Shown one piece after another: positions 1 to 64,000 of a stretch of DNA of 64,000 bases; the first letter of the stretch is position 1; each line of letters begins with the position of its first letter. The stretch lies in the IMG/VR virus record IMGVR_UViG_3300007351_000004, one strand, 5' to 3'. The notes beneath the pieces were generated by a model that was given only the letters and a program-made list of their open reading frames with translations, was not told the origin of the DNA and searched no databases. The stretch is from a virus. The translations under genes were made by a program, and so were the position numbers.

Positions 1-834
1 CGGCATTCTAGGTTCGTGATCCCAATAACAGAACAAACCTGCCGATTCATTCACCCAAACAACCGGATCCCCGCTCGATTCCAAGTCTAAAAAGTCGGGA
101 TGAGGCTCGCCCTCTTTAACAGCTAATTTATATAGTCCCTCTAGAATTGTGGACTTTCCAACTTCACCCGCATAGGATTCAACCCACTGCATTGCGTACC
201 CCTGTAGGGTCGGTGGCACGGAGATCTCGCTCCAGAGTTGTTTTTTAATGTCCGAAGTCCAACCCCACGCCTCACTTACCACACTTAACAGAGGCTGAGA
301 TCCGGCCTCACCTACCGCGTCACACGGTAACGCTTTAATTCTAGTCCCATTAGATAGAAAAACTTCTGTTTTATTTGGATTTTCACCCTTGAATGGACCA
401 TTCAAATTGTTGTGCAACTTAAAACAAGTCTTTATAGGAACATATATACGATCCGAAGACTGTTCTTTGTCATTCGCCAAACAATAAACCTGAGAATAAG
501 GACGACTATACGCCATATACATCGCCACAGCCGATGCTAGAGCCGACTTTCCAGATTTTTTAGGGGCAGAATAGATTACCAAAGAATATTTAAGCTTACC
601 GTGCTCATCTTTAGAGAGTGCTTCATCGATAATTCGTTTCTGATGTTCAGACAGCCGAATAGGGCCGGGAGATAGAAATTCTCCGGTTACAGGATCGCGG
701 GGATCAGGCACATAGAAATACCGCTCAATCCACTCGGACGGTTTTTCAGTTATCTTCTCGACTCTGGCCTTCAATCGCTGCGAGAAGGCCAAGTCCAGGC
801 GTTCCAATAGATTCTCGGAGTGCTCCTGAGACAT
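1..834 (-). CDS. terL: Terminase large subunit, N-terminal ATPase part (runs off window start)
   Basis: Not in ORF track; my translation from ATG 834: MSQEHSENLL...KPSEWIERYFY...LSEHQKRII...VIYSAPKKSGKSALAS (Walker A)...LSVVSEAWG (Walker B-like); overlaps end of TerS. Confidence 0.88.
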   Translation of the reverse strand, partial: MSQEHSENLLERLDLAFSQRLKARVEKITEKPSEWIERYFYVPDPRDPVTGEFLSPGPIRLSEHQKRIIDEALSKDEHGKLKYSLVIYSAPKKSGKSALASAVAMYMAYSRPYSQVYCLANDKEQSSDRIYVPIKTCFKLHNNLNGPFKGENPNKTEVFLSNGTRIKALPCDAVGEAGSQPLLSVVSEAWGWTSDIKKQLWSEISVPPTLQGYAMQWVESYAGEVGKSTILEGLYKLAVKEGEPHPDFLDLESSGDPVVWVNESAGLFCYWDHEPRMP

Positions 835-1663
835 GCTGGTACACACCCTCTATAATTTCGGGATCTTTAACGTTCTTTTCAACGCCTTCGAGCACCGCAT
901 CCACCAGCCGCTCGAATTTTGCCATGACTTGTTCAGCAGTCAGAGTCAGACGCATTTCTTTCTGGCGCTTAACTTCGGCTTGCTGCAAATCTTTAATCGT
1001 CCGCATGTTCTGTCGCAACTCATCCCAGGCGGCTTTTGTCTCTTTGAGAGAATCGAGCGTGCCGCGAATGAGATCCACCCCATCCCGAACGTCGCCGCCT
1101 TCGATTTTAGACAGACCTTTATACAAAGCCTGCAGGTGTTCGTACTGTGTCAAACCACCAGCGGTTAACTCTTCGAGCAGTTGAGCGTTACGCGCCTCCA
1201 ATAAAGCCATATTCTTACGCTGGTCCAGAATTTCAGGATCTTGCAGCGCGAATAAAACTTTATCGGCTAAATTGCCCTTCACATATGATGTTATACTTTT
1301 ATTCATAGAGTATCTGGAAGTTCCTCCATGCACACGACACACATATCGACCCGGCACAGCCGCTTTACCGCACTGACAGTCGGGCCACATCTCTTCTTCG
1401 GTTAAGAGCCTGTCTTCCGGTCCAGCTTTTTCCTTAATCTTTCTCCAAGACGTAGCGTGACACCGCATCTTACCATTCTTAAGAAAGCGCACCCCTTTAC
1501 CTTCGATAAATCTGCGCTTGGGCGTTCCTGGTCTGGCTTTAGCGGCAGAACATTCTTTACAAGAGGGGTATAAGCCGGATTTAAGATGGGGATCACGATC
1601 AAAATATTCAGGCGTGGCCGGAAAAAGCCGACCACATTTGGTACACTTTTTCATCGCTGTCAT
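746..1663 (-). CDS. terS: Terminase small subunit with N-terminal Cys zinc finger
   Basis: CRVHGGTS (HGGxS-type motif of phage TerS), CxxC...CKEC finger, helical C-terminus, directly upstream of TerL. Confidence 0.65.
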   Translation of the reverse strand: MTAMKKCTKCGRLFPATPEYFDRDPHLKSGLYPSCKECSAAKARPGTPKRRFIEGKGVRFLKNGKMRCHATSWRKIKEKAGPEDRLLTEEEMWPDCQCGKAAVPGRYVCRVHGGTSRYSMNKSITSYVKGNLADKVLFALQDPEILDQRKNMALLEARNAQLLEELTAGGLTQYEHLQALYKGLSKIEGGDVRDGVDLIRGTLDSLKETKAAWDELRQNMRTIKDLQQAEVKRQKEMRLTLTAEQVMAKFERLVDAVLEGVEKNVKDPEIIEGVYQHVSGALRESIGTPGLGLLAAIEGQSREDN

Positions 1664-1693
1664 GTATGTATCATACTATGATGAAGGGGAAAA

Positions 1694-1714
1694 CAAAAAA
1701 CCCCCGTGAGGGGG
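1694..1714 (-). terminator. Intrinsic terminator
   Basis: Minus strand CCCCC-TCAC-GGGGG followed by TTTTTT. Confidence 0.7.
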
Positions 1715-1890
1715 CACTAAGTAGAAAGCAGTAAGTGGGCTAAGTCTCTTTTGCTTCCATCCAGTCCACGCGGACGATCTGCAGACCGAGATAGTAGAAG
1801 TCTAGGGGCGTTATAGCAAAGATACGATCATCACCCTCAAAACTGAGAAACACGTGATTATTCTCAAACCCACGCAGAACTACAGGGTAC

Positions 1891-2211
1891 TTACTTACCA
1901 TATCGATTCTCGATACGACTCGCTAGAAGAAACTCTTTGTGATCCAGACCGGAAGGCGGTCGTTCTGTCCACGAAGAAATGACCTTCACCGCAGCGATAA
2001 TTGTTACAATCACCTTGATTACCTGCTCGAAAAACAGCGCAATACCTTCGCCATCTTCCCCGAAAGCGTCTTCGATTTGTCGAAGCTGATCTTCCGAAAA
2101 GCCAAACGCGCCGCCTAGAGTCAAAAGGATAGCGAGAAATGCCACCCAGAAGCGGCGATCCACCAACACCGTTCCAATCTTTTCCAACGTTTTAACAACC
2201 TTCTCATTCAT
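1891..2211 (-). CDS. Holin-like membrane protein
   Basis: DRRFWVAFLAILLTLGGAFG TM segment (SRKFW-like holin start), second hydrophobic segment, basic C-terminus. Confidence 0.5.
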   Translation of the reverse strand: MNEKVVKTLEKIGTVLVDRRFWVAFLAILLTLGGAFGFSEDQLRQIEDAFGEDGEGIALFFEQVIKVIVTIIAAVKVISSWTERPPSGLDHKEFLLASRIENRYGK

Positions 2212-2402
2212 GCCTGATTCCTCCCAGAATTCGGTCTAACCACTTGTATAACTTTAGCACTTTATCTTCTGTCAGAAAAATACCTTCGCCCTCCAGTTGC
2301 GGATCGCTGAACAGAGCAATTTGCACGATATCTTTGCCGTCAAGCTCAGATTGTTCCGCCACCAGAGTCGTTGGATCTTCAAACAGGTCAGCGTCCGATA
2401 AC

Positions 2403-2810
2403 TTAAGTCTCATCCAGAAAGGTTTTCCCTGCGAAACTCGGATATGAGTACAGCAAATCTTCCAAAATATCGTCTGTTATTCTACCCTTAAGCCACTCAT
2501 CCATGTGAGTAAGGGTTTCTCCTGCTTCTAGTGTATTGTGGATTAGTTTAGAATAATATACGGTAATACCATAAGAGGTTTCATCAAACCGCAGAAAAAA
2601 CAAGACGTTTTCTCTCCACGCTGCGGTTGCTGTCGCATACAGATCAACCTTATTTTCGTATTCCAAACATAGTACACCCGAATCGGGATTGGTCTGCATA
2701 CCCAATATATCTCGGAGTTGAGTTCGTAAAGTTTCTGCGCGCTCTTTACGCTCAGCATCCAGCTTATCAGTGTACTCTTTAACCGCTTTATCCCACCAGT
2801 TAGTCATCAT
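2403..2810 (-). CDS. Hypothetical protein, paralog of the adjacent ORF
   Basis: Starts MMTNWWDKA; shares NPxSGV and LEDLLxSY with 2800-3225. Confidence 0.7.
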   Translation of the reverse strand: MMTNWWDKAVKEYTDKLDAERKERAETLRTQLRDILGMQTNPDSGVLCLEYENKVDLYATATAAWRENVLFFLRFDETSYGITVYYSKLIHNTLEAGETLTHMDEWLKGRITDDILEDLLYSYPSFAGKTFLDET

Positions 2811-3225
2811 CGTTTTCGCTTTCCACAAACGTATAACCTACAAAACCAGAATAAGAGTGTAGAAGATCTTCTAACACATGACCGTGTGGAATAAAACTTT
2901 TCCACTCTTTTATGCGAGATAACTCATATCCAGCATCGTGTGAGTTATCAAAAGCAGCAGACACATAAGCCTTACACTTCATACCTGTATAAGTGTCTAC
3001 GCGAAACGCTCTTAAAATAGAAAATTTTCCGTAATAATCGGATACAACCGTTAGAAAAATAGCCTTATCATTCTTATATGTGAGACGGATTACACCCGAA
3101 TTTGGATCTATACTCCAATCAAAAACTTGCTTAACTAGATCTATTAATACGTCTGAGCGAACTCTACGTTTTTCACTCTCCGCACCCAAATAAACATTTT
3201 CAGCTTTGCTCCACCAGTTAGTCAT
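2800..3225 (-). CDS. Hypothetical protein, paralog of the adjacent ORF
   Basis: Starts MTNWWSKA; DPNSGV, LEDLLHSY. Confidence 0.7.
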   Translation of the reverse strand: MTNWWSKAENVYLGAESEKRRVRSDVLIDLVKQVFDWSIDPNSGVIRLTYKNDKAIFLTVVSDYYGKFSILRAFRVDTYTGMKCKAYVSAAFDNSHDAGYELSRIKEWKSFIPHGHVLEDLLHSYSGFVGYTFVESENDDD

Positions 3226-3460
3226 CGTCCGTTCCTTAATCTATCACTCAGATAACGGTTGATCTTATTCGCGGTTGATCTCGATACAAAGAAATTAATT
3301 TCCTGTCCCTGAGAATCTACCAATCGCATCTCAATAAAAAAGGTATTATCGCCGTGATACTCCATCTCCAACCAGTGCGCTTCTTCGAGCAAACTCTGGT
3401 CTGGAAACTCCGAACTATCAACCGCATACGCGCAGTCTAGGTCGTGCCAGCGTGTGTTTG

Positions 3461-3697
3461 TCATGTGTACCAATCCAGTTCGTGTTTAACACAAGATCTA
3501 AGTTGTTTTTGTGTGCTGATCACCGTGTACTCGTCTTTTAGTTCTATATTAGAACTAGTATGATCTTCGACAGTCAATAGACCGTGCGACAGATTCCAGA
3601 TCATATCGGTAATTTCATCCACTATAATCTCAAACTCACCGTTATGGTATGCTTCTTTTATTATTTTGTTAAGGTATTTATATTTCATATCATCCAA
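3461..3697 (-). CDS. Hypothetical protein (tandem paralog)
   Basis: MKYKYLNK...EF..IV.EI...KHELDW, similar to 3685-3939. Confidence 0.65.
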   Translation of the reverse strand: MDDMKYKYLNKIIKEAYHNGEFEIIVDEITDMIWNLSHGLLTVEDHTSSNIELKDEYTVISTQKQLRSCVKHELDWYT

Positions 3698-3939
3698 TCC
3701 AACTGATGTCTAATACTATTCTCTAGTGCATCATATGATCTAAAAATATGGTGGTAAGGTAAGAAATCAGCGTATTGAAATACTTCATCATCTAAAATTA
3801 ACTCTCCAACAGTAGGAAGCCCGTGTTCATCACTACTAATTGCCTGAGAAACAAATACTGAAATTTCACGTACCAAGTCTCCAAACTCATCGTTGTCAAT
3901 CGCGTCGTTCAAAGCCTTAGTGAGATACTTCATCTCCAA
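3685..3939 (-). CDS. Hypothetical protein (tandem paralog)
   Basis: MKYLTK...EFGDLVREI...RHQLDW. Confidence 0.65.
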   Translation of the reverse strand: MEMKYLTKALNDAIDNDEFGDLVREISVFVSQAISSDEHGLPTVGELILDDEVFQYADFLPYHHIFRSYDALENSIRHQLDWMI

Positions 3940-4350
3940 TTTCCTTATCGACTGATACTCTAAAATTAGTTGGAATAAAGTCTTTTTGATCGAAATCCGA
4001 CACGCTCTCCATCAGAAAGAAAAACCGCTTCACCAAATCCAGAATTTGCTCTTGCTGCTCCCCAATTCGATCTTCCTGCACAGCGAAATCCCGATTCGGC
4101 CCCATAAAATAAACTTTAATCGTCGCAATGTATTTCACTTCTTGATCTTCCATGCCTTATAGGTTTCCTTTATAGCGTCTTCGGTCATCCATTCAGGGTT
4201 GCTCTTCAAAAACTCCCAGACTGCATCCCAAAACTGGACGACTTTTCGCCGCGAGAACTTATGATGTCGGCGCAACTTCTCTGATTCCTGATCGATCAAC
4301 CGCGACACTTCATTGATCCGATCTACACTTACTTTCATCATACACCACCT

Positions 4351-5388
4351 TTAAAATTTTGTCAAGTAGGGAGCCACCAATTGAATCGATTCGGGATCCG
4401 TCACCCCGTCAACTTGCTTGAACACCAGAAAACCGCGCACCGAAGGTCGCCATTTGGCATTATAGTCGTATTTATAATTCTCGGTTTCAGCCATACCGCC
4501 CATGCCCGGCTCAATCAACAACAAGTGCCCACCGGCTACGCTCATCATCGTTCGTTGGTGGACATGGAAATGCACGATGACATTAATATGTCTCAGATTT
4601 AGAGATCGCTCCCAGTCGGTAAACCACATCCGGTACAACTTGGAAACAGCAGGCTCCGTCCGACTACTCGAAAAGCTCATGTGACTGAACAGAACATCTC
4701 CCAGGACATACACAAACTCGTTGTGCATTCCCGTCGCGTAAATATCCCCATTAGGGAAGCGCAGATCGATGTCCTTACCAACAAGCTGAACGCGATCCTC
4801 CAATCCATCACACAGTAGTTCCATCGGATCTTTATAATAATTCAACACCCAATCGGGAAAAACTTCCAAGATTCGTTTCAACACCCGAACATCGTGGTTG
4901 CCCAACAAGATGTGAATCTCGCCGTCCGTTTCTTCCAACAAAGTCTCAATCACCGCTCGCATCTCAGCAATCTCGTCCCTGCAGGACTCTTGCTTTCTAC
5001 GATTGGCTTGCTTCTTTGTCTCGCTCGGCCAGCGCGAGGCTTGAGCCTGGTCGAATGTATCGCCCCCAAATACATAAATATCCGCGTTACACTTTACCAA
5101 CTCAGAGATAATTCGAGGATCGGGCTGACCATGAAAATCACCTACCGCCGCAATCGTGATCTCCTTAGAGTTTCTTTTGGGTGGAGCAGGGGAGTAAGTA
5201 GTGCCTAAATACTCGCGGAGAACTTCGCGGCGATCATCAACCGATGTAAATTTCTTGGATGATTTATAATTCTTTACGTAGCGGCGAGCCGATCTCCCCG
5301 GTATATGGAGTGCTCTGGATAATTCTGCGCCTGTTGTTTGAGGAAAACGATCTAAGTAGTCCTTGACGTATTCAGGTATGCTTGACAT
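4351..5388 (-). CDS. Calcineurin-like metallophosphoesterase with N-terminal HTH
   Basis: GDFHG, GGDTFD, LGNHD, FSH, HFHVH metal motifs; TTGAELSRALHIPGRSARRY HTH. Confidence 0.85.
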   Translation of the reverse strand: MSSIPEYVKDYLDRFPQTTGAELSRALHIPGRSARRYVKNYKSSKKFTSVDDRREVLREYLGTTYSPAPPKRNSKEITIAAVGDFHGQPDPRIISELVKCNADIYVFGGDTFDQAQASRWPSETKKQANRRKQESCRDEIAEMRAVIETLLEETDGEIHILLGNHDVRVLKRILEVFPDWVLNYYKDPMELLCDGLEDRVQLVGKDIDLRFPNGDIYATGMHNEFVYVLGDVLFSHMSFSSSRTEPAVSKLYRMWFTDWERSLNLRHINVIVHFHVHQRTMMSVAGGHLLLIEPGMGGMAETENYKYDYNAKWRPSVRGFLVFKQVDGVTDPESIQLVAPYLTKF

Positions 5389-5964
5389 GCACTATGGTAT
5401 CCAATCTCAGGTTATGAAGGCTCAGGATCACGGTTTCGCGCCAGCCACACTTTACACAGTTCAAATAAATACGAATGCGCGATTTGTCTATCCTTTGGGG
5501 AGGATCTATAATGGCGAAACATTTGCCACAGCGCGGACAGGGATAAATGTCCACTTCTTTTTTCTGCATCTATTATATCCTATTTCTCTGGCAGACGCAC
5601 AACCCGACGACACCCTAAACACAGATATTTATCGCCGTACCAGTGAATCAATCTACTCCGACACATCGGGCAGATCTTCTCCGTAGACAAACTTTTTCCA
5701 GGTTCTATCGAACTCTTCTTCATCCCAGTCACAACTCGCCCACCATTCCGTTGCCTGTAGTATATCATACATACGACGACCTAAAGCCAGAAAACGACGC
5801 TCAATCGTCTGCAGGTCTTTGATGTAGATCAGAACTTCGTCCGCCGCATCGTGCTTTTCGTTCTCGCGTAAATATTCTTCGATCCGATACAGATCTCCTA
5901 TTCGAGAAAAGATTTCGTCGCTGTCTACCGCGAAACAAACGTAATCAAAACTACCACCGCTCAT

Positions 5965-6630
5965 CTAACCCTCCGGCTCAATCGCAGACAAAGATTCAGT
6001 TGAAGTGTGATACCAGGGCGAAGACAGCGAAAGAATGATGTCCGGTCCCTCTGTTCGAGCAAACTTCTCAGCATACAATCTCTCACACTCCAAAGCGGAA
6101 ACGCCTTCTTCAAACCACCCATACGTTTCGATCATTCGTCGGGAATAAAGAGCGGGCCGATGTCCAAACGCAAACCCGTATCGGTCTAAGCGCAAGCCCC
6201 AACTGTTCCAGTAATCGGTAAATGCTTCGACATGACCTCGAATATTAGGGTGCGGCGGTCCCAGGCGGACCATACCTACATCTTCCCGCTCTTCCAAAAC
6301 CATTACCCAGTGCGTGAAATCTATCGGATATGCCAGCCACCAGTCATCCACCGCATATAATACGTAAGGCGATGTCTCGAAAGCCTTCGCAAATCCTCGA
6401 TTCAAACTTGCCCCAACACCCCGCCTTTCCTGTCGGGAATGTGTAATCGAGCCTTTCCAGATTAACTCAGGATGCCAGATATGCTTCGATCCATCATCCG
6501 CGCAATGTAAATGTAGATCACCATTATATCTCAGATTTTCAACCCACGAGCGCAGCGTTTTTTCCGCTAAGAATCTCCGATGCACATCGGGAAAGTAGGT
6601 CGTCATTACAATAGTCACGTCAGGAAACAT
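5965..6630 (-). CDS. Glycosyltransferase family 2
   Basis: VTIVMTTY...CADDGS...GVGASLNRG...YAVDDWW GT-A signature. Confidence 0.8.
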   Translation of the reverse strand: MFPDVTIVMTTYFPDVHRRFLAEKTLRSWVENLRYNGDLHLHCADDGSKHIWHPELIWKGSITHSRQERRGVGASLNRGFAKAFETSPYVLYAVDDWWLAYPIDFTHWVMVLEEREDVGMVRLGPPHPNIRGHVEAFTDYWNSWGLRLDRYGFAFGHRPALYSRRMIETYGWFEEGVSALECERLYAEKFARTEGPDIILSLSSPWYHTSTESLSAIEPEG

Positions 6631-7540
6631 CAGCGGACCTCAAACATATCACAGAACACCGAATCAAACACAGTTTTACATACCGGACAACGCATAGCGG
6701 GGTGATAACCACACAAATCACAGTCAATCTTCGTATACTTCCATTTTATATGTGAAGACCACTCGTTGCACTCAGGACAGTGGATTTCACAACCCTCTTT
6801 AGGTCTTACATCGCAAGGAAACTGGCGCAGATCGCTAATCTTCAAAATAAGCCTCGATGGTATCCCAGATAAACTGGCCGGGGTAATTCGCTTCCACCAG
6901 ATCTTTATGATCCCGCAACCACATCAGATAAGTGTGCCACTCGAAATCGCTAGGGGCATTTCGGTCTGAGATAAACACCCCCAACGGGAGTTTCTTCCCT
7001 GTGCTCTCATAAATAACTTTGTACAAAGGAATATCACAAAAGCAATCGCAGTACTGCTGAGCAATGTCCTCTTTAGTCAGACCGTGCAGATCGAGAAATT
7101 CCTGCTTGAGATGGCTCCCCAAGATTTAATAAGTTACGCCGCACGTCCAACAGCGGATCTGTCCGTTATAATCCGTCCACGTTCCTTTAAGTTCGTTTCC
7201 ACATACCAGACAAACATCTGTGCCTTGTTGAACGTGCTCGACAAACTGCTCTTTGGTGTAAGGTTGAATATTCACTATTTATCTCCAAAGTTATCGGGAT
7301 GTCCTGGGTGCCAACTATCATAATCGTCAATGTCAAACCACTCAGGATACAGATCCTCAAATACCTTCTGAACAAGGGGATGATCCCAGTACCCGCTCTC
7401 TGATTGGCAGTCCCAGTCCATGTCCGATAAAGATTCTGCCAAAATATACAAAATATCATACTGATCCGCTTCCGGTAGTTTAGAATTCAAAACCGCACCG
7501 GCAACCTTATCAAAAACCTCTGTGCCTGAACACCAGCCCA

Positions 7541-7996
7541 TTATGCGCTTCTCCATCCACAATATTCGTGTATATAGTTCCGAACAAGACGATACAGCCC
7601 GTTCACGTTTAAGTTCATGTCTCTGGCAAACTCAGCAATGTTACGCACTTTGTAGCATTTGCCTTCGGGCGAAATAAAGCGGTGATAAATGTCCCTCTCC
7701 GGTAAATGCCAGCCCCTATACTGCTTAACCTGACCGTTCAACACCTGAGAAATCACGATAGGGTTGAGATCGTGCTCCCTGCAGAACTCCGCTTGAGAGT
7801 AAAACTTGTGCTCGTAACCACTCGGATCAACCAGAATTTTAATAACCAGCGATCCCGGCAAATGCCAGCCTTTATGATGATATCGCTTTCTGTTCAAAAC
7901 CTGATTGAGACACGACGCTCTAAGATCATGCTCTTCCGCAAACTGTACCTGATTCTTAACTTCGTATTCGTTGCCCTCTGGATCTAAGATAATCAT
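7541..7996 (-). CDS. Protein of three tandem NUMOD1-like DNA-binding repeats
   Basis: Three ~46-aa units (I)xxPxGxxxxxxxxxxFxxxxxL...GW; probable start ATG 7996 after GGAG. Confidence 0.6.
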   Translation of the reverse strand: MIILDPEGNEYEVKNQVQFAEEHDLRASCLNQVLNRKRYHHKGWHLPGSLVIKILVDPSGYEHKFYSQAEFCREHDLNPIVISQVLNGQVKQYRGWHLPERDIYHRFISPEGKCYKVRNIAEFARDMNLNVNGLYRLVRNYIHEYCGWRSA

Positions 7997-8270
7997 ACTC
8001 CAATTAACCCTTTCTGTCAAGCAACTCGATAATAACCCCGTTTGTCCAGCCAACGATCTGCTGCCCAACGCATTTCTCTAAAACTCGAATAGGATCCGCG
8101 CTGAAACGTCCTGAGTCTGCGTTTGGATTTCGCTTCTACCACGATAATCGAATAGTTCCTGATCCAGAGAATAACCTCATTCATCGCGTTTACATCCTAA
8201 ATAGAACAAAACAGGCATTAAAATTCCAATAAACAGGTGAATTAACCAGAAAAGCAGACAACAATCGGGC

Positions 8271-8540
8271 TTATTCATCTACCTTCTCGTATGTCTCAAT
8301 AAATATTTCTGGATCACAAGGATAAAACTCATCCCTGACACCCCGAAGAACATACCAACCCAATCGACACTGCATTTCACCTTCGAGCGTAAGAATCATG
8401 AGACTGTCATCTTCATCTGGATCTATATAAGCAGCACAGGTGTTTACTGTATTCATCCACTCAAAGATTTCTTCTGCGTTATCACCTATGTACTGAACAG
8501 CCTCAATCACAACGGGTTTCTTGCGGTATTTAGCGATCAT
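8271..8540 (-). CDS. Conserved phage hypothetical protein (RKKPVVIEA family)
   Basis: KYRKKPVVIEAVQY...TLEGEM...FYPCDPEIFIETYE. Confidence 0.75.
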   Translation of the reverse strand: MIAKYRKKPVVIEAVQYIGDNAEEIFEWMNTVNTCAAYIDPDEDDSLMILTLEGEMQCRLGWYVLRGVRDEFYPCDPEIFIETYEKVDE

Positions 8541-8747
8541 TTTATCCCCAATCTGTATTTCACGCGATCATTCACCACTTCCCATATAAAAGGAGTCCAC
8601 TCTTTATTGCTAACCAGACGATCTAAAATAGTTAAATCAGCGCCAACCTCGTGTGTCTCATAAGGCAAACAGGCTCTATCTTCGTTTATGTAGTTATATA
8701 AACCATAATCTACACAGATCTGGCGTAAAAGTTCGTACTTTTGCTCA

Positions 8748-10118
8748 CTAGTTAACGTATTCATCTAAAATTACCCAAATATCCGTCAAATCGTTCCAGT
8801 ATTGAGGCTCAAACTCAATCAGGTCAGGATGATAACTGCTAATTCCAGCCCGTTGTGCAACTGCATCGATATACATACTAAACCGACCTTCGCCCGGCAC
8901 AACCAGCAGATCGGGAATCCCCGCTTCTTCGATTACATCTGCATACTGCTCGACAAAAGACGTATCCACTGACAGTCGCCAACCCTTATGCAACACAGAC
9001 GGATTAATTATTTGCGGTTTTGGATCTGTACCGCGCCCAACTTCCTTAAACCCCAACAAAGTCAGCGGAATTTCGTTCTCGGCACAGGATTCAATTACGT
9101 CTTCCAGTCGCCAATCAGGATGCGCGCCAACTACAAAATGCGCCGAAATCTTCCCACGTAATCCATACAACACTTCTGCCGCTTTTAACTTACCCGCTTC
9201 CCAGGTGCTTCCTACCGACACAGCCACACCACCTACAACTTCCATCACCGCCTGCAGTAAATCAGACGACCAGTGTTCCGGTGTTACCTTCGTCGTAAAA
9301 TTAGGCACAATACCTAAACTATGTGTCTTACGTAGAATTTTCACAAAGTCAGGATGCAACGTAGGCTCGCCACCGCCAAACGCAATTTCAAAAACGCCGC
9401 TGTTACTCATCATCTCCAGATAAGATTCAATATCTGCAAGAGACGCATGAATACCCTGCCGACTGCTGTCTTGATAGCAAAACGGACAGTCAAACGGACA
9501 ATAATCCGTAATCTTAAAATCAATCAACTCAGGATAAACAGATCGCCACAGATCTTGCGGGTTTTCTTCAAAGGAAAAACGCATCTTCGCGCCAGTTTCA
9601 ACACAAAACATCGTCCACCAGTCACCCGACTTTTGTGCGTACCACTTGAGATTCCAGCCTCTAGGCAAATCTACTTCGTATTGATAATATTCTTCAAAAT
9701 CGCGCCTATCGCTATTATCGTTACCCCCTAGAACAACCACATCTTTCCGACGCATAAATCGAGAGAAGTCTTGAACGAATAGCTGACTCACCTGTTTGGT
9801 AATCGGATCATGAGGAATCTCAATTTCTGATTGATGATCGATATACCACCCCTTCGACCAGGGAATCCCGCGAAACCACTCGCGCATAATAATTTCAGTC
9901 AGATCTTCCCCGTAAAACTCTAACAAAGAAGACCCAACTGCTGCCGCCAGATAAGACAACTTATCCTGCTGATTTTTGAGAACGAAATTCTCCCAACCAT
10001 ATTCTCCCTCAACCACATCAAAGCCAGACGGAGCAGACACGCCTTTTGGTAAAACTACAATACTATGTGAACTTGAAGAATTAGTTGCAAACCCCAACCG
10101 AACGTTACTGATCTTCAT
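8748..10118 (-). CDS. Radical SAM protein with N-terminal FATNSSS domain
   Basis: CPFDCPFC (CxxxCxxC), FGGGEPTLH, N-terminal RLGFATNSSSSHS. Confidence 0.88.
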   Translation of the reverse strand: MKISNVRLGFATNSSSSHSIVVLPKGVSAPSGFDVVEGEYGWENFVLKNQQDKLSYLAAAVGSSLLEFYGEDLTEIIMREWFRGIPWSKGWYIDHQSEIEIPHDPITKQVSQLFVQDFSRFMRRKDVVVLGGNDNSDRRDFEEYYQYEVDLPRGWNLKWYAQKSGDWWTMFCVETGAKMRFSFEENPQDLWRSVYPELIDFKITDYCPFDCPFCYQDSSRQGIHASLADIESYLEMMSNSGVFEIAFGGGEPTLHPDFVKILRKTHSLGIVPNFTTKVTPEHWSSDLLQAVMEVVGGVAVSVGSTWEAGKLKAAEVLYGLRGKISAHFVVGAHPDWRLEDVIESCAENEIPLTLLGFKEVGRGTDPKPQIINPSVLHKGWRLSVDTSFVEQYADVIEEAGIPDLLVVPGEGRFSMYIDAVAQRAGISSYHPDLIEFEPQYWNDLTDIWVILDEYVN

Positions 10119-10369
10119 TTTCTTGCTCCAATAGACTGCACATTATTTCGTCATTGTACAACTCTGTCTCGCCACACAGATAAGGACAGTCGTGCTCGCC
10201 TTCGACATCTATCTGAGTGCCATCTTCAAAGATAATTTTACGCAACTTGAACACCGGATCGCCAAACTCTTCTGAAATATAACCGTGAATGTCTTTGATC
10301 GGCCCCATCCACGCGGACAAGCTGATATAATGCGAGTTTTCCACTTGAATATCTTTGTAGTTTACCATT

Positions 10370-11485
10370 TTAACTCCCTCCGCTCCCGTCTAGAATTCTC
10401 TTTTGAGCCATCTCTACATACTCAGGATTCAGATCTCCACAGATAAACTGCCGACCACTCTGCACTGCTACTAAACCTGTAGTACCCGTTCCACAAAAGA
10501 AATCCAAAACAACACCACCAATCGAACAACCAGCTATAATCATCGGTTTGATTAGTTTTGGGGGAAAAGATGCAAAGTGTGCTAAACTTGACTGTCCTAC
10601 GTGTATATCAAACGCCAAAATCTGATTATCAACCAAAGTTCCCCTATTTTCTCGAACTTCTTTTAAGTAATTTAATTGATTTTCTGTATCTTCAATCATT
10701 ATATCTAATGAATCGTAATAGGCATCTGTATTACGGTATCGTCTACCTTTATTTTTATCTATATTCTTCTTAAAATTCTCAAGTGTTTTTCTAGCAGAAC
10801 GCGAAGAATCTGATCCGTAATCCTTCTCTCCCCCAGTTTGTAGATCAAAACCTGAATGATTAATTCTTTTTAGACTGCTCTCAGCATAAGGACGTAAAAT
10901 ATTTTCATAGTCATAATAATATTTCTTTGATTTAGAAAATAGAAAAACATATTCCAGCGAAGAAGTAGGACGATCTTTTATACTCTCTGGCATAGCATTA
11001 GGTTTAATCCACGGCATAACCGAACGCCAATACCACCCGTCAGACTGCAAAGCAAATGCTACTCGAAAGGGAATACCCAACAGGTCTTTAGATTTATACC
11101 CGTCTGGTACTGGCTGACCTTTAATTAAAGAGCCTTTATTGCTGGCTTGTTTACGACTCATATTTGGAACTGTGCCGTTTTCCCAAGTTCTGCCTGATGC
11201 CTTACCGCCCCCCGCATAACTATCTCCCAAATTCAACCACAGAGTTCCGTCATTTCGTAATACACGTCCTGCTTCACGAAATACTTCAACTAATCTCTCA
11301 ACATACTGTTCGGGAGTTTGTTCGGCACCAACCTCTTCAGGTTTACTTGGATCATTCTCGTCTAAATACGAGCGCAATCCGTAATAAGGCGGGGAAGTTA
11401 TAATACAATGTACAGACTGATCGGGCAAATCTTTGAGCAAATCTATAGCACTTTTACAGACAACCTGATTGAGATACTTATCCAT
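10370..11485 (-). CDS. DNA methyltransferase (N4-C/N6-A, beta class)
   Basis: ITSPPY catalytic motif, HFASFP, VLDFFCGTGTT SAM motif. Confidence 0.92.
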   Translation of the reverse strand: MDKYLNQVVCKSAIDLLKDLPDQSVHCIITSPPYYGLRSYLDENDPSKPEEVGAEQTPEQYVERLVEVFREAGRVLRNDGTLWLNLGDSYAGGGKASGRTWENGTVPNMSRKQASNKGSLIKGQPVPDGYKSKDLLGIPFRVAFALQSDGWYWRSVMPWIKPNAMPESIKDRPTSSLEYVFLFSKSKKYYYDYENILRPYAESSLKRINHSGFDLQTGGEKDYGSDSSRSARKTLENFKKNIDKNKGRRYRNTDAYYDSLDIMIEDTENQLNYLKEVRENRGTLVDNQILAFDIHVGQSSLAHFASFPPKLIKPMIIAGCSIGGVVLDFFCGTGTTGLVAVQSGRQFICGDLNPEYVEMAQKRILDGSGGS

Positions 11486-11864
11486 ACAGTCTCCTTAAGG
11501 GCTTGATAGGATTTAAACGCTGAATCTCCGAAATTTTCCAAGATACCCACGACAAAACTAAAGATCTAGGCGGTGAATCTGCATACTCCATATGAAACTC
11601 TAAATCTGATATATCAGATGTCACCAGACCCATAAATCTATCACTTTGGTAATATAACTGCCAAAAGTTATCCTTCAATAAATCAAGTGTCAATGAAAGA
11701 TCTTCTGTAAAATTAGGCACAGACTGCTCTAAACCACCGGGCGTAGTACCGTGAATAGACCACTCATCACCAAATGATACCTGCATATATAAATTCGTCC
11801 AGCCTAACAGATGAGCCACCAACAGATTCAGTGTTAAATCGTCGTATTCACGAATCTGATCCAT
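11478..11864 (-). CDS. Phage ABA-sandwich-like domain protein
   Basis: LNLLVAHLLGW...PNFTEDL...; start reassigned to ATG 11864 because the longer ORF runs through the tRNA. Confidence 0.55.
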   Translation of the reverse strand: MDQIREYDDLTLNLLVAHLLGWTNLYMQVSFGDEWSIHGTTPGGLEQSVPNFTEDLSLTLDLLKDNFWQLYYQSDRFMGLVTSDISDLEFHMEYADSPPRSLVLSWVSWKISEIQRLNPIKPLRRLYG

Positions 11865-11872
11865 GTCGTAGG

Positions 11873-11945
11873 TAGGCTTGGCAGGACTCGAACCTGCGAT
11901 ATCGTGTTTAGAAGACACGCGCTTTCTCCACTAAGCTACAAGCCC
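11873..11945 (-). tRNA. tRNA-Arg (anticodon TCT), CCA not encoded
   Basis: GGGCTTG/CAAGCCT acceptor, CGTGT-CT TCT AA-ACACG anticodon arm, GCAGG-TTCGAGT-CCTGC T arm. Confidence 0.95.
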
Positions 11946-12107
11946 GCTATCTGATACAATTACACAAGTCAACATACCGAGCAGATATAAAATACAAATT
12001 ATGGACCAGACCACACACGAGACATTGATCGATTGGTTATCATATAACAACGTATAGCCTGGGGGTTCGGGTGAATTATCTGGTTTCATCTCTCATCCTT
12101 TAAGAGT

Positions 12108-12136
12108 AGTCTACACCTAAATGCGCGAGATGTCAA
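12108..12136 (-). promoter_or_regulatory. Sigma70-type promoter
   Basis: TTGACA-17 bp-TAGACT with TG extension, just downstream of a terminator. Confidence 0.7.
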
Positions 12137-12141
12137 GACAT

Positions 12142-12193
12142 AAAAGCAAAACCCGCCACATTTGAGCGTGTCCGAAGACCTCAGCTTGGCGGG
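12142..12193 (-). terminator. Intrinsic terminator
   Basis: CCCGCCA/TGGCGGG outer stem, inner GTC-TTCG-GAC hairpin, followed by TTTTGCTTTT. Confidence 0.7.
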
Positions 12194-14374
12194 TGTACTA
12201 TTTTTAGTATAACACTAGCCTTTCTCATCCAAAACATCAAAACGAAAGACAATATACCAAAGCATCATTATAGTAGTACAAAAACGAGCATTATCTATAT
12301 CTCCACCAATAAGAGAGATACCAGCAAGAGTTAGAAAAACTACGGAAGCCATCAATGAAAATTTCATTGTTTTACTCCACAAAAGATGACATAAAATTTT
12401 CAATGCCAGGCGTACCTTCAATCTCAAAAGTAGGACCGTCATAATACACCCGTAGCAGATGACAAACATGATCATCTTTAAAATTGATCATATACTCGCC
12501 CTGCAGGTAAGGTAGGGCGGTTGGATCAATAATGTCTGCCAGATAGCCTTCCAATCTGGGATACTCGATCCCCGTTATCTCGCGCTCTCGTTTGTAAAGT
12601 TTACACAGTCTGCGAACAAGATCGGGATAAGACATTAGTCTTCCTCCGACATACACTCGGAACTCTCTTTTAGACTTTCCACCTGTTCTTCGGCTTCCAA
12701 CAACTGAAGATAAAACGTGCGCTGATGCATCGGCAGGTACTTTCGACCTTCTTCGTCATACATGCGCCGATGTTCGTCACACACCAGAATCTGTGCTGCT
12801 GTTCCAGTGGCTTCTTTTCCGCAAATTACGCAATACAGTTTAGGGGGCGCCATCACTTTATCCTTAGAGTATCTAGCGTATAACTCTCAATTACCCACAA
12901 AACATAAGTTCCTTCCCAAGTGAAATAGTAGCCCGTTACAGGGATATGTGTCCACACTAGATCGGAGGCTGCTTCTTGTTGGGCTTTTTCTAACGTTGAA
13001 AACACCCCTACAACATAATCCAAAGGAGTTGGATCACTTAGAATATCCTCCCTAAACAAAACATAAACTTTATTATTGATAATCATTATCGTTACTCCTT
13101 ATTCGGATTAGTTTCGTATCCACACTTTTCGCATTTGTATATTCGGTAATTGCCTAGATGTTCACCTGTCTCAGCATCCAGGGCAGGGCGATCAAACCGC
13201 ACCATAAGCGTCTTACACTTAGGACACCAGCGCTGCAGACGATCTTCCCAATACTGCCCGTCTTGACTATAATAATCGAAGCTATCCATTACATCATCCC
13301 CAACAAAACAGCAAACCGAGTGATCAAAGTCTTGCGATAGAAAATAATCTCCAAATGATCCTCTACCATACAAAAACGAACGAAATACTTGACTCTTTTA
13401 CTCAGCCAATCTTCTGCGTCACGTAAAATCTCAAATGTACTCAGGTTAGTTAGCCACCACTGAAAATCCCGCTTTTGCGCATCAGTAAATCCTAAATGCT
13501 GCATAAAGCGATCTACATCATACGGCAGTCTTACATACGAATCGTGAGAGTGGTAAAGATACACTTTAACCCCCTTCGTCAGCTTTCGTTTCCATATAGG
13601 CAAACAGCAAAGACACACCAATAATACTGTTAACAATCCCAGCAGGTATAAGCCAGATATCGTCCAGATCCCATACGAGCATAGGCCAGAACATACACAG
13701 ACCGAGAAGCAAGATAATCGCCGCTAAAATCAGAAAACCGAGCGTAATTTCAAACAAACTACTCATAAAATACCCGAAAAACTTACTCATGACAGTTCGT
13801 CCTCTATATATGCCGCTTCGTCTTTTAATATTTCCAACATATAAGTTGGAAACCACATTTCATCATTTTTATTTAGTATATATCCGCGCTCTGCTAGTTC
13901 CCTTCTCCAAAACCAATTTCTCCACGTAAAAACTCCCGTCCGACTGTTAATTTCTGCAGGTGTAATATTCGGATCAAACTTCTTTCCAAAATTAATAAAT
14001 GTACAGTATTTCTCTTCGTCTTCGCGTTTAATTTTACCACAACATAAACACTCCTTTTTCACGTATTTAGTAAAACCAATCAACCACCCACTTTTGTACT
14101 CATAGTCTGTCTCATGCCTAATATGCCAATCGTGTAGACCTAACCAACACTTTATTAGATTGTATATATCATTCATATTTTTACCCCCTTAAAGTAATTA
14201 AAATGGCTATCGGAAGTACCGCAACCAGACCAAACAGCACAAGAGAAGGTAGCTCGTCCAGCGGCACATATATCCACTCATGAAGTATAATAGAAAGCAG
14301 AAGCCCTACCCATGCAACAATTACCATAACGGTTAAAGTGAGCAAAAACCACACCACCAAAAATTCAAGTATGA

Positions 14375-14746
14375 TCATTGATTTAATCTCCACGCGATCC
14401 AGGCTAACACGATAGCACGAGCAGGCATACGATCATGCTCGATATACGCCCTGTCTTTGTGGTCACAAATTACCGCCGACCACCCAAAATCACATAAGCC
14501 TGACAAAGTAAAAGCATGAACCTGTTCACCGTTGAATAACTCTACTGCATCATCCAAACATTCGGGCCATTCTGGTAACACAGTACGGCTGGTCCACCCA
14601 GGCGGTACTCCTTGATAGTCAAACATAGGCTCGTCTTCCCATTCACCAAACTGTTCGTAAATATCAGTCCAACCCAACAACTGCGCCACTAACAAACGTA
14701 ACGCAGTGTTGTCCATCTCTCGAACTTGTTCCATCGTCAGATTCAT
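14375..14746 (-). CDS. Phage ABA-sandwich-like domain protein (paralog of 11478-11864)
   Basis: MEQVREMDNTALRLLVAQLLGW...PARAIVLAWIAW. Confidence 0.6.
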   Translation of the reverse strand: MNLTMEQVREMDNTALRLLVAQLLGWTDIYEQFGEWEDEPMFDYQGVPPGWTSRTVLPEWPECLDDAVELFNGEQVHAFTLSGLCDFGWSAVICDHKDRAYIEHDRMPARAIVLAWIAWRLNQ

Positions 14747-15427
14747 GTCAGTCTCCCTTATGTAACTTGGCAAGCAACGCAATTAGCGCCTCATAGGGTG
14801 TTAGTCCATGCCCAAAGGGTTCTGGTAGTGCGTGTTGTCCGTCACGAGTAACATTATCGGACGGAACAGCAGTATAATATACTTGTCCGTAATCATTTAC
14901 CTGCTGAAATACAGTAAACGAAAACTCGTATGGATAAGATACTGCCATAACTTTTTCGTCCTCGCGTTCCTGTTTAGCCTTGACAGCCTTATCCCATCTC
15001 TTTCTTTGCTCTGACATTGATTCTAACCCTCAAAAATCTCGATCTTCTTCTGGAATAGTCAGCAAAAAATCTAAGAACTCGTGTGTTGCGGCTAACTCTA
15101 ACAATCCGTGCCGATATAAACCGTTTTCTTTTACAGAGTAAAACTCTAAAGCCACAGATGTCGGATCCGGATTTTCTACAGTGTATCCAAGACGGGTAAT
15201 GATCGCCTCTTTCAATAACTTTTGACTTCGCACAATAGTGTCGTCGTCTAAATTATAATCGTCCAATACAACATGAGCAGGGCCCCAAGATGCTTCGGGA
15301 TATTTATCACAAAATATATCAATTAAATCCATAACGAGATGTGCCACGTGATTTCTCCATAGACAAGCATACATCCGAACAGGTGGAATGTCAAGGTGCA
15401 ATTATGTTATTGCTTTGTGTAAAGGTG

Positions 15428-16156
15428 CTAAATAAACTCAGCCAACCGCTGGTAGGCTTTCTCGCACAATACAGGATCGATCTCAATTCCGATAGATAGT
15501 CTACCTGTATTTCGCGCAGCCAGACACACAGAACCGGATCCCATCGCGTTATCCAGTACAACATCGCCTAGATTGGTATAGGTTCTAATCAAAAATTCGC
15601 ACAGATCAACCGGCTTCTGAAATTCACAGATTCTTTCTGGATCGTCATTATTCACCACGTCAAAATACAGAACATCATTCGGATACCTGCGAGTTGTTCC
15701 GGCGTCATTCACGACTCGTTTCTCCTCACCATAAACGTTGCTCGACCTCTTTTTTCTGGCCCAATTCATAGGCTTATGTCCGTAACTAAACTGAGGATTG
15801 TAAGTAGGCAAGCTACGATAGAAAACTAGAATATCCTCATGAGCGCGCAGCGGCATCTTTCTAGAATTTAAGTGATTGGTGGATTTATTCTTGATCCACA
15901 CATACTTATATCTATACAGATCAAATCTGGACAACGCCAACTTAAACGTAAACTGGTTATGCGCAAACAAGACAATCGCCGCATTTTCCTTACAAACACG
16001 CAGATATTGATCCCACAATAAATCTAAATCGATCTCCACATCTCGCTTAGATTGCGTCGTCCCGTAAGGAAGATCACACAAGACCATATCCACGCTGGAG
16101 TCTTCAATTTCTGGCAGTAGGGCGAGACAATCCCCACACATAACTCGATTAATCAT
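15428..16156 (-). CDS. DNA methyltransferase (N4-C/N6-A, beta class)
   Basis: CDLPYG, QKPVDL, VLDNAMGSGS, GIEID. Confidence 0.92.
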   Translation of the reverse strand: MINRVMCGDCLALLPEIEDSSVDMVLCDLPYGTTQSKRDVEIDLDLLWDQYLRVCKENAAIVLFAHNQFTFKLALSRFDLYRYKYVWIKNKSTNHLNSRKMPLRAHEDILVFYRSLPTYNPQFSYGHKPMNWARKKRSSNVYGEEKRVVNDAGTTRRYPNDVLYFDVVNNDDPERICEFQKPVDLCEFLIRTYTNLGDVVLDNAMGSGSVCLAARNTGRLSIGIEIDPVLCEKAYQRLAEFI

Positions 16157-16590
16157 GCTGATTCTTTATGTACTGCAATAAAAACATGATGTCTTTACGA
16201 GCATTAGCTAGAAACTTGTGATTATTCAGGTCTTTACTCGTACACGTCTCCATATCACCACACCAGATTATGGCGGTCTGTTCTGGATCATCGATAGTAA
16301 TGATCAGCTCTCCGTCCGAATTAATACTGGCGCTCCAATCACCCCCACTAGACGCTTCTGCTCGTGCTGTAATTTCCTGAATTATCTCATCAGAAGTTAG
16401 TTTTCGTAGCATATAATCGCGTACTCTATACACACCATAACCGTCAAATTCAACCTCAAGAATATCCTCTGCCCAAACAACAGTTCCCGTTGCGCCCGGT
16501 CGTGGATCCGTTGGACCATCCAGATAAGACAGAATGTGCCTCTTCAAAACAACCCGATCACCCGTCCCATACTTAGTCATCTTTACTCTC

Positions 16591-16983
16591 CTATACAGGC
16601 CACACATAATCCACCAAATCAATGCCGCTCCACTGTACGTAAAATTCTGAATTTTTCCGGTACAGGTTAGATCTGTGCGCATAATGAAACTGCTCATCGC
16701 CTAACCAGTTTGGAATTTTATAATTCGCTTGTGGAACCAAAACGGGCATTGTATTTCGATACCCCCGACTGATCCATTCCCGACAGACAGCCGAATAATA
16801 GGCAATTAGCGCAGCTTCGTAACCGCACCACACTCTCACAGCGGGGTGATTCTGCCAACCATATTTAGAATCAGACAGCGCACATAAAATCTGGTAGGCT
16901 TCTACGCGCTGCTTTCCAAGACGACGATAATCTAACGCCTCAGCACTACGCTCGAAACTAGAGTAGGGTAAAAAGGTTTGCAT
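16591..16983 (-). CDS. Pyrimidine-dimer DNA glycosylase / T4 endonuclease V-like protein
   Basis: MQTFLPY...LDYRRLGKQRVEAYQIL...WQNHPAV..W family signature. Confidence 0.8.
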   Translation of the reverse strand: MQTFLPYSSFERSAEALDYRRLGKQRVEAYQILCALSDSKYGWQNHPAVRVWCGYEAALIAYYSAVCREWISRGYRNTMPVLVPQANYKIPNWLGDEQFHYAHRSNLYRKNSEFYVQWSGIDLVDYVWPV

Positions 16984-17680
16984 AAGTCTCCTAACCTAAA
17001 AACTTCTTTGCAATACCAACGGGGCAGTCGGGAGCATGAGGAATACGAAAGCACACCCTACACGACTCTAATCCTGCACCAGAATATACCTCTGCCGCCT
17101 CACACACTTCACGTAACAAACTCCGAAGGTGCAGCATTTCAGATATCAACGCTTTAGATAGATCATACCCGCTGCCGGGGTTGTACTCCGCAAGTTTCTC
17201 TATGAAGGGAATTAACTGCTGTAATTGTTCGTCCGTATACGTGCTCATCGTGATCTCCTAGACATCAATAACACGAGTTTTCCACCGCTCTACACTATCC
17301 TCACGCATAAAAAGCATCTGATTCACAAGCCAAAGCGTAGCAATTTCAGCCCATACTTTATACTTACAGCGCAAGCCTATAATCTGCCTTGAACGAACAT
17401 TTTTATTGAAATACTCTACAATTACCGGATAAAAATACCCTTTATGCTCGACCTGAAACCCCTGCCAAGAGAAGGTTACTTTTCCATCTTCTGTTTTTAC
17501 ATCTAGCAGTTCGGGAAGTGTTATTTCGGAAGGAAGATCCTCGGTACTCTCCGCATAGGGGTTACCGTTAGCTAGTTCCTCCCACCGATCAAAATTGTCC
17601 GCTACTGGAATCACTTCTGGATCCGATAAAAGAGAAAAAATAACAATGTGTTTCATCGTGATCTCCACATATTTGATACG

Positions 17681-17709
17681 AGTGTATACCTAAACGGGAA
17701 ACAAGTCAA
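17681..17709 (-). promoter_or_regulatory. Sigma70-type promoter
   Basis: TTGACT-17 bp-TACACT; spacer shares TTTAGGT with the 12.1 kb promoter. Confidence 0.65.
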
Positions 17710-17878
17710 GACCCCTCAATAATTAAGATTAGATACTTTAGTCCCAAAGCATTAATTCTTTCTTAACTCTATTTCCCCTCAACAGACAAACAGAGGCAAC
17801 TTTCGTCACCGCGTAGATGCACCCCTAAAAAGCACATCTTAATTATTGAGGGGAAGACTATACAAAACCAGCCCCTAT

Positions 17879-18334
17879 CTACTTAGCACCAAAAATTTTA
17901 TCCACTGTCTCCGCGGTCTTTTGAATGCCATCAACAATAGACTGCGCTGCGACAGAGTTAGCCTCACTAACTGTCTGCGCCTTTGCTTTCCACAAACATC
18001 GCGGGAACTTGATTCCGTCATCCGATTTCTGATAAAACCGACACTTGCGACAGACTGACCAGGGCACAGCATAGTTATACACTTTACCCCTAGCAATACG
18101 CGGATATTGATCCTGCCACACTTGATTACCGCAGAACACGGCCTTTTGCCCGATGCATTCCATCGAGACGCCATCGGCATCGGGGCGGGTAAAACGTGAC
18201 TGGGCGTCGTCTTCATCGGGAGCATCTTTAGAGAATACCCATAGACCAGGATAAATGTGAATACGCCCCAGCGCCTTTTCGCGCGCTTTCTCGAACCACT
18301 CACCGAAAAACGATTTAGCCACTGTTACCTCCAA
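17879..18334 (-). CDS. Hypothetical Cys-rich protein
   Basis: Open 151-aa frame with conserved-looking Cys pairs. Confidence 0.6.
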   Translation of the reverse strand: MEVTVAKSFFGEWFEKAREKALGRIHIYPGLWVFSKDAPDEDDAQSRFTRPDADGVSMECIGQKAVFCGNQVWQDQYPRIARGKVYNYAVPWSVCRKCRFYQKSDDGIKFPRCLWKAKAQTVSEANSVAAQSIVDGIQKTAETVDKIFGAK

Positions 18335-18374
18335 ATTTCGCTCAGATATAGTTTACAGGTATATCCCCGAAAAA

Positions 18375-19070
18375 TCAAGACCACACACCTAATACTTCAG
18401 ATTCAGATAATGTACAGTAATCAGAAGAAATCTCACTACCAATATAATCTCTACCTGACAGAATAGACGCTACCGCCACTGTTCCACTTCCCATAAAAGG
18501 ATCATATATAACCTTAGCATCAGGAAAACACAGCAATACATCCTGAACCATTTTCAAAGGAAAACTACGTGTATGATTCTTATTCGTGCCTTCTGCTTTC
18601 CACTCCTTTGTATCAAATAAATCGTGATGACTAATTGCATTAAACAATTTAGTTTTTGGAGATTTTGCCAGCCAATACAACCGCTCAGTCATAGGATAAA
18701 AGCGGATCTTGTCAAAGTTCTGACTGCCATTAAACCAAACTATCTCCTGCTTAATAATCCAAGAAGTCTGTAATAACCAGATATAGGGCGTTATAGATAC
18801 ACCCTTTCTGATCCTGTTCTTGTGGTTGTAAATTAAACTACCGGTTGGTTTAGTGATCCTATATAACTCTTCCAAAACTTTAATTTGCCACTGCTGATAT
18901 TCGTCTTCTGGCATATTATCGTCATAAGGCTGATGTCGCTTGTTCCCTGTGTGATGAGTATTGCCCAAGTTATAGGGCGGAGAAGTGATCGTAAGATCCA
19001 CAAACCCATCAGGAATGCGCGACATTGTATCCAGACAATCTTGATTGTAGATGCGGTTTAATTGAATCAT
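18375..19070 (-). CDS. DNA methyltransferase (N4-C/N6-A, beta class)
   Basis: ITSPPYN, HTRSFP, IYDPFMGSGT, GSEIS; start ATG 19070 after GGAGG. Confidence 0.92.
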   Translation of the reverse strand: MIQLNRIYNQDCLDTMSRIPDGFVDLTITSPPYNLGNTHHTGNKRHQPYDDNMPEDEYQQWQIKVLEELYRITKPTGSLIYNHKNRIRKGVSITPYIWLLQTSWIIKQEIVWFNGSQNFDKIRFYPMTERLYWLAKSPKTKLFNAISHHDLFDTKEWKAEGTNKNHTRSFPLKMVQDVLLCFPDAKVIYDPFMGSGTVAVASILSGRDYIGSEISSDYCTLSESEVLGVWS

Positions 19071-19087
19071 AAGCGCCTCCACAGACG

Positions 19088-19116
19088 AGAGTACCATCAA
19101 AGGCAGGAGAAGTCAA
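19088..19116 (-). promoter_or_regulatory. Sigma70-type promoter heading the left arm
   Basis: TTGACT-17 bp-TACTCT. Confidence 0.6.
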
Positions 19117-19226
19117 GAGACAATTATAAATAGCAAAAACCAGTCTCAGAAAATGTGCTCGCGTCAAAATCAGGTTAGATGCGTAGTGTCGGCGGCGCGA
19201 CCGAGCGAGTCAGGCGGCGGCTAATA

Positions 19227-19282
19227 GAACAGAAGTTCGATTGCCAGGTGGCTAGAACAAACGAGCGATAGAACATCTGTTT
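19227..19282. promoter_or_regulatory. LexA-type (GAAC-N4-GTTC) operator cluster
   Basis: GAACAGAAGTTC 19227-19238 (perfect), GAACATCTGTTT 19271-19282 (1 mismatch), half-site TAGAAC near 19253. Confidence 0.6.
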
Positions 19283-19488
19283 AAGGTGACAGTCTGGTGA
19301 TTCTGTTCCCTCAGATACCAGGCCGGAATTAGTTTGATATCAAATAGTTCTATGTCGTACTATCTAATATCTGATGTTATCGCATCAAAAACGTTTATGA
19401 TGCGCGTGCATCGTTTATTCTAATTGTAAGATCTTACAAGTGTAATATTCTGTAATGAGAATGCGCGTTTCCCTCCATAGTTAAATGA

Positions 19489-19584
19489 TACGCCATAGAA
19501 TAGTTCCATATAGAATAGTTCTATGGCGTACTATTTTTAACGTCCACCATTACCCACACATCAGATATCAGATGTCTGATATCT
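19489..19584. repeat. Two perfect inverted repeats in the divergent intergenic region
   Basis: TACGCCATAGAA(19489-19500)/TTCTATGGCGTA(19519-19530); AGATATCAGA-TG-TCTGATATCT (19563-19584). Confidence 0.85.
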
Positions 19585-19733
19585 TACAACCTATATATTG
19601 ACGCTCATCGACATGCTCTATCTCTATTGATCCTTAACTCTATCTTAATGCAAGCGTAGGGAATCCGTAGGGTACGATACAATTATACGTGAGATAATGA
19701 AAGCATCAAACGAGCACACTGGAGGATCAAACC

Positions 19734-20093
19734 ATGAAGCTATCGCGCGGTATGCAACAAGTCTTAGATAACGCTAAACGTGAGTATGGTGCAACATTCG
19801 AATCGCCGGAATCCAAACTTGCGCAACGTGATACTGTTAATGCCTTATGGGATGCTAACAGTAAAACGCTTGATGCATTAGAATCGCGCGGTCTGATTGT
19901 AACACTTATGCGCGGTCAGTACATGTATTTCTACCTCACTCAACATGGTTATGATCTGGGCAATGCCGAAGACGCGGAAGTGTATCCTAAGCATGTATGT
20001 CCTAAGTGCGGCGGAACTGGACACATCCGCGAATACTCGCACGTATCAGGCGGTATATGTTTTCACTGCAATGGGTCAGGCAAAGCACGCTAG
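19734..20093 (+). CDS. Hypothetical protein with C-terminal DnaJ-type zinc finger
   Basis: CPKCGGTG...CFHCNGSG; GGAGG RBS. Confidence 0.7.
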   Translation: MKLSRGMQQVLDNAKREYGATFESPESKLAQRDTVNALWDANSKTLDALESRGLIVTLMRGQYMYFYLTQHGYDLGNAEDAEVYPKHVCPKCGGTGHIREYSHVSGGICFHCNGSGKAR

Positions 20094-20184
20094 AATCTAG
20101 TCTCACACACTGCGCATTAATCCGCGTTAGTGCGCAGCAGTGAGCTTAGGCTCAATCGACAAATTAGCGTAGGAGCATAGAATC

Positions 20185-20457
20185 ATGAATCTCACAGAAC
20201 CAACCTATATCAGCATTCGAGAATTCGGGCGAAAGATTCAACAGGCTTTCGCACAGTCTGAACAAGTCGGAATTTTTGAAGACTGGACCATTACAGGAAA
20301 TAATGTAGAGATCACTCACAGAGCAGTTTTCAATATGCCAGATAGATCACGACTCGTATATTTTGAGGAAAGTAACGAGATCTGGCACTACCCTATCAAT
20401 GGGGATCCGGTTTGGTTTGTGGTTAATCGCCCCTATTCGCCCAGTGACACGTTGTAA
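20185..20457 (+). CDS. Early-region hypothetical protein
   Basis: TAGGAGCATAGAATCATG leader. Confidence 0.7.
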   Translation: MNLTEPTYISIREFGRKIQQAFAQSEQVGIFEDWTITGNNVEITHRAVFNMPDRSRLVYFEESNEIWHYPINGDPVWFVVNRPYSPSDTL

Positions 20458-20475
20458 GCATAGGAGCAATCTACA

Positions 20476-20895
20476 ATGAACCACAGATATCCATACACAC
20501 ATAAAACGGATAAGCGTAGTCGTTCTAAAATGGTTGAATTCATACGATCTTTTGATCAACGTTCACCTAGTGGCAATCGTGCAGTATGTATCAAACTGTA
20601 CGCGCTTAATTTGACGCCAGAACAACAAGATCACGCTTATCAGCTATTAAACGATCCATATCACACCGTATGGGAACTAATCGCTATAGCAATTGAGGAG
20701 CACAATCAGACAAATAGATCACAAGTCTATATTGACGGTCGATCCAACGGGTGGTTAGTTGCTGGGTTTTCTAATGACAATCCAAACTATCTAGATATCG
20801 AAGATCTACGTTATCTGTGTCACCAATTAGAATCCCTTTTGTGTTTAGCGGATAGTTTACGGGAAACGTTCGTAAGCTACCTAAACAATCAATAA
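20476..20895 (+). CDS. Early-region hypothetical protein
   Basis: TAGGAGCAATCTACAATG leader; GRSNGWL motif. Confidence 0.7.
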   Translation: MNHRYPYTHKTDKRSRSKMVEFIRSFDQRSPSGNRAVCIKLYALNLTPEQQDHAYQLLNDPYHTVWELIAIAIEEHNQTNRSQVYIDGRSNGWLVAGFSNDNPNYLDIEDLRYLCHQLESLLCLADSLRETFVSYLNNQ

Positions 20896-21276
20896 TTCTT
20901 TTGCCAATCGTCACGATCTAAAGTTGGGATTGGCAATGCTGGAATCACAATTTAACATCACATTTCCGGAATCACTGAAAGCGCGGATCCCCGAACTTGA
21001 GGATCCCTACGTCGGAGCATAGAATCATGACAACCATACTCGCAATTGCACTAATCATCACCATTGCCCTACTCTGGCGTGAACGTAGAATCAGAGAAAC
21101 TCACGTCAAGGATTGGAGCGTAGCATACTCTAGATTATGGGACGATTACGCATTTATCGCTTGCACGCTTGAGGAGATTACTGGTATCGATATTCTTTGA
21201 TCGTCCAATAAACTACTTAGACTTATTTTTTATTCAGAATGGCAATATTGCCAGAATTAGATAGGAGCATAGAATC

Positions 21277-21570
21277 ATGAATAAAAAATCTTGGCTAGTC
21301 TATTGCGTTACACAAGGCTTGACCGGCTGCTACATGCCCGATAACGTCGAATACATCACCAATAAAAAAGAGGCATTGAGTTATGCCGCAAGTTTGGCGC
21401 GTGATTGCCGCGATGACGGGTATAAGGTATCGGGCAATGCCTGGGATGGATATTACTACGCATGGCCCGATCAATTTGACGATACTGCTTATAACATCAG
21501 TATCGGTGTTATGGTGTTCTCAACCAAAGCAGAGCGTGATCAATTCATATCGCAAAATTCAGACTTCTAG
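21277..21570 (+). CDS. Early-region hypothetical protein
   Basis: TAGGAGCATAGAATCATG leader. Confidence 0.7.
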   Translation: MNKKSWLVYCVTQGLTGCYMPDNVEYITNKKEALSYAASLARDCRDDGYKVSGNAWDGYYYAWPDQFDDTAYNISIGVMVFSTKAERDQFISQNSDF

Positions 21571-21590
21571 ACCATAGGAGGATCCACCCA

Positions 21591-22094
21591 ATGAAAAACA
21601 AACTAACGCGCCAATACACAATCAAAGCGAAACGCTCGCACGATACGGTATTAGTGATCACAGACAATCAAGATAGGGCATTTGAGATTAGGCGCACGCT
21701 TGGCGGCACAATCTATGACAACAAAAAGCCTAGACTCAACAAATATCATACTTACACTGTCGTCGATTATGACGCCCTGTCATCGCCACAGACTCACTTG
21801 TATAACGTCTACGATCAATTGCGAGACATGTTGCCAATAGGATCTAAAATCTACGCCAAAAACATGGGACACTATTCGCGATACGATCAAAACTTCGTGC
21901 ATACTCTACTTTGCGCCTACGTTGTACGCGATGGCGAATTGATCAATATCACTTCAATCACAGCGAAGATTGTAGGCGAAAAACGCGGATTGATCGACAT
22001 GCAAACGTCTCAAGGTCCAGTACGACAATTAGCGGCGGAATTAGGCTGGGATCTATGGGGAAATTATAAATCTCTCACGTCTGAAGAAATATAG
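21591..22094 (+). CDS. Early-region hypothetical protein
   Basis: TAGGAGG RBS, 167 aa. Confidence 0.7.
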   Translation: MKNKLTRQYTIKAKRSHDTVLVITDNQDRAFEIRRTLGGTIYDNKKPRLNKYHTYTVVDYDALSSPQTHLYNVYDQLRDMLPIGSKIYAKNMGHYSRYDQNFVHTLLCAYVVRDGELINITSITAKIVGEKRGLIDMQTSQGPVRQLAAELGWDLWGNYKSLTSEEI

Positions 22095-22175
22095 ACTTTA
22101 GTTACTTATTGATACTTAAATTTATTTTTATTTAAAGCCTGATATTTGTCAGGATAGACTATAGGAGCAAAAATC

Positions 22176-22709
22176 ATGATTACAGATAATACGTTCGATC
22201 TAATGGAAGCTCATTACCTGCTAGAGTCTGATTTTAACGTTAGTGGCATCCTACAAGAGCGTCCTAGCAATCTAAGACGCAAAATGTCTACTAGTTTCCA
22301 ATTGTCGCGTATGGGCTTTCATCCTAAGCCTAATCTGTCATACGAGACGCTTTCAGATGATGGCAAACAGATCTACATGAGTCTAGTCTTTCGTTATGGT
22401 CTAGAATCCGAGCTAATCCGCACAGTAAAGGATCTGGATTATTTTATTCCTGATGCAATATTAGTTGATAGAGATTATGACGTTTTAGCTACTCTATGCT
22501 CTATTGGATACCTTGACTCAAGTCTAGAAGAGGATCCAAACTGGATTGACTCAGAAGATTGGTTAAATTGTGACTACGCTCTCTTGTTTGTTTTACTAGA
22601 TGAATCTGGAACAGATTATAGCCATATTTGGGGATTAGCTTGGGGAACTATTCCACACATGGATCGTCCAGTAGATCTAATCTGGAAAAACCATAAGCTG
22701 CTCGTTTGA
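22176..22709 (+). CDS. Early-region hypothetical protein
   Basis: TAGGAGCAAAAATCATG leader, 177 aa. Confidence 0.7.
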   Translation: MITDNTFDLMEAHYLLESDFNVSGILQERPSNLRRKMSTSFQLSRMGFHPKPNLSYETLSDDGKQIYMSLVFRYGLESELIRTVKDLDYFIPDAILVDRDYDVLATLCSIGYLDSSLEEDPNWIDSEDWLNCDYALLFVLLDESGTDYSHIWGLAWGTIPHMDRPVDLIWKNHKLLV

Positions 22710-22751
22710 TGCCGGGGATCTTCGGATCCCCTATCGATAGGAATAAAAATC

Positions 22752-22946
22752 ATGAATATGTATAATGGTTGGCGCGTATACGTGTTCGCTGGTGGCGCTA
22801 TCGTTACCCCATACCGACAGGGTAAGCGCAGCAAACCGATCAAAATGACTAACGCTATCTTTTCCAGGTTCTGGACATACGCTAACGGCCGCAGTACGCG
22901 ATACTATAATCCATCAGATGACAGGCTCTATTTTATTAAGCCATAG
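22752..22946 (+). CDS. Early-region hypothetical protein
   Basis: TAGGAATAAAAATCATG leader. Confidence 0.6.
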   Translation: MNMYNGWRVYVFAGGAIVTPYRQGKRSKPIKMTNAIFSRFWTYANGRSTRYYNPSDDRLYFIKP

Positions 22947-23363
22947 GAGTACAAACCGTGAAAAAGTTCATTGTATGCTTGATTCTCGTTATTCTTACTG
23001 TAGCATCGTTTAGAATGCTATGGGCACTACAAGACGATTCTATGCACCTTTAGACTTATCAGGTATTACCTATCATGATATACTTATCGTCGTTTTTAGC
23101 CCTATTTTTGGACGTTTGGAGCGATCTATGCTTTACATCCTGTTAATTGCTATCATCATCGGTCTATGGTTGAGATTACACCAGGCACTAAAAACTATCG
23201 ATACGCTGCAGCACAAGTATAACGCTCTATACGATGATGGCTTATACTGGTACACTCAAGCATTAGATCTCGCAGATTACATTGAGGAAATTGCCGGGAT
23301 CTATGTTCTAGAGGATAAGCGCGCATAATTACGCATTTGCTTTGTACAAAGTTTCGTCTTAAG

Positions 23364-23384
23364 CCCGGCCTATACCGGGTTTTT
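23364..23384 (+). terminator. Intrinsic terminator closing the early cassette
   Basis: CCCGG-CCTATA-CCGGG-TTTTT. Confidence 0.75.
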
Positions 23385-23400
23385 GGTTGCCCTAAGTTTA

Positions 23401-23459
23401 GAACATAGGTTCGTAGAACGAGCGTTCTGTAGAACAGGTGGTCTATAGAACAAATATTC
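23401..23459. promoter_or_regulatory. Four tandem LexA-type operators
   Basis: GAACATAGGTTC 23401, GAACGAGCGTTC 23416, GAACAGGTGGTC 23432, GAACAAATATTC 23448; each preceded by TA, spacing 15-16 bp. Confidence 0.7.
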
Positions 23460-23507
23460 GGTTTTGGGCCGCCTAAAAATTTGGATAGATCCCCATAATC
23501 CGGCCCT

Positions 23508-23748
23508 TAGACTCTGGAAAAAATCCGCACCTACTATATATAAAGATCGTTTGCAAATTGACGTGGGTCGTTTTAGACACCCCTAAATTTAGACTTAGAC
23601 TCGAAAAACCGGCGTATAGGTATATTATACATATCTACAAATTGGCGTGCCTCATTTATAGTTTAGGCATATAAACTATAAATCTAGACTCGCACCAAAA
23701 TCCGCGCTTATATATAACTAATTTATACAAATTGACGTGCGTCGTTTT
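23508..23748 (+). repeat. Three degenerate ~85-90 bp tandem units
   Basis: Each TAGACTC...AAAA(T)CCG...TATA...CAAATTG(A/G)CGTG; cores at 23554, 23638, 23728. Confidence 0.8.
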
Positions 23749-24145
23749 CAACTTATCCGAATATAACTTTAAAGTTAGGTATAACTAACAGGTTAAATAA
23801 CTACTTTTCCATCTTTTAAATATAAAAGTCTGACTAATAATCGGGTTTCTCTTATAAGTTAAATTACAGTCGTTTCTTTTAGGCTATTTAACATGCTTTA
23901 ACATTTGTTTCTCTCAATAACTATATGTACCGTCAAAACATCGTGTCTTATAATTATGCTTACCGTTTATGCAGCCCTACAGGGTGCCTGTTTTATAGTG
24001 CCGCGCTAGTTTATATGTCTTTTTCCTATCGTCGTTTCTAGGTGCCATTTTGCGCGTCTGAAGGACATTCGCGTTTAGCGTTATAGCGGCCAGGAGGGTT
24101 ATTTAGAAGATATCTACTAAAACTATGCGAGTTAAACTTTCCTAC

Positions 24146-24173
24146 TTGACACGCAACGAAAATGCTATATAAT
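24146..24173 (+). promoter_or_regulatory. Sigma70-type promoter
   Basis: TTGACA-16 bp-TATAAT. Confidence 0.7.
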
Positions 24174-24216
24174 TATAGATAGACATTAGTCAGCAGAGGA
24201 TAAGGAGCAAAGCACG

Positions 24217-24822
24217 ATGGATTTTTACGGGGTTATCAATTTCACACATAGATGGCCCGACAAATGGATTATGAGATCTTCCGATCCTATAGAAGAGACT
24301 CAGAAATTTATGCTGTGGGCAAATGCGTATGAGATCAACATCAAAGACTTTGAGATCATTACTTACGATGTACCTTGTCTGTCAAAAATTGCAGCAGAAT
24401 ATGAAGAGCATCAGATAAACGAGTTTTACAGGCGAATTGCTTATGATACGAGTTTTTGGGAATACCGCAACCCTGTCGATACAGAATGGTATAGTGTTGT
24501 TTGGCTAGAACTAATGCGCTCAAGTAACTGTACTTGTTTCACGGATCCCGTCCGTATGGAATCAGTCTGCATTAACTATATGCTAAACCACATTGATAAT
24601 TTCAAAAACGAAACCTATCAATCTATATATGAGAAATATTCAGTTAAAGAAATGTGCGAGATTATCAACGGCACAGACTGGACGGAAAAATACCAGAAAG
24701 CCCTACACATTAGTTTGTATGTTTATCTCCAACAGCGTTTCTATCACCTACGTAAAATGGGATTAGGGGAATTACCGCTTACCGATGATATTAGTTGGAC
24801 AATTGAACACTCTATCTTATAA
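24217..24822 (+). CDS. Hypothetical protein
   Basis: 201-aa ORF with AAGGAG RBS downstream of promoter. Confidence 0.7.
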   Translation: MDFYGVINFTHRWPDKWIMRSSDPIEETQKFMLWANAYEINIKDFEIITYDVPCLSKIAAEYEEHQINEFYRRIAYDTSFWEYRNPVDTEWYSVVWLELMRSSNCTCFTDPVRMESVCINYMLNHIDNFKNETYQSIYEKYSVKEMCEIINGTDWTEKYQKALHISLYVYLQQRFYHLRKMGLGELPLTDDISWTIEHSIL

Positions 24823-25029
24823 AGGACTAAGGACAATGAAAATCTTTCGTGAATCAGAGATCAAACACGGATCTAAATTGTGGATTGTCGATCTGTCTTC
24901 ACCTGGTATGGTCAATCCTGATTGCTATTGGCGCTTTGGAAAACGCAAAGACGCGATCAAATTCGCTCAACTTATTGAGAGCGGTAAATCACCACGAGAA
25001 GCACAGTATATCGTAGCAGGAGTCTAATC

Positions 25030-25446
25030 ATGTTTACACCAGACGTTTTTAAATTCGCAGAAAGACGACAGTCCTACAACGATCTAATGGCCCAAAATCC
25101 GCAAGTAATATCTAAGTGGAGAGAGGGAGAGGCAAATATTACTATATGGTACACCGGATCTGCTTGGCAAACCGATGACTGGTATCATCCGAGTCAAAGA
25201 GTAGCAATTGAGGTTAGACTCAAACCAGACTGGAATAAAATTGCTACATTTGAATTTAACGATGGATACGTGCTTAATGTGTACCACTCTATTTTTGATA
25301 CCTACTACTCAGATCGGATGCACTCTTTTACGCCGTCAATGCTCAAATACATCATCAAAGAGCACGGCGCTATTGTATCAAAAACAGTGCGCAAAGGCTG
25401 GCGTAAAAATTCAGCTATGTACCGCAAATTAACTCTAAGGGATTAA
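25030..25446 (+). CDS. Hypothetical protein
   Basis: AGGAG RBS, 138 aa. Confidence 0.65.
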   Translation: MFTPDVFKFAERRQSYNDLMAQNPQVISKWREGEANITIWYTGSAWQTDDWYHPSQRVAIEVRLKPDWNKIATFEFNDGYVLNVYHSIFDTYYSDRMHSFTPSMLKYIIKEHGAIVSKTVRKGWRKNSAMYRKLTLRD

Positions 25447-25453
25447 ACACAAG

Positions 25454-25756
25454 ATGAAAACTAAAACGATCTTTCGCAAATTCAAAGATGGAGAAGTTAT
25501 CGCGCTCTTTCCTGAAATTCCCTCAGACTTGGAGGGTAAATATTGTGACTCCTATATGCACATAGGACAGCATGGATCAGCAAACTATCAGGGATTGCTC
25601 AAGGATACCGTATTAGCCACGCCAGAAGAGTACGCCGAACTTAAGCGCGAACTTGAAACACATTACGATTATGAGATCGAAGTATACCGGCGTCGGACTC
25701 CGCAGATGCGCGACACATTCAGGAAACAAGTTGAAGACTGGCGTAAATTAGCTTAG
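25454..25756 (+). CDS. Conserved phage hypothetical protein
   Basis: FRKFKDGEVIALFP...SYMHIGQHG pattern. Confidence 0.7.
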   Translation: MKTKTIFRKFKDGEVIALFPEIPSDLEGKYCDSYMHIGQHGSANYQGLLKDTVLATPEEYAELKRELETHYDYEIEVYRRRTPQMRDTFRKQVEDWRKLA

Positions 25757-25764
25757 ACTCAGAC

Positions 25765-25818
25765 TTGACTTCCCGACCGACCTATAGTATAATTACAGAA
25801 ATTGACGTGAGTCGAATT
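25765..25818 (+). promoter_or_regulatory. Sigma70 promoter plus downstream AATTGACGTG motif
   Basis: TTGACT-17-TATAAT (25765-25793) then GAAATTGACGTGAGTCG. Confidence 0.75.
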
Positions 25819-25834
25819 CAGGAGATAAAGCAAA

Positions 25835-26251
25835 ATGAGTGCCTACGTAGTAAAAGACGAAACAATCAACAAGATCGTATCTTTCCTTAACTTCGGTAAC
25901 AAGTCTGTTTACTGGGATCATACCTATCTTTTTCGTGAGTTGGGGTACAATATCCCGTATGTTGTTGAAGACTACGAACGGCTGGCTAATGATCTGTTTC
26001 AGATGAACGTTAGCGCGGTCAAACAGCGTTACTCTCACGACACAGAAGAGTATACCTATCAATTCCACACGTCAATCAACGTGCGTCCCGCTGTTGAAAT
26101 TTATAAAGCCGCTCAGTGTTTGCGCTATCAGTGCTCAGAAGGTAATGTACCTGATATGCCTCTGTATAAAGCACTAAATCAATTCTGCTCGGATCTGGCT
26201 GAGGCTATTATTGCAGATATGCCAGAATACGAAAGTGCACCCTGGGGGTAA
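25835..26251 (+). CDS. Hypothetical protein
   Basis: AGGAG RBS; YKAAQCLRYQCSE. Confidence 0.7.
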   Translation: MSAYVVKDETINKIVSFLNFGNKSVYWDHTYLFRELGYNIPYVVEDYERLANDLFQMNVSAVKQRYSHDTEEYTYQFHTSINVRPAVEIYKAAQCLRYQCSEGNVPDMPLYKALNQFCSDLAEAIIADMPEYESAPWG

Positions 26252-26716
26252 TATGAACAACCAACACGAGAAATTTATGGACTACGCTGTTCGAGAAAAC
26301 CTGAAGCGCTTTGTTACGGCATTTCCTGAATTTAAGCATCTGCCAGAAGAGCAAGCAGCCTGGTGTATGGCGATTGACTCGCTAATGGACGAACTAGCAG
26401 ATTTACGCCAGAAAGTAGCAAGAGAGAAAAGCAAACAGGAGATCTAAATATGTCCACACTCACGAATAGCCATAAAGTTCTGCTTGGCATCGCAACAGAA
26501 GATGAAAAGAATGCCCATGAGACAGAGGAACGCCAAGCGGCTATTGAAAGCGCCGCAAACGCTATTGAAATGGCACTAGACTATCTGAGCAAAGATCCCG
26601 ATAGTCTGGAAGACGTTGAAAAATCCATCCGCGCCGCTGTAGGTAAAATCCGACGAAACATATGCTAGACTAATTTATACTTATATTTATTTTCGTCCTT
26701 TGTGGAAAGGTCTATT

Positions 26717-27319
26717 ATGTCATGGCAGAACGTATATGCACAACTAGGAATCACGCCTGAAGATGAGAGACTATATAAACTGATGCTCATTCACGAAAGA
26801 GAGGTAAAGGTGTGCACGTTGGCCGAAGCTTCGGATCTTGTGGAATTTGAACAGTCAAACCCCCGGCACTGTTACGCGATGAAAACTATTGTTGATTGGG
26901 CTGAAGCCGGATACATCCCCACCCCCGGCGATCTTCTGAACTTACACGCCGAATTATTCCCGTACGGGGGATATTATAGAACATGCGACGTGTATATCAA
27001 GGGATCGTCGTTCGTGCCGCCGCGTTACAATCATATTCCCCTGTTAATGAGAAATTGGTATCATGATATGCTATGGTGGCTGTCCTCCAGGGAGGATCCC
27101 TATACAATTCTGGCAGAGATTCATTTGAAATTGACTCAGATCCACCCGTATTCAGACGGGAACGGACGGATCGCCCGTATGGTGCTCAACCATAACGCGA
27201 CTTATTTAAACCTACCCTTTATCCTGATCTCGCAGCGCAACCGAAACACGTACTTAGATTGTCTTGAAAATGAGGACGTTCCTGCGCTCGCCCGGCTGTT
27301 CAAGAATCTTTCGTTCTAG
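26717..27319 (+). CDS. fic: Fic-domain protein (AMP-transferase motif intact)
   Basis: HPYSDGNGRIAR = HPFxDGNGRxxR; upstream GYYRT..V.I.GS.FVPP. Confidence 0.9.
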   Translation: MSWQNVYAQLGITPEDERLYKLMLIHEREVKVCTLAEASDLVEFEQSNPRHCYAMKTIVDWAEAGYIPTPGDLLNLHAELFPYGGYYRTCDVYIKGSSFVPPRYNHIPLLMRNWYHDMLWWLSSREDPYTILAEIHLKLTQIHPYSDGNGRIARMVLNHNATYLNLPFILISQRNRNTYLDCLENEDVPALARLFKNLSF

Positions 27320-27321
27320 AC

Positions 27322-27381
27322 TTGACAAACCGCCCGCTTATAGTATAATTAGATTATCTACAAATTGACGTGCATCGTTTT
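27322..27381 (+). promoter_or_regulatory. Sigma70 promoter plus downstream CAAATTGACGTG motif
   Basis: TTGACA-16-TATAAT (27322-27349) then CAAATTGACGTGCATCGTTTT. Confidence 0.75.
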
Positions 27382-27703
27382 AGGCTATAGGAGAAACTTT
27401 AACAATGGGTCGCTATTTCAATCCAACAAACGAAGTTGCCAGCAAAGGACGTGAGATTTATGGAAACTCCTACGATGAACTGGTGAATCAACTTCAAGAA
27501 GGAGAATATCTGATCGGGCTGTATGATCGGGGTATTTTCAAAAACGCGCCTCACCTTTACAGCGAACGAGAATATAACGAGTTTGAAGATCAGGCCAACG
27601 CGGGAATTATTCTGCGTGAGGGGTACTACGCAGTATCAGAAGAAATTTACCGCTTGCACGTTCGATAAAGATAGGGGGCTAACTGCCCCCTGAAAGGTAT
27701 ACA

Positions 27704-28117
27704 ATGAAACTCACAGCAGAATTGATGAACGAGATTGATCAGTGTATCCACAAGATTGATCGCCTGAAAGCAGATATCGCCCAATACGAACGGGATATCA
27801 ATGAGCACAATGAACGAAAGCCACAACCACCTAAAGTTGTGCTCGACTATGAAGAGTACAATCAATATCTGGATGATCTGCATTGGTGGCAGACTACACT
27901 AAAGAATTACCAGAGTCTTCTAGATCAAGCGCGAGAGAATTATAACACCACCAGAAAAGATATTATGGCAGTGTTGCCCCGCATGATCTGGTTCCGCACT
28001 CAGGATGGTACGTTGGCTTATGGGATATCTTACGATAACTGGGGCGGCGGGGAGTCTATACTGCATATCGTAGACTGGTCGGATAACCTGTATAACTTGG
28101 ATCGGAGAGGATCATGA
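27704..28117 (+). CDS. Hypothetical coiled-coil protein
   Basis: 137-aa ORF, heptad-like N-terminus. Confidence 0.65.
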   Translation: MKLTAELMNEIDQCIHKIDRLKADIAQYERDINEHNERKPQPPKVVLDYEEYNQYLDDLHWWQTTLKNYQSLLDQARENYNTTRKDIMAVLPRMIWFRTQDGTLAYGISYDNWGGGESILHIVDWSDNLYNLDRRGS

Positions 28118-28419
28118 AATACACCATTTATTCTGAGTGCTGGTATAAGCCCTATCTGAACCACGATTTTGTGGAAGAGATCGCTTTTGAGGATCCCGAA
28201 GGAGAAGGCGCAGAGTTTGCTATACGCTGGTACGATATCGGAGACACTAAAGGGCCACACGCCAAGCTAGAGGTTTTTGATGATGCCTGGATCACACTGC
28301 GTCGACATCCCGAACTTCTTGATCTACTCGCTCGTCTGGATAACCCTACGCCAGAAGAACTGATCAACCACCTGAAATTGTTTTTGGGTTATGAAGACGA
28401 TACACCGAGGGAAAAATAG
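28114..28419 (+). CDS. Hypothetical protein
   Basis: GAGG RBS, ATGA overlap. Confidence 0.65.
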   Translation: MKYTIYSECWYKPYLNHDFVEEIAFEDPEGEGAEFAIRWYDIGDTKGPHAKLEVFDDAWITLRRHPELLDLLARLDNPTPEELINHLKLFLGYEDDTPREK

Positions 28420-28701
28420 TGCCTACACTTATCATCGGAAGAGAGAAAGTCAAAGTCACAGATCGACAGGTGAAAGATATTCTGCAAGCCCTGAAAGAAG
28501 GTAGAGAGATTGAAGCTACCCTACCTGATGGACGTAAAATCCGCAGCAAGGGCAAGCAGGTGCAGTTAATCAAATGAAACGCCTGTTGAATGTGAGCGTC
28601 GTGTACGGGGGATTGGGGGGATTAACCCTTCTGCAGTACCGTCCTGCTGAGGGGGTAATTCTCATGATCTTAACCTTTGTCCTGTTTTATATCCGAATCA
28701 A

Positions 28702-29130
28702 ATGGGAGATAGCAACGTGAAATGGACTAAAAAGCACATGATGTTAGGTGAGATGTACGGAATGATTCCTGTAATACAAGACATGCATATATCTATTTCT
28801 CGTGAATACTTCAAACCACATTACACTAATCCGCTGTTTGACTCATCTCAAACTATTTTTCTGAGAGAAGGGTACGAATTAGAAGGAAACTCGATAGACC
28901 TTCTAGTAGTCAAGGGCGCTCACTACGTTTATTCTGATCGTCTACCCTACGATATAGACGGTATCTGGAATAAAATCAAAGAGACTGGGTTAGAGGTATT
29001 CACGGCGGCTTTTCAAGAGTTATATCTCAGGGAAATTTTAGGTTCTCCCGATCTCACCTTAGTACACATTCTATCGGGGGTGAATTTAGGTAACGGCTAT
29101 CCCTATCAAGTCTATGGATTTTTTGAATAA
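28702..29130 (+). CDS. Hypothetical protein
   Basis: 142-aa ORF. Confidence 0.6.
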   Translation: MGDSNVKWTKKHMMLGEMYGMIPVIQDMHISISREYFKPHYTNPLFDSSQTIFLREGYELEGNSIDLLVVKGAHYVYSDRLPYDIDGIWNKIKETGLEVFTAAFQELYLREILGSPDLTLVHILSGVNLGNGYPYQVYGFFE

Positions 29131-29410
29131 CTTTACATAAAGGAAACCGCATGAATGAAGACATTAAATACGCTCTGAAACTGGCGCTGGCAACCTTTGA
29201 ATTACTACTCAGACTTAATCCCGATATGGAAGGACTTGACGCCGTTAACGTCGCTCGTTACGCTGTAGCCCAAACACTCTACGAACACGGGGTTATCACT
29301 TTAGAAGACACTGATCAGGATATCATCGACTGGGCTTTAGCCGAACTCACCCGCATTACAGAAGAAGGCAGCGACTCTAGTCCTGATTTAAATCTGGAAC
29401 CTGGACTCGC

Positions 29411-30211
29411 TTACTCTCGATTAGCCAGATAGCGACCGAGCGCCCGCTTAGCTCCCGATTCGGAGTAGGGTTTGCCGGTCGCTGTTGTTTTGTGCTTCTC
29501 GCCGGTATAGGGATCTTCCCAAACCCAACCGCCGCCTTCCTGGTAAACATAAGACTCCATGTCCTTAGACTCAGGTGAATCCCCGCCTGCTATATAGTAT
29601 TGACCTTCAGGAATCGACGTGGGTCGATTCAGCAACAGATCGGCGTACTGCGAATAATATTCATCCTTCAATTCGCGGTCGGACAAATCAAGCAGAGCAG
29701 ATCGAGCGACTTTATTCTTTAACTTCCGCTCGTATTCGAGCATCCCAATATAATCTTTTTGCGCTCGGCGGTGTCTCGCTCGATTGAATCGATCTTCCCA
29801 GGTTTCGTCACGCCACTTCTGCCACTCAGAGATATATTTAAGAGTAGCGTTCAAGGCAAGGATCCCCAAACCAATACGGGGTGCAAAGGCTATGATTCCT
29901 TCGTCCGCAAAACCGATGGCTACAATGAAAATGTACAGCACCCAGAGCGAGACAACCTGCCCCCAACGTGCAGAGAAAGCCTCGCCTTCGCTACGCTCGG
30001 CTTCTAAGAAAGTAACCAGCATAACGTACAGCAGATCGACCAGCACAAAGGCGACAAACACACCTAAGAAGATCGCCGTGCCGCGTGGTATGAAGAAAAT
30101 AGGCTCGGTAATAGATTGCTCAAATGCCGCGTGGAAGACATTGTAGGTGGCAATTGACGTGAGAATCACACCGGCAATTTTAGTGGTAATCCACCAGGTT
30201 TGTTTATTCAT
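29411..30211 (-). CDS. Multi-pass membrane protein (about 4 TM) with soluble C-terminus
   Basis: Four hydrophobic stretches in first ~130 aa; opposite strand to neighbours. Confidence 0.75.
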   Translation of the reverse strand: MNKQTWWITTKIAGVILTSIATYNVFHAAFEQSITEPIFFIPRGTAIFLGVFVAFVLVDLLYVMLVTFLEAERSEGEAFSARWGQVVSLWVLYIFIVAIGFADEGIIAFAPRIGLGILALNATLKYISEWQKWRDETWEDRFNRARHRRAQKDYIGMLEYERKLKNKVARSALLDLSDRELKDEYYSQYADLLLNRPTSIPEGQYYIAGGDSPESKDMESYVYQEGGGWVWEDPYTGEKHKTTATGKPYSESGAKRALGRYLANRE

Positions 30212-30443
30212 GTGTCAATTCGTCAATTTTCACGAGAATATCCTGAGCGCCACTGAAATTCTTGTTTTGTAGGATAAGGATCAGGTCATTGTATAAACCA
30301 GTAAGTTCAATAGATTTGTTTCTGACTTTAACGAAGGTTTCTATCCAACCTGATAACATATCTTCTGCAACTTCTGGATTCAACTCACAAGTCATCCGTA
30401 AAAGTTCCAGATAAGCCATGATCTGAATTGTATCTGCTCTCAT
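30204..30443 (-). CDS. Hypothetical protein
   Basis: Overlap-coupled to flanking minus-strand ORFs. Confidence 0.6.
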   Translation of the reverse strand: MRADTIQIMAYLELLRMTCELNPEVAEDMLSGWIETFVKVRNKSIELTGLYNDLILILQNKNFSGAQDILVKIDELTHE

Positions 30444-30601
30444 TCTAATTTATCCTTAATCACTATCTCTAAAATGTCAAATATTAGATTCGTATTCTTG
30501 AGCATGTAACGATAGTATATCACAAAACAAATGCTGGTAAAGAGTAAAACCAGCAAGATCAGGAAATTTAGAATAGTTATTAAAGTTAAAAGGGTAATCA
30601 T
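30440..30601 (-). CDS. Small single-TM protein
   Basis: Below ORF-track cutoff; my translation MITLLTLITILNFLILLVLLFTSICFVIYYRY..., TGA overlaps next ATG. Confidence 0.55.
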   Translation of the reverse strand: MITLLTLITILNFLILLVLLFTSICFVIYYRYMLKNTNLIFDILEIVIKDKLE

Positions 30602-30712
30602 ATTGGGTTAGATTGTTGGGTCAGGGACCGAAGGTCCCGTCTATTAGATAAACGCTAATGCGTTTATTTCCCCCGTCCCACCTCCCAAGTGTACAGGGTA
30701 TGTCAATACTCT

Positions 30713-30741
30713 ACTATACATCCATAAGAGAAGTTTGTCAA
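30713..30741 (-). promoter_or_regulatory. Leftward sigma70 promoter
   Basis: TTGACA-17-TATAGT. Confidence 0.7.
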
Positions 30742-30799
30742 TACCTTTTTGAAATCTTGACACTTTCTTGATATGTTTTAACCTTTTCTTGATATTTTC

Positions 30800-30864
30800 T
30801 TGACGTCCTCTAATGTGATTCTTATACTTTATGCGCTTGACATTCCTTAAAAAGCCTGTATACT
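30800..30864 (+). promoter_or_regulatory. Two tandem rightward sigma70 promoters
   Basis: TTGACG-17-TATACT (30800-30828); TTGACA-16-TATACT (30837-30864). Confidence 0.7.
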
Positions 30865-30892
30865 GTAATTATCAATTTGCGAGGGACCATAG

Positions 30893-31309
30893 ATGAATAA
30901 AATTATTGTCTACGGCGATGGTGGGTGTGAATCGAACGGCACAAAAGATGCAAAAGCATACGGATCTTTTATTGTGCAGACACATTTAGGTGGAGCGACA
31001 ATTTATCAACACGCCAGCGGTCGATTAGATTTTGGAGATCCTGCTACTAACAATGTTGCTGAAATTAAAACGTTTATTGCAGCAATAGAGTATGTGCTAT
31101 CTAGGGACGACAGTAGTGTGATCTCTTATCCTGTACTTTATTATACTGACAGTCAGCTAGTTGTCAATTGGTTGAACGGCAACTGGAAATGCAAACAGTC
31201 TCATTTGGTTCCTTTAGTGGAAGAGGCTCGTAGATTGATGCGTCGTTTTATGTCTTTATCGGTAGAGTGGGTATCACGAGAAACTATCGAGAAGATTTTG
31301 GGGCATTAG
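30893..31309 (+). CDS. rnhA: Ribonuclease HI
   Basis: YGDGGC...TNNVAEI...YTDSQLVV...WVSRE. Confidence 0.88.
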   Translation: MNKIIVYGDGGCESNGTKDAKAYGSFIVQTHLGGATIYQHASGRLDFGDPATNNVAEIKTFIAAIEYVLSRDDSSVISYPVLYYTDSQLVVNWLNGNWKCKQSHLVPLVEEARRLMRRFMSLSVEWVSRETIEKILGH

Positions 31310-32030
31310 GTATGAAAGACTATCTGGCATTTCTGGCTTTGTGTCTGGTTCTGGCGTTCTTTTACGTTCTGTTGTTCGGATAGGGAGAGTATAACGTGAA
31401 AGCGTTCTTTCGTGATCTGGTAGTTCCTATTCTGGTGTACGTTGGTTTTGGACTCCTTGTTGTTCTGTTTATTCTGGCGGCGGGCGGTACATCAGACGAG
31501 ACTCCGATGACAGATGTTTTCTACGGTCTGCTGTCTGAGAACAACCTGCGCATGACGGGCGGGATCGTATGTGAGGATAGCCGGTGTGATTTCGATGTGC
31601 AGTGGTCGCTAGTAGAGGGCGCACGATGAAGTGCTACTTGTGCGGAAAGGCGTCTCGTGATAAGTTGTGCCCCAGGTGCGCCCGTAAGAAAAACAAGCCC
31701 CTGTTTATTATTAATTACGAGACATTGGACTTTGTTTACACTGGAGACAGCCCAAAAGGGCACAAGGCTAAAGTCAAGCGAGTCAAACCGCGCAAAGTGG
31801 GGCACATCTGGACTTATAAATACCGTTGCACGACGCATTATAAATACCGAGTCAAAAAAGTCCAAAAAGTGCCTCTATTTTGAAAAAAGTGACGGTTGTG
31901 TATGTTTAGACCTTTTCTGGAAAACGACCCCTATAATTATGGGGTTTTGTCAGATGTCTAGCCGAAGACTCAAGCCCTATTTTTCAGGTTCTCAAATTTA
32001 AAGTGGAGACAGCGGCTGAAATGTCAAAAA

Positions 32031-32441
32031 TTGGAGATTTTTATGAGATTCAAATTTGATCCCCAAGCTTTTTGGGACAGTATTCCATCTGAGGACTCTC
32101 CATACTGGCCCGCCATCTGTATTGACTTCAATGGAGTAATTGATTCTTACACAGGTTGGAACGGGAAGGTAGAAGATCATCCCCCCGCCCCTAACGCGAG
32201 ATGGTTCCTGGAAAAGATTCGCGTTCGGTTTTCAACCGTAATTATTTTAACTGCCACTCGTCCTTATACGAAGGTGGAAGACTGGTTCATCAAGTACGAG
32301 TTAGATCACCTGATTGATTACGTGACAAACGTAAAGGTTCCGGCAGTGTGTTACGTGGATGATCGCGCCATCTTGCATGACGGAGACTTTTATCATACAT
32401 TGGTAGATATTGAGCGGTTTAAGCCGCATTGGGAGAAATAA
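32031..32441 (+). CDS. HAD-superfamily hydrolase-like protein
   Basis: ICIDFNGVI (DxN variant of DxD), ILTATR, YVDDRA. Confidence 0.7.
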   Translation: MEIFMRFKFDPQAFWDSIPSEDSPYWPAICIDFNGVIDSYTGWNGKVEDHPPAPNARWFLEKIRVRFSTVIILTATRPYTKVEDWFIKYELDHLIDYVTNVKVPAVCYVDDRAILHDGDFYHTLVDIERFKPHWEK

Positions 32442-32442
32442 T

Positions 32443-33072
32443 ATGTTATCTAATACAGAATATGAAATTACAAATGAAGATGAGAAATATAGGGTTAAGG
32501 TTGAGTATGAGTCTGTTCAGGGGTGTTTCAGGCAGATAACCTATATTACGGTATACGCTAATGCCGCTGTGGTAACGTGTGATAGCGAAGGATACGCATT
32601 ACAGGTTCGTCCCAACTCTTTCACTGTTTACGTTGTTGATCTTGTTTCTATCCGAAAAGTGGCTCTTGAGGGAAAACAAAAATTTTTACGTGAAATTAAC
32701 AGTGAAACAGTTTCCGTAAAAGATAATATCTTTGATAAGCCCGGCATTGAGAAGGAAATAATCTCAACAAAAGAGTTGCCTAAATTCCGATGGGGTTTGG
32801 GGGGAAACGAGATGATAGGTAAATCAACTATACACGTTAAATCAGGCGCGCAGCATAAACTCGTAGAGGTATATTATCAAATAGTTAATGGACGTATAGG
32901 AGACATTGATTCGATTATTGTTAAAGATACGACAGAAAAAGAGTATGTGCTTTTTTCTGCTGATCTAGAAATAGTGGGAGTTAACGCGGGATACTATTTA
33001 ACCCTTAAAAAGTTCAAAGAAGCAGCCCAGCAGGGGTTAGATAAATTTAAAAAAGAGATTGAAGGATCTTAG
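32443..33072 (+). CDS. Hypothetical protein
   Basis: Open frame, GGAG RBS before ATG 32443. Confidence 0.6.
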   Translation: MLSNTEYEITNEDEKYRVKVEYESVQGCFRQITYITVYANAAVVTCDSEGYALQVRPNSFTVYVVDLVSIRKVALEGKQKFLREINSETVSVKDNIFDKPGIEKEIISTKELPKFRWGLGGNEMIGKSTIHVKSGAQHKLVEVYYQIVNGRIGDIDSIIVKDTTEKEYVLFSADLEIVGVNAGYYLTLKKFKEAAQQGLDKFKKEIEGS

Positions 33073-33339
33073 ACATGCGACTCCTGATGCTCACGCTGCT
33101 AATAACATTGAGTGCCTGTTCGACGTGCGTCGTTTCAGATCCAGATACATATCTATATGATAGGCTGATCAGTGCGGGGCCGATATCAGCATAGAATAAT
33201 TCCCGTTCGGGTGGGTAGTTTGCCAGTCCTGCGCTATCAGTGGTGTAGCGGATGCCAGAAATATATGCCGCCCCATCTGTTTGCGAGTTACAAAAGTGTA
33301 TACTGTCGGAAATGCAAACAGAAAATTAACGAAAAGCAC

Positions 33340-33368
33340 TTGACAAAGCATAATTAGCATGATATAGT
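33340..33368 (+). promoter_or_regulatory. Sigma70 promoter of the RNA operon
   Basis: TTGACA-17-TATAGT; predicted +1 about 33375, the first G of the tmRNA-like RNA. Confidence 0.8.
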
Positions 33369-33374
33369 ATGTAC

Positions 33375-33462
33375 GGGTCTGAAGGTATTCGACAGGGAGA
33401 AAGTCAGCAGTTTAATCGCTGGCGAGTAAATCTGGACCGGGGCTCAATTCCCCGCAGATCCA
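33375..33462 (+). ncRNA. ssrA: Mini-tmRNA (tRNA-like domain only)
   Basis: GGGTCTG/CAGATCC acceptor with G3:U70 and A73; stemless D-loop ending TTCGACAGGG; 3' TGGAC-CGGGG-CTCAATT-CCCCG; only ~35 nt internal, no tag frame. Confidence 0.8.
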
Positions 33463-33465
33463 AAT

Positions 33466-33537
33466 GCCTGCTTAGTTTAACTGGCAAAACGCGCCATTTG
33501 TACTGGCGGAATCTCAGTTCAAGTCTGAGAGCGGGCT
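33466..33537 (+). tRNA. tRNA-Thr (anticodon TGT), CCA not encoded
   Basis: GCCTGCT/AGCGGGC acceptor, CGCCA-TT TGT AC-TGGCG, CTCAG-TTCAAGT-CTGAG. Confidence 0.9.
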
Positions 33538-33539
33538 TT

Positions 33540-33918
33540 GGTTGGTAGGAGGTTGGCTTAGAAGCAGCCATCCTTTAAAGAGTGCCGAGTGGAAGAGAGC
33601 GCCGATCTAACCAGTCGGGTAATCTCAAGTTCTGGTGCATGAGACGGGTGGTGCCCGGTAGCCGTGTCCCATCGGTATGTTGCGAAACCAGAATACCACA
33701 CGGAATGGTAGCACTCTAGGGCGTCCTAATAGAGAACCCGTACTATGTTTTTCCTTCTCTAGAACGATGAACTAGAGCAAGCCAGGGGTTGCTTGTATGT
33801 TTGCATAGTACGGGAGGAAATGCGAATTAACCTGTCGGGATCGGATATGGGATGGTCTTGGCAGCAATGCAAGCAACGTGGCCGTCTGAGGCTTTGGCGT
33901 AACAGCACACTACCAACC
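33540..33918 (+). ncRNA. 23S rRNA GTPase-associated-centre (H43/H44, L11 site) mimic split by a 313-nt structured insert
   Basis: 33544-33583 + 33897-33914 join to GGTAGGAGGTTGGCTTAGAAGCAGCCATCCTTTAAAGAGT|GCGTAACAGCACACTACC; closed by 9-bp GGTTGGTAG/CTACCAACC stem. Confidence 0.88.
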
Positions 33919-33920
33919 TT

Positions 33921-34063
33921 TTGCGACTGAACCTCTGCTAGTCGGAGTAGTAGGCCGCAACCGGGGGCGCTGGGCTCCCTTGTTATCCGCCCCAGCGATC
34001 TTGGTCTGTCGTTGGGTTTGATATGGGGCTTTGCCGTGTGCCCCAGACCAGAAACGCGGCAAA
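33921..34063 (+). ncRNA. Structured RNA segment with hairpins and a pseudoknot
   Basis: TTGCG/CGCAA, CGCTGGG/CCCAGCG, GGTCT/AGACC, GGGGC/GCCCC, loop TTTGCCG pairing with CGGCAAA. Confidence 0.5.
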
Positions 34064-34385
34064 ACTTTACATAAAGGATTGAACGTGGTTCCTCTACTCG
34101 CTTTCACTCTGCTGGTTTATATCGTTATCGGCTTTTTAATTATGCCCTGGTGGAATGCCGTGTTCGCTTTGTTTGCGGCTTTCTTGGGGGCGATGTGGGC
34201 TAAAGCACATGCCGAAGAAGATAATCGTTAAAAAATTTGGAGACGTGGATCTGGTGGTAACTAAAAATGTGGAAATGTTCTTAGTGTTGTCGCGTTGGTT
34301 GCGGTTTCGCATCTGGTTGGGGCTGAGATTAATTCATCTGGCGTCATTTGTGATGGGCATGGGATTTGAGGTAAAGGAAAAGTAG

Positions 34386-34976
34386 ATGGATTTTCTGCGA
34401 CAGGCGTATTTGGATTCTGTTTATTGGGCCAGCGATATTCTAGAGCGGGATTTTGTCGTGCTCGACACGGAAACAACTGACAAGATCGAAAATGGGGGCG
34501 AGATCATTCAGTTGGGCATTATCGATAAAGATGGTCATACTTTGATGGATCAGTTGATCAAGCCTAAAGGTAAAATCTCAGCGGGTGCAGCAAAAGTACA
34601 CGGCATTACCGAGAAAGATGTGGCTAAATCGCCCACGTTTGCCGATGTATATCCGCAACTTCAGGATATTCTAAGAGATAAGATCGTTGTTGCCTATAAT
34701 GCCGAATTTGATCGGAATATTCTGAATAACACCTGCGATTTGTATGATCTGGAGCATTTTCCGAATACGTGGCAGTGTGCCATGCTCGAATACGCCAAAT
34801 ACAATGGCGAGTGGCAGTCTAAGTTTAGTTCTTTTCGATGGAAAAAGTTGACAGATGCGGCAAGTCGGTTTAATATAGTGACAGACGGTGCTCACGATGC
34901 TTGCGCCGATGTGCGTATGACACTGCAGGTTATGAAGAAAATGTCAGAAGAATATATTCCTGCGATTGGAGAATAG
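34386..34976 (+). CDS. DEDDh 3'-5' exonuclease (DnaQ-like)
   Basis: VLDTETT, AYNAEFD, HDACAD. Confidence 0.9.
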   Translation: MDFLRQAYLDSVYWASDILERDFVVLDTETTDKIENGGEIIQLGIIDKDGHTLMDQLIKPKGKISAGAAKVHGITEKDVAKSPTFADVYPQLQDILRDKIVVAYNAEFDRNILNNTCDLYDLEHFPNTWQCAMLEYAKYNGEWQSKFSSFRWKKLTDAASRFNIVTDGAHDACADVRMTLQVMKKMSEEYIPAIGE

Positions 34977-35304
34977 CATGAAAACCGAAGGAGCAAAGTG
35001 GCAGGATCTCAAAGATACGATGGACTGGCACGGAGACATTACCGATCTCCGGCAGTTTACATTGATGGTCCTGCTCAAGTATTCAGAGAAGAACAAAGAG
35101 GCCGCTTTCTCAACTGCTCGATTCTATTTCGATCCTGACTTTGAGCCTACGGCAATGGATCGTAATTACCACGTTCGGGGTCGGGATGTGCTGTGGACCA
35201 CCTATCAATTTATTCGTCAAGAGTTAGGTGAGGATGCCGTGGATAAGATGTACCGTCTGCCCGTCAACGAGAGAGACTTGTTTGAGGCACTGATCAATGG
35301 CTGA
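34966..35304 (+). CDS. Hypothetical protein
   Basis: GGAG RBS, operon position. Confidence 0.6.
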   Translation: MENSMKTEGAKWQDLKDTMDWHGDITDLRQFTLMVLLKYSEKNKEAAFSTARFYFDPDFEPTAMDRNYHVRGRDVLWTTYQFIRQELGEDAVDKMYRLPVNERDLFEALING

Positions 35305-35608
35305 TAATTTTGATTTTGAAGACGAGTTCGAGCCTGCTGAGGTTTACGGGTATGAGGTTGCCGCCAAACCTGAGTCATCTATCCATAATGGATGTATCGA
35401 GTTTGTAGTCAGTAAAATTTGGATTAAGCAGGTTAGCAAACGGGGCGCTAACGAAGAGACGCGGAGTATTACCTACAGTACGCCGTGGGGCAAAGAAACT
35501 TCGGTCGTTGTTCCCTTTCAGGACGAATATGAAGTTCCAGAGGGAATGATCACTCTGGACAATCTAGAACACGCCATTCGTGAGTTGTTGGAGATGAAGG
35601 ATAAATAA
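35297..35608 (+). CDS. Hypothetical acidic protein
   Basis: Overlap-coupled ORF. Confidence 0.6.
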   Translation: MADNFDFEDEFEPAEVYGYEVAAKPESSIHNGCIEFVVSKIWIKQVSKRGANEETRSITYSTPWGKETSVVVPFQDEYEVPEGMITLDNLEHAIRELLEMKDK

Positions 35609-35609
35609 C

Positions 35610-36767
35610 ATGGGATTCAGCTTTCTAGGTGACGAAAATCTTGATCCAATGGAAGAGTTTGAACGGTGTTCGAGAGGCACCTATAAGATCAACGGAATTA
35701 CCAAGTGGATTTCTAGGGATGAAAACGACAACCCTGTCTGGGAGTACGACGAACTTCGGCAAGATCTGGTTGTTAAATGTGAACTTCGGCGGGTAGACGG
35801 CGAGACAGGTCCTGCCTGGTCGGGCACACCGCTGGATATGTCGTTGCTGGTCCGCGCTTTCGGCGGCGATATTCACGCGCTGCCTAAGAAAAAGAACACG
35901 ACTGAGTTTCTGGTTAAAGCCGAAGCGCTGATTGACAAATCAAACAGCACAGTTACGGCGGAAGTGGGCGATTCGGGTTGGGTGTCTTACATTCACGAGG
36001 CAACTCCCCCCGAAGGATACTACCAGGTTAAGTTAGTATACGCTCAAAGTCTGGATGGTAGCGTTCCGCTGACTTTCCAAAAGGGTCAGTTTGGCGATCA
36101 CGAACAACTCAAACTCTGGTTCGAGATTGTGGGTAATATGCTAGGTAACGAGACTCCCTACGATGGATACCGTTTCATCTACTATCTCAAGCAGGGATTT
36201 GATGGCACACACGAAGGCAAACCCAACCTGTTGATGACACAGAAGGGTGCCAAGTCTTATTCGGCTCGTCGCGTCGAAAAGCTGGCGGACATTTTTGCGC
36301 CGGAAGTGCTTGAGGGAGATTACGGGTGGAAGAATCCTGAAAATCCCATTGATGAAATTCTGAACATTGCTATTGAATCGGAACGAGTCGCAATCGGACA
36401 CTACACGTACAACTCTCCCCGACCGCCGAAGAAACCCCGCCTGGTACTGGACTTTGATTCGCTGGCCCCAGTCGATGAAGTGCCGGAAACACAAGAACCT
36501 GAAACGGATGAATCAGACGTTCCCCCGAATCTGTTTGCTCTGGTAGAATGGATTCACGGAGGGGAGCCAAAGGCTTTCGTGTCTTATCCGCCCCAGACGG
36601 TTGAGGATATCCAGTTGACGGATGCTGGTAAGAAGTGGGCAAATAAGCACATGGCAAAGTTGATGATCGACGCTCAGTTGGAGCCTAAAGCGAAACCGCT
36701 GGCTGAATTCACCGAAGAAGAGTGTGCGGCGCTCATGGGCGTTGTCTGGGGTGGCGGTTTCGCATGA
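35610..36767 (+). CDS. Hypothetical replication-module protein (possible ssDNA-binding protein)
   Basis: 385-aa acidic ORF upstream of primase; function only inferred from position. Confidence 0.55.
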   Translation: MGFSFLGDENLDPMEEFERCSRGTYKINGITKWISRDENDNPVWEYDELRQDLVVKCELRRVDGETGPAWSGTPLDMSLLVRAFGGDIHALPKKKNTTEFLVKAEALIDKSNSTVTAEVGDSGWVSYIHEATPPEGYYQVKLVYAQSLDGSVPLTFQKGQFGDHEQLKLWFEIVGNMLGNETPYDGYRFIYYLKQGFDGTHEGKPNLLMTQKGAKSYSARRVEKLADIFAPEVLEGDYGWKNPENPIDEILNIAIESERVAIGHYTYNSPRPPKKPRLVLDFDSLAPVDEVPETQEPETDESDVPPNLFALVEWIHGGEPKAFVSYPPQTVEDIQLTDAGKKWANKHMAKLMIDAQLEPKAKPLAEFTEEECAALMGVVWGGGFA

Positions 36768-37117
36768 AACGGCAGAGCTTGGGGCGGGTAAATTATCGTT
36801 CATCCCCCACCCGCCCCTTGCACATCACCGATCCACTCGCCTCGCGCTTCAATCCCCCGGTTGGCGACTCGCCGGGGGAGTTGTTTAAATATCTGATGGC
36901 GTGTCAGGTTAAAGCCTATGGCAAAACAATTTTATCGCTGCAGTCCAATCAATATATGCATATAAAACACTTGAAAAGCCTGCTTAATGAGTTTGATCCC
37001 TTGACAATTAAGAGAGCGATCCTGTATGCTAGTCTTAGATGCAGAAACCCGTTCGGGATACGGTGGATCAAAGTCTACGCTAAAAATATGAAGGATATGA
37101 TGGATGGGATTCGCTGA
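36764..37117 (+). CDS. Hypothetical basic protein
   Basis: ATGA overlap with previous gene. Confidence 0.6.
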   Translation: MKRQSLGRVNYRSSPTRPLHITDPLASRFNPPVGDSPGELFKYLMACQVKAYGKTILSLQSNQYMHIKHLKSLLNEFDPLTIKRAILYASLRCRNPFGIRWIKVYAKNMKDMMDGIR

Positions 37118-38060
37118 TCAGAGCATTTCTCCCAAAGTCTTGAAGCGGGAGATTAATATCCAGCAGGTTTTCGCGTATTTTGATATTGACATTGATGAAA
37201 ATAGTAAATGTCTGTGCCCTTTTCACGAAGACAAAAACCCGTCTATGTTAGTTAATTCCGAGTTTGCCTATTGTTTTGCCTGTGGTCGGGGGTGGGATGT
37301 CTTCGATTTTCTGAAAGACTACCTTCAGATAGAGTTTAACGATACGCTGTTCTGGCTCAACACCAACAAAGAATCGCTGCCCAATGTAAAAATTAAATCA
37401 AGAAGGCGGGGTGAATATCGCGGACCTGTCTCTCAGGAGTTGGTTCAGTATTGGCACTCATGCCTGACACATGAGCATCGGATGATTCTTCATGAAAAGA
37501 GACTCTTAACGGATGCTTTTATTGATCGCTGGTTATTGGGTTGGCGACCGGACTGGAACGCTTTCTCGATTCCTTTCTGGTCGGGTATTCCTCAGAAGAG
37601 CGAAATTGACATCGTTCAATTCAGGCTGACAGAGGAAAGTCCAGAGTTCATTACAAGATACACTCACGATTCCAAGTTCATTGGATTGCCGGGGCATAAC
37701 CGCCCCGCTCTGATAGGGATTCACTCTTTGAAAGATTGGGGTATCCTGGTTTTTGGGACATTTGACGCTCTCTTAGCGATACAGGACGGGTTTCCGTGTG
37801 TAAGCCCGAACGGTGCATCGGTGTTCTCGACTAAGAAAACCAAGCCGCGCATGGTTGAGATGCTGAAAGGTGTCAAGAGATTGTTTGTAGTTTACGATGC
37901 GACTGAGAGCGAAAGATCTTCCGCACAGAAAACAGTGAAAGATTTACCGTGTGATGTAATTGAGCGCGAGTTTGTTAAACACACGGATTACGGCGAATAC
38001 AGGCTGTATCATGATCCAGAAGAGTTTATGACCGAAATTTTAAAGTGGAGAATATCATGA
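37104..38060 (+). CDS. DNA primase (CHC2 zinc finger + Toprim-like)
   Basis: CLCPFHEDKNPS...YCFACG; GTFDAL; VVYDA. Confidence 0.85.
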   Translation: MGFADQSISPKVLKREINIQQVFAYFDIDIDENSKCLCPFHEDKNPSMLVNSEFAYCFACGRGWDVFDFLKDYLQIEFNDTLFWLNTNKESLPNVKIKSRRRGEYRGPVSQELVQYWHSCLTHEHRMILHEKRLLTDAFIDRWLLGWRPDWNAFSIPFWSGIPQKSEIDIVQFRLTEESPEFITRYTHDSKFIGLPGHNRPALIGIHSLKDWGILVFGTFDALLAIQDGFPCVSPNGASVFSTKKTKPRMVEMLKGVKRLFVVYDATESERSSAQKTVKDLPCDVIEREFVKHTDYGEYRLYHDPEEFMTEILKWRIS

Positions 38061-38428
38061 GAGTCTATCTGGCTGAACAAAGTGATATATGGGACTATGA
38101 TTTTGTAGAAGAATCTATGTATGGTGCTCAGGAAGAAACGTGGTGGAGGCAAGAGAGGCAAAGAAAAACAACTAGTATAAAATATGTTGCTGTGTTGAAT
38201 GAAAAAGGCGAGCCGGTAATACAGAAGAAGAAGGAAATTGAATACTCTTTTGGCTGGTTTGATTTTGGGAAAAATCACGGTGAAGACGATTATAATATGT
38301 GGAGAGACATACCCTATTCCGTGTTTTATCTGGAATTTGATACTTTGGAAGCGTTTGAGACTTTTTTCTATAAGTACGGGCTTGAACTGATTAAAGACAG
38401 TGAGCATTTAATTTTGGTGTTGGAGTAG
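38045..38428 (+). CDS. Hypothetical protein
   Basis: Open 127-aa frame. Confidence 0.6.
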   Translation: MENIMRVYLAEQSDIWDYDFVEESMYGAQEETWWRQERQRKTTSIKYVAVLNEKGEPVIQKKKEIEYSFGWFDFGKNHGEDDYNMWRDIPYSVFYLEFDTLEAFETFFYKYGLELIKDSEHLILVLE

Positions 38429-38824
38429 TTTATGATCTGGGAATATCTGGTTTGCGAATTCGACCGAGAGATTTTTCACGTCTCACCCGATCAGCATGAG
38501 CCGCAAGGAAAGTATGACATTCATGTTTTGGGTGAGCGGGGATGGGAGTTAGTAAACATCAGTGGATGGCAACTCTCACGAGCGGTTGCAATCTTTAAGC
38601 GCCCAAATTCTGAGACTGATTCAGATGGGTGCGGGGCTGGTTGCAATTGCGCACATGAGGTATTCGGCTAATGGTGTGCCGGTGGTGGGTTTCGTTGAAT
38701 ACCTGAAAACTGCATCAACACACTTTGATATGCTCGACTTTATAGACAGTCTAGAGGGTGTTATTGACTCTAATACGCTCGAAGGCTTAATTCTATACTG
38801 GTCAGACTACTTTCTAGGGAACAC

Positions 38825-40285
38825 ATGGACATAAAACAGGCCGAACAGATTTTAATTGGATCCGTCCTCAAGCACGGCAAGCAAGCCGCCGCGCTGGTTA
38901 TTCCCGATCTCGTTCCGTCGAAATTTATTTATGATGAAAAAGGCTTTGGGATTGATCACTCACTAATCTGGGACAAGATCAGCCAGTCATTCTTGCAGAG
39001 CAGGAGCGATCCGACGATTGCGGGGGTCAGTTATCGAGAAGAGTATTTACACCAGCTAGTTACTGATCTGGAAAATAAACACGGTATCTTCAAATTCGAT
39101 CCGAATACTCTCCTGGAATTTGCCGATGTCGTTTATAAATCAGGTACAATTTATCGCACGATTAAAAATGCCGCAGCAGTCTCCAAGTTGGGAACCAGCG
39201 AAGATATCTTTGAGGCGCATGTCTCGTCGGTTTCTTCTTTGAACGAGTGGTTAGCCGATATTATTGAAACCTTTCAGGTTGAGACACAGACCAATGAAGG
39301 CTATAAACATACTTCGGATATTATTCCGTCTGTTATCGACAAATGGGAGCGACAGTATGCCGGAGAGCAGCTTGTGCTCTTGCCTGTTGGACTGCCATCT
39401 TTCCTGTCGTCTCAGTTATTTCCACGCGGACAACTCTCTGTATTACACGGTATGTCCGGCACGGGCAAGTCTTCCTTACTTTTGTTAGTTTTATTGGGCA
39501 CAGCCATAGGGCTGAAATCTAACGGTGTTCAAGGCTGTGTGGCTTTAAATAGTTTGGAGATGGACGAAGAAGAGTTAATTTCTCGCGCCGCGTCTCTGTT
39601 GGCTGGAATTGATTACACAAGATTAATTGGTGGTAAGACTCCCTTAGAGACGTGGGAACTCGAAAAGCTAATCGACTGGACCGAGTTCGTTGGGACACTG
39701 CCTTTGTTCATCGATGACTCGAATCTCCTGACAACCGATGTCCTGAGATATCAAGCCTTGTCCTTACACGCGAGTGAGCACGGTCCTCTTTATCAGCTGG
39801 GAACGGATTACACTGAGCTTTTTACCGATGAAACCGAGAACAAAGAACAGCGCATTGAAAAAGTAGCGCGTAATCACTTCGCCATTGCGAGACTCTTAGA
39901 TTGTTCGGTGCTGATGGTATCGCAGTCTACCTACGGAAACAATCGTGGCAAATATTATATTGCCGGATTGAACGGACTCCGCTGGAGTCGCGGCGCGACA
40001 ATGGCGGCAAACATTATCGTGGAAGTGATTAACTATCCCGCGATGGAATCCAACGGAGTAGATTTCAATACGCCCGAAGAAATGGATCCTTATCACGCCT
40101 GGATTCAGATTCAGAAATATCGGGGTGGACAAACCGGACAATTCCCGTTAAAATGGGAAGGTAACTATACACGTTATTTCGATCCTGAGTTATTCACTAA
40201 AAAGGAAGACAGTCTGGTTTTCGAGCACCTTTTAGAGTTGCCGGAAGCCAAACGGTTAGTAGAAAAGTGGCGTTATGTTCGCTGA
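38825..40285 (+). CDS. DnaB-like replicative helicase
   Basis: LHGMSGTGKS Walker A, SLEM, LFIDD, VLMVSQ, IQKYRGGQTG. Confidence 0.88.
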   Translation: MDIKQAEQILIGSVLKHGKQAAALVIPDLVPSKFIYDEKGFGIDHSLIWDKISQSFLQSRSDPTIAGVSYREEYLHQLVTDLENKHGIFKFDPNTLLEFADVVYKSGTIYRTIKNAAAVSKLGTSEDIFEAHVSSVSSLNEWLADIIETFQVETQTNEGYKHTSDIIPSVIDKWERQYAGEQLVLLPVGLPSFLSSQLFPRGQLSVLHGMSGTGKSSLLLLVLLGTAIGLKSNGVQGCVALNSLEMDEEELISRAASLLAGIDYTRLIGGKTPLETWELEKLIDWTEFVGTLPLFIDDSNLLTTDVLRYQALSLHASEHGPLYQLGTDYTELFTDETENKEQRIEKVARNHFAIARLLDCSVLMVSQSTYGNNRGKYYIAGLNGLRWSRGATMAANIIVEVINYPAMESNGVDFNTPEEMDPYHAWIQIQKYRGGQTGQFPLKWEGNYTRYFDPELFTKKEDSLVFEHLLELPEAKRLVEKWRYVR

Positions 40286-40489
40286 TCCCGCTCCCGAAAT
40301 CTATAACCAGCCGCCTCAATACGCTGTTCCTATAAGTGTGATGGAACGACTCGTGATCCTGCAGAAAGGCATTAATACTGAGAGTTTTGATACTTACGTG
40401 AGCCTGATCTGTCAGGATTTCAGGACCAACCAACTCTATCATTTCTACTTTTCTATTCATGATATGGGCGCGAGTGTGTGGTATAAGGA

Positions 40490-42232
40490 GTGTTGGAATT
40501 GAATCTTAATACGCTGCCTCTGTTCCCAACTGTCTTAGGGTTGGATATCGAGACGGACGGAAAAGATCGTTTTTCGGCTCAGATTACCGCTGTCGGCTTA
40601 TCAGATGGAGAAGATGTCTGGGTATTAACCGAGAGGTTTGAGCGGCTGGCTCCCCTACTTGAAGATCCGTCTGTTATGAAAGTTATTCATTATGCAGATT
40701 TCGATCTCACTGTCTTGTGTTTCAGGATGAAAGTCGATCACCATATCGAAGTTAAGCCTCAGAATATTTATGATACACTTTTAGTTGAGAGAGTGCTGAA
40801 TAACGGCCTGTCCATCTCTAATAAATTAGAAGATGTTCTCGCTCGTAGACTGGGAATTTTAGTTGATAAGTCCTTGCAGGAATCGTTCACGGGAGGGGGG
40901 TTAAGTGAAGATCAACTCCACTATATCGAGAACGACTGCAAACATTTAATTAAACTTCGCGACGAACAGATGAAAGAAGTCAGTCTGTGCGGTATGGAGT
41001 GGGTGGTCGATCTCGAAAACAAAGATGTTCTGGTGACTCTGGACAAGACTTTAACAGGCATCGGCATTGATATCGAACAGTTTGAGGCCATTCGAGCGCA
41101 AATTCCTGCTGTGTTGGATCAGATTCAATCTCAAATCGTAGATATCTTAGGTGAAGACTTTATTATCGAAGTTGAGCGCACCAAAAAGGGCGAGAAATAT
41201 ACCGAAGAAATTCCCGTCAACGAGATTAAGTGGAATGCCTGGCAGCAGTTAAAGCCTGCTTTACATAAAGTTGGCGTCAAAGTTAATAACACACAGCGCG
41301 GTACTCTGGAAGAGCGGCAGGATCAGCACCCCCTTATTCCTCTGGTTTTAGAGTACAAAACGTGGTTCAAGATGTTGGGCTGGCACTGGGACGAATTCAT
41401 TAATCCCATTACAGGTCGAATTCATCCTAACTGGAACCAATTAGGACCAATTACCGCACGATTTTCGTGTTCGGATCCGAACATGCAACAAATTCCGCGA
41501 CCAGACGGTGTGAGGCCAAATTTCAGATCGCTATTTCTGCCCCTCCCAGGTCATAAGTTGTTGGTAGCCGACTGGTCACAACAGGAGCCTCGAATTCTAG
41601 CGCACGTCTCTCAGGACGAGAAGATGATCGCCGCTGCTAATTCAAGTGATATTTACTCTGCCTTCGGTAAAGACGTGTGGGGCGAAGAGATTACCAAAAA
41701 AGATCCGCGCCGCCAGATTATGAAGATCGGAGTGCTCGCCTCTTTCTATGGGGTATGGCACGTTAATCTCGCTTCGCGCATGGGGTTGTCTGAAAAGGAA
41801 GCCGAGAAACTACAAAAGAAAATTTTCAATACCTATCGTAAAGCCAAACAGTGGGGCGATTATCAAATTAAGGGAGTTATGCAACACGGCTATACTCAGT
41901 CGGTCATGGGGCGCAGGATTTACTTTGAGGACACCAGCCCGCGTATGCAGTGGCGTCTCAAGAAAGAATCTCGAAACTACCCCATTCAAACAACCGGTGC
42001 GGATATGGCAAAATTAGCCGAAGTTAAAATTTATGATATAATCCAGAAGAAGAGTTACGACGCTCACTTTATCATTGGGTTACATGACGAATTAGTTCTA
42101 TCCTGTCACGAATCACAGGCTCAAGATTGTTTTGCCGATATGAAACAGGCCATGATGGAAGCGGGGTCTGAGATCTGTCCGTCCGTACAGTTTCCGGTCG
42201 AAGGGGTGGTATCTGATAAATGGGAACACTAA
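40490..42232 (+). CDS. polA: DNA polymerase family A with 3'-5' exonuclease
   Basis: DIETDG, TARFSCSDPNMQQIP, ADWSQQEPR, RQIMKIGVLASFYG, NYPIQTTGAD, LHDEL. Confidence 0.93.
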   Translation: MLELNLNTLPLFPTVLGLDIETDGKDRFSAQITAVGLSDGEDVWVLTERFERLAPLLEDPSVMKVIHYADFDLTVLCFRMKVDHHIEVKPQNIYDTLLVERVLNNGLSISNKLEDVLARRLGILVDKSLQESFTGGGLSEDQLHYIENDCKHLIKLRDEQMKEVSLCGMEWVVDLENKDVLVTLDKTLTGIGIDIEQFEAIRAQIPAVLDQIQSQIVDILGEDFIIEVERTKKGEKYTEEIPVNEIKWNAWQQLKPALHKVGVKVNNTQRGTLEERQDQHPLIPLVLEYKTWFKMLGWHWDEFINPITGRIHPNWNQLGPITARFSCSDPNMQQIPRPDGVRPNFRSLFLPLPGHKLLVADWSQQEPRILAHVSQDEKMIAAANSSDIYSAFGKDVWGEEITKKDPRRQIMKIGVLASFYGVWHVNLASRMGLSEKEAEKLQKKIFNTYRKAKQWGDYQIKGVMQHGYTQSVMGRRIYFEDTSPRMQWRLKKESRNYPIQTTGADMAKLAEVKIYDIIQKKSYDAHFIIGLHDELVLSCHESQAQDCFADMKQAMMEAGSEICPSVQFPVEGVVSDKWEH

Positions 42233-43017
42233 CTGTTCAGTCTGAAAATCTGGGGCAACTCACGGGTGAGGCAATTGTCCATAAAGCTTTGGAAGAAGTC
42301 AAAAAATATCAATCTCAAGAAGACGTAGATGAAAGATTTTCGCTGTTAAATAATGCTGCACAGATGAGCGATGCTCTCTCCGAAGGCTTTAAATTAGTGA
42401 GGGCAACAGCTTTGTGTATGATTGAGGATATCTGGGATCATCTTGGGTTTGAAGTGCGTAAAAGTTATGATTACCAGTTTCGTCTTTATGCGGAAAAGAG
42501 ATGTCCTGATCTGACCTGGACCACCATTCAAAATCACATGCGAGCGGCAAGGACATTTGTATTGGGAAATGTCAAGCCGCCCGTTGTCGAAGGTAAAATT
42601 ATTGAGTTTAACCCTCTGGAAACACCTATTTCTAAACTCGTTTTGGCGAGATCGGTAGCCGAATCTGGGCAGATCAACGACAACCCCAAAATCTGGGAGA
42701 TACTGACCGATCCCGCTTCGGACGTATCCGAACTCAGGAAAGAGTTATTCTCTGAGACAAGTAAAAAGGCAGGCATCGATCCTGAGATTCATTACGAAGT
42801 GGTTGGTCCCTATCTGATTGCCAAAAATAACGGGGATGAAGTTATTCTGGCTGAGTTTAACTGGGAGCCTTATTACGATAAGAATGAAATTGCGGTTAGA
42901 GCGGTAGATCGGCTGATGAAGTTTCTCGGTGTGACATTGGATGAAGAGATTATTTATCGTCAGATGAAAGAGAAGTTTGACGCTCGCCAGAAAGCAGAAG
43001 AAAGACGGATCTCGTGA
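42220..43017 (+). CDS. Hypothetical protein
   Basis: 265-aa ORF coupled to polA. Confidence 0.65.
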   Translation: MGTLTVQSENLGQLTGEAIVHKALEEVKKYQSQEDVDERFSLLNNAAQMSDALSEGFKLVRATALCMIEDIWDHLGFEVRKSYDYQFRLYAEKRCPDLTWTTIQNHMRAARTFVLGNVKPPVVEGKIIEFNPLETPISKLVLARSVAESGQINDNPKIWEILTDPASDVSELRKELFSETSKKAGIDPEIHYEVVGPYLIAKNNGDEVILAEFNWEPYYDKNEIAVRAVDRLMKFLGVTLDEEIIYRQMKEKFDARQKAEERRIS

Positions 43018-43586
43018 AGCCCAAAACGAACAGAAAAGGTGACATTTCTAAGTCGCATAAGATGGATCGGTGTCAGACACCGCCTTATGCTCTAAATCCG
43101 CTGCGTCCCTTTTTATCTAGATTTTCTCATGTGTGGGAGTCAGCGGCAGGTGAGGGGTATCTGGTTAGAGCGCTCGAAAAAGACTGCTTTAGGGTAACAG
43201 CGACCGATCTCCTGACAGGCGATAATTTCTTCACGATGTCAGTGCCGAAGGGGTGCGAAATCCAGATCACCAACCCGCCCTTCTCCGCGAAATACGACTG
43301 GTTGAGACGAAGTTACGAGTTGGAATTTCCGTTTGCTTTACTACTTCCTATCGAGGTATTGGGTGCTGCCGCTGGACAGAACTTAATTCGGGAATATGGT
43401 GCAGAGATTATCTTTTACGATCAGAGGGTGGATTTCAAAATGCCCGAAAAGGGGTGGAACGGGGGCGGTGCGCAGTTTCCTACTATGTGGCTGACCTGGG
43501 GGTTGAATATCGGGCAGCAGATGACGTTCGCTCGACTCAATAAACCCGGCAAAGCCGAGAGAGATAAGTTTCATGAAAATACGTGA
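43014..43586 (+). CDS. Small phage N6-adenine DNA methyltransferase
   Basis: QTPPY, WESAAGEG, ITNPPFS, FALLLP. Confidence 0.8.
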   Translation: MKPKTNRKGDISKSHKMDRCQTPPYALNPLRPFLSRFSHVWESAAGEGYLVRALEKDCFRVTATDLLTGDNFFTMSVPKGCEIQITNPPFSAKYDWLRRSYELEFPFALLLPIEVLGAAAGQNLIREYGAEIIFYDQRVDFKMPEKGWNGGGAQFPTMWLTWGLNIGQQMTFARLNKPGKAERDKFHENT

Positions 43587-43899
43587 TGTGAGCATGGTTG
43601 AAGAGTTTTATGATGATTATACTGAAGCACCTAATCACGTCAAGAAACGAGTAGACAACAAGATCCGAATCATGGGCGAAGCCATTCAGACGAACGGTTG
43701 GTGTCATTTGCCCAATTCTTTTAATGCCCATAAAGTCGATAACGTGCCTGATTTGTGGATCGGCTATATTACAGTGGGCAATCAGGGCTGGCGGGTGTTG
43801 TTCGATGTAGACGTTAAAGGCACCCTCCGTTTTTTGCATCTGCTGTCTCACGACAATATGGATTTTTTGTTAAGACAACTTCAACGCTGGGAGACTTGA
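43573..43899 (+). CDS. RelE/ParE-fold toxin-like protein
   Basis: EEFYDDY...VKKRVDNKI...HKV...LW...WRVLF...LHLLSHD pattern, 108 aa. Confidence 0.6.
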   Translation: MKIRDVSMVEEFYDDYTEAPNHVKKRVDNKIRIMGEAIQTNGWCHLPNSFNAHKVDNVPDLWIGYITVGNQGWRVLFDVDVKGTLRFLHLLSHDNMDFLLRQLQRWET

Positions 43900-43946
43900 C
43901 ACTGCGAATCTTTCCTGATATAATGATGTTAGAAAGGAAGGATGAG

Positions 43947-44804
43947 ATGCTAACCCTATACGAGCGGAATGTAGTCGAAGAAATTTTGAATACTTTGTTG
44001 GAGAACCTGTCTCCGCTGTCGCGTGAATCCTACCGCGCTTCGATTGTCAGTTTCTTGCGGTTTTCGATTGCGCGTAAGCAGGCCAACCCGTTTCAGTCGC
44101 CCGTGTCAGTTTTCACGGCGTATAAGATGGAACTCAAGAAAGAGTATGCTCCCGCAACCGTCAATAAGAAACTGTCGGCGGTGCGTGAGTTTTTCCGTTA
44201 CGCCTACATTCACGAGTTGATCACGCACGAGATGTATGAAGGTATCCGTCTCGTCTCGAATGTCCGCCAGTCGGGTGAGACGTGGCGTGAGTGGTTGGAC
44301 GAAGATGAAGCCCATGCCTTACTGGAAAAAGCCGATTTGCTGAGAGACAAGGTTGCAATTGTCTTGATGATGATCGTTGGTTTGCGACGAGAAGAGGCGG
44401 TATCAGTTAAGTGGGAACAACTCATTCAGCAAGACGGGGTGTGGTTGTTGGCAAATGTCGTTGGCAAGGGCAATAAGATCCGCCACCCCGAAATTCCAGA
44501 TCGTTATGTTCCGCTGTTTCAGTTGTGGCGCGAAGACAACTACAAGGATTACATTCTGGTGTCGATTGACCGGCACGGTAATCTGGGAGATAGGCTGAAC
44601 AAGACCTCGCTCAATAAGATTATGAAGAAATACGATGTGCGACCGCACGATCTTCGCCGCACTTCGGCTAAGTTGGCAGATGAAGGTGGTGCTCCTATTC
44701 GCGCTATTCAGAAGCAGTTAGGACATTCGTCGGTCAAGACGACCGAGATTTATATGGAGCCTATGCGTGTAGGCGAGAGCGCAGTACACTACATTAAGAT
44801 ATAA
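43947..44804 (+). CDS. Tyrosine recombinase/integrase (XerC/D-like)
   Basis: Full R-K-H-R-H-Y set: GLRREE, GKGNK, HDLRR, LGHSS, TEIY; probable start ATG 43947. Confidence 0.93.
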   Translation: MLTLYERNVVEEILNTLLENLSPLSRESYRASIVSFLRFSIARKQANPFQSPVSVFTAYKMELKKEYAPATVNKKLSAVREFFRYAYIHELITHEMYEGIRLVSNVRQSGETWREWLDEDEAHALLEKADLLRDKVAIVLMMIVGLRREEAVSVKWEQLIQQDGVWLLANVVGKGNKIRHPEIPDRYVPLFQLWREDNYKDYILVSIDRHGNLGDRLNKTSLNKIMKKYDVRPHDLRRTSAKLADEGGAPIRAIQKQLGHSSVKTTEIYMEPMRVGESAVHYIKI

Positions 44805-44838
44805 GGCGCGACAAGCGCCCTGTCCTGGGAGGGGAGAG
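44805..44838 (+). repeat. Intergenic hairpin+RBS repeat, copy 1
   Basis: GGCGCGACAAGCGCCCTGTCCTGGGAGGGGAGAG-ATG right after recombinase stop. Confidence 0.85.
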
Positions 44839-45069
44839 ATGCGCGTAAAATATCCACAAGACGATTGGCGGTGGTATGACCCCTGGAACGAAGAGTGGTT
44901 TTGCAGTCATGAGTGCGCCATGTCGTATAGCTACGTAGAAGACCATGAACTGCGCCGAGTGTACCGAGACAACTTCACGCTGGCAGACCGACGCATCATG
45001 AAGACGTGTCGCTGTGGTGTACGCTTTGAGGTATCGGAACAAGACACCCGTGAGGTTGAGTACGACTAG
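44839..45069 (+). CDS. Small Cys-containing hypothetical protein
   Basis: FCSHEC, CRCG; bounded by repeats. Confidence 0.65.
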   Translation: MRVKYPQDDWRWYDPWNEEWFCSHECAMSYSYVEDHELRRVYRDNFTLADRRIMKTCRCGVRFEVSEQDTREVEYD

Positions 45070-45070
45070 C

Positions 45071-45108
45071 AGGCGCGACAAGCGCCCTACCCTGAGAGGG
45101 AATGAACA
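45071..45108 (+). repeat. Intergenic hairpin+RBS repeat, copy 2
   Basis: AGGCGCGACAAGCGCCCTACCCTGAGAGGGAATGAACA-ATG. Confidence 0.85.
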
Positions 45109-45315
45109 ATGGACGAATATGTATATACGGCACAGCGCGCGGTAGTCTATCGCAATGCGCCTGATCTTGAGACGGTTCGGGAGTTCTTGGAAGAGTGCGC
45201 TCAAGATGGAGAAATTGTACATTTCCAAATTCTGCCCGTGCCTCATATACGCGGATACGACTACGACGTTGTCGTAGTCATCAACGAAGAAAAGCGTGTA
45301 CCCAAAGGTCTATAG
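45109..45315 (+). CDS. Small hypothetical protein
   Basis: Bounded by repeats. Confidence 0.65.
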   Translation: MDEYVYTAQRAVVYRNAPDLETVREFLEECAQDGEIVHFQILPVPHIRGYDYDVVVVINEEKRVPKGL

Positions 45316-45316
45316 C

Positions 45317-45356
45317 GGGCGCGCACAGCGCCCTACCCTGAAGGAGGGGATGAACG
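45317..45356 (+). repeat. Intergenic hairpin+RBS repeat, copy 3
   Basis: GGGCGCGCACAGCGCCCTACCCTGAAGGAGGGGATGAACG-ATG. Confidence 0.85.
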
Positions 45357-45641
45357 ATGAGTATGTACCAGTACACTAGCAAAGGCTACAAGTTCGTTGA
45401 ATACGACGCCGACGACATTCCAGAACTGTGGATTGTCGTAGAGCATGGCGAAGAGCCACCAGAAGACATTGACCCCGATATGGATTGGCTGTTCGACAAC
45501 TTCATTGAGGCGGTCGAATGCGCAAATGACGAAGCATTGGGCAAGTCTCGCGCCTTCGATGTGTGGATGATGTCACCGGGCCAGTATTGCGCCGCGACGT
45601 TCTTCCCGTCCGTATCCCAGGAGGCCCCCGACCATGACTGA
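45357..45641 (+). CDS. Small acidic hypothetical protein
   Basis: Follows repeat copy 3. Confidence 0.65.
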   Translation: MSMYQYTSKGYKFVEYDADDIPELWIVVEHGEEPPEDIDPDMDWLFDNFIEAVECANDEALGKSRAFDVWMMSPGQYCAATFFPSVSQEAPDHD

Positions 45642-45975
45642 CACCGACTGGACCAACGACGCGCCAGAGGACATCGGTAAGGCGATGGCTGATAAACACC
45701 TGCGGATTATCAAGAAGACAGCAGCGGCAAAGAGACTAAAACCACCCAAGAACTTCAGAGACACTCTTCCTCGTTGCTGCCATACGTGTAAGTGTGCCAG
45801 GGTAGATGAGGGAGAACGCTGGGCTGTCTTTTGTATCAGAGAGCCAGGGAAGCCCCTGAGTTTTGATACGCTAGAGGACCTGTGGACGGTAGTTTGTGAC
45901 TACTATACGCTTTCTCCTACGGGAGAACACCCACTATCTGGCAAATTCAAGGAGGCCCCCGATGACACTGACTGA
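45634..45975 (+). CDS. Hypothetical Cys-cluster protein
   Basis: CCHTCKC...FC...VCD; AGGAGG RBS. Confidence 0.6.
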   Translation: MTDTDWTNDAPEDIGKAMADKHLRIIKKTAAAKRLKPPKNFRDTLPRCCHTCKCARVDEGERWAVFCIREPGKPLSFDTLEDLWTVVCDYYTLSPTGEHPLSGKFKEAPDDTD

Positions 45976-47515
45976 CGACCGACCGCTGACCCCGGACGCC
46001 CTGCGCGACATCGAGGCGCGGGCGGAGGCAAACTACCGGATACTCGCGCCAGATGTACAGTCTGTGCCGGATACCACATGGTATGTGGCACAGGACAACT
46101 ACCCGACGAATCCGCTTATCCTGGCCGCACCAGACGCGGGATGGGCACGCGGGATGGTGGACGAACTCACGCGCCGGGACAATGACGCCCGCCTGCTGCT
46201 GGCGCACATCCGCGCGCAGGACGCGGAACTGGCGCGGCTGCGGGAGGAAATCGACCCCACCTGTCTCCGTAATGGGTGTATACGAACGGGGGCGAGGGAA
46301 TACCGTGACGCTGAGGAACACTATAGGGATGATGACGAGGAAGACACCCCCTAGCCCAGCGCCCGCTCGATTAGATAAAAGTAAACGGGAGAAGACAGTT
46401 AATGAGGACTTTTAAAATTGATAGGTTAACAGACGGGGAAATTGAATCTCTCCTGCAGGAATATAAAGTGAGATACGAAAAAGAGGTTGACAACATTCTC
46501 GAAACGCGCTCTCCCAACGATTATGTGTTGGATGAGATTTATCAGATCATTTGCGTGTTATCTGAGATTCAAGATACACGAGCAGCACTCAGAAAAATCG
46601 CTTATCGTTTTTATTTGACAGATCCAGTTGATACGGTTACTATTTTACGAGATACTGCTGTAGAGGCTTTAGAAGATGAATGATATTGATGATATAGCGT
46701 ATCTTGTTTATGATTTGCTAAGTTGTGATGAGAGCTTGAGTTGGACTATAGGTGATTTATATTGGGCATTAAGTGCAACAGAACCTGACAAGGATATTAC
46801 ACTGAATGAAGTTAGATATGCTGTATGGTATTTGATTGACGAAGTAAAAGCCGATTTAACATCAGATAGAAGGGTTATATTTCACAATGATAGCATTTAA
46901 GTGGGGCCAATTCACGATTAGGGTGAACATTTTACTTCTATTGTCTATTCCACTTATGTTATTTGGTCAGTATGAGATAGCAATCTGGTTAGTGTTGTGT
47001 GGTATATACGGAGTGTTGGCGCAATGAAACCTAAGCGAGGCGTGTTTTCTTTACGGGGTTGGTTGTACTGGCAATTGCGCGTGTTGCCAGATAAAGATGA
47101 TGTTAAAGATGTGTTTAAGTCACTTTTAGATTTTTTGGATGAGATGACATCTGATACAGAATCGAGTATAGGAATTAGTTCTATACTGTTTGGTATTTGT
47201 TTTATGGTTGTTTCTCTAACCCCGATAGTTGTTGGAGAAGTATTATCTATATCAGTAGATGATTACGCGGGATATATAATTTTACTCTCTCTTCTGTTAT
47301 CTTTTTTAAGTATTTCTCTCATGCACTATCTTTTGTATGTATATAAAGCAGAACTCAAGGAGAAAAATGATGAAACCCAATCGCGGTGATGTGGTCTATA
47401 TCGTAGATCGAAACGGAAAGAAGACTCACAATAAAACCCATGTAATGCACGTGTGGGAAAATTACGACGACTGCTGGCATATTCATGATGAGTTTGTCGT
47501 GCCCATGAAAGTTAG

Positions 47516-47875
47516 ATGGGACGGCGAAAGTTGGATACAGTGTATAGAAAGGCCAAGCGAGACAAAAACGAAAAGCGACTCGTGGATTTTTTAAGACGAT
47601 GCGGAGCATCAATAGCCTATCTGGACGATCCTGGTGTACCGGATCTTCTGGTGGGCTATTGTGGTTTAAATCTGTTATTAGAAGTCAAAGGGCAGAAAGG
47701 TAGACTTACCAGTGCTCAAAAGTCTTTTATACAGAATTGGGGGGGCACCGTTTATGTGGTCAGAACCATCCGAGATGTCAAATTTGCCCTTAGATCCGAG
47801 CGCCTACGGCATGACGGATGTTTACACCTGGCGGCAGTATCTCAAAAAGGAACTACTCAAGAAGCGGGGGTATAA
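47516..47875 (+). CDS. VRR-NUC / PD-(D/E)xK nuclease (Holliday junction resolvase-like)
   Basis: KRDKNE...GVPDLLVG...LLEVK...LTSAQ..F..W. Confidence 0.8.
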   Translation: MGRRKLDTVYRKAKRDKNEKRLVDFLRRCGASIAYLDDPGVPDLLVGYCGLNLLLEVKGQKGRLTSAQKSFIQNWGGTVYVVRTIRDVKFALRSERLRHDGCLHLAAVSQKGTTQEAGV

Positions 47876-48140
47876 GTCAGACTGGTCGGGCGAGAAACTT
47901 AAAGGGTGTCACATGCACGAGGGTATTCTGACTCGTGCTAATGTCCCTAAAAGTATCTCGTGGCATATTCTGATCTATCACGAATATAACTGCTTTCTTC
48001 TTTCGGTAGACGAGCACATTCCTCAAGCTCCGTCGAGAGCGTGGTGTATCGAGAAATCCTACGAACTCTATGGCAGAGACAAAGTAAGATTCTGGTACTA
48101 TCACTTACCTTTCAAGGTATTTCCGTTTCAACTCCCTTGA
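47811..48140 (+). CDS. Possible HNH-like protein
   Basis: CHMHE...YHEYNCFLL...EH; start at ATG 47811. Confidence 0.45.
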   Translation: MTDVYTWRQYLKKELLKKRGYKSDWSGEKLKGCHMHEGILTRANVPKSISWHILIYHEYNCFLLSVDEHIPQAPSRAWCIEKSYELYGRDKVRFWYYHLPFKVFPFQLP

Positions 48141-48165
48141 CAAACATTAAATCCCATGTTACACT
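48137..48165 (+). promoter_or_regulatory. Sigma70 promoter
   Basis: TTGACA-17-TACACT, then AAGGAG RBS. Confidence 0.65.
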
Positions 48166-48185
48166 TTACTCAAAGGAGAGTGTAC

Positions 48186-48419
48186 ATGGGATTCTGGAAT
48201 TTTCCTCGAAGCTCCAAGTTAGATATCTTAGACGACCGCAGACACGTTCACATTTACCTGTCTGCTTTTCGTGATCCAGAGACTCAGATTGAAGCAGTAG
48301 ACCGCGAATCATATTGTCTTTACGGGTTGGACGAAGCTCTGTTAGCTGAGCCGCGTCATCCCTTCTTGAAGTTGGCTTTTGCTATTTATTGTATGGTTTA
48401 TGCTTGCTTTAAAGTTTAA
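48186..48419 (+). CDS. Hypothetical protein, last rightward gene
   Basis: Own promoter/RBS; stop overlaps the stop of the convergent tail gene. Confidence 0.6.
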   Translation: MGFWNFPRSSKLDILDDRRHVHIYLSAFRDPETQIEAVDRESYCLYGLDEALLAEPRHPFLKLAFAIYCMVYACFKV

Positions 48420-48811
48420 ATCATACCCGCTATACCGTACCAGTCAAATCCGTCGCAGATGATTAGCATTTTATTGAACTGTGTTGTGGCTGTTTTAGTG
48501 AGAGATCCGTTGATTAATTCTGTTCCGTCTCCATCAATTGTAACGGTGTTTGCTGATGCGTCTATTTTGACGAATCCCAATATACGACCTGGATCGTTGG
48601 CAGCGGCGGGTAAATTTATGGTAATGTTTCCGCCAGATGCGTCGGCTAAAATAATTGTTTCTCGTTCGGGAGAGTAAGGCGAATCGGCGGAAGTGATAGA
48701 CACAAATCTCCAATAAACTAAAGGCTCTTGCGCCTCCAGATTATTAACGCGACTATCTAGATCGCGGAATTGAGAAACAAAATCTCGATAGACTCTACGA
48801 AGATCTTCCAT
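48416..48811 (-). CDS. Minor tail / fibre-associated protein
   Basis: DASGGNITINLPAA...KIDASANTVTIDG beta-rich motif typical of tail fibre modules. Confidence 0.6.
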   Translation of the reverse strand: MEDLRRVYRDFVSQFRDLDSRVNNLEAQEPLVYWRFVSITSADSPYSPERETIILADASGGNITINLPAAANDPGRILGFVKIDASANTVTIDGDGTELINGSLTKTATTQFNKMLIICDGFDWYGIAGMI

Positions 48812-48812
48812 A

Positions 48813-51200
48813 TTAACCGCCGCAAATTCCTATGAATTCGTTATTGGTGTCTGAGTAAAAGTCAGATAAGTTTCCGGCTTTTGATTGAATAGTTGCGCCA
48901 AAGTCGTTTGAATAGGCTATTGAGTATTGAGTACCCCATAAATAAAGCGATGTAGTTGTATCTCCCGCAATAGCAACCCTGCGATAGCCTGTATTTGGTC
49001 CCTGTCTTAGTGTCCACGTAGATCCTGCATCTTCGCTGGTGTAAAGGTACCAGGGATCTGTTGTCCAACTACCTTGACCACAAAAGGCCATGTAATTTCT
49101 ATTTTGAAAAGAGCTTACAACTCCCCAACGAGTTCTCCACGGAGAAACACGGCGCGTTCCTATGATGCCGCCCGGCTGTGGGGAAATTTCCCCGGAACTT
49201 CCGTCAGCCAACGTGCGCCACATTTTTGTGTCGTCAAAATTTGACGTCGTGCTTACCACGTTGTAGTAAACAATATTTTCATCATCATTGTCGTGGAAAG
49301 GAATGTGCATCTCCCCCCCACCGTGTTTAGACAAAAGCATCAGGGGAGAGCGGGGGCCATGCGACGTGATTTTGGACCACGTTGCCCCATAATCGGTGCT
49401 TCTGTATCCTTTACCTGCCGACGTGCCCGTTTCACCACCTGTAATAATCACCAACCCTGCTGTTTTCGACGACACGTAACAACTCGGCCACGGAACGGCA
49501 CTTACAGCAGCACCCGCTACCTCAACCTCCGTCCAAACGGCCCCGCTGTTAGTCGTATAGGCAACACGTGTGGTCCAAGAGGACGTTTTCCAGGCCAACA
49601 CCACATGCCCCTGAATGCCGAAACTAGCATCTGCCATAGCTTGGGTTAGGTATTCACCATAAGTAGGATAGTTAAGGGGGGGCGCTTTGAAATAAGAACT
49701 TAATGTGTGTTGTTCTGTAAAAACAGGAGTGCCAAAAATATCGGTGACACGATATATTTTTGTGGTAGTAAATAGCCACCCATTAACCTCCGTTCCGCCC
49801 CCTACATATCCTGGCGAGAAAGCGTCTACCACAAAATTAGCAGGAAGTCCGTCAACTCCCATGTCTGTTTGATTCCATGTAGGATTTGCGGCGGTAAAGT
49901 TAGATGTTCTATACAAATAACCATCTGTTCTAAAGGCGGCAATTTTTTGTGTTCCGTCCAGTAAAGCCCACGGACCAACTTCGACAACTGGCTCGAACGG
50001 ATATGGATCTTCATAGTCGATAGTCCATTCTGCCAGATATTCGACCATTGCGTCCGATAAACCGTCCATTTCTACGTCAATGCGCTCGATGAAGGTTGTA
50101 TCTCTGGACGTATTGACTGTGACGTGAATTTCTTTAATTTCTTTTGATTCGAGATGGTCAAAGTATTTAGCAGTGACGATATCGCCCAGATTAAAGTCGC
50201 GCATCCAGCGAGTAGATTCGTTCTGTCTTAAATTAAAAGTGACACTTTTCTTGGCGGCATTTTTTTCTAGATAAGAACGACCGACTGTGAGCATCTCGGC
50301 GTTTGATTCAGCACCGCGACTGTCAATGTAAGCCTCTTTTCGGATGCGGGGTGACTCAGCTAAAGCCGTGAGATTAGAGAGTTCCAATAACTTGCGCTTG
50401 ATACCTACTCCCGTACCGGCGACGTAAACAACCGTTCTTTGCTCGGAATAGTTCTTGGATAGAATGGGAATGTCCATGTTCTTTTTCATGAAATCAAAGA
50501 GCATGGGATCGCCTTTGTCGGGATTGGTGGAGTTGATGCGTCGATCCAGCCCCCAAATCTCGCGGGTGTATAGTGCAAAGGTGACGGGCGGATCGTCTGC
50601 TCCGACAATGCCGAATTTCACATTTCCGTCTTCGGCTAGCGTCTGACACGCTGTTAAAAGGTTTGTGTAGCGGGGCGAATAAGTGACTGTGTTGCCTCCA
50701 TCTGGGGCGGCGGCAACCGCAAAACCTGGCATAGCGCGGTCAGCATCGGGTACCGATCCCGTGAGCATATTAAAAGCCACGTACTCTTTGATAGCTGTAC
50801 CTGCGGCAGCAGTAACTTCGTGAACTTCCCAGTCCGCCACGGGAGGAATAATGACTCTACGATTCAACCACTCAGTATAGCCCTGACCGTAAAGAGTTAA
50901 AATGATGTCGCCATTCTCTCGCGCCTGATCGACGGTTGTCTGGTGAAATCCTTCCCAGACTTTATCCTTGTCCAGTGTCACAGGATCTGTCCTGTAAATT
51001 AAATAAAACCAGTCTGGACCAATCGATCTCAAAGTTTCGAGACGGGGATCATCGTAGGAAAGATCGTAACGAATGGTATGGTTCCACGGCGCGTTAAGCC
51101 GCTGCCAGTATTCGAGGACAGACCAGCCCTGCAGAATAGTGACGAAATTTGAATCTTCGTCGTAGAGACGAACTTCATATAGGTCTGAGGGGTAAGTCAT
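48813..51200 (-). CDS. Baseplate hub/Tal-like protein with C-terminal Asp-box beta-propeller (candidate receptor-binding)
   Basis: Follows Dit; FNLGDIV motif ends hub domain; YTTNSGAVW, RSTDYGATW, TSEDAGSTW, YSNDFGAT repeats. Confidence 0.75.
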   Translation of the reverse strand: MTYPSDLYEVRLYDEDSNFVTILQGWSVLEYWQRLNAPWNHTIRYDLSYDDPRLETLRSIGPDWFYLIYRTDPVTLDKDKVWEGFHQTTVDQARENGDIILTLYGQGYTEWLNRRVIIPPVADWEVHEVTAAAGTAIKEYVAFNMLTGSVPDADRAMPGFAVAAAPDGGNTVTYSPRYTNLLTACQTLAEDGNVKFGIVGADDPPVTFALYTREIWGLDRRINSTNPDKGDPMLFDFMKKNMDIPILSKNYSEQRTVVYVAGTGVGIKRKLLELSNLTALAESPRIRKEAYIDSRGAESNAEMLTVGRSYLEKNAAKKSVTFNLRQNESTRWMRDFNLGDIVTAKYFDHLESKEIKEIHVTVNTSRDTTFIERIDVEMDGLSDAMVEYLAEWTIDYEDPYPFEPVVEVGPWALLDGTQKIAAFRTDGYLYRTSNFTAANPTWNQTDMGVDGLPANFVVDAFSPGYVGGGTEVNGWLFTTTKIYRVTDIFGTPVFTEQHTLSSYFKAPPLNYPTYGEYLTQAMADASFGIQGHVVLAWKTSSWTTRVAYTTNSGAVWTEVEVAGAAVSAVPWPSCYVSSKTAGLVIITGGETGTSAGKGYRSTDYGATWSKITSHGPRSPLMLLSKHGGGEMHIPFHDNDDENIVYYNVVSTTSNFDDTKMWRTLADGSSGEISPQPGGIIGTRRVSPWRTRWGVVSSFQNRNYMAFCGQGSWTTDPWYLYTSEDAGSTWTLRQGPNTGYRRVAIAGDTTTSLYLWGTQYSIAYSNDFGATIQSKAGNLSDFYSDTNNEFIGICGG

Positions 51201-52069
51201 AAGGACAGATACCGATTATAATAAGTCATCGTAATAGTTGGAGTTCCAGAATCGAGTGTAACCTGCAAGACGTTATCTCCGTCTTCGACAATCGGGTGGG
51301 GTTGAAGGTTAAAGTTGATGAGATTAGAACTCAGAGTAAGATAACTGAGCAGGGAATCTCCGGAGTCGTTGTAGACATCTTTGATACCGTAACTTAAATC
51401 AAAAGTCATAATTTCTGCTGCACCAGATGTATACTGCAAATCCATATAATACAGCGTATCTGTATTTTGAATAGCGAAGTTTTGAACAGCACCATCTACA
51501 ACAATTGTCGGATATTCTTCCCAGTTGCCTTCGTAAGTAATGGTATTGTTACCTACATTAAGCTCGACCTCAACAGGCGTGGGATCGTAAAAGAGAGGAT
51601 TATAAGCTGTAAATGTCAAATCTTCCTGAATAGCATAAATATCGTCTGAATCCCGATAGGTCACGCCTCCATTCAGGTAAACATCGATGGCCCGAACAAC
51701 AAGCTGTCCATCTTGAAGATAAAAGAATTTAAGCTGGCCCGGCTCTGGGTTGTTAAAAGGCGCGTGGGTGTCTGGATCGCTGGGGCGGTTGATGCGTAAG
51801 ATATCAGTTAAAGTATCCCGATTATCCCACAACTCCGAGCGCGAGAATCCGTTATGCCGAAACGAAAAGGAAATAGTGCGGGGATCTAAGGCGGCGCTGA
51901 TGACTCGCTCCCCGTGTTGGTAGGGACCAGCCACCGAACGATACGTTCGAGGCGGCAAGCCAACCCCATCGAGATTATACACCCCTTTATTGGGGGGATC
52001 GTGTAAGTTAAATTTCACCCCGTCAGGTGTGATGTATTGAACTTTCTCTCGAACAGGTTTGCGAATCAT
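51197..52069 (-). CDS. Distal tail protein (Dit-like)
   Basis: Directly after tape measure; LTFTAYNPLFY, ITYEGN..EYP.I. Confidence 0.75.
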   Translation of the reverse strand: MIRKPVREKVQYITPDGVKFNLHDPPNKGVYNLDGVGLPPRTYRSVAGPYQHGERVISAALDPRTISFSFRHNGFSRSELWDNRDTLTDILRINRPSDPDTHAPFNNPEPGQLKFFYLQDGQLVVRAIDVYLNGGVTYRDSDDIYAIQEDLTFTAYNPLFYDPTPVEVELNVGNNTITYEGNWEEYPTIVVDGAVQNFAIQNTDTLYYMDLQYTSGAAEIMTFDLSYGIKDVYNDSGDSLLSYLTLSSNLINFNLQPHPIVEDGDNVLQVTLDSGTPTITMTYYNRYLSL

Positions 52070-55000
52070 CAGCCTACCGCCTGTTGTGCCAAAAGATACT
52101 GCGAGTACATTTGCTGGTTCTGCATATAGGTTGAAGAAGGCTGAGGACCAACAAACTGTGGTGAGTAGGTATTATAATTTACATTACTTTCCGAAGATCC
52201 CGCTGCCGGGGCAGTGCCTGTTAGGAAGGAGAAAGCTGACGAAACTGCGCCGCTGATGAGGGTCAGAAGTGTAGATGCTGTATTGTAGAAGTTCATCAAC
52301 TGTGTTGTAACGGATGTAGTTGAGTTGGTGATTCCCATCGAGAAAATATCAAACTGATACAGGATCGAGTTGAGAACGGATTGCAAGTAGGTTTGATAGG
52401 ACTGCATACCGTAAATCAGACCCAACATGACATCCTGACCGATTGCCATAAAGATGCGGGAGGGCGAGTAGGCCATCCAAGCAGTTTTAAGTGTGCTGAT
52501 AGCTTTACTGGCAATTGAATTGAGAGTGGAGGTTAGGGTTGGTGTGTTGGTGTCTAATCCAGAATTGAGTCCCTCTATAATTGCCATACCCAAAGGTACA
52601 GTCGTTTGATTAATGTTATCTGACATAGACTTTTCGGTTTGAGGCGAGATAGGTGTAACCTTACCAAGTTCTTCATCCAAGATTTCTTGAAAAGTTTTAT
52701 CTAGCCCTAGTTCGTCACTTAAACCTAAAGCCTCATATACATTCCAGTCAATACCGATAATTTTTCCAAAAACTCCACCGGGGTTAGTCCATATTTTAAG
52801 ATATTCGTTAATGAACTGCTGCCCTAAATACTTTCCGCGAGCTTTAATGCGGGGAGTAAGATAAGTATCAAACCAACTATCTAAAGAATCCCATGCAGAT
52901 TGAAAAGACGGTTGTAAGAGAGGCCATAGATCATTACTAATAAGATCTCTCACACCAGTAAAAGCGAAATTGAATCCGTCTTTAATGCGATTTTTTACGT
53001 CTTCACCTGTTATATAATCAACCATCTGAGAAATTAATTCGCCTAGAGATTCAACCAAACCGCCCTCGCGCACGAGATCAGACGACAGATCAAAACCGGC
53101 TTGTTTTAGACCTTTTCTGCGCTGTGCATCTCCGTAGTCGGGTATTTCTCGTGTCACTCCCGCAGGAGTAGTCATGAAGAATTTACGTTGTTCTTTACCG
53201 AATAGAGCGTCCTCGAAAGCGTCTTTGACTACGCTTCCGATACTGGATATACCTGCGGCAAGTAAGCTCATTCCGTCTGTTTGCAACCAATCTACTGCGC
53301 TATACACAAACGATTCAAGACTGGGTTTGACAGTATCCCATAAGGTGCCTGCTGCTAGAATAATTCCATCCCAAATTGTTTTAAGGGTTGGACCTAATTC
53401 TTCAAAGACGCCCTTAAGTCCGCCTTCTTTGTAAGCGTTAACCAGACTGGTAAAAGCATCAACAACAACCGTTACAATGTTGGCAATGAGCGCGAAACCC
53501 TGCAAGCTGAACGATACAATTTGCCCCAGAATTTCACCGGCAGTTTTACCAATGTTCGATGCGGTACTCTCGAAATCTGGCTCAAGCTGGCTGATAAACT
53601 CATCCTGTGTCTTTTGGGCGCTGCCAAAAATAGCGGTGAACAGTGCCCCGAAAGAAGAGAAAGCATCTTTAACAGCGCGAATGAACGTATCAAACGCCGC
53701 TGCCATGTCGCCAAAACTTTCGGTCCACCCAATGAAAAACCCGCCCAAAAACTGAGCAATTGCTGTTGTCAGAGCAATAATGCGGTCGCTGGTTGAGCCA
53801 ACCGACTTTTCGAGTTTCAGAGAGTTAGTAACGCCGTTGATCAAGAACTTGACAAAGGCAACCGTCGCTTTGTAAATTTGAATGGCGTGAGAGGTTGCAG
53901 TACCCAAAGCATAAGAAAATTTGCGAGCGTTTTCTTCGCTGGCACCCAAAGCCTTAGCAATACCGAGAATACCCCCCTGACGACCGGATCCTAAACTGCC
54001 ACCTGACACAAACAAAAGTAAAGCTCGCTCGATGCCTTCTCGTTTAATGTCTTCGGTGAAGTTGGTAAAGGAGAGTTTGAATTCAGCCAGCAGCTTATCC
54101 CAGTTCTTCACCGCTTGCGTGATAACTTTTGGCGCAAACAATAATGTAAAACCTGCTGCAGCTATTGCAATCAGGGACGGAATAGCCTTAAGAGGTTTTA
54201 GAATGAAATTAACAATAGAAGCACCAAAAACTGGGATGCGTTTAGCGGTGCCAGTTATAATAGTTCCTACATTACCGAACACAAACTTAAAAGCATTATG
54301 AACTCCACCAAATAGAAGGTCTGTGATCCACTTTAGCGGGGTAAGTATGAAACTTGCAAATCTACCAACAATAGCGCCTACTGCCGGATTCGCCACACCA
54401 ATAAATAGATAAAGAGCTTGCTTAACGAAATATCTAAAAACGCTGACTAAGGCAGACGGAACTCTGAATAGAGTATTAAATCCCCCTATAAAAACCTTAT
54501 TTATAAGAAAAGAAAACGATTTAGTGAGTGGAGACGCTAGACTACTAAGCATACCCGTAAATAATCCAACAATTCCCTTAATATCTTTAGCAAAAGACTG
54601 AGGTTTTGGAATTAGTTTGCCAAGCCCACCCAACAATCCGCCTTTCTTGTCCTTACCCTTCCCGCCCCCAAAGAATAACCCAAAAATGCCCAACAAGGGG
54701 GTGAAGGGTAGGGTGAGCAGACCACGAAACGCCCCGCTGAGCTTGGTCAGGCCGATAGCCGCATTACCTGCCAGTTGAGTCAATGTACCAATTACCAGCA
54801 GAGCAGGACCGAAAGTGGCAATTAACAATCCAAAGCGGAGAATACTCTTTCGGACAGCCGGATCTATATCAATGAAGCGCTGGATCAGATTTCGTATACC
54901 AGTGATTATGTTCTCAATGTCGTCTCGCAAGTCTTTAAGGACTTCGACACCTAGCGCCATAAACGAGTTTTTGAGCAGTTGAAGTTGGTTTCTAATCGTC

Positions 55001-56193
55001 TTGGACTGTTTTACGAACTCTTCCTGCAGAGCGATTTGTTCCTGCCACTGCACATTCGCCAGAGCAACATTATTACGTACCAATTCAATGTTAGGGCCAA
55101 GCAGGTTTAGAACTTCACGAACGCGGATACCTGACAGTCCCAATTCTAAGAGGGTATCTTTGGTGATCCTTCCGGCGTCTTGCGCGTCCGCTAGTCGGGC
55201 TAAGAATAACTCTAATGTCCCTAAAGCATCTGTCTTAAAGCGAGTGGCAAATTCCTGAGCGCTCAACCCGGCAATCTGCGCAAACGTGTCCAGAGCATCG
55301 CCACCATCTGAAATAGCGAAGATCATCTCGTAAATGACGCGGGAAACAGCAGTACCGCCGCGTTCCGCTCTTACGCCCATCTCTGCTAGCGACGTAGAAA
55401 GCCCTAAAATATCGGGGGTTGTCAGTCCCGCTATTCTACCCGCCGCCGCCAAACGTAGAGTCAAATTGACAATTTCAGGCTCGGTTGCAGCGGCATTGTT
55501 ACCGAGAGCTACGATAGAGGCACCAAACCGCTGTGCAAATTCAGCCATCTTTTCGGATTCGACGCCCATGATGTTTGCCACACGAGCGATAGCGAAAGCG
55601 GCGGCTTCGCTAGAAAGATCGGTTGTGACCGACAGCATAGCGATTGTTTCAGTAAATTCTTCAATCTGGGACGCAGACACGCCTAACTGACCGGATACCT
55701 GACCGATTCTCGCTAACTCAGTAGCAGCGATAGGAATGTTAAGCGAGAGATCGATAAACTGGTCGCTCAGCTTTTCTCCAAAGTCAGTTAACTTGCCAAA
55801 CTCTTCGTTGGTAAATACCGCTTGCTTTTGTAGATCATTCAAACCAGTAGTTGTGCCGTACATCTCGGTGGCAATTTCGTTAAAGCCTTTGGCTACGCCG
55901 TCTACTGTCTTAGCGACTCCAACGAAAGCCTGTTCAAAATCGATACCGGCTTTGACCAATGTACCTGTTAAAGCTAAGATGGGAGCAGTCACGCCAAAGG
56001 TCAGAGTACGACCAAAGGACACCATTGCATCGCCAGCGCGAACCAGACTGCGACCGAAAGCGGCGGATCCCGCGCTGGCAGCGTCCATTGTGGCGGCGAA
56101 TCGGGTGAGGTCGTTGCGGAGAGCGCCAACCTGACGGTGCGCCTCTGCCGCGCCCAAAACCACGATCCTAATGCCGACATTTGTGTTAGCCAT
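52069..56193 (-). CDS. Tail tape measure protein (TP901-family core)
   Basis: 1374 aa helical, FEQAFVGVAKTV, AERGGTAVSR, hydrophobic middle. Confidence 0.92.
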   Translation of the reverse strand: MANTNVGIRIVVLGAAEAHRQVGALRNDLTRFAATMDAASAGSAAFGRSLVRAGDAMVSFGRTLTFGVTAPILALTGTLVKAGIDFEQAFVGVAKTVDGVAKGFNEIATEMYGTTTGLNDLQKQAVFTNEEFGKLTDFGEKLSDQFIDLSLNIPIAATELARIGQVSGQLGVSASQIEEFTETIAMLSVTTDLSSEAAAFAIARVANIMGVESEKMAEFAQRFGASIVALGNNAAATEPEIVNLTLRLAAAGRIAGLTTPDILGLSTSLAEMGVRAERGGTAVSRVIYEMIFAISDGGDALDTFAQIAGLSAQEFATRFKTDALGTLELFLARLADAQDAGRITKDTLLELGLSGIRVREVLNLLGPNIELVRNNVALANVQWQEQIALQEEFVKQSKTIRNQLQLLKNSFMALGVEVLKDLRDDIENIITGIRNLIQRFIDIDPAVRKSILRFGLLIATFGPALLVIGTLTQLAGNAAIGLTKLSGAFRGLLTLPFTPLLGIFGLFFGGGKGKDKKGGLLGGLGKLIPKPQSFAKDIKGIVGLFTGMLSSLASPLTKSFSFLINKVFIGGFNTLFRVPSALVSVFRYFVKQALYLFIGVANPAVGAIVGRFASFILTPLKWITDLLFGGVHNAFKFVFGNVGTIITGTAKRIPVFGASIVNFILKPLKAIPSLIAIAAAGFTLLFAPKVITQAVKNWDKLLAEFKLSFTNFTEDIKREGIERALLLFVSGGSLGSGRQGGILGIAKALGASEENARKFSYALGTATSHAIQIYKATVAFVKFLINGVTNSLKLEKSVGSTSDRIIALTTAIAQFLGGFFIGWTESFGDMAAAFDTFIRAVKDAFSSFGALFTAIFGSAQKTQDEFISQLEPDFESTASNIGKTAGEILGQIVSFSLQGFALIANIVTVVVDAFTSLVNAYKEGGLKGVFEELGPTLKTIWDGIILAAGTLWDTVKPSLESFVYSAVDWLQTDGMSLLAAGISSIGSVVKDAFEDALFGKEQRKFFMTTPAGVTREIPDYGDAQRRKGLKQAGFDLSSDLVREGGLVESLGELISQMVDYITGEDVKNRIKDGFNFAFTGVRDLISNDLWPLLQPSFQSAWDSLDSWFDTYLTPRIKARGKYLGQQFINEYLKIWTNPGGVFGKIIGIDWNVYEALGLSDELGLDKTFQEILDEELGKVTPISPQTEKSMSDNINQTTVPLGMAIIEGLNSGLDTNTPTLTSTLNSIASKAISTLKTAWMAYSPSRIFMAIGQDVMLGLIYGMQSYQTYLQSVLNSILYQFDIFSMGITNSTTSVTTQLMNFYNTASTLLTLISGAVSSAFSFLTGTAPAAGSSESNVNYNTYSPQFVGPQPSSTYMQNQQMYSQYLLAQQAVG

Positions 56194-56469
56194 TTACTTA
56201 CGTTTCCTGTTTTGCCGCTCCATCTCGTCTTGTTGGGCGTCATGAACGTGTGACTCGATGAGCTTGTCTAGGAGATAGTGCGCTACGATTTCGGCTTGCT
56301 GTTCATATTTCAGATCAAGCCAGGTGGTGTGATAACAGTAATTCGCAGCATTACAGGCGGATATCACGTAAATATCGGGGATTAAACCGGGGATATGTCG
56401 GACATCAATCCCCGTCTCCATCCGGTGGCGCAGGTTCAGACGGTGGATCGGCTTCCCCCCTCTCGTCAC
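56194..56469 (-). CDS. Tail assembly chaperone, downstream (T-like) frame
   Basis: Overlaps upstream chaperone across GGGGGG run, ends at tape measure start. Confidence 0.65.
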   Translation of the reverse strand: MTRGGKPIHRLNLRHRMETGIDVRHIPGLIPDIYVISACNAANYCYHTTWLDLKYEQQAEIVAHYLLDKLIESHVHDAQQDEMERQNRKRK

Positions 56470-57004
56470 TCCGAAATTTGCTCATCTCGGTTTCAACCGC
56501 CCCTTCAGTGATACCCAGGAGCTTGCCCACCTGTTCGGACAGAAGCAGTTGATCGGAGTCTTCGGGAGCCGCGACATACGTCACCCAAGCCAGATAGCGC
56601 AGGGCAGGCGACTTAGGGACGATCACGCCAAAGTGCTCGCGTTCTTCAACCCAGGAGTTATCCTCAATCGACGGAAGGTGTTCTGGCTTTTCAATCAGAT
56701 ACGTGCCCTTCATGATCCCGAAATCCGATACCGCGAAAACGAGATCCATCTCCCACTGTTGAGTTTTTTCAAGGTAAGTGGGATCAGCCGGATTCAGTTC
56801 TTCCCGATCTTTTTGGTCGTTCCACACCATCGGCACTTGAGGTTTGCGCTTCTCAAAAAGATCATACAGATCTCGAATGAAGCGTTTAGGGATGGGCTGA
56901 GTCCCTAGCACAACTCCCGTGCTAAATCGGATCAACCCATCCTCTGTTTTTTCTTCGCGGCTCGCCGCCTGAGCCAAAACTTCGTTATAGTCCTGACGAT
57001 CCAT
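56405..57004 (-). CDS. Tail assembly chaperone (G-like)
   Basis: Position between tail tube and tape measure. Confidence 0.7.
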   Translation of the reverse strand: MDRQDYNEVLAQAASREEKTEDGLIRFSTGVVLGTQPIPKRFIRDLYDLFEKRKPQVPMVWNDQKDREELNPADPTYLEKTQQWEMDLVFAVSDFGIMKGTYLIEKPEHLPSIEDNSWVEEREHFGVIVPKSPALRYLAWVTYVAAPEDSDQLLLSEQVGKLLGITEGAVETEMSKFRSDERGEADPPSEPAPPDGDGD

Positions 57005-57009
57005 TTTTA

Positions 57010-58521
57010 CTACGATCCTTTCAGAATAATCCCGTCCGCACCGTTATCCGCCAATCCGCCCGCAAAGACCACATTCGCCTCATGCCAGCAGGTTGCCAGA
57101 GCATTGATTTGGTCGTTCGCCGGAATCGAGCCGGAGCCTTCGGGAAGCACGTACCACGAGTGTCCGCCGTCCAATGAACGGAGGATACGACCGGCAGTTG
57201 CCGAAGTCTTGTGCGCGAGATAGAGCACGTTACGGGTAGCCGCCACGATAGCGCGAACTTCACCCGTGCCGCCACCCCCGGTTGTATCGCCAGCGAAGCG
57301 CATTTGCGTCCAGCTTGTTCCAGAGTTCTCGGTGTACCAGGCCGCGTTATCGGCGGTGCCCACGATCCAGGTCCGCTCGTCCAGCATCAAAACTGAAAGC
57401 AGATTGGGCGTGTTAACCGTATCCGGTCCTGTAACAGCCGAGAAGGTTTCGCCATCGGTCGAATAGAGAACGGTGTTGGCATCGCCCACTGCAACCACGT
57501 TTTCGGCGTCGTAAGCATCCACGTCATTCAGATCTTCGGTAGTAGCCGCGCCAGCGTCCAGAACTTCGACGCCATCCACGATAGATTCGCTGTAATACAC
57601 GTATCCACCATCACCGACGATCCAGGTGTCAGCCGCGCCCGCCGAAGCAATTGCGTTTGGCTCACCCGTGACCACAAAACCAGTCGTGACTTTGTTCCAC
57701 GTTTCCGCGCCGTTAAGCACGTCTTCCCAATCCGCGTAATGCAGCGAGTTGGAGTCGTTGGAAACAACAACCAGATAGTCGCCAACACCTACTGCGTCAG
57801 TCGGATCTTCTCCAACCGCCAGCGACGTGATCCACGAGTCACCCCATGTCACCCCGCCATCCGCTGTAAAGAGGACTTCCGCCAGAACGCCCGGCGAAGC
57901 TGTACCAGGAGCACTCACGGCAAAGACGCGCTGACAACCATCCGAAGGCGTAGCGCAGTCACCGCAGCCTTCCGAGTCAATCACGCCAACCGCGACAACT
58001 TCCTGTCCCACTTCCGACTGAGCGCGTTCCACCAGACGAATTGGCACCACTTCGTAGAACCACTCGCCGGACAGATCAACCGTCTCTTCAATGACTGCTT
58101 CCTCAGACTGGTCAAACGCGCCAATGTCCGAAGTTGCGTAGTTGGTGAAGACGGCATTCTCAAAGATGACAATTTTCTCCCACCCCTGGTTGAACGAGGT
58201 TGGAGACGAACAGCGACCGAAGTGGATCTGGACATCCAGCGCGCACTTCGACTTCGCCATTTTTTCGATATCCGAGCGACCCGTCAGATATTTGAAGATC
58301 AGAGAGGTCGTCGGGCGATCTTCAGCACCGCGGGTAATCGCCAACTCGGTGAACTGCCCGTATGATTCTTTGGACGGCACACGGATTGGCGTTACATCGC
58401 CCAAGCCCTGCTCGATGGCTCCTGCTTTCGAGTAGCCTTGATAAATCGGAACGTGCGACGGGCTGGCGCGGTACTGTAGAGTCCAGACACGAGAGAATGA
58501 AGACTTCTCGCCTACAGGCAT
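57010..58521 (-). CDS. Major tail tube protein with C-terminal Asp-box beta-propeller
   Basis: Upstream of chaperones; FTADGGVTW, YTENSGTSW, RSLDGGHSW repeats. Confidence 0.7.
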   Translation of the reverse strand: MPVGEKSSFSRVWTLQYRASPSHVPIYQGYSKAGAIEQGLGDVTPIRVPSKESYGQFTELAITRGAEDRPTTSLIFKYLTGRSDIEKMAKSKCALDVQIHFGRCSSPTSFNQGWEKIVIFENAVFTNYATSDIGAFDQSEEAVIEETVDLSGEWFYEVVPIRLVERAQSEVGQEVVAVGVIDSEGCGDCATPSDGCQRVFAVSAPGTASPGVLAEVLFTADGGVTWGDSWITSLAVGEDPTDAVGVGDYLVVVSNDSNSLHYADWEDVLNGAETWNKVTTGFVVTGEPNAIASAGAADTWIVGDGGYVYYSESIVDGVEVLDAGAATTEDLNDVDAYDAENVVAVGDANTVLYSTDGETFSAVTGPDTVNTPNLLSVLMLDERTWIVGTADNAAWYTENSGTSWTQMRFAGDTTGGGGTGEVRAIVAATRNVLYLAHKTSATAGRILRSLDGGHSWYVLPEGSGSIPANDQINALATCWHEANVVFAGGLADNGADGIILKGS

Positions 58522-58533
58522 GTTTGTATCTCC

Positions 58534-58872
58534 TTATATATCACGTTGCATAATGGACAGAATATGCCTGATCACCGCTTTTGTGTTGCGTTTAGGCAGC
58601 GCCGCTTTCACTACATTAAACAAGTGATTGCGACTTCCGTGCACCAACTCAGCATTCACCAGCCGCGAGTTCACCAGACCTTCTTGTAAGACTTTACGCT
58701 CGTCTTCTGTCAGATCCAACTCACTCAAGTCGGGGGGGCCGATGGTAATACCTCTGTTATAGTGCTCTGGTTTCGCCCGTTCCGTCACCCGTTTAAGCCA
58801 GGTATATCCGTCTTCATCAACGTATTTCACGTCAGGCATAAGACTATTAACCTTTCCTCTACACCAGATCAC
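58534..58872 (-). CDS. Hypothetical neck/tail-region protein
   Basis: Position; probable start MPDVKY. Confidence 0.55.
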   Translation of the reverse strand: MIWCRGKVNSLMPDVKYVDEDGYTWLKRVTERAKPEHYNRGITIGPPDLSELDLTEDERKVLQEGLVNSRLVNAELVHGSRNHLFNVVKAALPKRNTKAVIRHILSIMQRDI

Positions 58873-58985
58873 CTATATTATAGTTTACAAACCCGTAGAC
58901 GAAAAACTTGTGTTTTACTTAGGAGATATGCTATAATAGGTAAAAGTAACGCTCCCGCGAGGGAGTTTTATTTCAGAGGGGAAAT

Positions 58986-59180
58986 ATGAAGGGCGAACTT
59001 ATTACCAAACAGGAAGCCAAGCAGAGATTGTTTAAGTTGTTAGACGAAACCTTTGAACAAAAACCCTACTCCCGTATGATCGCCTTCGATGTCGGCTGGC
59101 CCTATTACTTCTCGTTTGGAGAGGATTTCAAAGTCTGGTTGGACGAGTGGCTAAACGCCTTTGCGCAGCGATCCGCCTAA
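58986..59180 (+). CDS. Small antisense-oriented ORF inside the structural module
   Basis: Extended -10 TGcTATAAT at 58929-58937, GAGGG RBS. Confidence 0.55.
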   Translation: MKGELITKQEAKQRLFKLLDETFEQKPYSRMIAFDVGWPYYFSFGEDFKVWLDEWLNAFAQRSA

Positions 59181-60350
59181 CTTATTCTGCTGAATATAGT
59201 CCCACATCCGAATTGCCGCTCGTTTGGTACCAAGCGGACAGTCCATTTGTTTAAAAGTGACCTGAAACCGCTTGGTATCGCCTACTTCTGCCAGATCTTG
59301 TAACTCATACGCCAGATGGGACGAAAAGTTGTCACACCCGCAAATTGCTTTGTCGGCTAGAGAGAGCGCGTAATAAACCAACAACCTTTCCAGGGTGTAA
59401 TCCATCTGCAATTCAGGTGTTTCTGAGTAAAGGTTTTTCTTACCGGCGCGATACCAGAATCTTGCGCGGAGCGGGGGATAAGTCAGAGTTGCATTTGTCC
59501 ACCCATCATCGTATGTGCCGGGCCAGTAGGCGACAAACCCCCTTCGGCTGTCCCTGACATTCAAATAGCCTGTCTGAGAAGTTTCTTCGGTACTGCAAAA
59601 ATCTGGCTCCATGTAAAATACGACCTGTTGACTGGGGTCATTGTAGACGCGGTAAACATCGGCGGCTGTTAAAAAGTTGGCATCGTCGTCACCGTCAACG
59701 GCATCCATTGGATCGTCAGGAGGCGGCATACGGTACAGCAAGTTCTCTAGAACACACTGTTCTCGTTTGAACGTAATGGTGCCCGCGTCGAGATCTACAT
59801 CAACAGGTCGTATCTCCCATTGTACCGCCGCTTCATAGCCAGGGTAAAACACGCGCACTTCCTGACGATCTTCAATAGTAGATAAGTCTACTGTAATAGT
59901 CGCAGTTTCAAAATACCCATCTGAATCTTCATCTGTGTAAGATATAGCTGCGTCACCTTCAATTAACGAAGTGGCGCGGATACCGCCTTCGATAACGTGT
60001 CCCCAACGGGTTAGAATCGACTTGCGCATCCCTCTGGAGTTGTAATAAGACGGCACTTCGACCCGCACAAACTGAGTCAATTGATGCTCTTCTTCCTCTA
60101 CCCAACGCGGCATCGGCCAGTAACCTAAATATTTGGCAACTGTCTCTTCGGCAACCGCCAGCAGACGCGCCAGATCTTCGCGTGAGAATCGGTCGGCGCG
60201 CTGGTAAGCCTCCTGAAACCAGACTCCGTCGCAGTAGGACTCATCGTGGATGTATTGGCTCCGCACACCATTAAAGTGCAGTGGAGAAATACCTAAAACT
60301 TCAGCCGCCCGATCCAGCGGTAGAAGAGTCGGCGTCTTCGCTAGTGCCAT
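59151..60350 (-). CDS. Head-tail adaptor/neck protein (probable)
   Basis: 399 aa upstream of tail genes; VAKYLGY, ARFWYRAG, ERLLVYYAL adaptor-like motifs. Confidence 0.55.
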   Translation of the reverse strand: MALAKTPTLLPLDRAAEVLGISPLHFNGVRSQYIHDESYCDGVWFQEAYQRADRFSREDLARLLAVAEETVAKYLGYWPMPRWVEEEEHQLTQFVRVEVPSYYNSRGMRKSILTRWGHVIEGGIRATSLIEGDAAISYTDEDSDGYFETATITVDLSTIEDRQEVRVFYPGYEAAVQWEIRPVDVDLDAGTITFKREQCVLENLLYRMPPPDDPMDAVDGDDDANFLTAADVYRVYNDPSQQVVFYMEPDFCSTEETSQTGYLNVRDSRRGFVAYWPGTYDDGWTNATLTYPPLRARFWYRAGKKNLYSETPELQMDYTLERLLVYYALSLADKAICGCDNFSSHLAYELQDLAEVGDTKRFQVTFKQMDCPLGTKRAAIRMWDYIQQNKLGGSLRKGV

Positions 60351-60816
60351 TGGGCAACTCCTGAATTAAACTCTCGACGCGATCAATTGTATTTTGAAGC
60401 ATCGTGCGAAGTTCATCATACTCGCGCTGGTTACTGCCGCGCATGTCACTCATAGAACTTGAGATTTTATTGACGCCCACTAGAATTTGATTGATCGCAT
60501 CTTTCATTTCAGCATTAGATTGTGTAAGGCTATCTTTTAACTCGTTGTGCGACACGGCAAATCGACTGAATGCCTCAGTGTTATTGTCTATGGCTTTTTT
60601 AATATCGGACAAGGTTCCCCCAATGAGATCGATTAAGTTTTTCTGCCGTTCGTTATCGGCATCGATATCGCTTTGTTCGCGATGAATAACCTGACGATAG
60701 AATCGGAAAGTAAGGATGCGATCAAGCATGAACGCAAGCAGTAAAAGTCCAATGAAACCCCAGGCTGCAGGGTTTTCAATGAACTTGAAAAACATATCAT
60801 CAATTGACGCCAGCAT
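60301..60816 (-). CDS. Membrane-anchored coiled-coil protein
   Basis: N-terminal TM, long heptad region. Confidence 0.6.
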   Translation of the reverse strand: MLASIDDMFFKFIENPAAWGFIGLLLLAFMLDRILTFRFYRQVIHREQSDIDADNERQKNLIDLIGGTLSDIKKAIDNNTEAFSRFAVSHNELKDSLTQSNAEMKDAINQILVGVNKISSSMSDMRGSNQREYDELRTMLQNTIDRVESLIQELPNGTSEDADSSTAGSGG

Positions 60817-60822
60817 AGAGGA

Positions 60823-61098
60823 TCATCCCTTCTCTTCAATCTCCCGTATTAAGATTGCTCCGGCACTGACGGCACACACCCACACCAAAATCGGGAAATA
60901 AACGTAGAGAATAATGGCTAACCCCGCACACCATACGCTCAGACACCAAAAACAACTGAAAAGGCTTCCCAGAAAGTTGTCTGGATAACTTAAACCGTCA
61001 TACCCAATGAGTCGGCGTAGTGGCTCGGCTATGCGTTCGCGGTGAACGATAGATGTTATCCGATAACACGCCAGACTCAGGAGCAGTAGATCAAACAT
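60823..61098 (-). CDS. DUF1360-like small membrane protein
   Basis: LACYRIT...PLR...LFSCFWCLSVW. Confidence 0.6.
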   Translation of the reverse strand: MFDLLLLSLACYRITSIVHRERIAEPLRRLIGYDGLSYPDNFLGSLFSCFWCLSVWCAGLAIILYVYFPILVWVCAVSAGAILIREIEEKG

Positions 61099-63853
61099 TT
61101 AACGCTTCGCGGATAGCGGCTAACCGAGACGGACCGATTCCTCGAATTTTCAACAGCGATCCGTCATTCATCAACCGGAGTTGTTCAATCGTTGTAATGC
61201 CTTCTTTGCGCAGTCTTGCGATCAAATCCCCATCGATATCGAGGTTTTCAATCGAGCGCGGCGGCACGACAACTTTTTCAGCTACAATGACTGGCTCATC
61301 CGAAGGCGGAATTTCGTTTTGAATAGTTTCTCGATGTACCCTAAATTCGCTCGGTCGGCTCAGAAAACGATCCGCTTCGGCTTTGTAAATGTCAAAGATA
61401 CGCTGAGTGGCGCTGTAGGTATAATAGTGTCCGCGCCGGACGTGACTCGGAATCCGACGCTTGTTAAGCCCCGGTCCAATATACTCAACCGTAATCTGCT
61501 CGTCGTTAGAAGACACGAGTGTTCGTTTAGCCTCTTTGACAATCAAATCATTTCGCTTAGAACATCCTTGACAACCCATACGTCCTCCATAGAGATCCTT
61601 ATGTCGCCCTGTTATATATTTTAACAGAGTTTTCTTATTAGCAAAATCCTTATCTCGATTTAAGCCCAGTCTATACCGATAAGTGAACAGGGGGTGAGGG
61701 ATGCGACTGCCACAAATACAGTTTTCCAGTAATTTAAGATGAAAATCCCAATCTTCCCACCCAGGCGCGTCCTCGCTAAATCCACCCACCTTCTTCCAAT
61801 CTTCTTTCCAGTATAAGCCGATCACCGGACCTAAAGACTGCAGTTTAAGTTGTTCTGGATCCCACGATTTCGCGTGTTCGCGGTAGACTTTCTCCCCATC
61901 ATCCGCCCACCAATCCGAGTATAAATACCCATCCGTTTCCAGAGAGGCTTGATAGAGCGTCATCAACATATGCGGCTGCATATAATCGTCCGCATCCAAC
62001 AGAACCACCCGCTCACAACTGGCGTGCTCAAAGCCTACGTTACGAGCGTGAGCCGTGCCTTGCTTGCCGCCATCGACAACTTTCACAAACGGAAATCCAG
62101 GCAAAGTCAGGGGTTTTCCGGTATCATTGACAACGATACATTCCCACTCTTTAAGGGTTTGTCCTACTAAAGAGTCTAAAGCGTCCTGCAAGAAAGGAAC
62201 GTGCAGCGGTCCAACTGGAATCACTACTGAGATCAAAGGAGGACCGTAAGACCACACCGGACCACCAACTCCGAAAGGTACCAGGTGTTCGTATGTCGCC
62301 CAGGTGAACCACGAGATCCAGTTTGGCTCCGATTCAGTGTGACTCATCGAAGAAGATCGATTTCTGTAAATAAGAGTCGGCGCTTCGGTAACTTTACTTG
62401 GAATGAATCCGTAAGAAAAGGCTCGCGTCCAGAAATCCGCGTCTTCTGCCGATCTCATCCGCCTCCGATAACCTCCGGTGCGCTCCCAGACTTCTCTACG
62501 ATAGAGAGACGCATAAGGAATCTGATTTCTTTTTTTAATCTGCTCGGAAAAGCTCACGGTTTTAGCATTAGGCCACTTAGACACCCAGCGGTGTCCGTTT
62601 TCCTCAATAAGCTCCATCGAGCCGGTGACGATATCCAACTGAGGATTTTGATCGAGCGCCCTAACCAATCTCCCCAAAGCGTCCTCGCCCAACATATCGT
62701 CGGCATCCAGCGGAATAACATACTTTCCGGTTGAATTTTGAATGCCTATATTTCGAGCTTCGGCTAGATAAACATTCTTGGGATTGTGGATGACTTTGAA
62801 ACGATCATCTTCTTGCGCAAACGCTTCGGCTATTGCTCCACAGGTGTCGGGGGAGTTGTCGTTGACGACGATACACTCCCAGTCTTTGAATTTTTGATCC
62901 TTGACCGATTGCAGGGCGTCTGGTAGATATTGATCCAGGTTATAAGCCGTGACCACAACGCTAACTGTTGGTCCGTAGTCGATGGCGAGGGCTTGCTGGT
63001 AGGCGCGTAGGTAGCTTTGAATAACACGTTCCCATCTCCAATTCTCTAGTACATCTTGACGAGCGTTTGCTCCTAGTTCGTCTTGATGATCCAAACAATA
63101 ATGTAATCCATCTAACAGATCATCATAATTTCCGTATTCAGCCAGATAGCCTGTTACCCCGTGTCGAACGATCTCTCGCTGTCCACCGTAGTTCCACCCC
63201 AAGACAGGTGTAGCACACGCCATCGCTTCGAGTGTCCCAACCCCCAACGTCTCTCTAGAGGTTGCCAGATACACGCCCGCATTTTGAATATAAGATTTCA
63301 TCTTCTCATACGAGAGTTTACCCGTCAGCGTGACGTTAGATGTCTTCTCCCCGAAAGTTGACACAAACGGAACAGACGAATCCAGAAAAGCCAGTCGATT
63401 CATGGGTGCTGGATCGCAGACCGTATCAACGCGATTTTTATTCCACAACACGTAGTTTTTACTTTTGCCGGGAGTCCAATCTTCAACATCGATACCGTGA
63501 TAACATACGACTGGATCGATCAGCATTCCCCGCCGCACAGCATTCGCCACCCACTCAGACGGGGCGGTGACTGCTTTGGCGCTTTTCATGCTCTTAATCA
63601 GAGAATCATTAACCTGTAAATACCACTTGGGCCAGTCATACTCTGCCCAATACAGTCCGTGTAGACTCAATACCAATGTATCGTGATCGACAAAGGATGT
63701 AGCGTGACAGTTAGCAACATCTGCTTCGCCGGGTGTATCAACAAACTCTACGCCAAACTCAGGTAGATATTTTCTTTGTGCCTCCACCACACGGCGAATA
63801 CCGCCATCACCTTTGTCGGGCTTATCAAACGAAGGGTTAAGATAGACCTTCAT
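61091..63853 (-). CDS. Multidomain glycosyltransferase: GT4 + GT2 + GT2 + C-terminal HhH domain
   Basis: ETLGVGTLEAMAC (GT4); two VSVV/I...DALxS...ECIVVND...LDADD units (GT2); LLKIRGIGPSRL HhH. Confidence 0.88.
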   Translation of the reverse strand: MKVYLNPSFDKPDKGDGGIRRVVEAQRKYLPEFGVEFVDTPGEADVANCHATSFVDHDTLVLSLHGLYWAEYDWPKWYLQVNDSLIKSMKSAKAVTAPSEWVANAVRRGMLIDPVVCYHGIDVEDWTPGKSKNYVLWNKNRVDTVCDPAPMNRLAFLDSSVPFVSTFGEKTSNVTLTGKLSYEKMKSYIQNAGVYLATSRETLGVGTLEAMACATPVLGWNYGGQREIVRHGVTGYLAEYGNYDDLLDGLHYCLDHQDELGANARQDVLENWRWERVIQSYLRAYQQALAIDYGPTVSVVVTAYNLDQYLPDALQSVKDQKFKDWECIVVNDNSPDTCGAIAEAFAQEDDRFKVIHNPKNVYLAEARNIGIQNSTGKYVIPLDADDMLGEDALGRLVRALDQNPQLDIVTGSMELIEENGHRWVSKWPNAKTVSFSEQIKKRNQIPYASLYRREVWERTGGYRRRMRSAEDADFWTRAFSYGFIPSKVTEAPTLIYRNRSSSMSHTESEPNWISWFTWATYEHLVPFGVGGPVWSYGPPLISVVIPVGPLHVPFLQDALDSLVGQTLKEWECIVVNDTGKPLTLPGFPFVKVVDGGKQGTAHARNVGFEHASCERVVLLDADDYMQPHMLMTLYQASLETDGYLYSDWWADDGEKVYREHAKSWDPEQLKLQSLGPVIGLYWKEDWKKVGGFSEDAPGWEDWDFHLKLLENCICGSRIPHPLFTYRYRLGLNRDKDFANKKTLLKYITGRHKDLYGGRMGCQGCSKRNDLIVKEAKRTLVSSNDEQITVEYIGPGLNKRRIPSHVRRGHYYTYSATQRIFDIYKAEADRFLSRPSEFRVHRETIQNEIPPSDEPVIVAEKVVVPPRSIENLDIDGDLIARLRKEGITTIEQLRLMNDGSLLKIRGIGPSRLAAIREALNV

Positions 63854-64000
63854 CCAGATCTCCTAGTTGTGCCTTCATCTCTTCAAACATCTCTCGGTAA
63901 GATTTATCAATCGTTTCACTGTACAGCGTTCGATCTAACTTTGGATCTTCGACAGGAATAATCTCTTTCTCCCACCCGTAAACTTCGTTGGCTAGAACCA
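63837..64000 (-). CDS. C-terminal fragment of the upstream gene
   Basis: Open frame ...VLANEVYGWEKEII...DEGLS*, overlapping the GT start. Confidence 0.55.
   Translation of the reverse strand, partial: VLANEVYGWEKEIIPVEDPKLDRTLYSETIDKSYREMFEEMKAQLGDLDEGLS

Follow-up and report, generated by a model that had tools for sequence, protein, structure and literature searches.

The genes behind the tyrosine recombinase of this uncultured phage are separated by copies of one short hairpin element, each placed between the stop codon of one open reading frame (ORF) and the start codon of the next, and close relatives differ in the genes they carry there, with breakpoints inside the element. The element is probably a promoter-less intercistronic RNA module in an operon composed of the integrase and a run of ORFans, which would double as a linker of short homology, a variant of the promoter-early stem-loop (PeSL) cassettes. 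The DNA analyzed, hereafter the window, is a stretch of 64,000 nucleotides from IMG/VR virus record IMGVR_UViG_3300007351_000004.

Results

A hairpin element between stop and start codons

The pattern GGCGC-N5-GCGCC-CTRYCCTG matches the + strand exactly at positions 44805, 45072, and 45318, compared to a chance expectation of 0.06, and its count was reached in none of 100 shuffles. The three-copy succession of stop codon, hairpin, C-rich tract, ribosome binding site, and ATG reported in a preliminary description is thus real, and as also stated there, the first copy (R1) begins at the base right after the integrase TAA (44802-44804). These three are the only copies in the entire 81,155-bp phage record, and a covariance model of the element detected no additional copy in the window. 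The features of the region are as follows:

43896..43924, + strand: promoter of the sigma-70-type consensus (TTGACA, 17 nt, TATAAT, with TG; 12 of 12 hexamer matches)
43947..44804, + strand: Xer-like tyrosine recombinase, 285 aa (Pfam PF00589, 1.5e-22; PF02899)
44805..44838, + strand: repeat R1, with hairpin GGCGC-GACAA-GCGCC, C-rich tract, and Shine-Dalgarno (SD) sequence
44839..45069, + strand: ORF A1, 76 aa, ORFan with only a weak zinc-ribbon hint
45072..45108, + strand: repeat R2, with TAG-CA directly 5'
45109..45315, + strand: ORF A2, 68 aa, ORFan, behind R2
45318..45356, + strand: repeat R3, with TAG-C directly 5' and a 6-bp stem
45357..45641, + strand: ORF A3, 94 aa, also the second cassette of relative L019, with its upstream repeat
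45614..45642, + strand: junction B, copy 1 (GGAGGCCCCCGA..ATGAC; repeat family D18)
45634..45975, + strand: ORF A4, 113 aa, flanked by both junction B copies
45945..45973, + strand: junction B, copy 2 (repeat family D18)
45962..46354, + strand: ORF A5, 130 aa, 64% G+C, hypervariable family MT..LTPDxLRxIxARAE
46388..46683, + strand: right-hand conserved flank, where homology to relatives resumes, at the ORF starting at 46402

All copies are direct repeats of about 40-45 bp built in the same order (stop codon, 0-2 nt, G+C stem of 5-6 bp, C-rich tract, purine-rich SD, ATG), and the same module stands 5' of each cassette. The palindrome is a perfect hairpin of 15-17 nt, with arms of 5-6 bp and a loop or spacer of 3-5 nt. 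Few G+C hairpins in the window adjoin a stop codon: there are four on the + strand, and three of these are R1 to R3. Across 12 copies from seven backbones (the window and the relatives described below) the 5-bp stem is invariant, whereas there are six loops, one of them of 3 nt, and the loop varies in sequence and length even among copies inside one genome. In the internal copies the stem can be extended by TAG/CTA with a 2-nt bulge.

MFE folds contained this hairpin in 9 of 10 copies and a second one, pairing the C-rich tract with the SD, in 8 of 10, with modest z-scores (-0.04 to -3.4). Neither hairpin showed covariation, as the sequences have diverged too little; the stems are invariant, and helix 2 differs on one side only. 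A weak CCCC-N6-GGGG inverted repeat within the element is also an anti-SD/SD pair. An Rfam search of positions 43000-47000 returned no family, and a longer version of the repeat pattern had no match in IMG/VR. The repeat pattern itself gave ten single-copy matches there, on unrelated contigs, which by our own estimate is about the chance level for 18 specified bases, and one match in GTDB genomes, in relative L072.

Cassettes and a second junction

As previously described, the repeats separate unrelated ORFs, since blastp found no similarity among the A1, A2, and A3 products. As to what the cassettes do, Pfam and PHROG searches gave sub-threshold hints at most, and ESM Atlas returned only weak viral "hypothetical" clusters; for cassette B1, the only homologues were near-identical ones.

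The array had been taken to end at 45641, but it really continues as far as about 46388, with two further ORFs, A4 and A5, bounded by junction B (45614 and 45945). At this junction the last codons of one gene contain the SD and start of the one that follows, and unrelated ORFs are left with a shared C-terminal tail of 6-7 residues (..EAPDHD). Also found in L017, L019, and L072, junction B is unrelated in sequence to the hairpin repeat and bounds swaps equally well.

An Xer-like integrase behind a consensus promoter

The N-terminal domain of the integrase is SAM-like (PF02899), and the catalytic residues R..K..HxxR..H..Y of the enzyme are conserved in alignment A1. Among NCBIfam models it matches XerA, XerC, and XerD best, in each case far under the cut-off. 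The integron-integrase model TIGR02249 scored 46.5 bits against a cut-off of 265, with an alignment that covers only residues 228-280 (the C-terminal 53) and therefore leaves the IntI-specific insertion unmatched. The gene starts with the ATG at 43947; the TTG at 43896 was rejected as a start, as it is the -35 hexamer of the promoter.

This promoter is conserved 5' of the integrase in both L017 and the more distant L014, and it is the likely single promoter for integrase and cassettes; no comparable promoter and no terminator were found between the cassettes or in the repeats. The integrase lies upstream of the cassettes on the same strand, not divergent from them. No tRNA-like attP was detected beside it, the only tRNAs being at 11871 and 33466. 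Integrase relatives at 77%, 56%, and 50-52% identity correspond to clusters P0002-P0005, and no comparable repeats were found behind eight other, more distant integrase relatives.

Turnover of the array among close relatives

Seven metagenomic backbones were compared, namely the window, L017 (identical to L022), L018, L019, L020, L021, and L072, with the integrases of the close relatives showing 95-98% amino acid and 85-95% nucleotide identity. The first element abuts the integrase stop codon in all seven, and as the relatives share ancestry, this adjacency counts as one observation. The seven backbones carry seven different arrays, with 1-3 unrelated ORFan cassettes and 1-3 repeat copies, and an array is shared only by L017 and L022, which are identical; in all relatives each segment is a complete ORF of its own, and all lie in the same orientation. 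One metagenome, Ga0265297, contains two of the array variants, L019 and L020. Cassette number and order therefore differ across relatives instead of forming an identical array, which supports the cassette behavior that had been proposed.

The block of integrase homology ends inside the first repeat, a 45-nt element, in 19 of the 21 pairwise comparisons. L019 and L072 are 98.3% identical as far as the SD and unrelated from there on, and L018 and L021 are 98% identical as far as the ATG. A3 changes rank together with its upstream repeat, occupying third place in the window and second place in L019, and the two A3 copies share 89% identity at both nucleotide and amino acid levels (19 synonymous versus 10 non-synonymous codon differences). 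Two repeats are clear chimeras: the first repeat of L020 has the loop and C-tract of the first L017 repeat within the flanks and SD of the first L018 repeat, and the second repeat of L017 joins the left half of the third window copy to the right half of the first L017 repeat. In both, the switch falls in the 6-8 nt that separate C-tract and SD. Between L018 and L020, converted patches lie in the element between otherwise identical flanks.

Other rearrangements took place inside ORFs, away from repeats, as in the C1 chimera of L018 and in L072, where the N-terminus of A4 is fused to the next gene family (A4::A5). All relatives have members of the A5 family, as divergent alleles. The repeat is absent from further indels that distinguish L017 from the window, and foreign phage DNA in L020 (63-68% G+C), over 4 kb long, brings no extra hairpin copies. 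The chimeric repeats, the second junction, and the events within ORFs can be read as signs of general recombination.

More distant relatives were few. L014 is syntenic, with an integrase of 41% identity and small ORFs behind it, and lacks the hairpin repeat; apart from this locus, a search of IMG/VR with the integrase alignment gave only two remote loci, and searches of IMG/VR with single proteins gave no match. No cultured relative was found: blastn with the region had no match in 50,697 phage records, and tblastn with PolA and with the integrase found only matches below 30% identity. The phage is siphovirus-like, with tape measure and Dit genes. L072, a phage-like contig of 5.5 kb, was binned in a Bathyarchaeia MAG and is therefore uninformative on host or prophage.

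Discussion

A putative punctuation element that may serve as a swap joint

We favor a reading in which the consensus promoter, the integrase, and the run of ORFan cassettes would make up one operon. In its mRNA each element would form two hairpins, a stable G+C hairpin 0-2 nt past the upstream stop codon and a second one in which the C-rich tract (CCCY) pairs with the G-run of the downstream SD. Through these hairpins the module would act as punctuation in the transcript and control translation of the small gene that follows. As the same 40-45 bp or so precede every cassette, the element would also give genes with nothing else in common a short stretch of shared sequence. Co-infecting relatives, or two copies within a genome, would exchange DNA there by homologous recombination, and likewise at junction B, so that whole genes would be inserted, deleted, or replaced with their expression signals left intact; the outcome would be a hyperplastic region. 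The integrase would be the ordinary site-specific recombinase of the phage, merely a conserved left neighbor and the first gene of the operon.

Some observations count against this reading. At about 40 bp the repeat is short and imperfect for classical RecA-dependent exchange, and no phage single-strand annealing or RecA-type recombinase (Rad52-like, RecT, Erf) was recognized in the window, where a weak VRR-NUC/resolvase-like match at 47516 was the only candidate in the search for a general recombinase. A fixed crossover point would likewise give the switch zone of both chimeras, and the lack of covariation, the modest fold z-scores, and the constant adjacency of the recombinase in the clade also weigh against it.

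Intercistronic hairpins that stabilize the message or mask the SD occur in bacterial polycistronic mRNAs, for example the REP hairpins in malEFG. The present element resembles them in having a G+C stem right after the stop codon and no U-tract, followed by anti-SD/SD pairing, and differs in being confined to one phage locus, its function being putative.

Readings with a passive element or an active integrase

It is less probable that the element is an expression signal only, which each new gene brings along or acquires afresh and which does not itself promote exchange, with illegitimate recombination bringing in cassettes and selection keeping those landings that fall at gene boundaries. The rearrangements inside ORFs far from any repeat, the repeat-free indels between L017 and the window, and the foreign DNA of L020 would all be expected in that case. 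Against it, the chimeric repeats and the converted patches of L018 versus L020 indicate exchange within the element, A3 moves together with its repeat, and 19 of the 21 breakpoints fall within 45 nt.

Integron-like capture, in which the Xer-like integrase would recognize the repeat as a duplex or folded single strand and excise or insert circular cassettes at the copy adjacent to its gene, appears improbable, despite a number of likenesses. An intact and conserved tyrosine recombinase lies directly upstream, with the first repeat at its stop codon in 7 of 7 close backbones; the unrelated small ORFs are co-oriented, promoter-less, and separated by hairpin-forming repeats behind a single upstream promoter; their content differs among relatives with breakpoints in the repeat; the TAG/CTA stem extension with its 2-nt bulge faintly resembles the extrahelical bases of attC; and both chimeric repeats switch in one short zone. 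However, an attC site is an imperfect palindrome that spans about 55-140 bp, has R''/L''/L'/R' boxes and extrahelical bases, and contains a GTTRRRY core, whereas the present repeats have no R/L boxes and, in agreement with the preliminary description, no GTTRRRY core, all 12 copies lacking GTT. Each repeat stands 5' of its ORF and carries the SD of that ORF. The enzyme falls far short of the IntI model (46.5 bits against 265, the IntI-specific insertion unmatched). In integrons, intI and the array are transcribed divergently, and attI and Pc lie where the two meet; here the integrase is upstream on the same strand and co-transcribed with the cassettes.

The geometry of the repeat also argues against such capture. 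Core sites of tyrosine recombinases usually have two arms of about 9-13 bp around an overlap of 6-8 bp. Here the arms of the palindrome measure 5-6 bp and the spacer 3-5 nt, and since the spacer differs in sequence and length among copies in one genome, classical strand exchange would be blocked. Moreover, the unrelated junction B bounds swaps equally well, some exchanges lie inside ORFs, and L014 has the same synteny and integrase family without the repeat. Comparison with the Xer/dif core, of about 28 bp with two 11-bp arms and a 6-8-bp overlap identical in partner sites, is equivocal: the palindrome has shorter arms and a variable spacer, and the element also contains the weak CCCC-N6-GGGG inverted repeat that doubles as the anti-SD/SD pair. 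Integrons with IntI, attI, and attC arrays have been reported in phage genomes (PMC9892861). We consider slightly less probable again a minimal phage "integron" of independent origin, in which a co-transcribed Xer-like recombinase acting on short hairpin sites would capture and reorder ORFans, recombination perhaps taking place in the CCCC-N6-GGGG zone where both chimeras switch.

That the repeats are arm-type or attP sites bound by the integrase for lysogenic integration, and not cassette boundaries, is very unlikely. attP commonly adjoins int, and short repeated sites near int are typical of attP arms, a position that the repeats fit; but their copy number ranges from 1 to 3 among relatives, each copy runs exactly from stop to start between ORFs and includes an SD, the 285-aa Xer-type enzyme with its SAM-like N-terminal domain has no arm-binding domain, and L014 lacks the repeats. 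A shufflon can practically be dismissed: a tyrosine recombinase does adjoin the repeats, but shufflons have inverted repeats bounding invertible segments of the 3' end of one gene, and here all copies are direct and the segments are complete, separate ORFs in one orientation in all relatives.

Of the gene capture or shuffling system initially suggested, the cassette-like shuffling therefore stands, as number, identity, and order differ with breakpoints at repeats, and the link to the recombinase is not supported. Its analogy to integrons and shufflons finds no support, given the Xer-like enzyme, the absence of attC, the direct repeats with variable loops, junction B, and the repeat-free L014; the lambdoid linker sequences allowing homologous swaps, also mentioned there, were the closer idea.

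Relation to PeSL cassettes and phage linkers

PeSL cassettes were described in hyperplastic regions of T4-type phages, where modules of about 100 bp, present in some 50 copies, are autonomous promoter-terminator units with a sigma-70-type early promoter, and mini-circles arise from exchange between neighboring modules (Arbiol et al. 2010, PMC2839356; Comeau et al. 2014, PMC4122927). In both cases a repeated intergenic module runs from the upstream stop codon through a G+C stem-loop to the SD and start of a downstream ORFan, the region is hypervariable, close relatives differ by insertion, deletion, or replacement of ORFans at the modules, and there are chimeric modules, as expected from exchange within them. 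The present module differs in its length of about 40-45 bp, in its 1-3 copies per genome at one locus, and in belonging to a siphovirus-like phage with an integrase as first operon gene. It also has no promoter of its own, the only strong one being at 43896-43924, so that, unlike PeSL, it would punctuate a single polycistronic transcript at the level of translation or RNA.

In temperate phages, phage recombinases have been reported to carry out relaxed homologous recombination (De Paepe et al. 2014, PMC3945230). As in lambdoid and other temperate phages, short shared patches at gene boundaries here flank non-homologous genes and coincide with mosaic joints. The present patch differs in being a defined, structured element repeated in tandem in one genome, and in having no Rad52-like, RecT, or Erf recombinase recognized in the window.

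For annotation, these results advise caution, as a tyrosine recombinase beside hairpin-bounded cassettes is insufficient for calling an integron. Should the integrase act on the repeats, which is unlikely, gene-cassette capture would have been invented a second time, independently. With its seven arrays and two joint types, the locus provides a compact natural test set, and the element would add to the PeSL idea a siphovirus-type, promoter-less version, in which regulatory punctuation doubles as a joint for swapping accessory genes.

Setting and layout of the integrase locus

The window covers positions 9355-73354, read on the minus strand, of a phage record in IMG/VR that is 81,155 bp long and carries direct terminal repeats. 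The genome looks siphovirus-like; it encodes a tape measure protein (window 52069-56193), Dit-like and minor tail proteins, methyltransferases, and a replication module comprising an exonuclease, a primase, a DnaB-type helicase and PolA (40490-42232). An RNase H-like ORF (PF00075, PF13456) is located in the early/replication region (30893-31309). The locus has no close relative among cultured phages. The integrase and its cassettes lie where the rightward replication block ends, and the G+C content of the 44000-46400 island is 50-67%, versus 35-45% on both sides. The locus begins with:

43896-43924, perfect extended sigma-70 promoter (TTGACA, 17 nt, TATAAT, with TG), just 5' of the integrase ATG
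43947-44804, + strand, tyrosine recombinase of 285 aa (PF00589, 1.5e-22) with a SAM-like N-terminal domain

The catalytic residues of the recombinase are conserved. The promoter, stronger than is usual for an integrase gene, is kept both in a relative 92% identical to the window (L017:7950-7978) and in the distant contig L014, with 41% integrase identity (L014:7915-7945). As neither promoter-like nor terminator-like sites were detected between the cassettes, the integrase and small ORFs appear to form a single operon.

The pattern GGCGC-N5-GCGCC-CTRYCCTG matches exactly three times in the window, on the + strand at 44805, 45072 and 45318 (0.06 expected by chance; none of 100 shuffles attained the observed number), with no further copy anywhere in the whole 81,155-bp genome, and a covariance model of 12 copies detected no additional element in the window. 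This bears out the preliminary description of hairpin repeats between unrelated ORFs, the first of which indeed starts on the base following the integrase TAA. Each element consists of a stop codon plus 0-2 nt, a stem of 5-6 bp, all G+C, with a loop of 3-5 nt, a C-rich tract, a purine-rich SD and an ATG 19-24 nt beyond the stem. The ORFs behind the three copies (76, 68 and 94 aa) are mutually unrelated and belong to no recognisable family. Only four stop-adjacent G+C hairpins were found on the + strand of the window, three of them being the array repeats. The fourth, GGGGC-TAACT-GCCCC (27675-27689, early region), has CTGAAAGG behind it, with an ATG 14 nt further on, and shares the design of the array repeats with a different stem sequence.

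The array was originally thought to end at 45641, but it runs further, through two extra ORFs (45634-45975 and 45962-46354) preceded not by a hairpin but by a second boundary sequence, junction B (GGAGGCCCCCGA..ATGAC; copies at 45614 and 45945), in which the final codons of one gene contain the SD and start codon of the gene behind it. Through junction B, the unrelated ORFs A3, B3, A4, E1 and F1' end in identical C-terminal residues. The ORF at 45962-46354 belongs to a G+C-rich family of hypervariable genes (N-terminal MT..LTPDxLRxIxARAE) found in every relative (L017:9849-10199, L019:1321-1614, L020:793-1086, L021:805-1245, L072:870-1406), with alleles just 33-68% identical, or chimeric.

Array content differs between close relatives

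A protein search returned integrases at 96%, 77%, 56% and 50-52% identity. Using the integrase alignment as query against JGI/ENA metagenome contigs, six contigs (L017-L022) with 95-98% identical integrases were recovered. The contig that L017 comes from is 73 kb long and collinear with the window (nucleotide identity about 92%). A pattern scan of GTDB genomes provided L072 (CAZDLK010000080.1), a 5.5-kb phage-like contig of the same clade assigned to a 'Candidatus Bathyarchaeia' MAG, probably by mis-binning; it gives no evidence on the host. In pairwise comparisons of the final 590 nt of the integrase gene, the backbones share 85-95% identity, with L017/L022 as the sole identical pair. The element lies directly 3' of the integrase stop in all seven contigs, and the content behind it is different in each backbone. 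Seven backbones thus carry seven arrays, the identical pair having one in common, so that the array is not the same in all relatives, and the cassette shuffling initially suggested as possible is supported. On the right side, homology to the window restarts at 46388, at the ORF beginning at 46402. As L019 and L020 both derive from metagenome Ga0265297, two array variants coexist there.

Arrays behind the integrase (R, hairpin repeat; B, junction B; A1-A5, window ORFs; other letter-number labels, ORFs of relatives)
Window: R-A1-R-A2-R-A3-B-A4-B-A5
L017 = L022: R-B1-R-B2-R-B3-B-B4-B5
L018: R-C1(chimera)-...
L019: R-D1-R-A3'-B-D3-...
L020: R-C1'-B-E2, then >4 kb of phage-like DNA, 63-68% G+C, including an HNH endonuclease
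L021: R-F1-F2-...
L072: R-F1'-B-(A4 N-terminus fused to A5-type gene)-...

Inside the variable region of L020, >3.6 kb of phage-like genes (1099-4759; 63-68% G+C, backbone ~43%) include the HNH endonuclease (3651-4013) and a PHROG-10048 protein. Other differences were observed outside the array. L017 carries a 1.7-kb insertion (12256-13932) at the position of window 48188, absent from the window, with IS200-type Y1 transposase-like and TnpB (IS605 OrfB)-like ORFs, as judged from N-terminal sequences only. An 861-bp insertion (L017:3693-4554, versus window 40500) falls exactly at the PolA gene start and contains an ORF of 281 aa; it may be of the homing-endonuclease or split-gene type. The 127-aa ORF at window 38045-38428 is precisely missing from L017 (window 38048-38421), both joints being similar in SD/start context.

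Homology breaks within the element

For 19 of the 21 possible pairs, the integrase homology block stops within the first repeat, at some point from the hairpin to a few bases beyond the ATG; the remaining two pairs have the first cassette in common. The joint stands out best in the closest pairs: L019 and L072 share 98.3% identity as far as the SD and are then unrelated, and L018 and L021 share 98% as far as the ATG. Cassette A3, third in the window and second in L019 (89% nucleotide identity), is shared as a block from the TAG-C before its repeat to junction B; its codon differences (19 synonymous versus 10 non-synonymous) are those expected of a real gene. The repeats themselves are mosaic. 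In L020-1 (the first copy in L020), the loop and C-tract match L017-1, but the integrase end, the SD and the ORF match L018-1; in L017-2, the left half is that of window-3 and the right half that of L017-1. Some exchanges occurred inside ORFs.

Predicted role of the element in RNA

RNA folding predicted the first hairpin in 9/10 copies and a second one, pairing CCCY with the G-run of the SD, in 8/10, with modest z-scores. In the 12 copies compared, whose backbones differ by 5-15%, all five stem pairs are invariant and the loop has six variants of two lengths, which suggests that the stem is required as a structure and that the loop is not read. This argues against a dimeric DNA-binding protein requiring fixed spacing, and the variable loop argues against a recombinase overlap region; tyrosine recombinases require a match between partner sites in that region. 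Because the stems show zero variation, no covariation was detected among the 12 copies, and the hairpin is therefore plausible but unproven; no Rfam family matched the element. We infer an intercistronic punctuation module, in which the stop-proximal hairpin could protect the upstream message or cause ribosome stalling and release, and SD masking would gate translation of the next ORF.

Involvement of the integrase and comparison with known systems

Cassette capture catalysed by the integrase at the repeats appears unlikely. In its favour, the integrase adjoins the first repeat in every close relative, which counts as one inherited observation, and both clear chimeric repeats change parent in the same 6-8 nt. 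However, the enzyme is Xer-like, the integron-integrase model covering only its C-terminal 53 residues (46.5 bits versus a cut-off of 265); the palindrome arms are 5-6 bp, GTTRRRY is absent from the repeats, and the integrase is co-transcribed with the cassettes rather than divergent. Moreover, junction B, unrelated to the hairpin repeat, delimits exchanges likewise, and L014, which shares the gene order of the locus (PolA, two ORFs, an ORF in the methyltransferase position, an integrase preceded by a promoter of the same kind, small ORFs, VRR-NUC-like gene), has no hairpin repeat, just a recurring SD motif. Nothing comparable to the repeats was found in eight other integrase relatives (29-39% identity). 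Phages have been reported to carry genuine parts of integrons (PMC9892861), but this locus does not test as an integron. All repeats are direct, which argues strongly against a shufflon. Of the analogy first drawn with integrons and shufflons, variable cassette content stands, and the integron or shufflon reading itself is unsupported and of low probability.

The closest published system is that of the PeSLs of T4-type phages, modules that begin at the stop codon of one gene, include a stem-loop and finish with the SD and start codon of an ORFan, and which cluster in hyperplastic regions and recombine with each other to insert, delete or replace genes, producing mini-circles (PMC2839356; PMC4122927). 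The hairpin element resembles them in layout and evolutionary behaviour, but it has no promoter, the defining feature of a PeSL, and it is shorter, is limited to one locus and occurs in a different phage type. By analogy, we regard it as working like a promoter-less PeSL variant rather than as a true PeSL. In temperate phages, relaxed homologous recombination is documented to act on short diverged patches (PMC3945230); no recombinase for it was recognised in the window. The repeat family and the hypervariable cassette region are real, and the element most likely combines expression punctuation and recombination linker in one.
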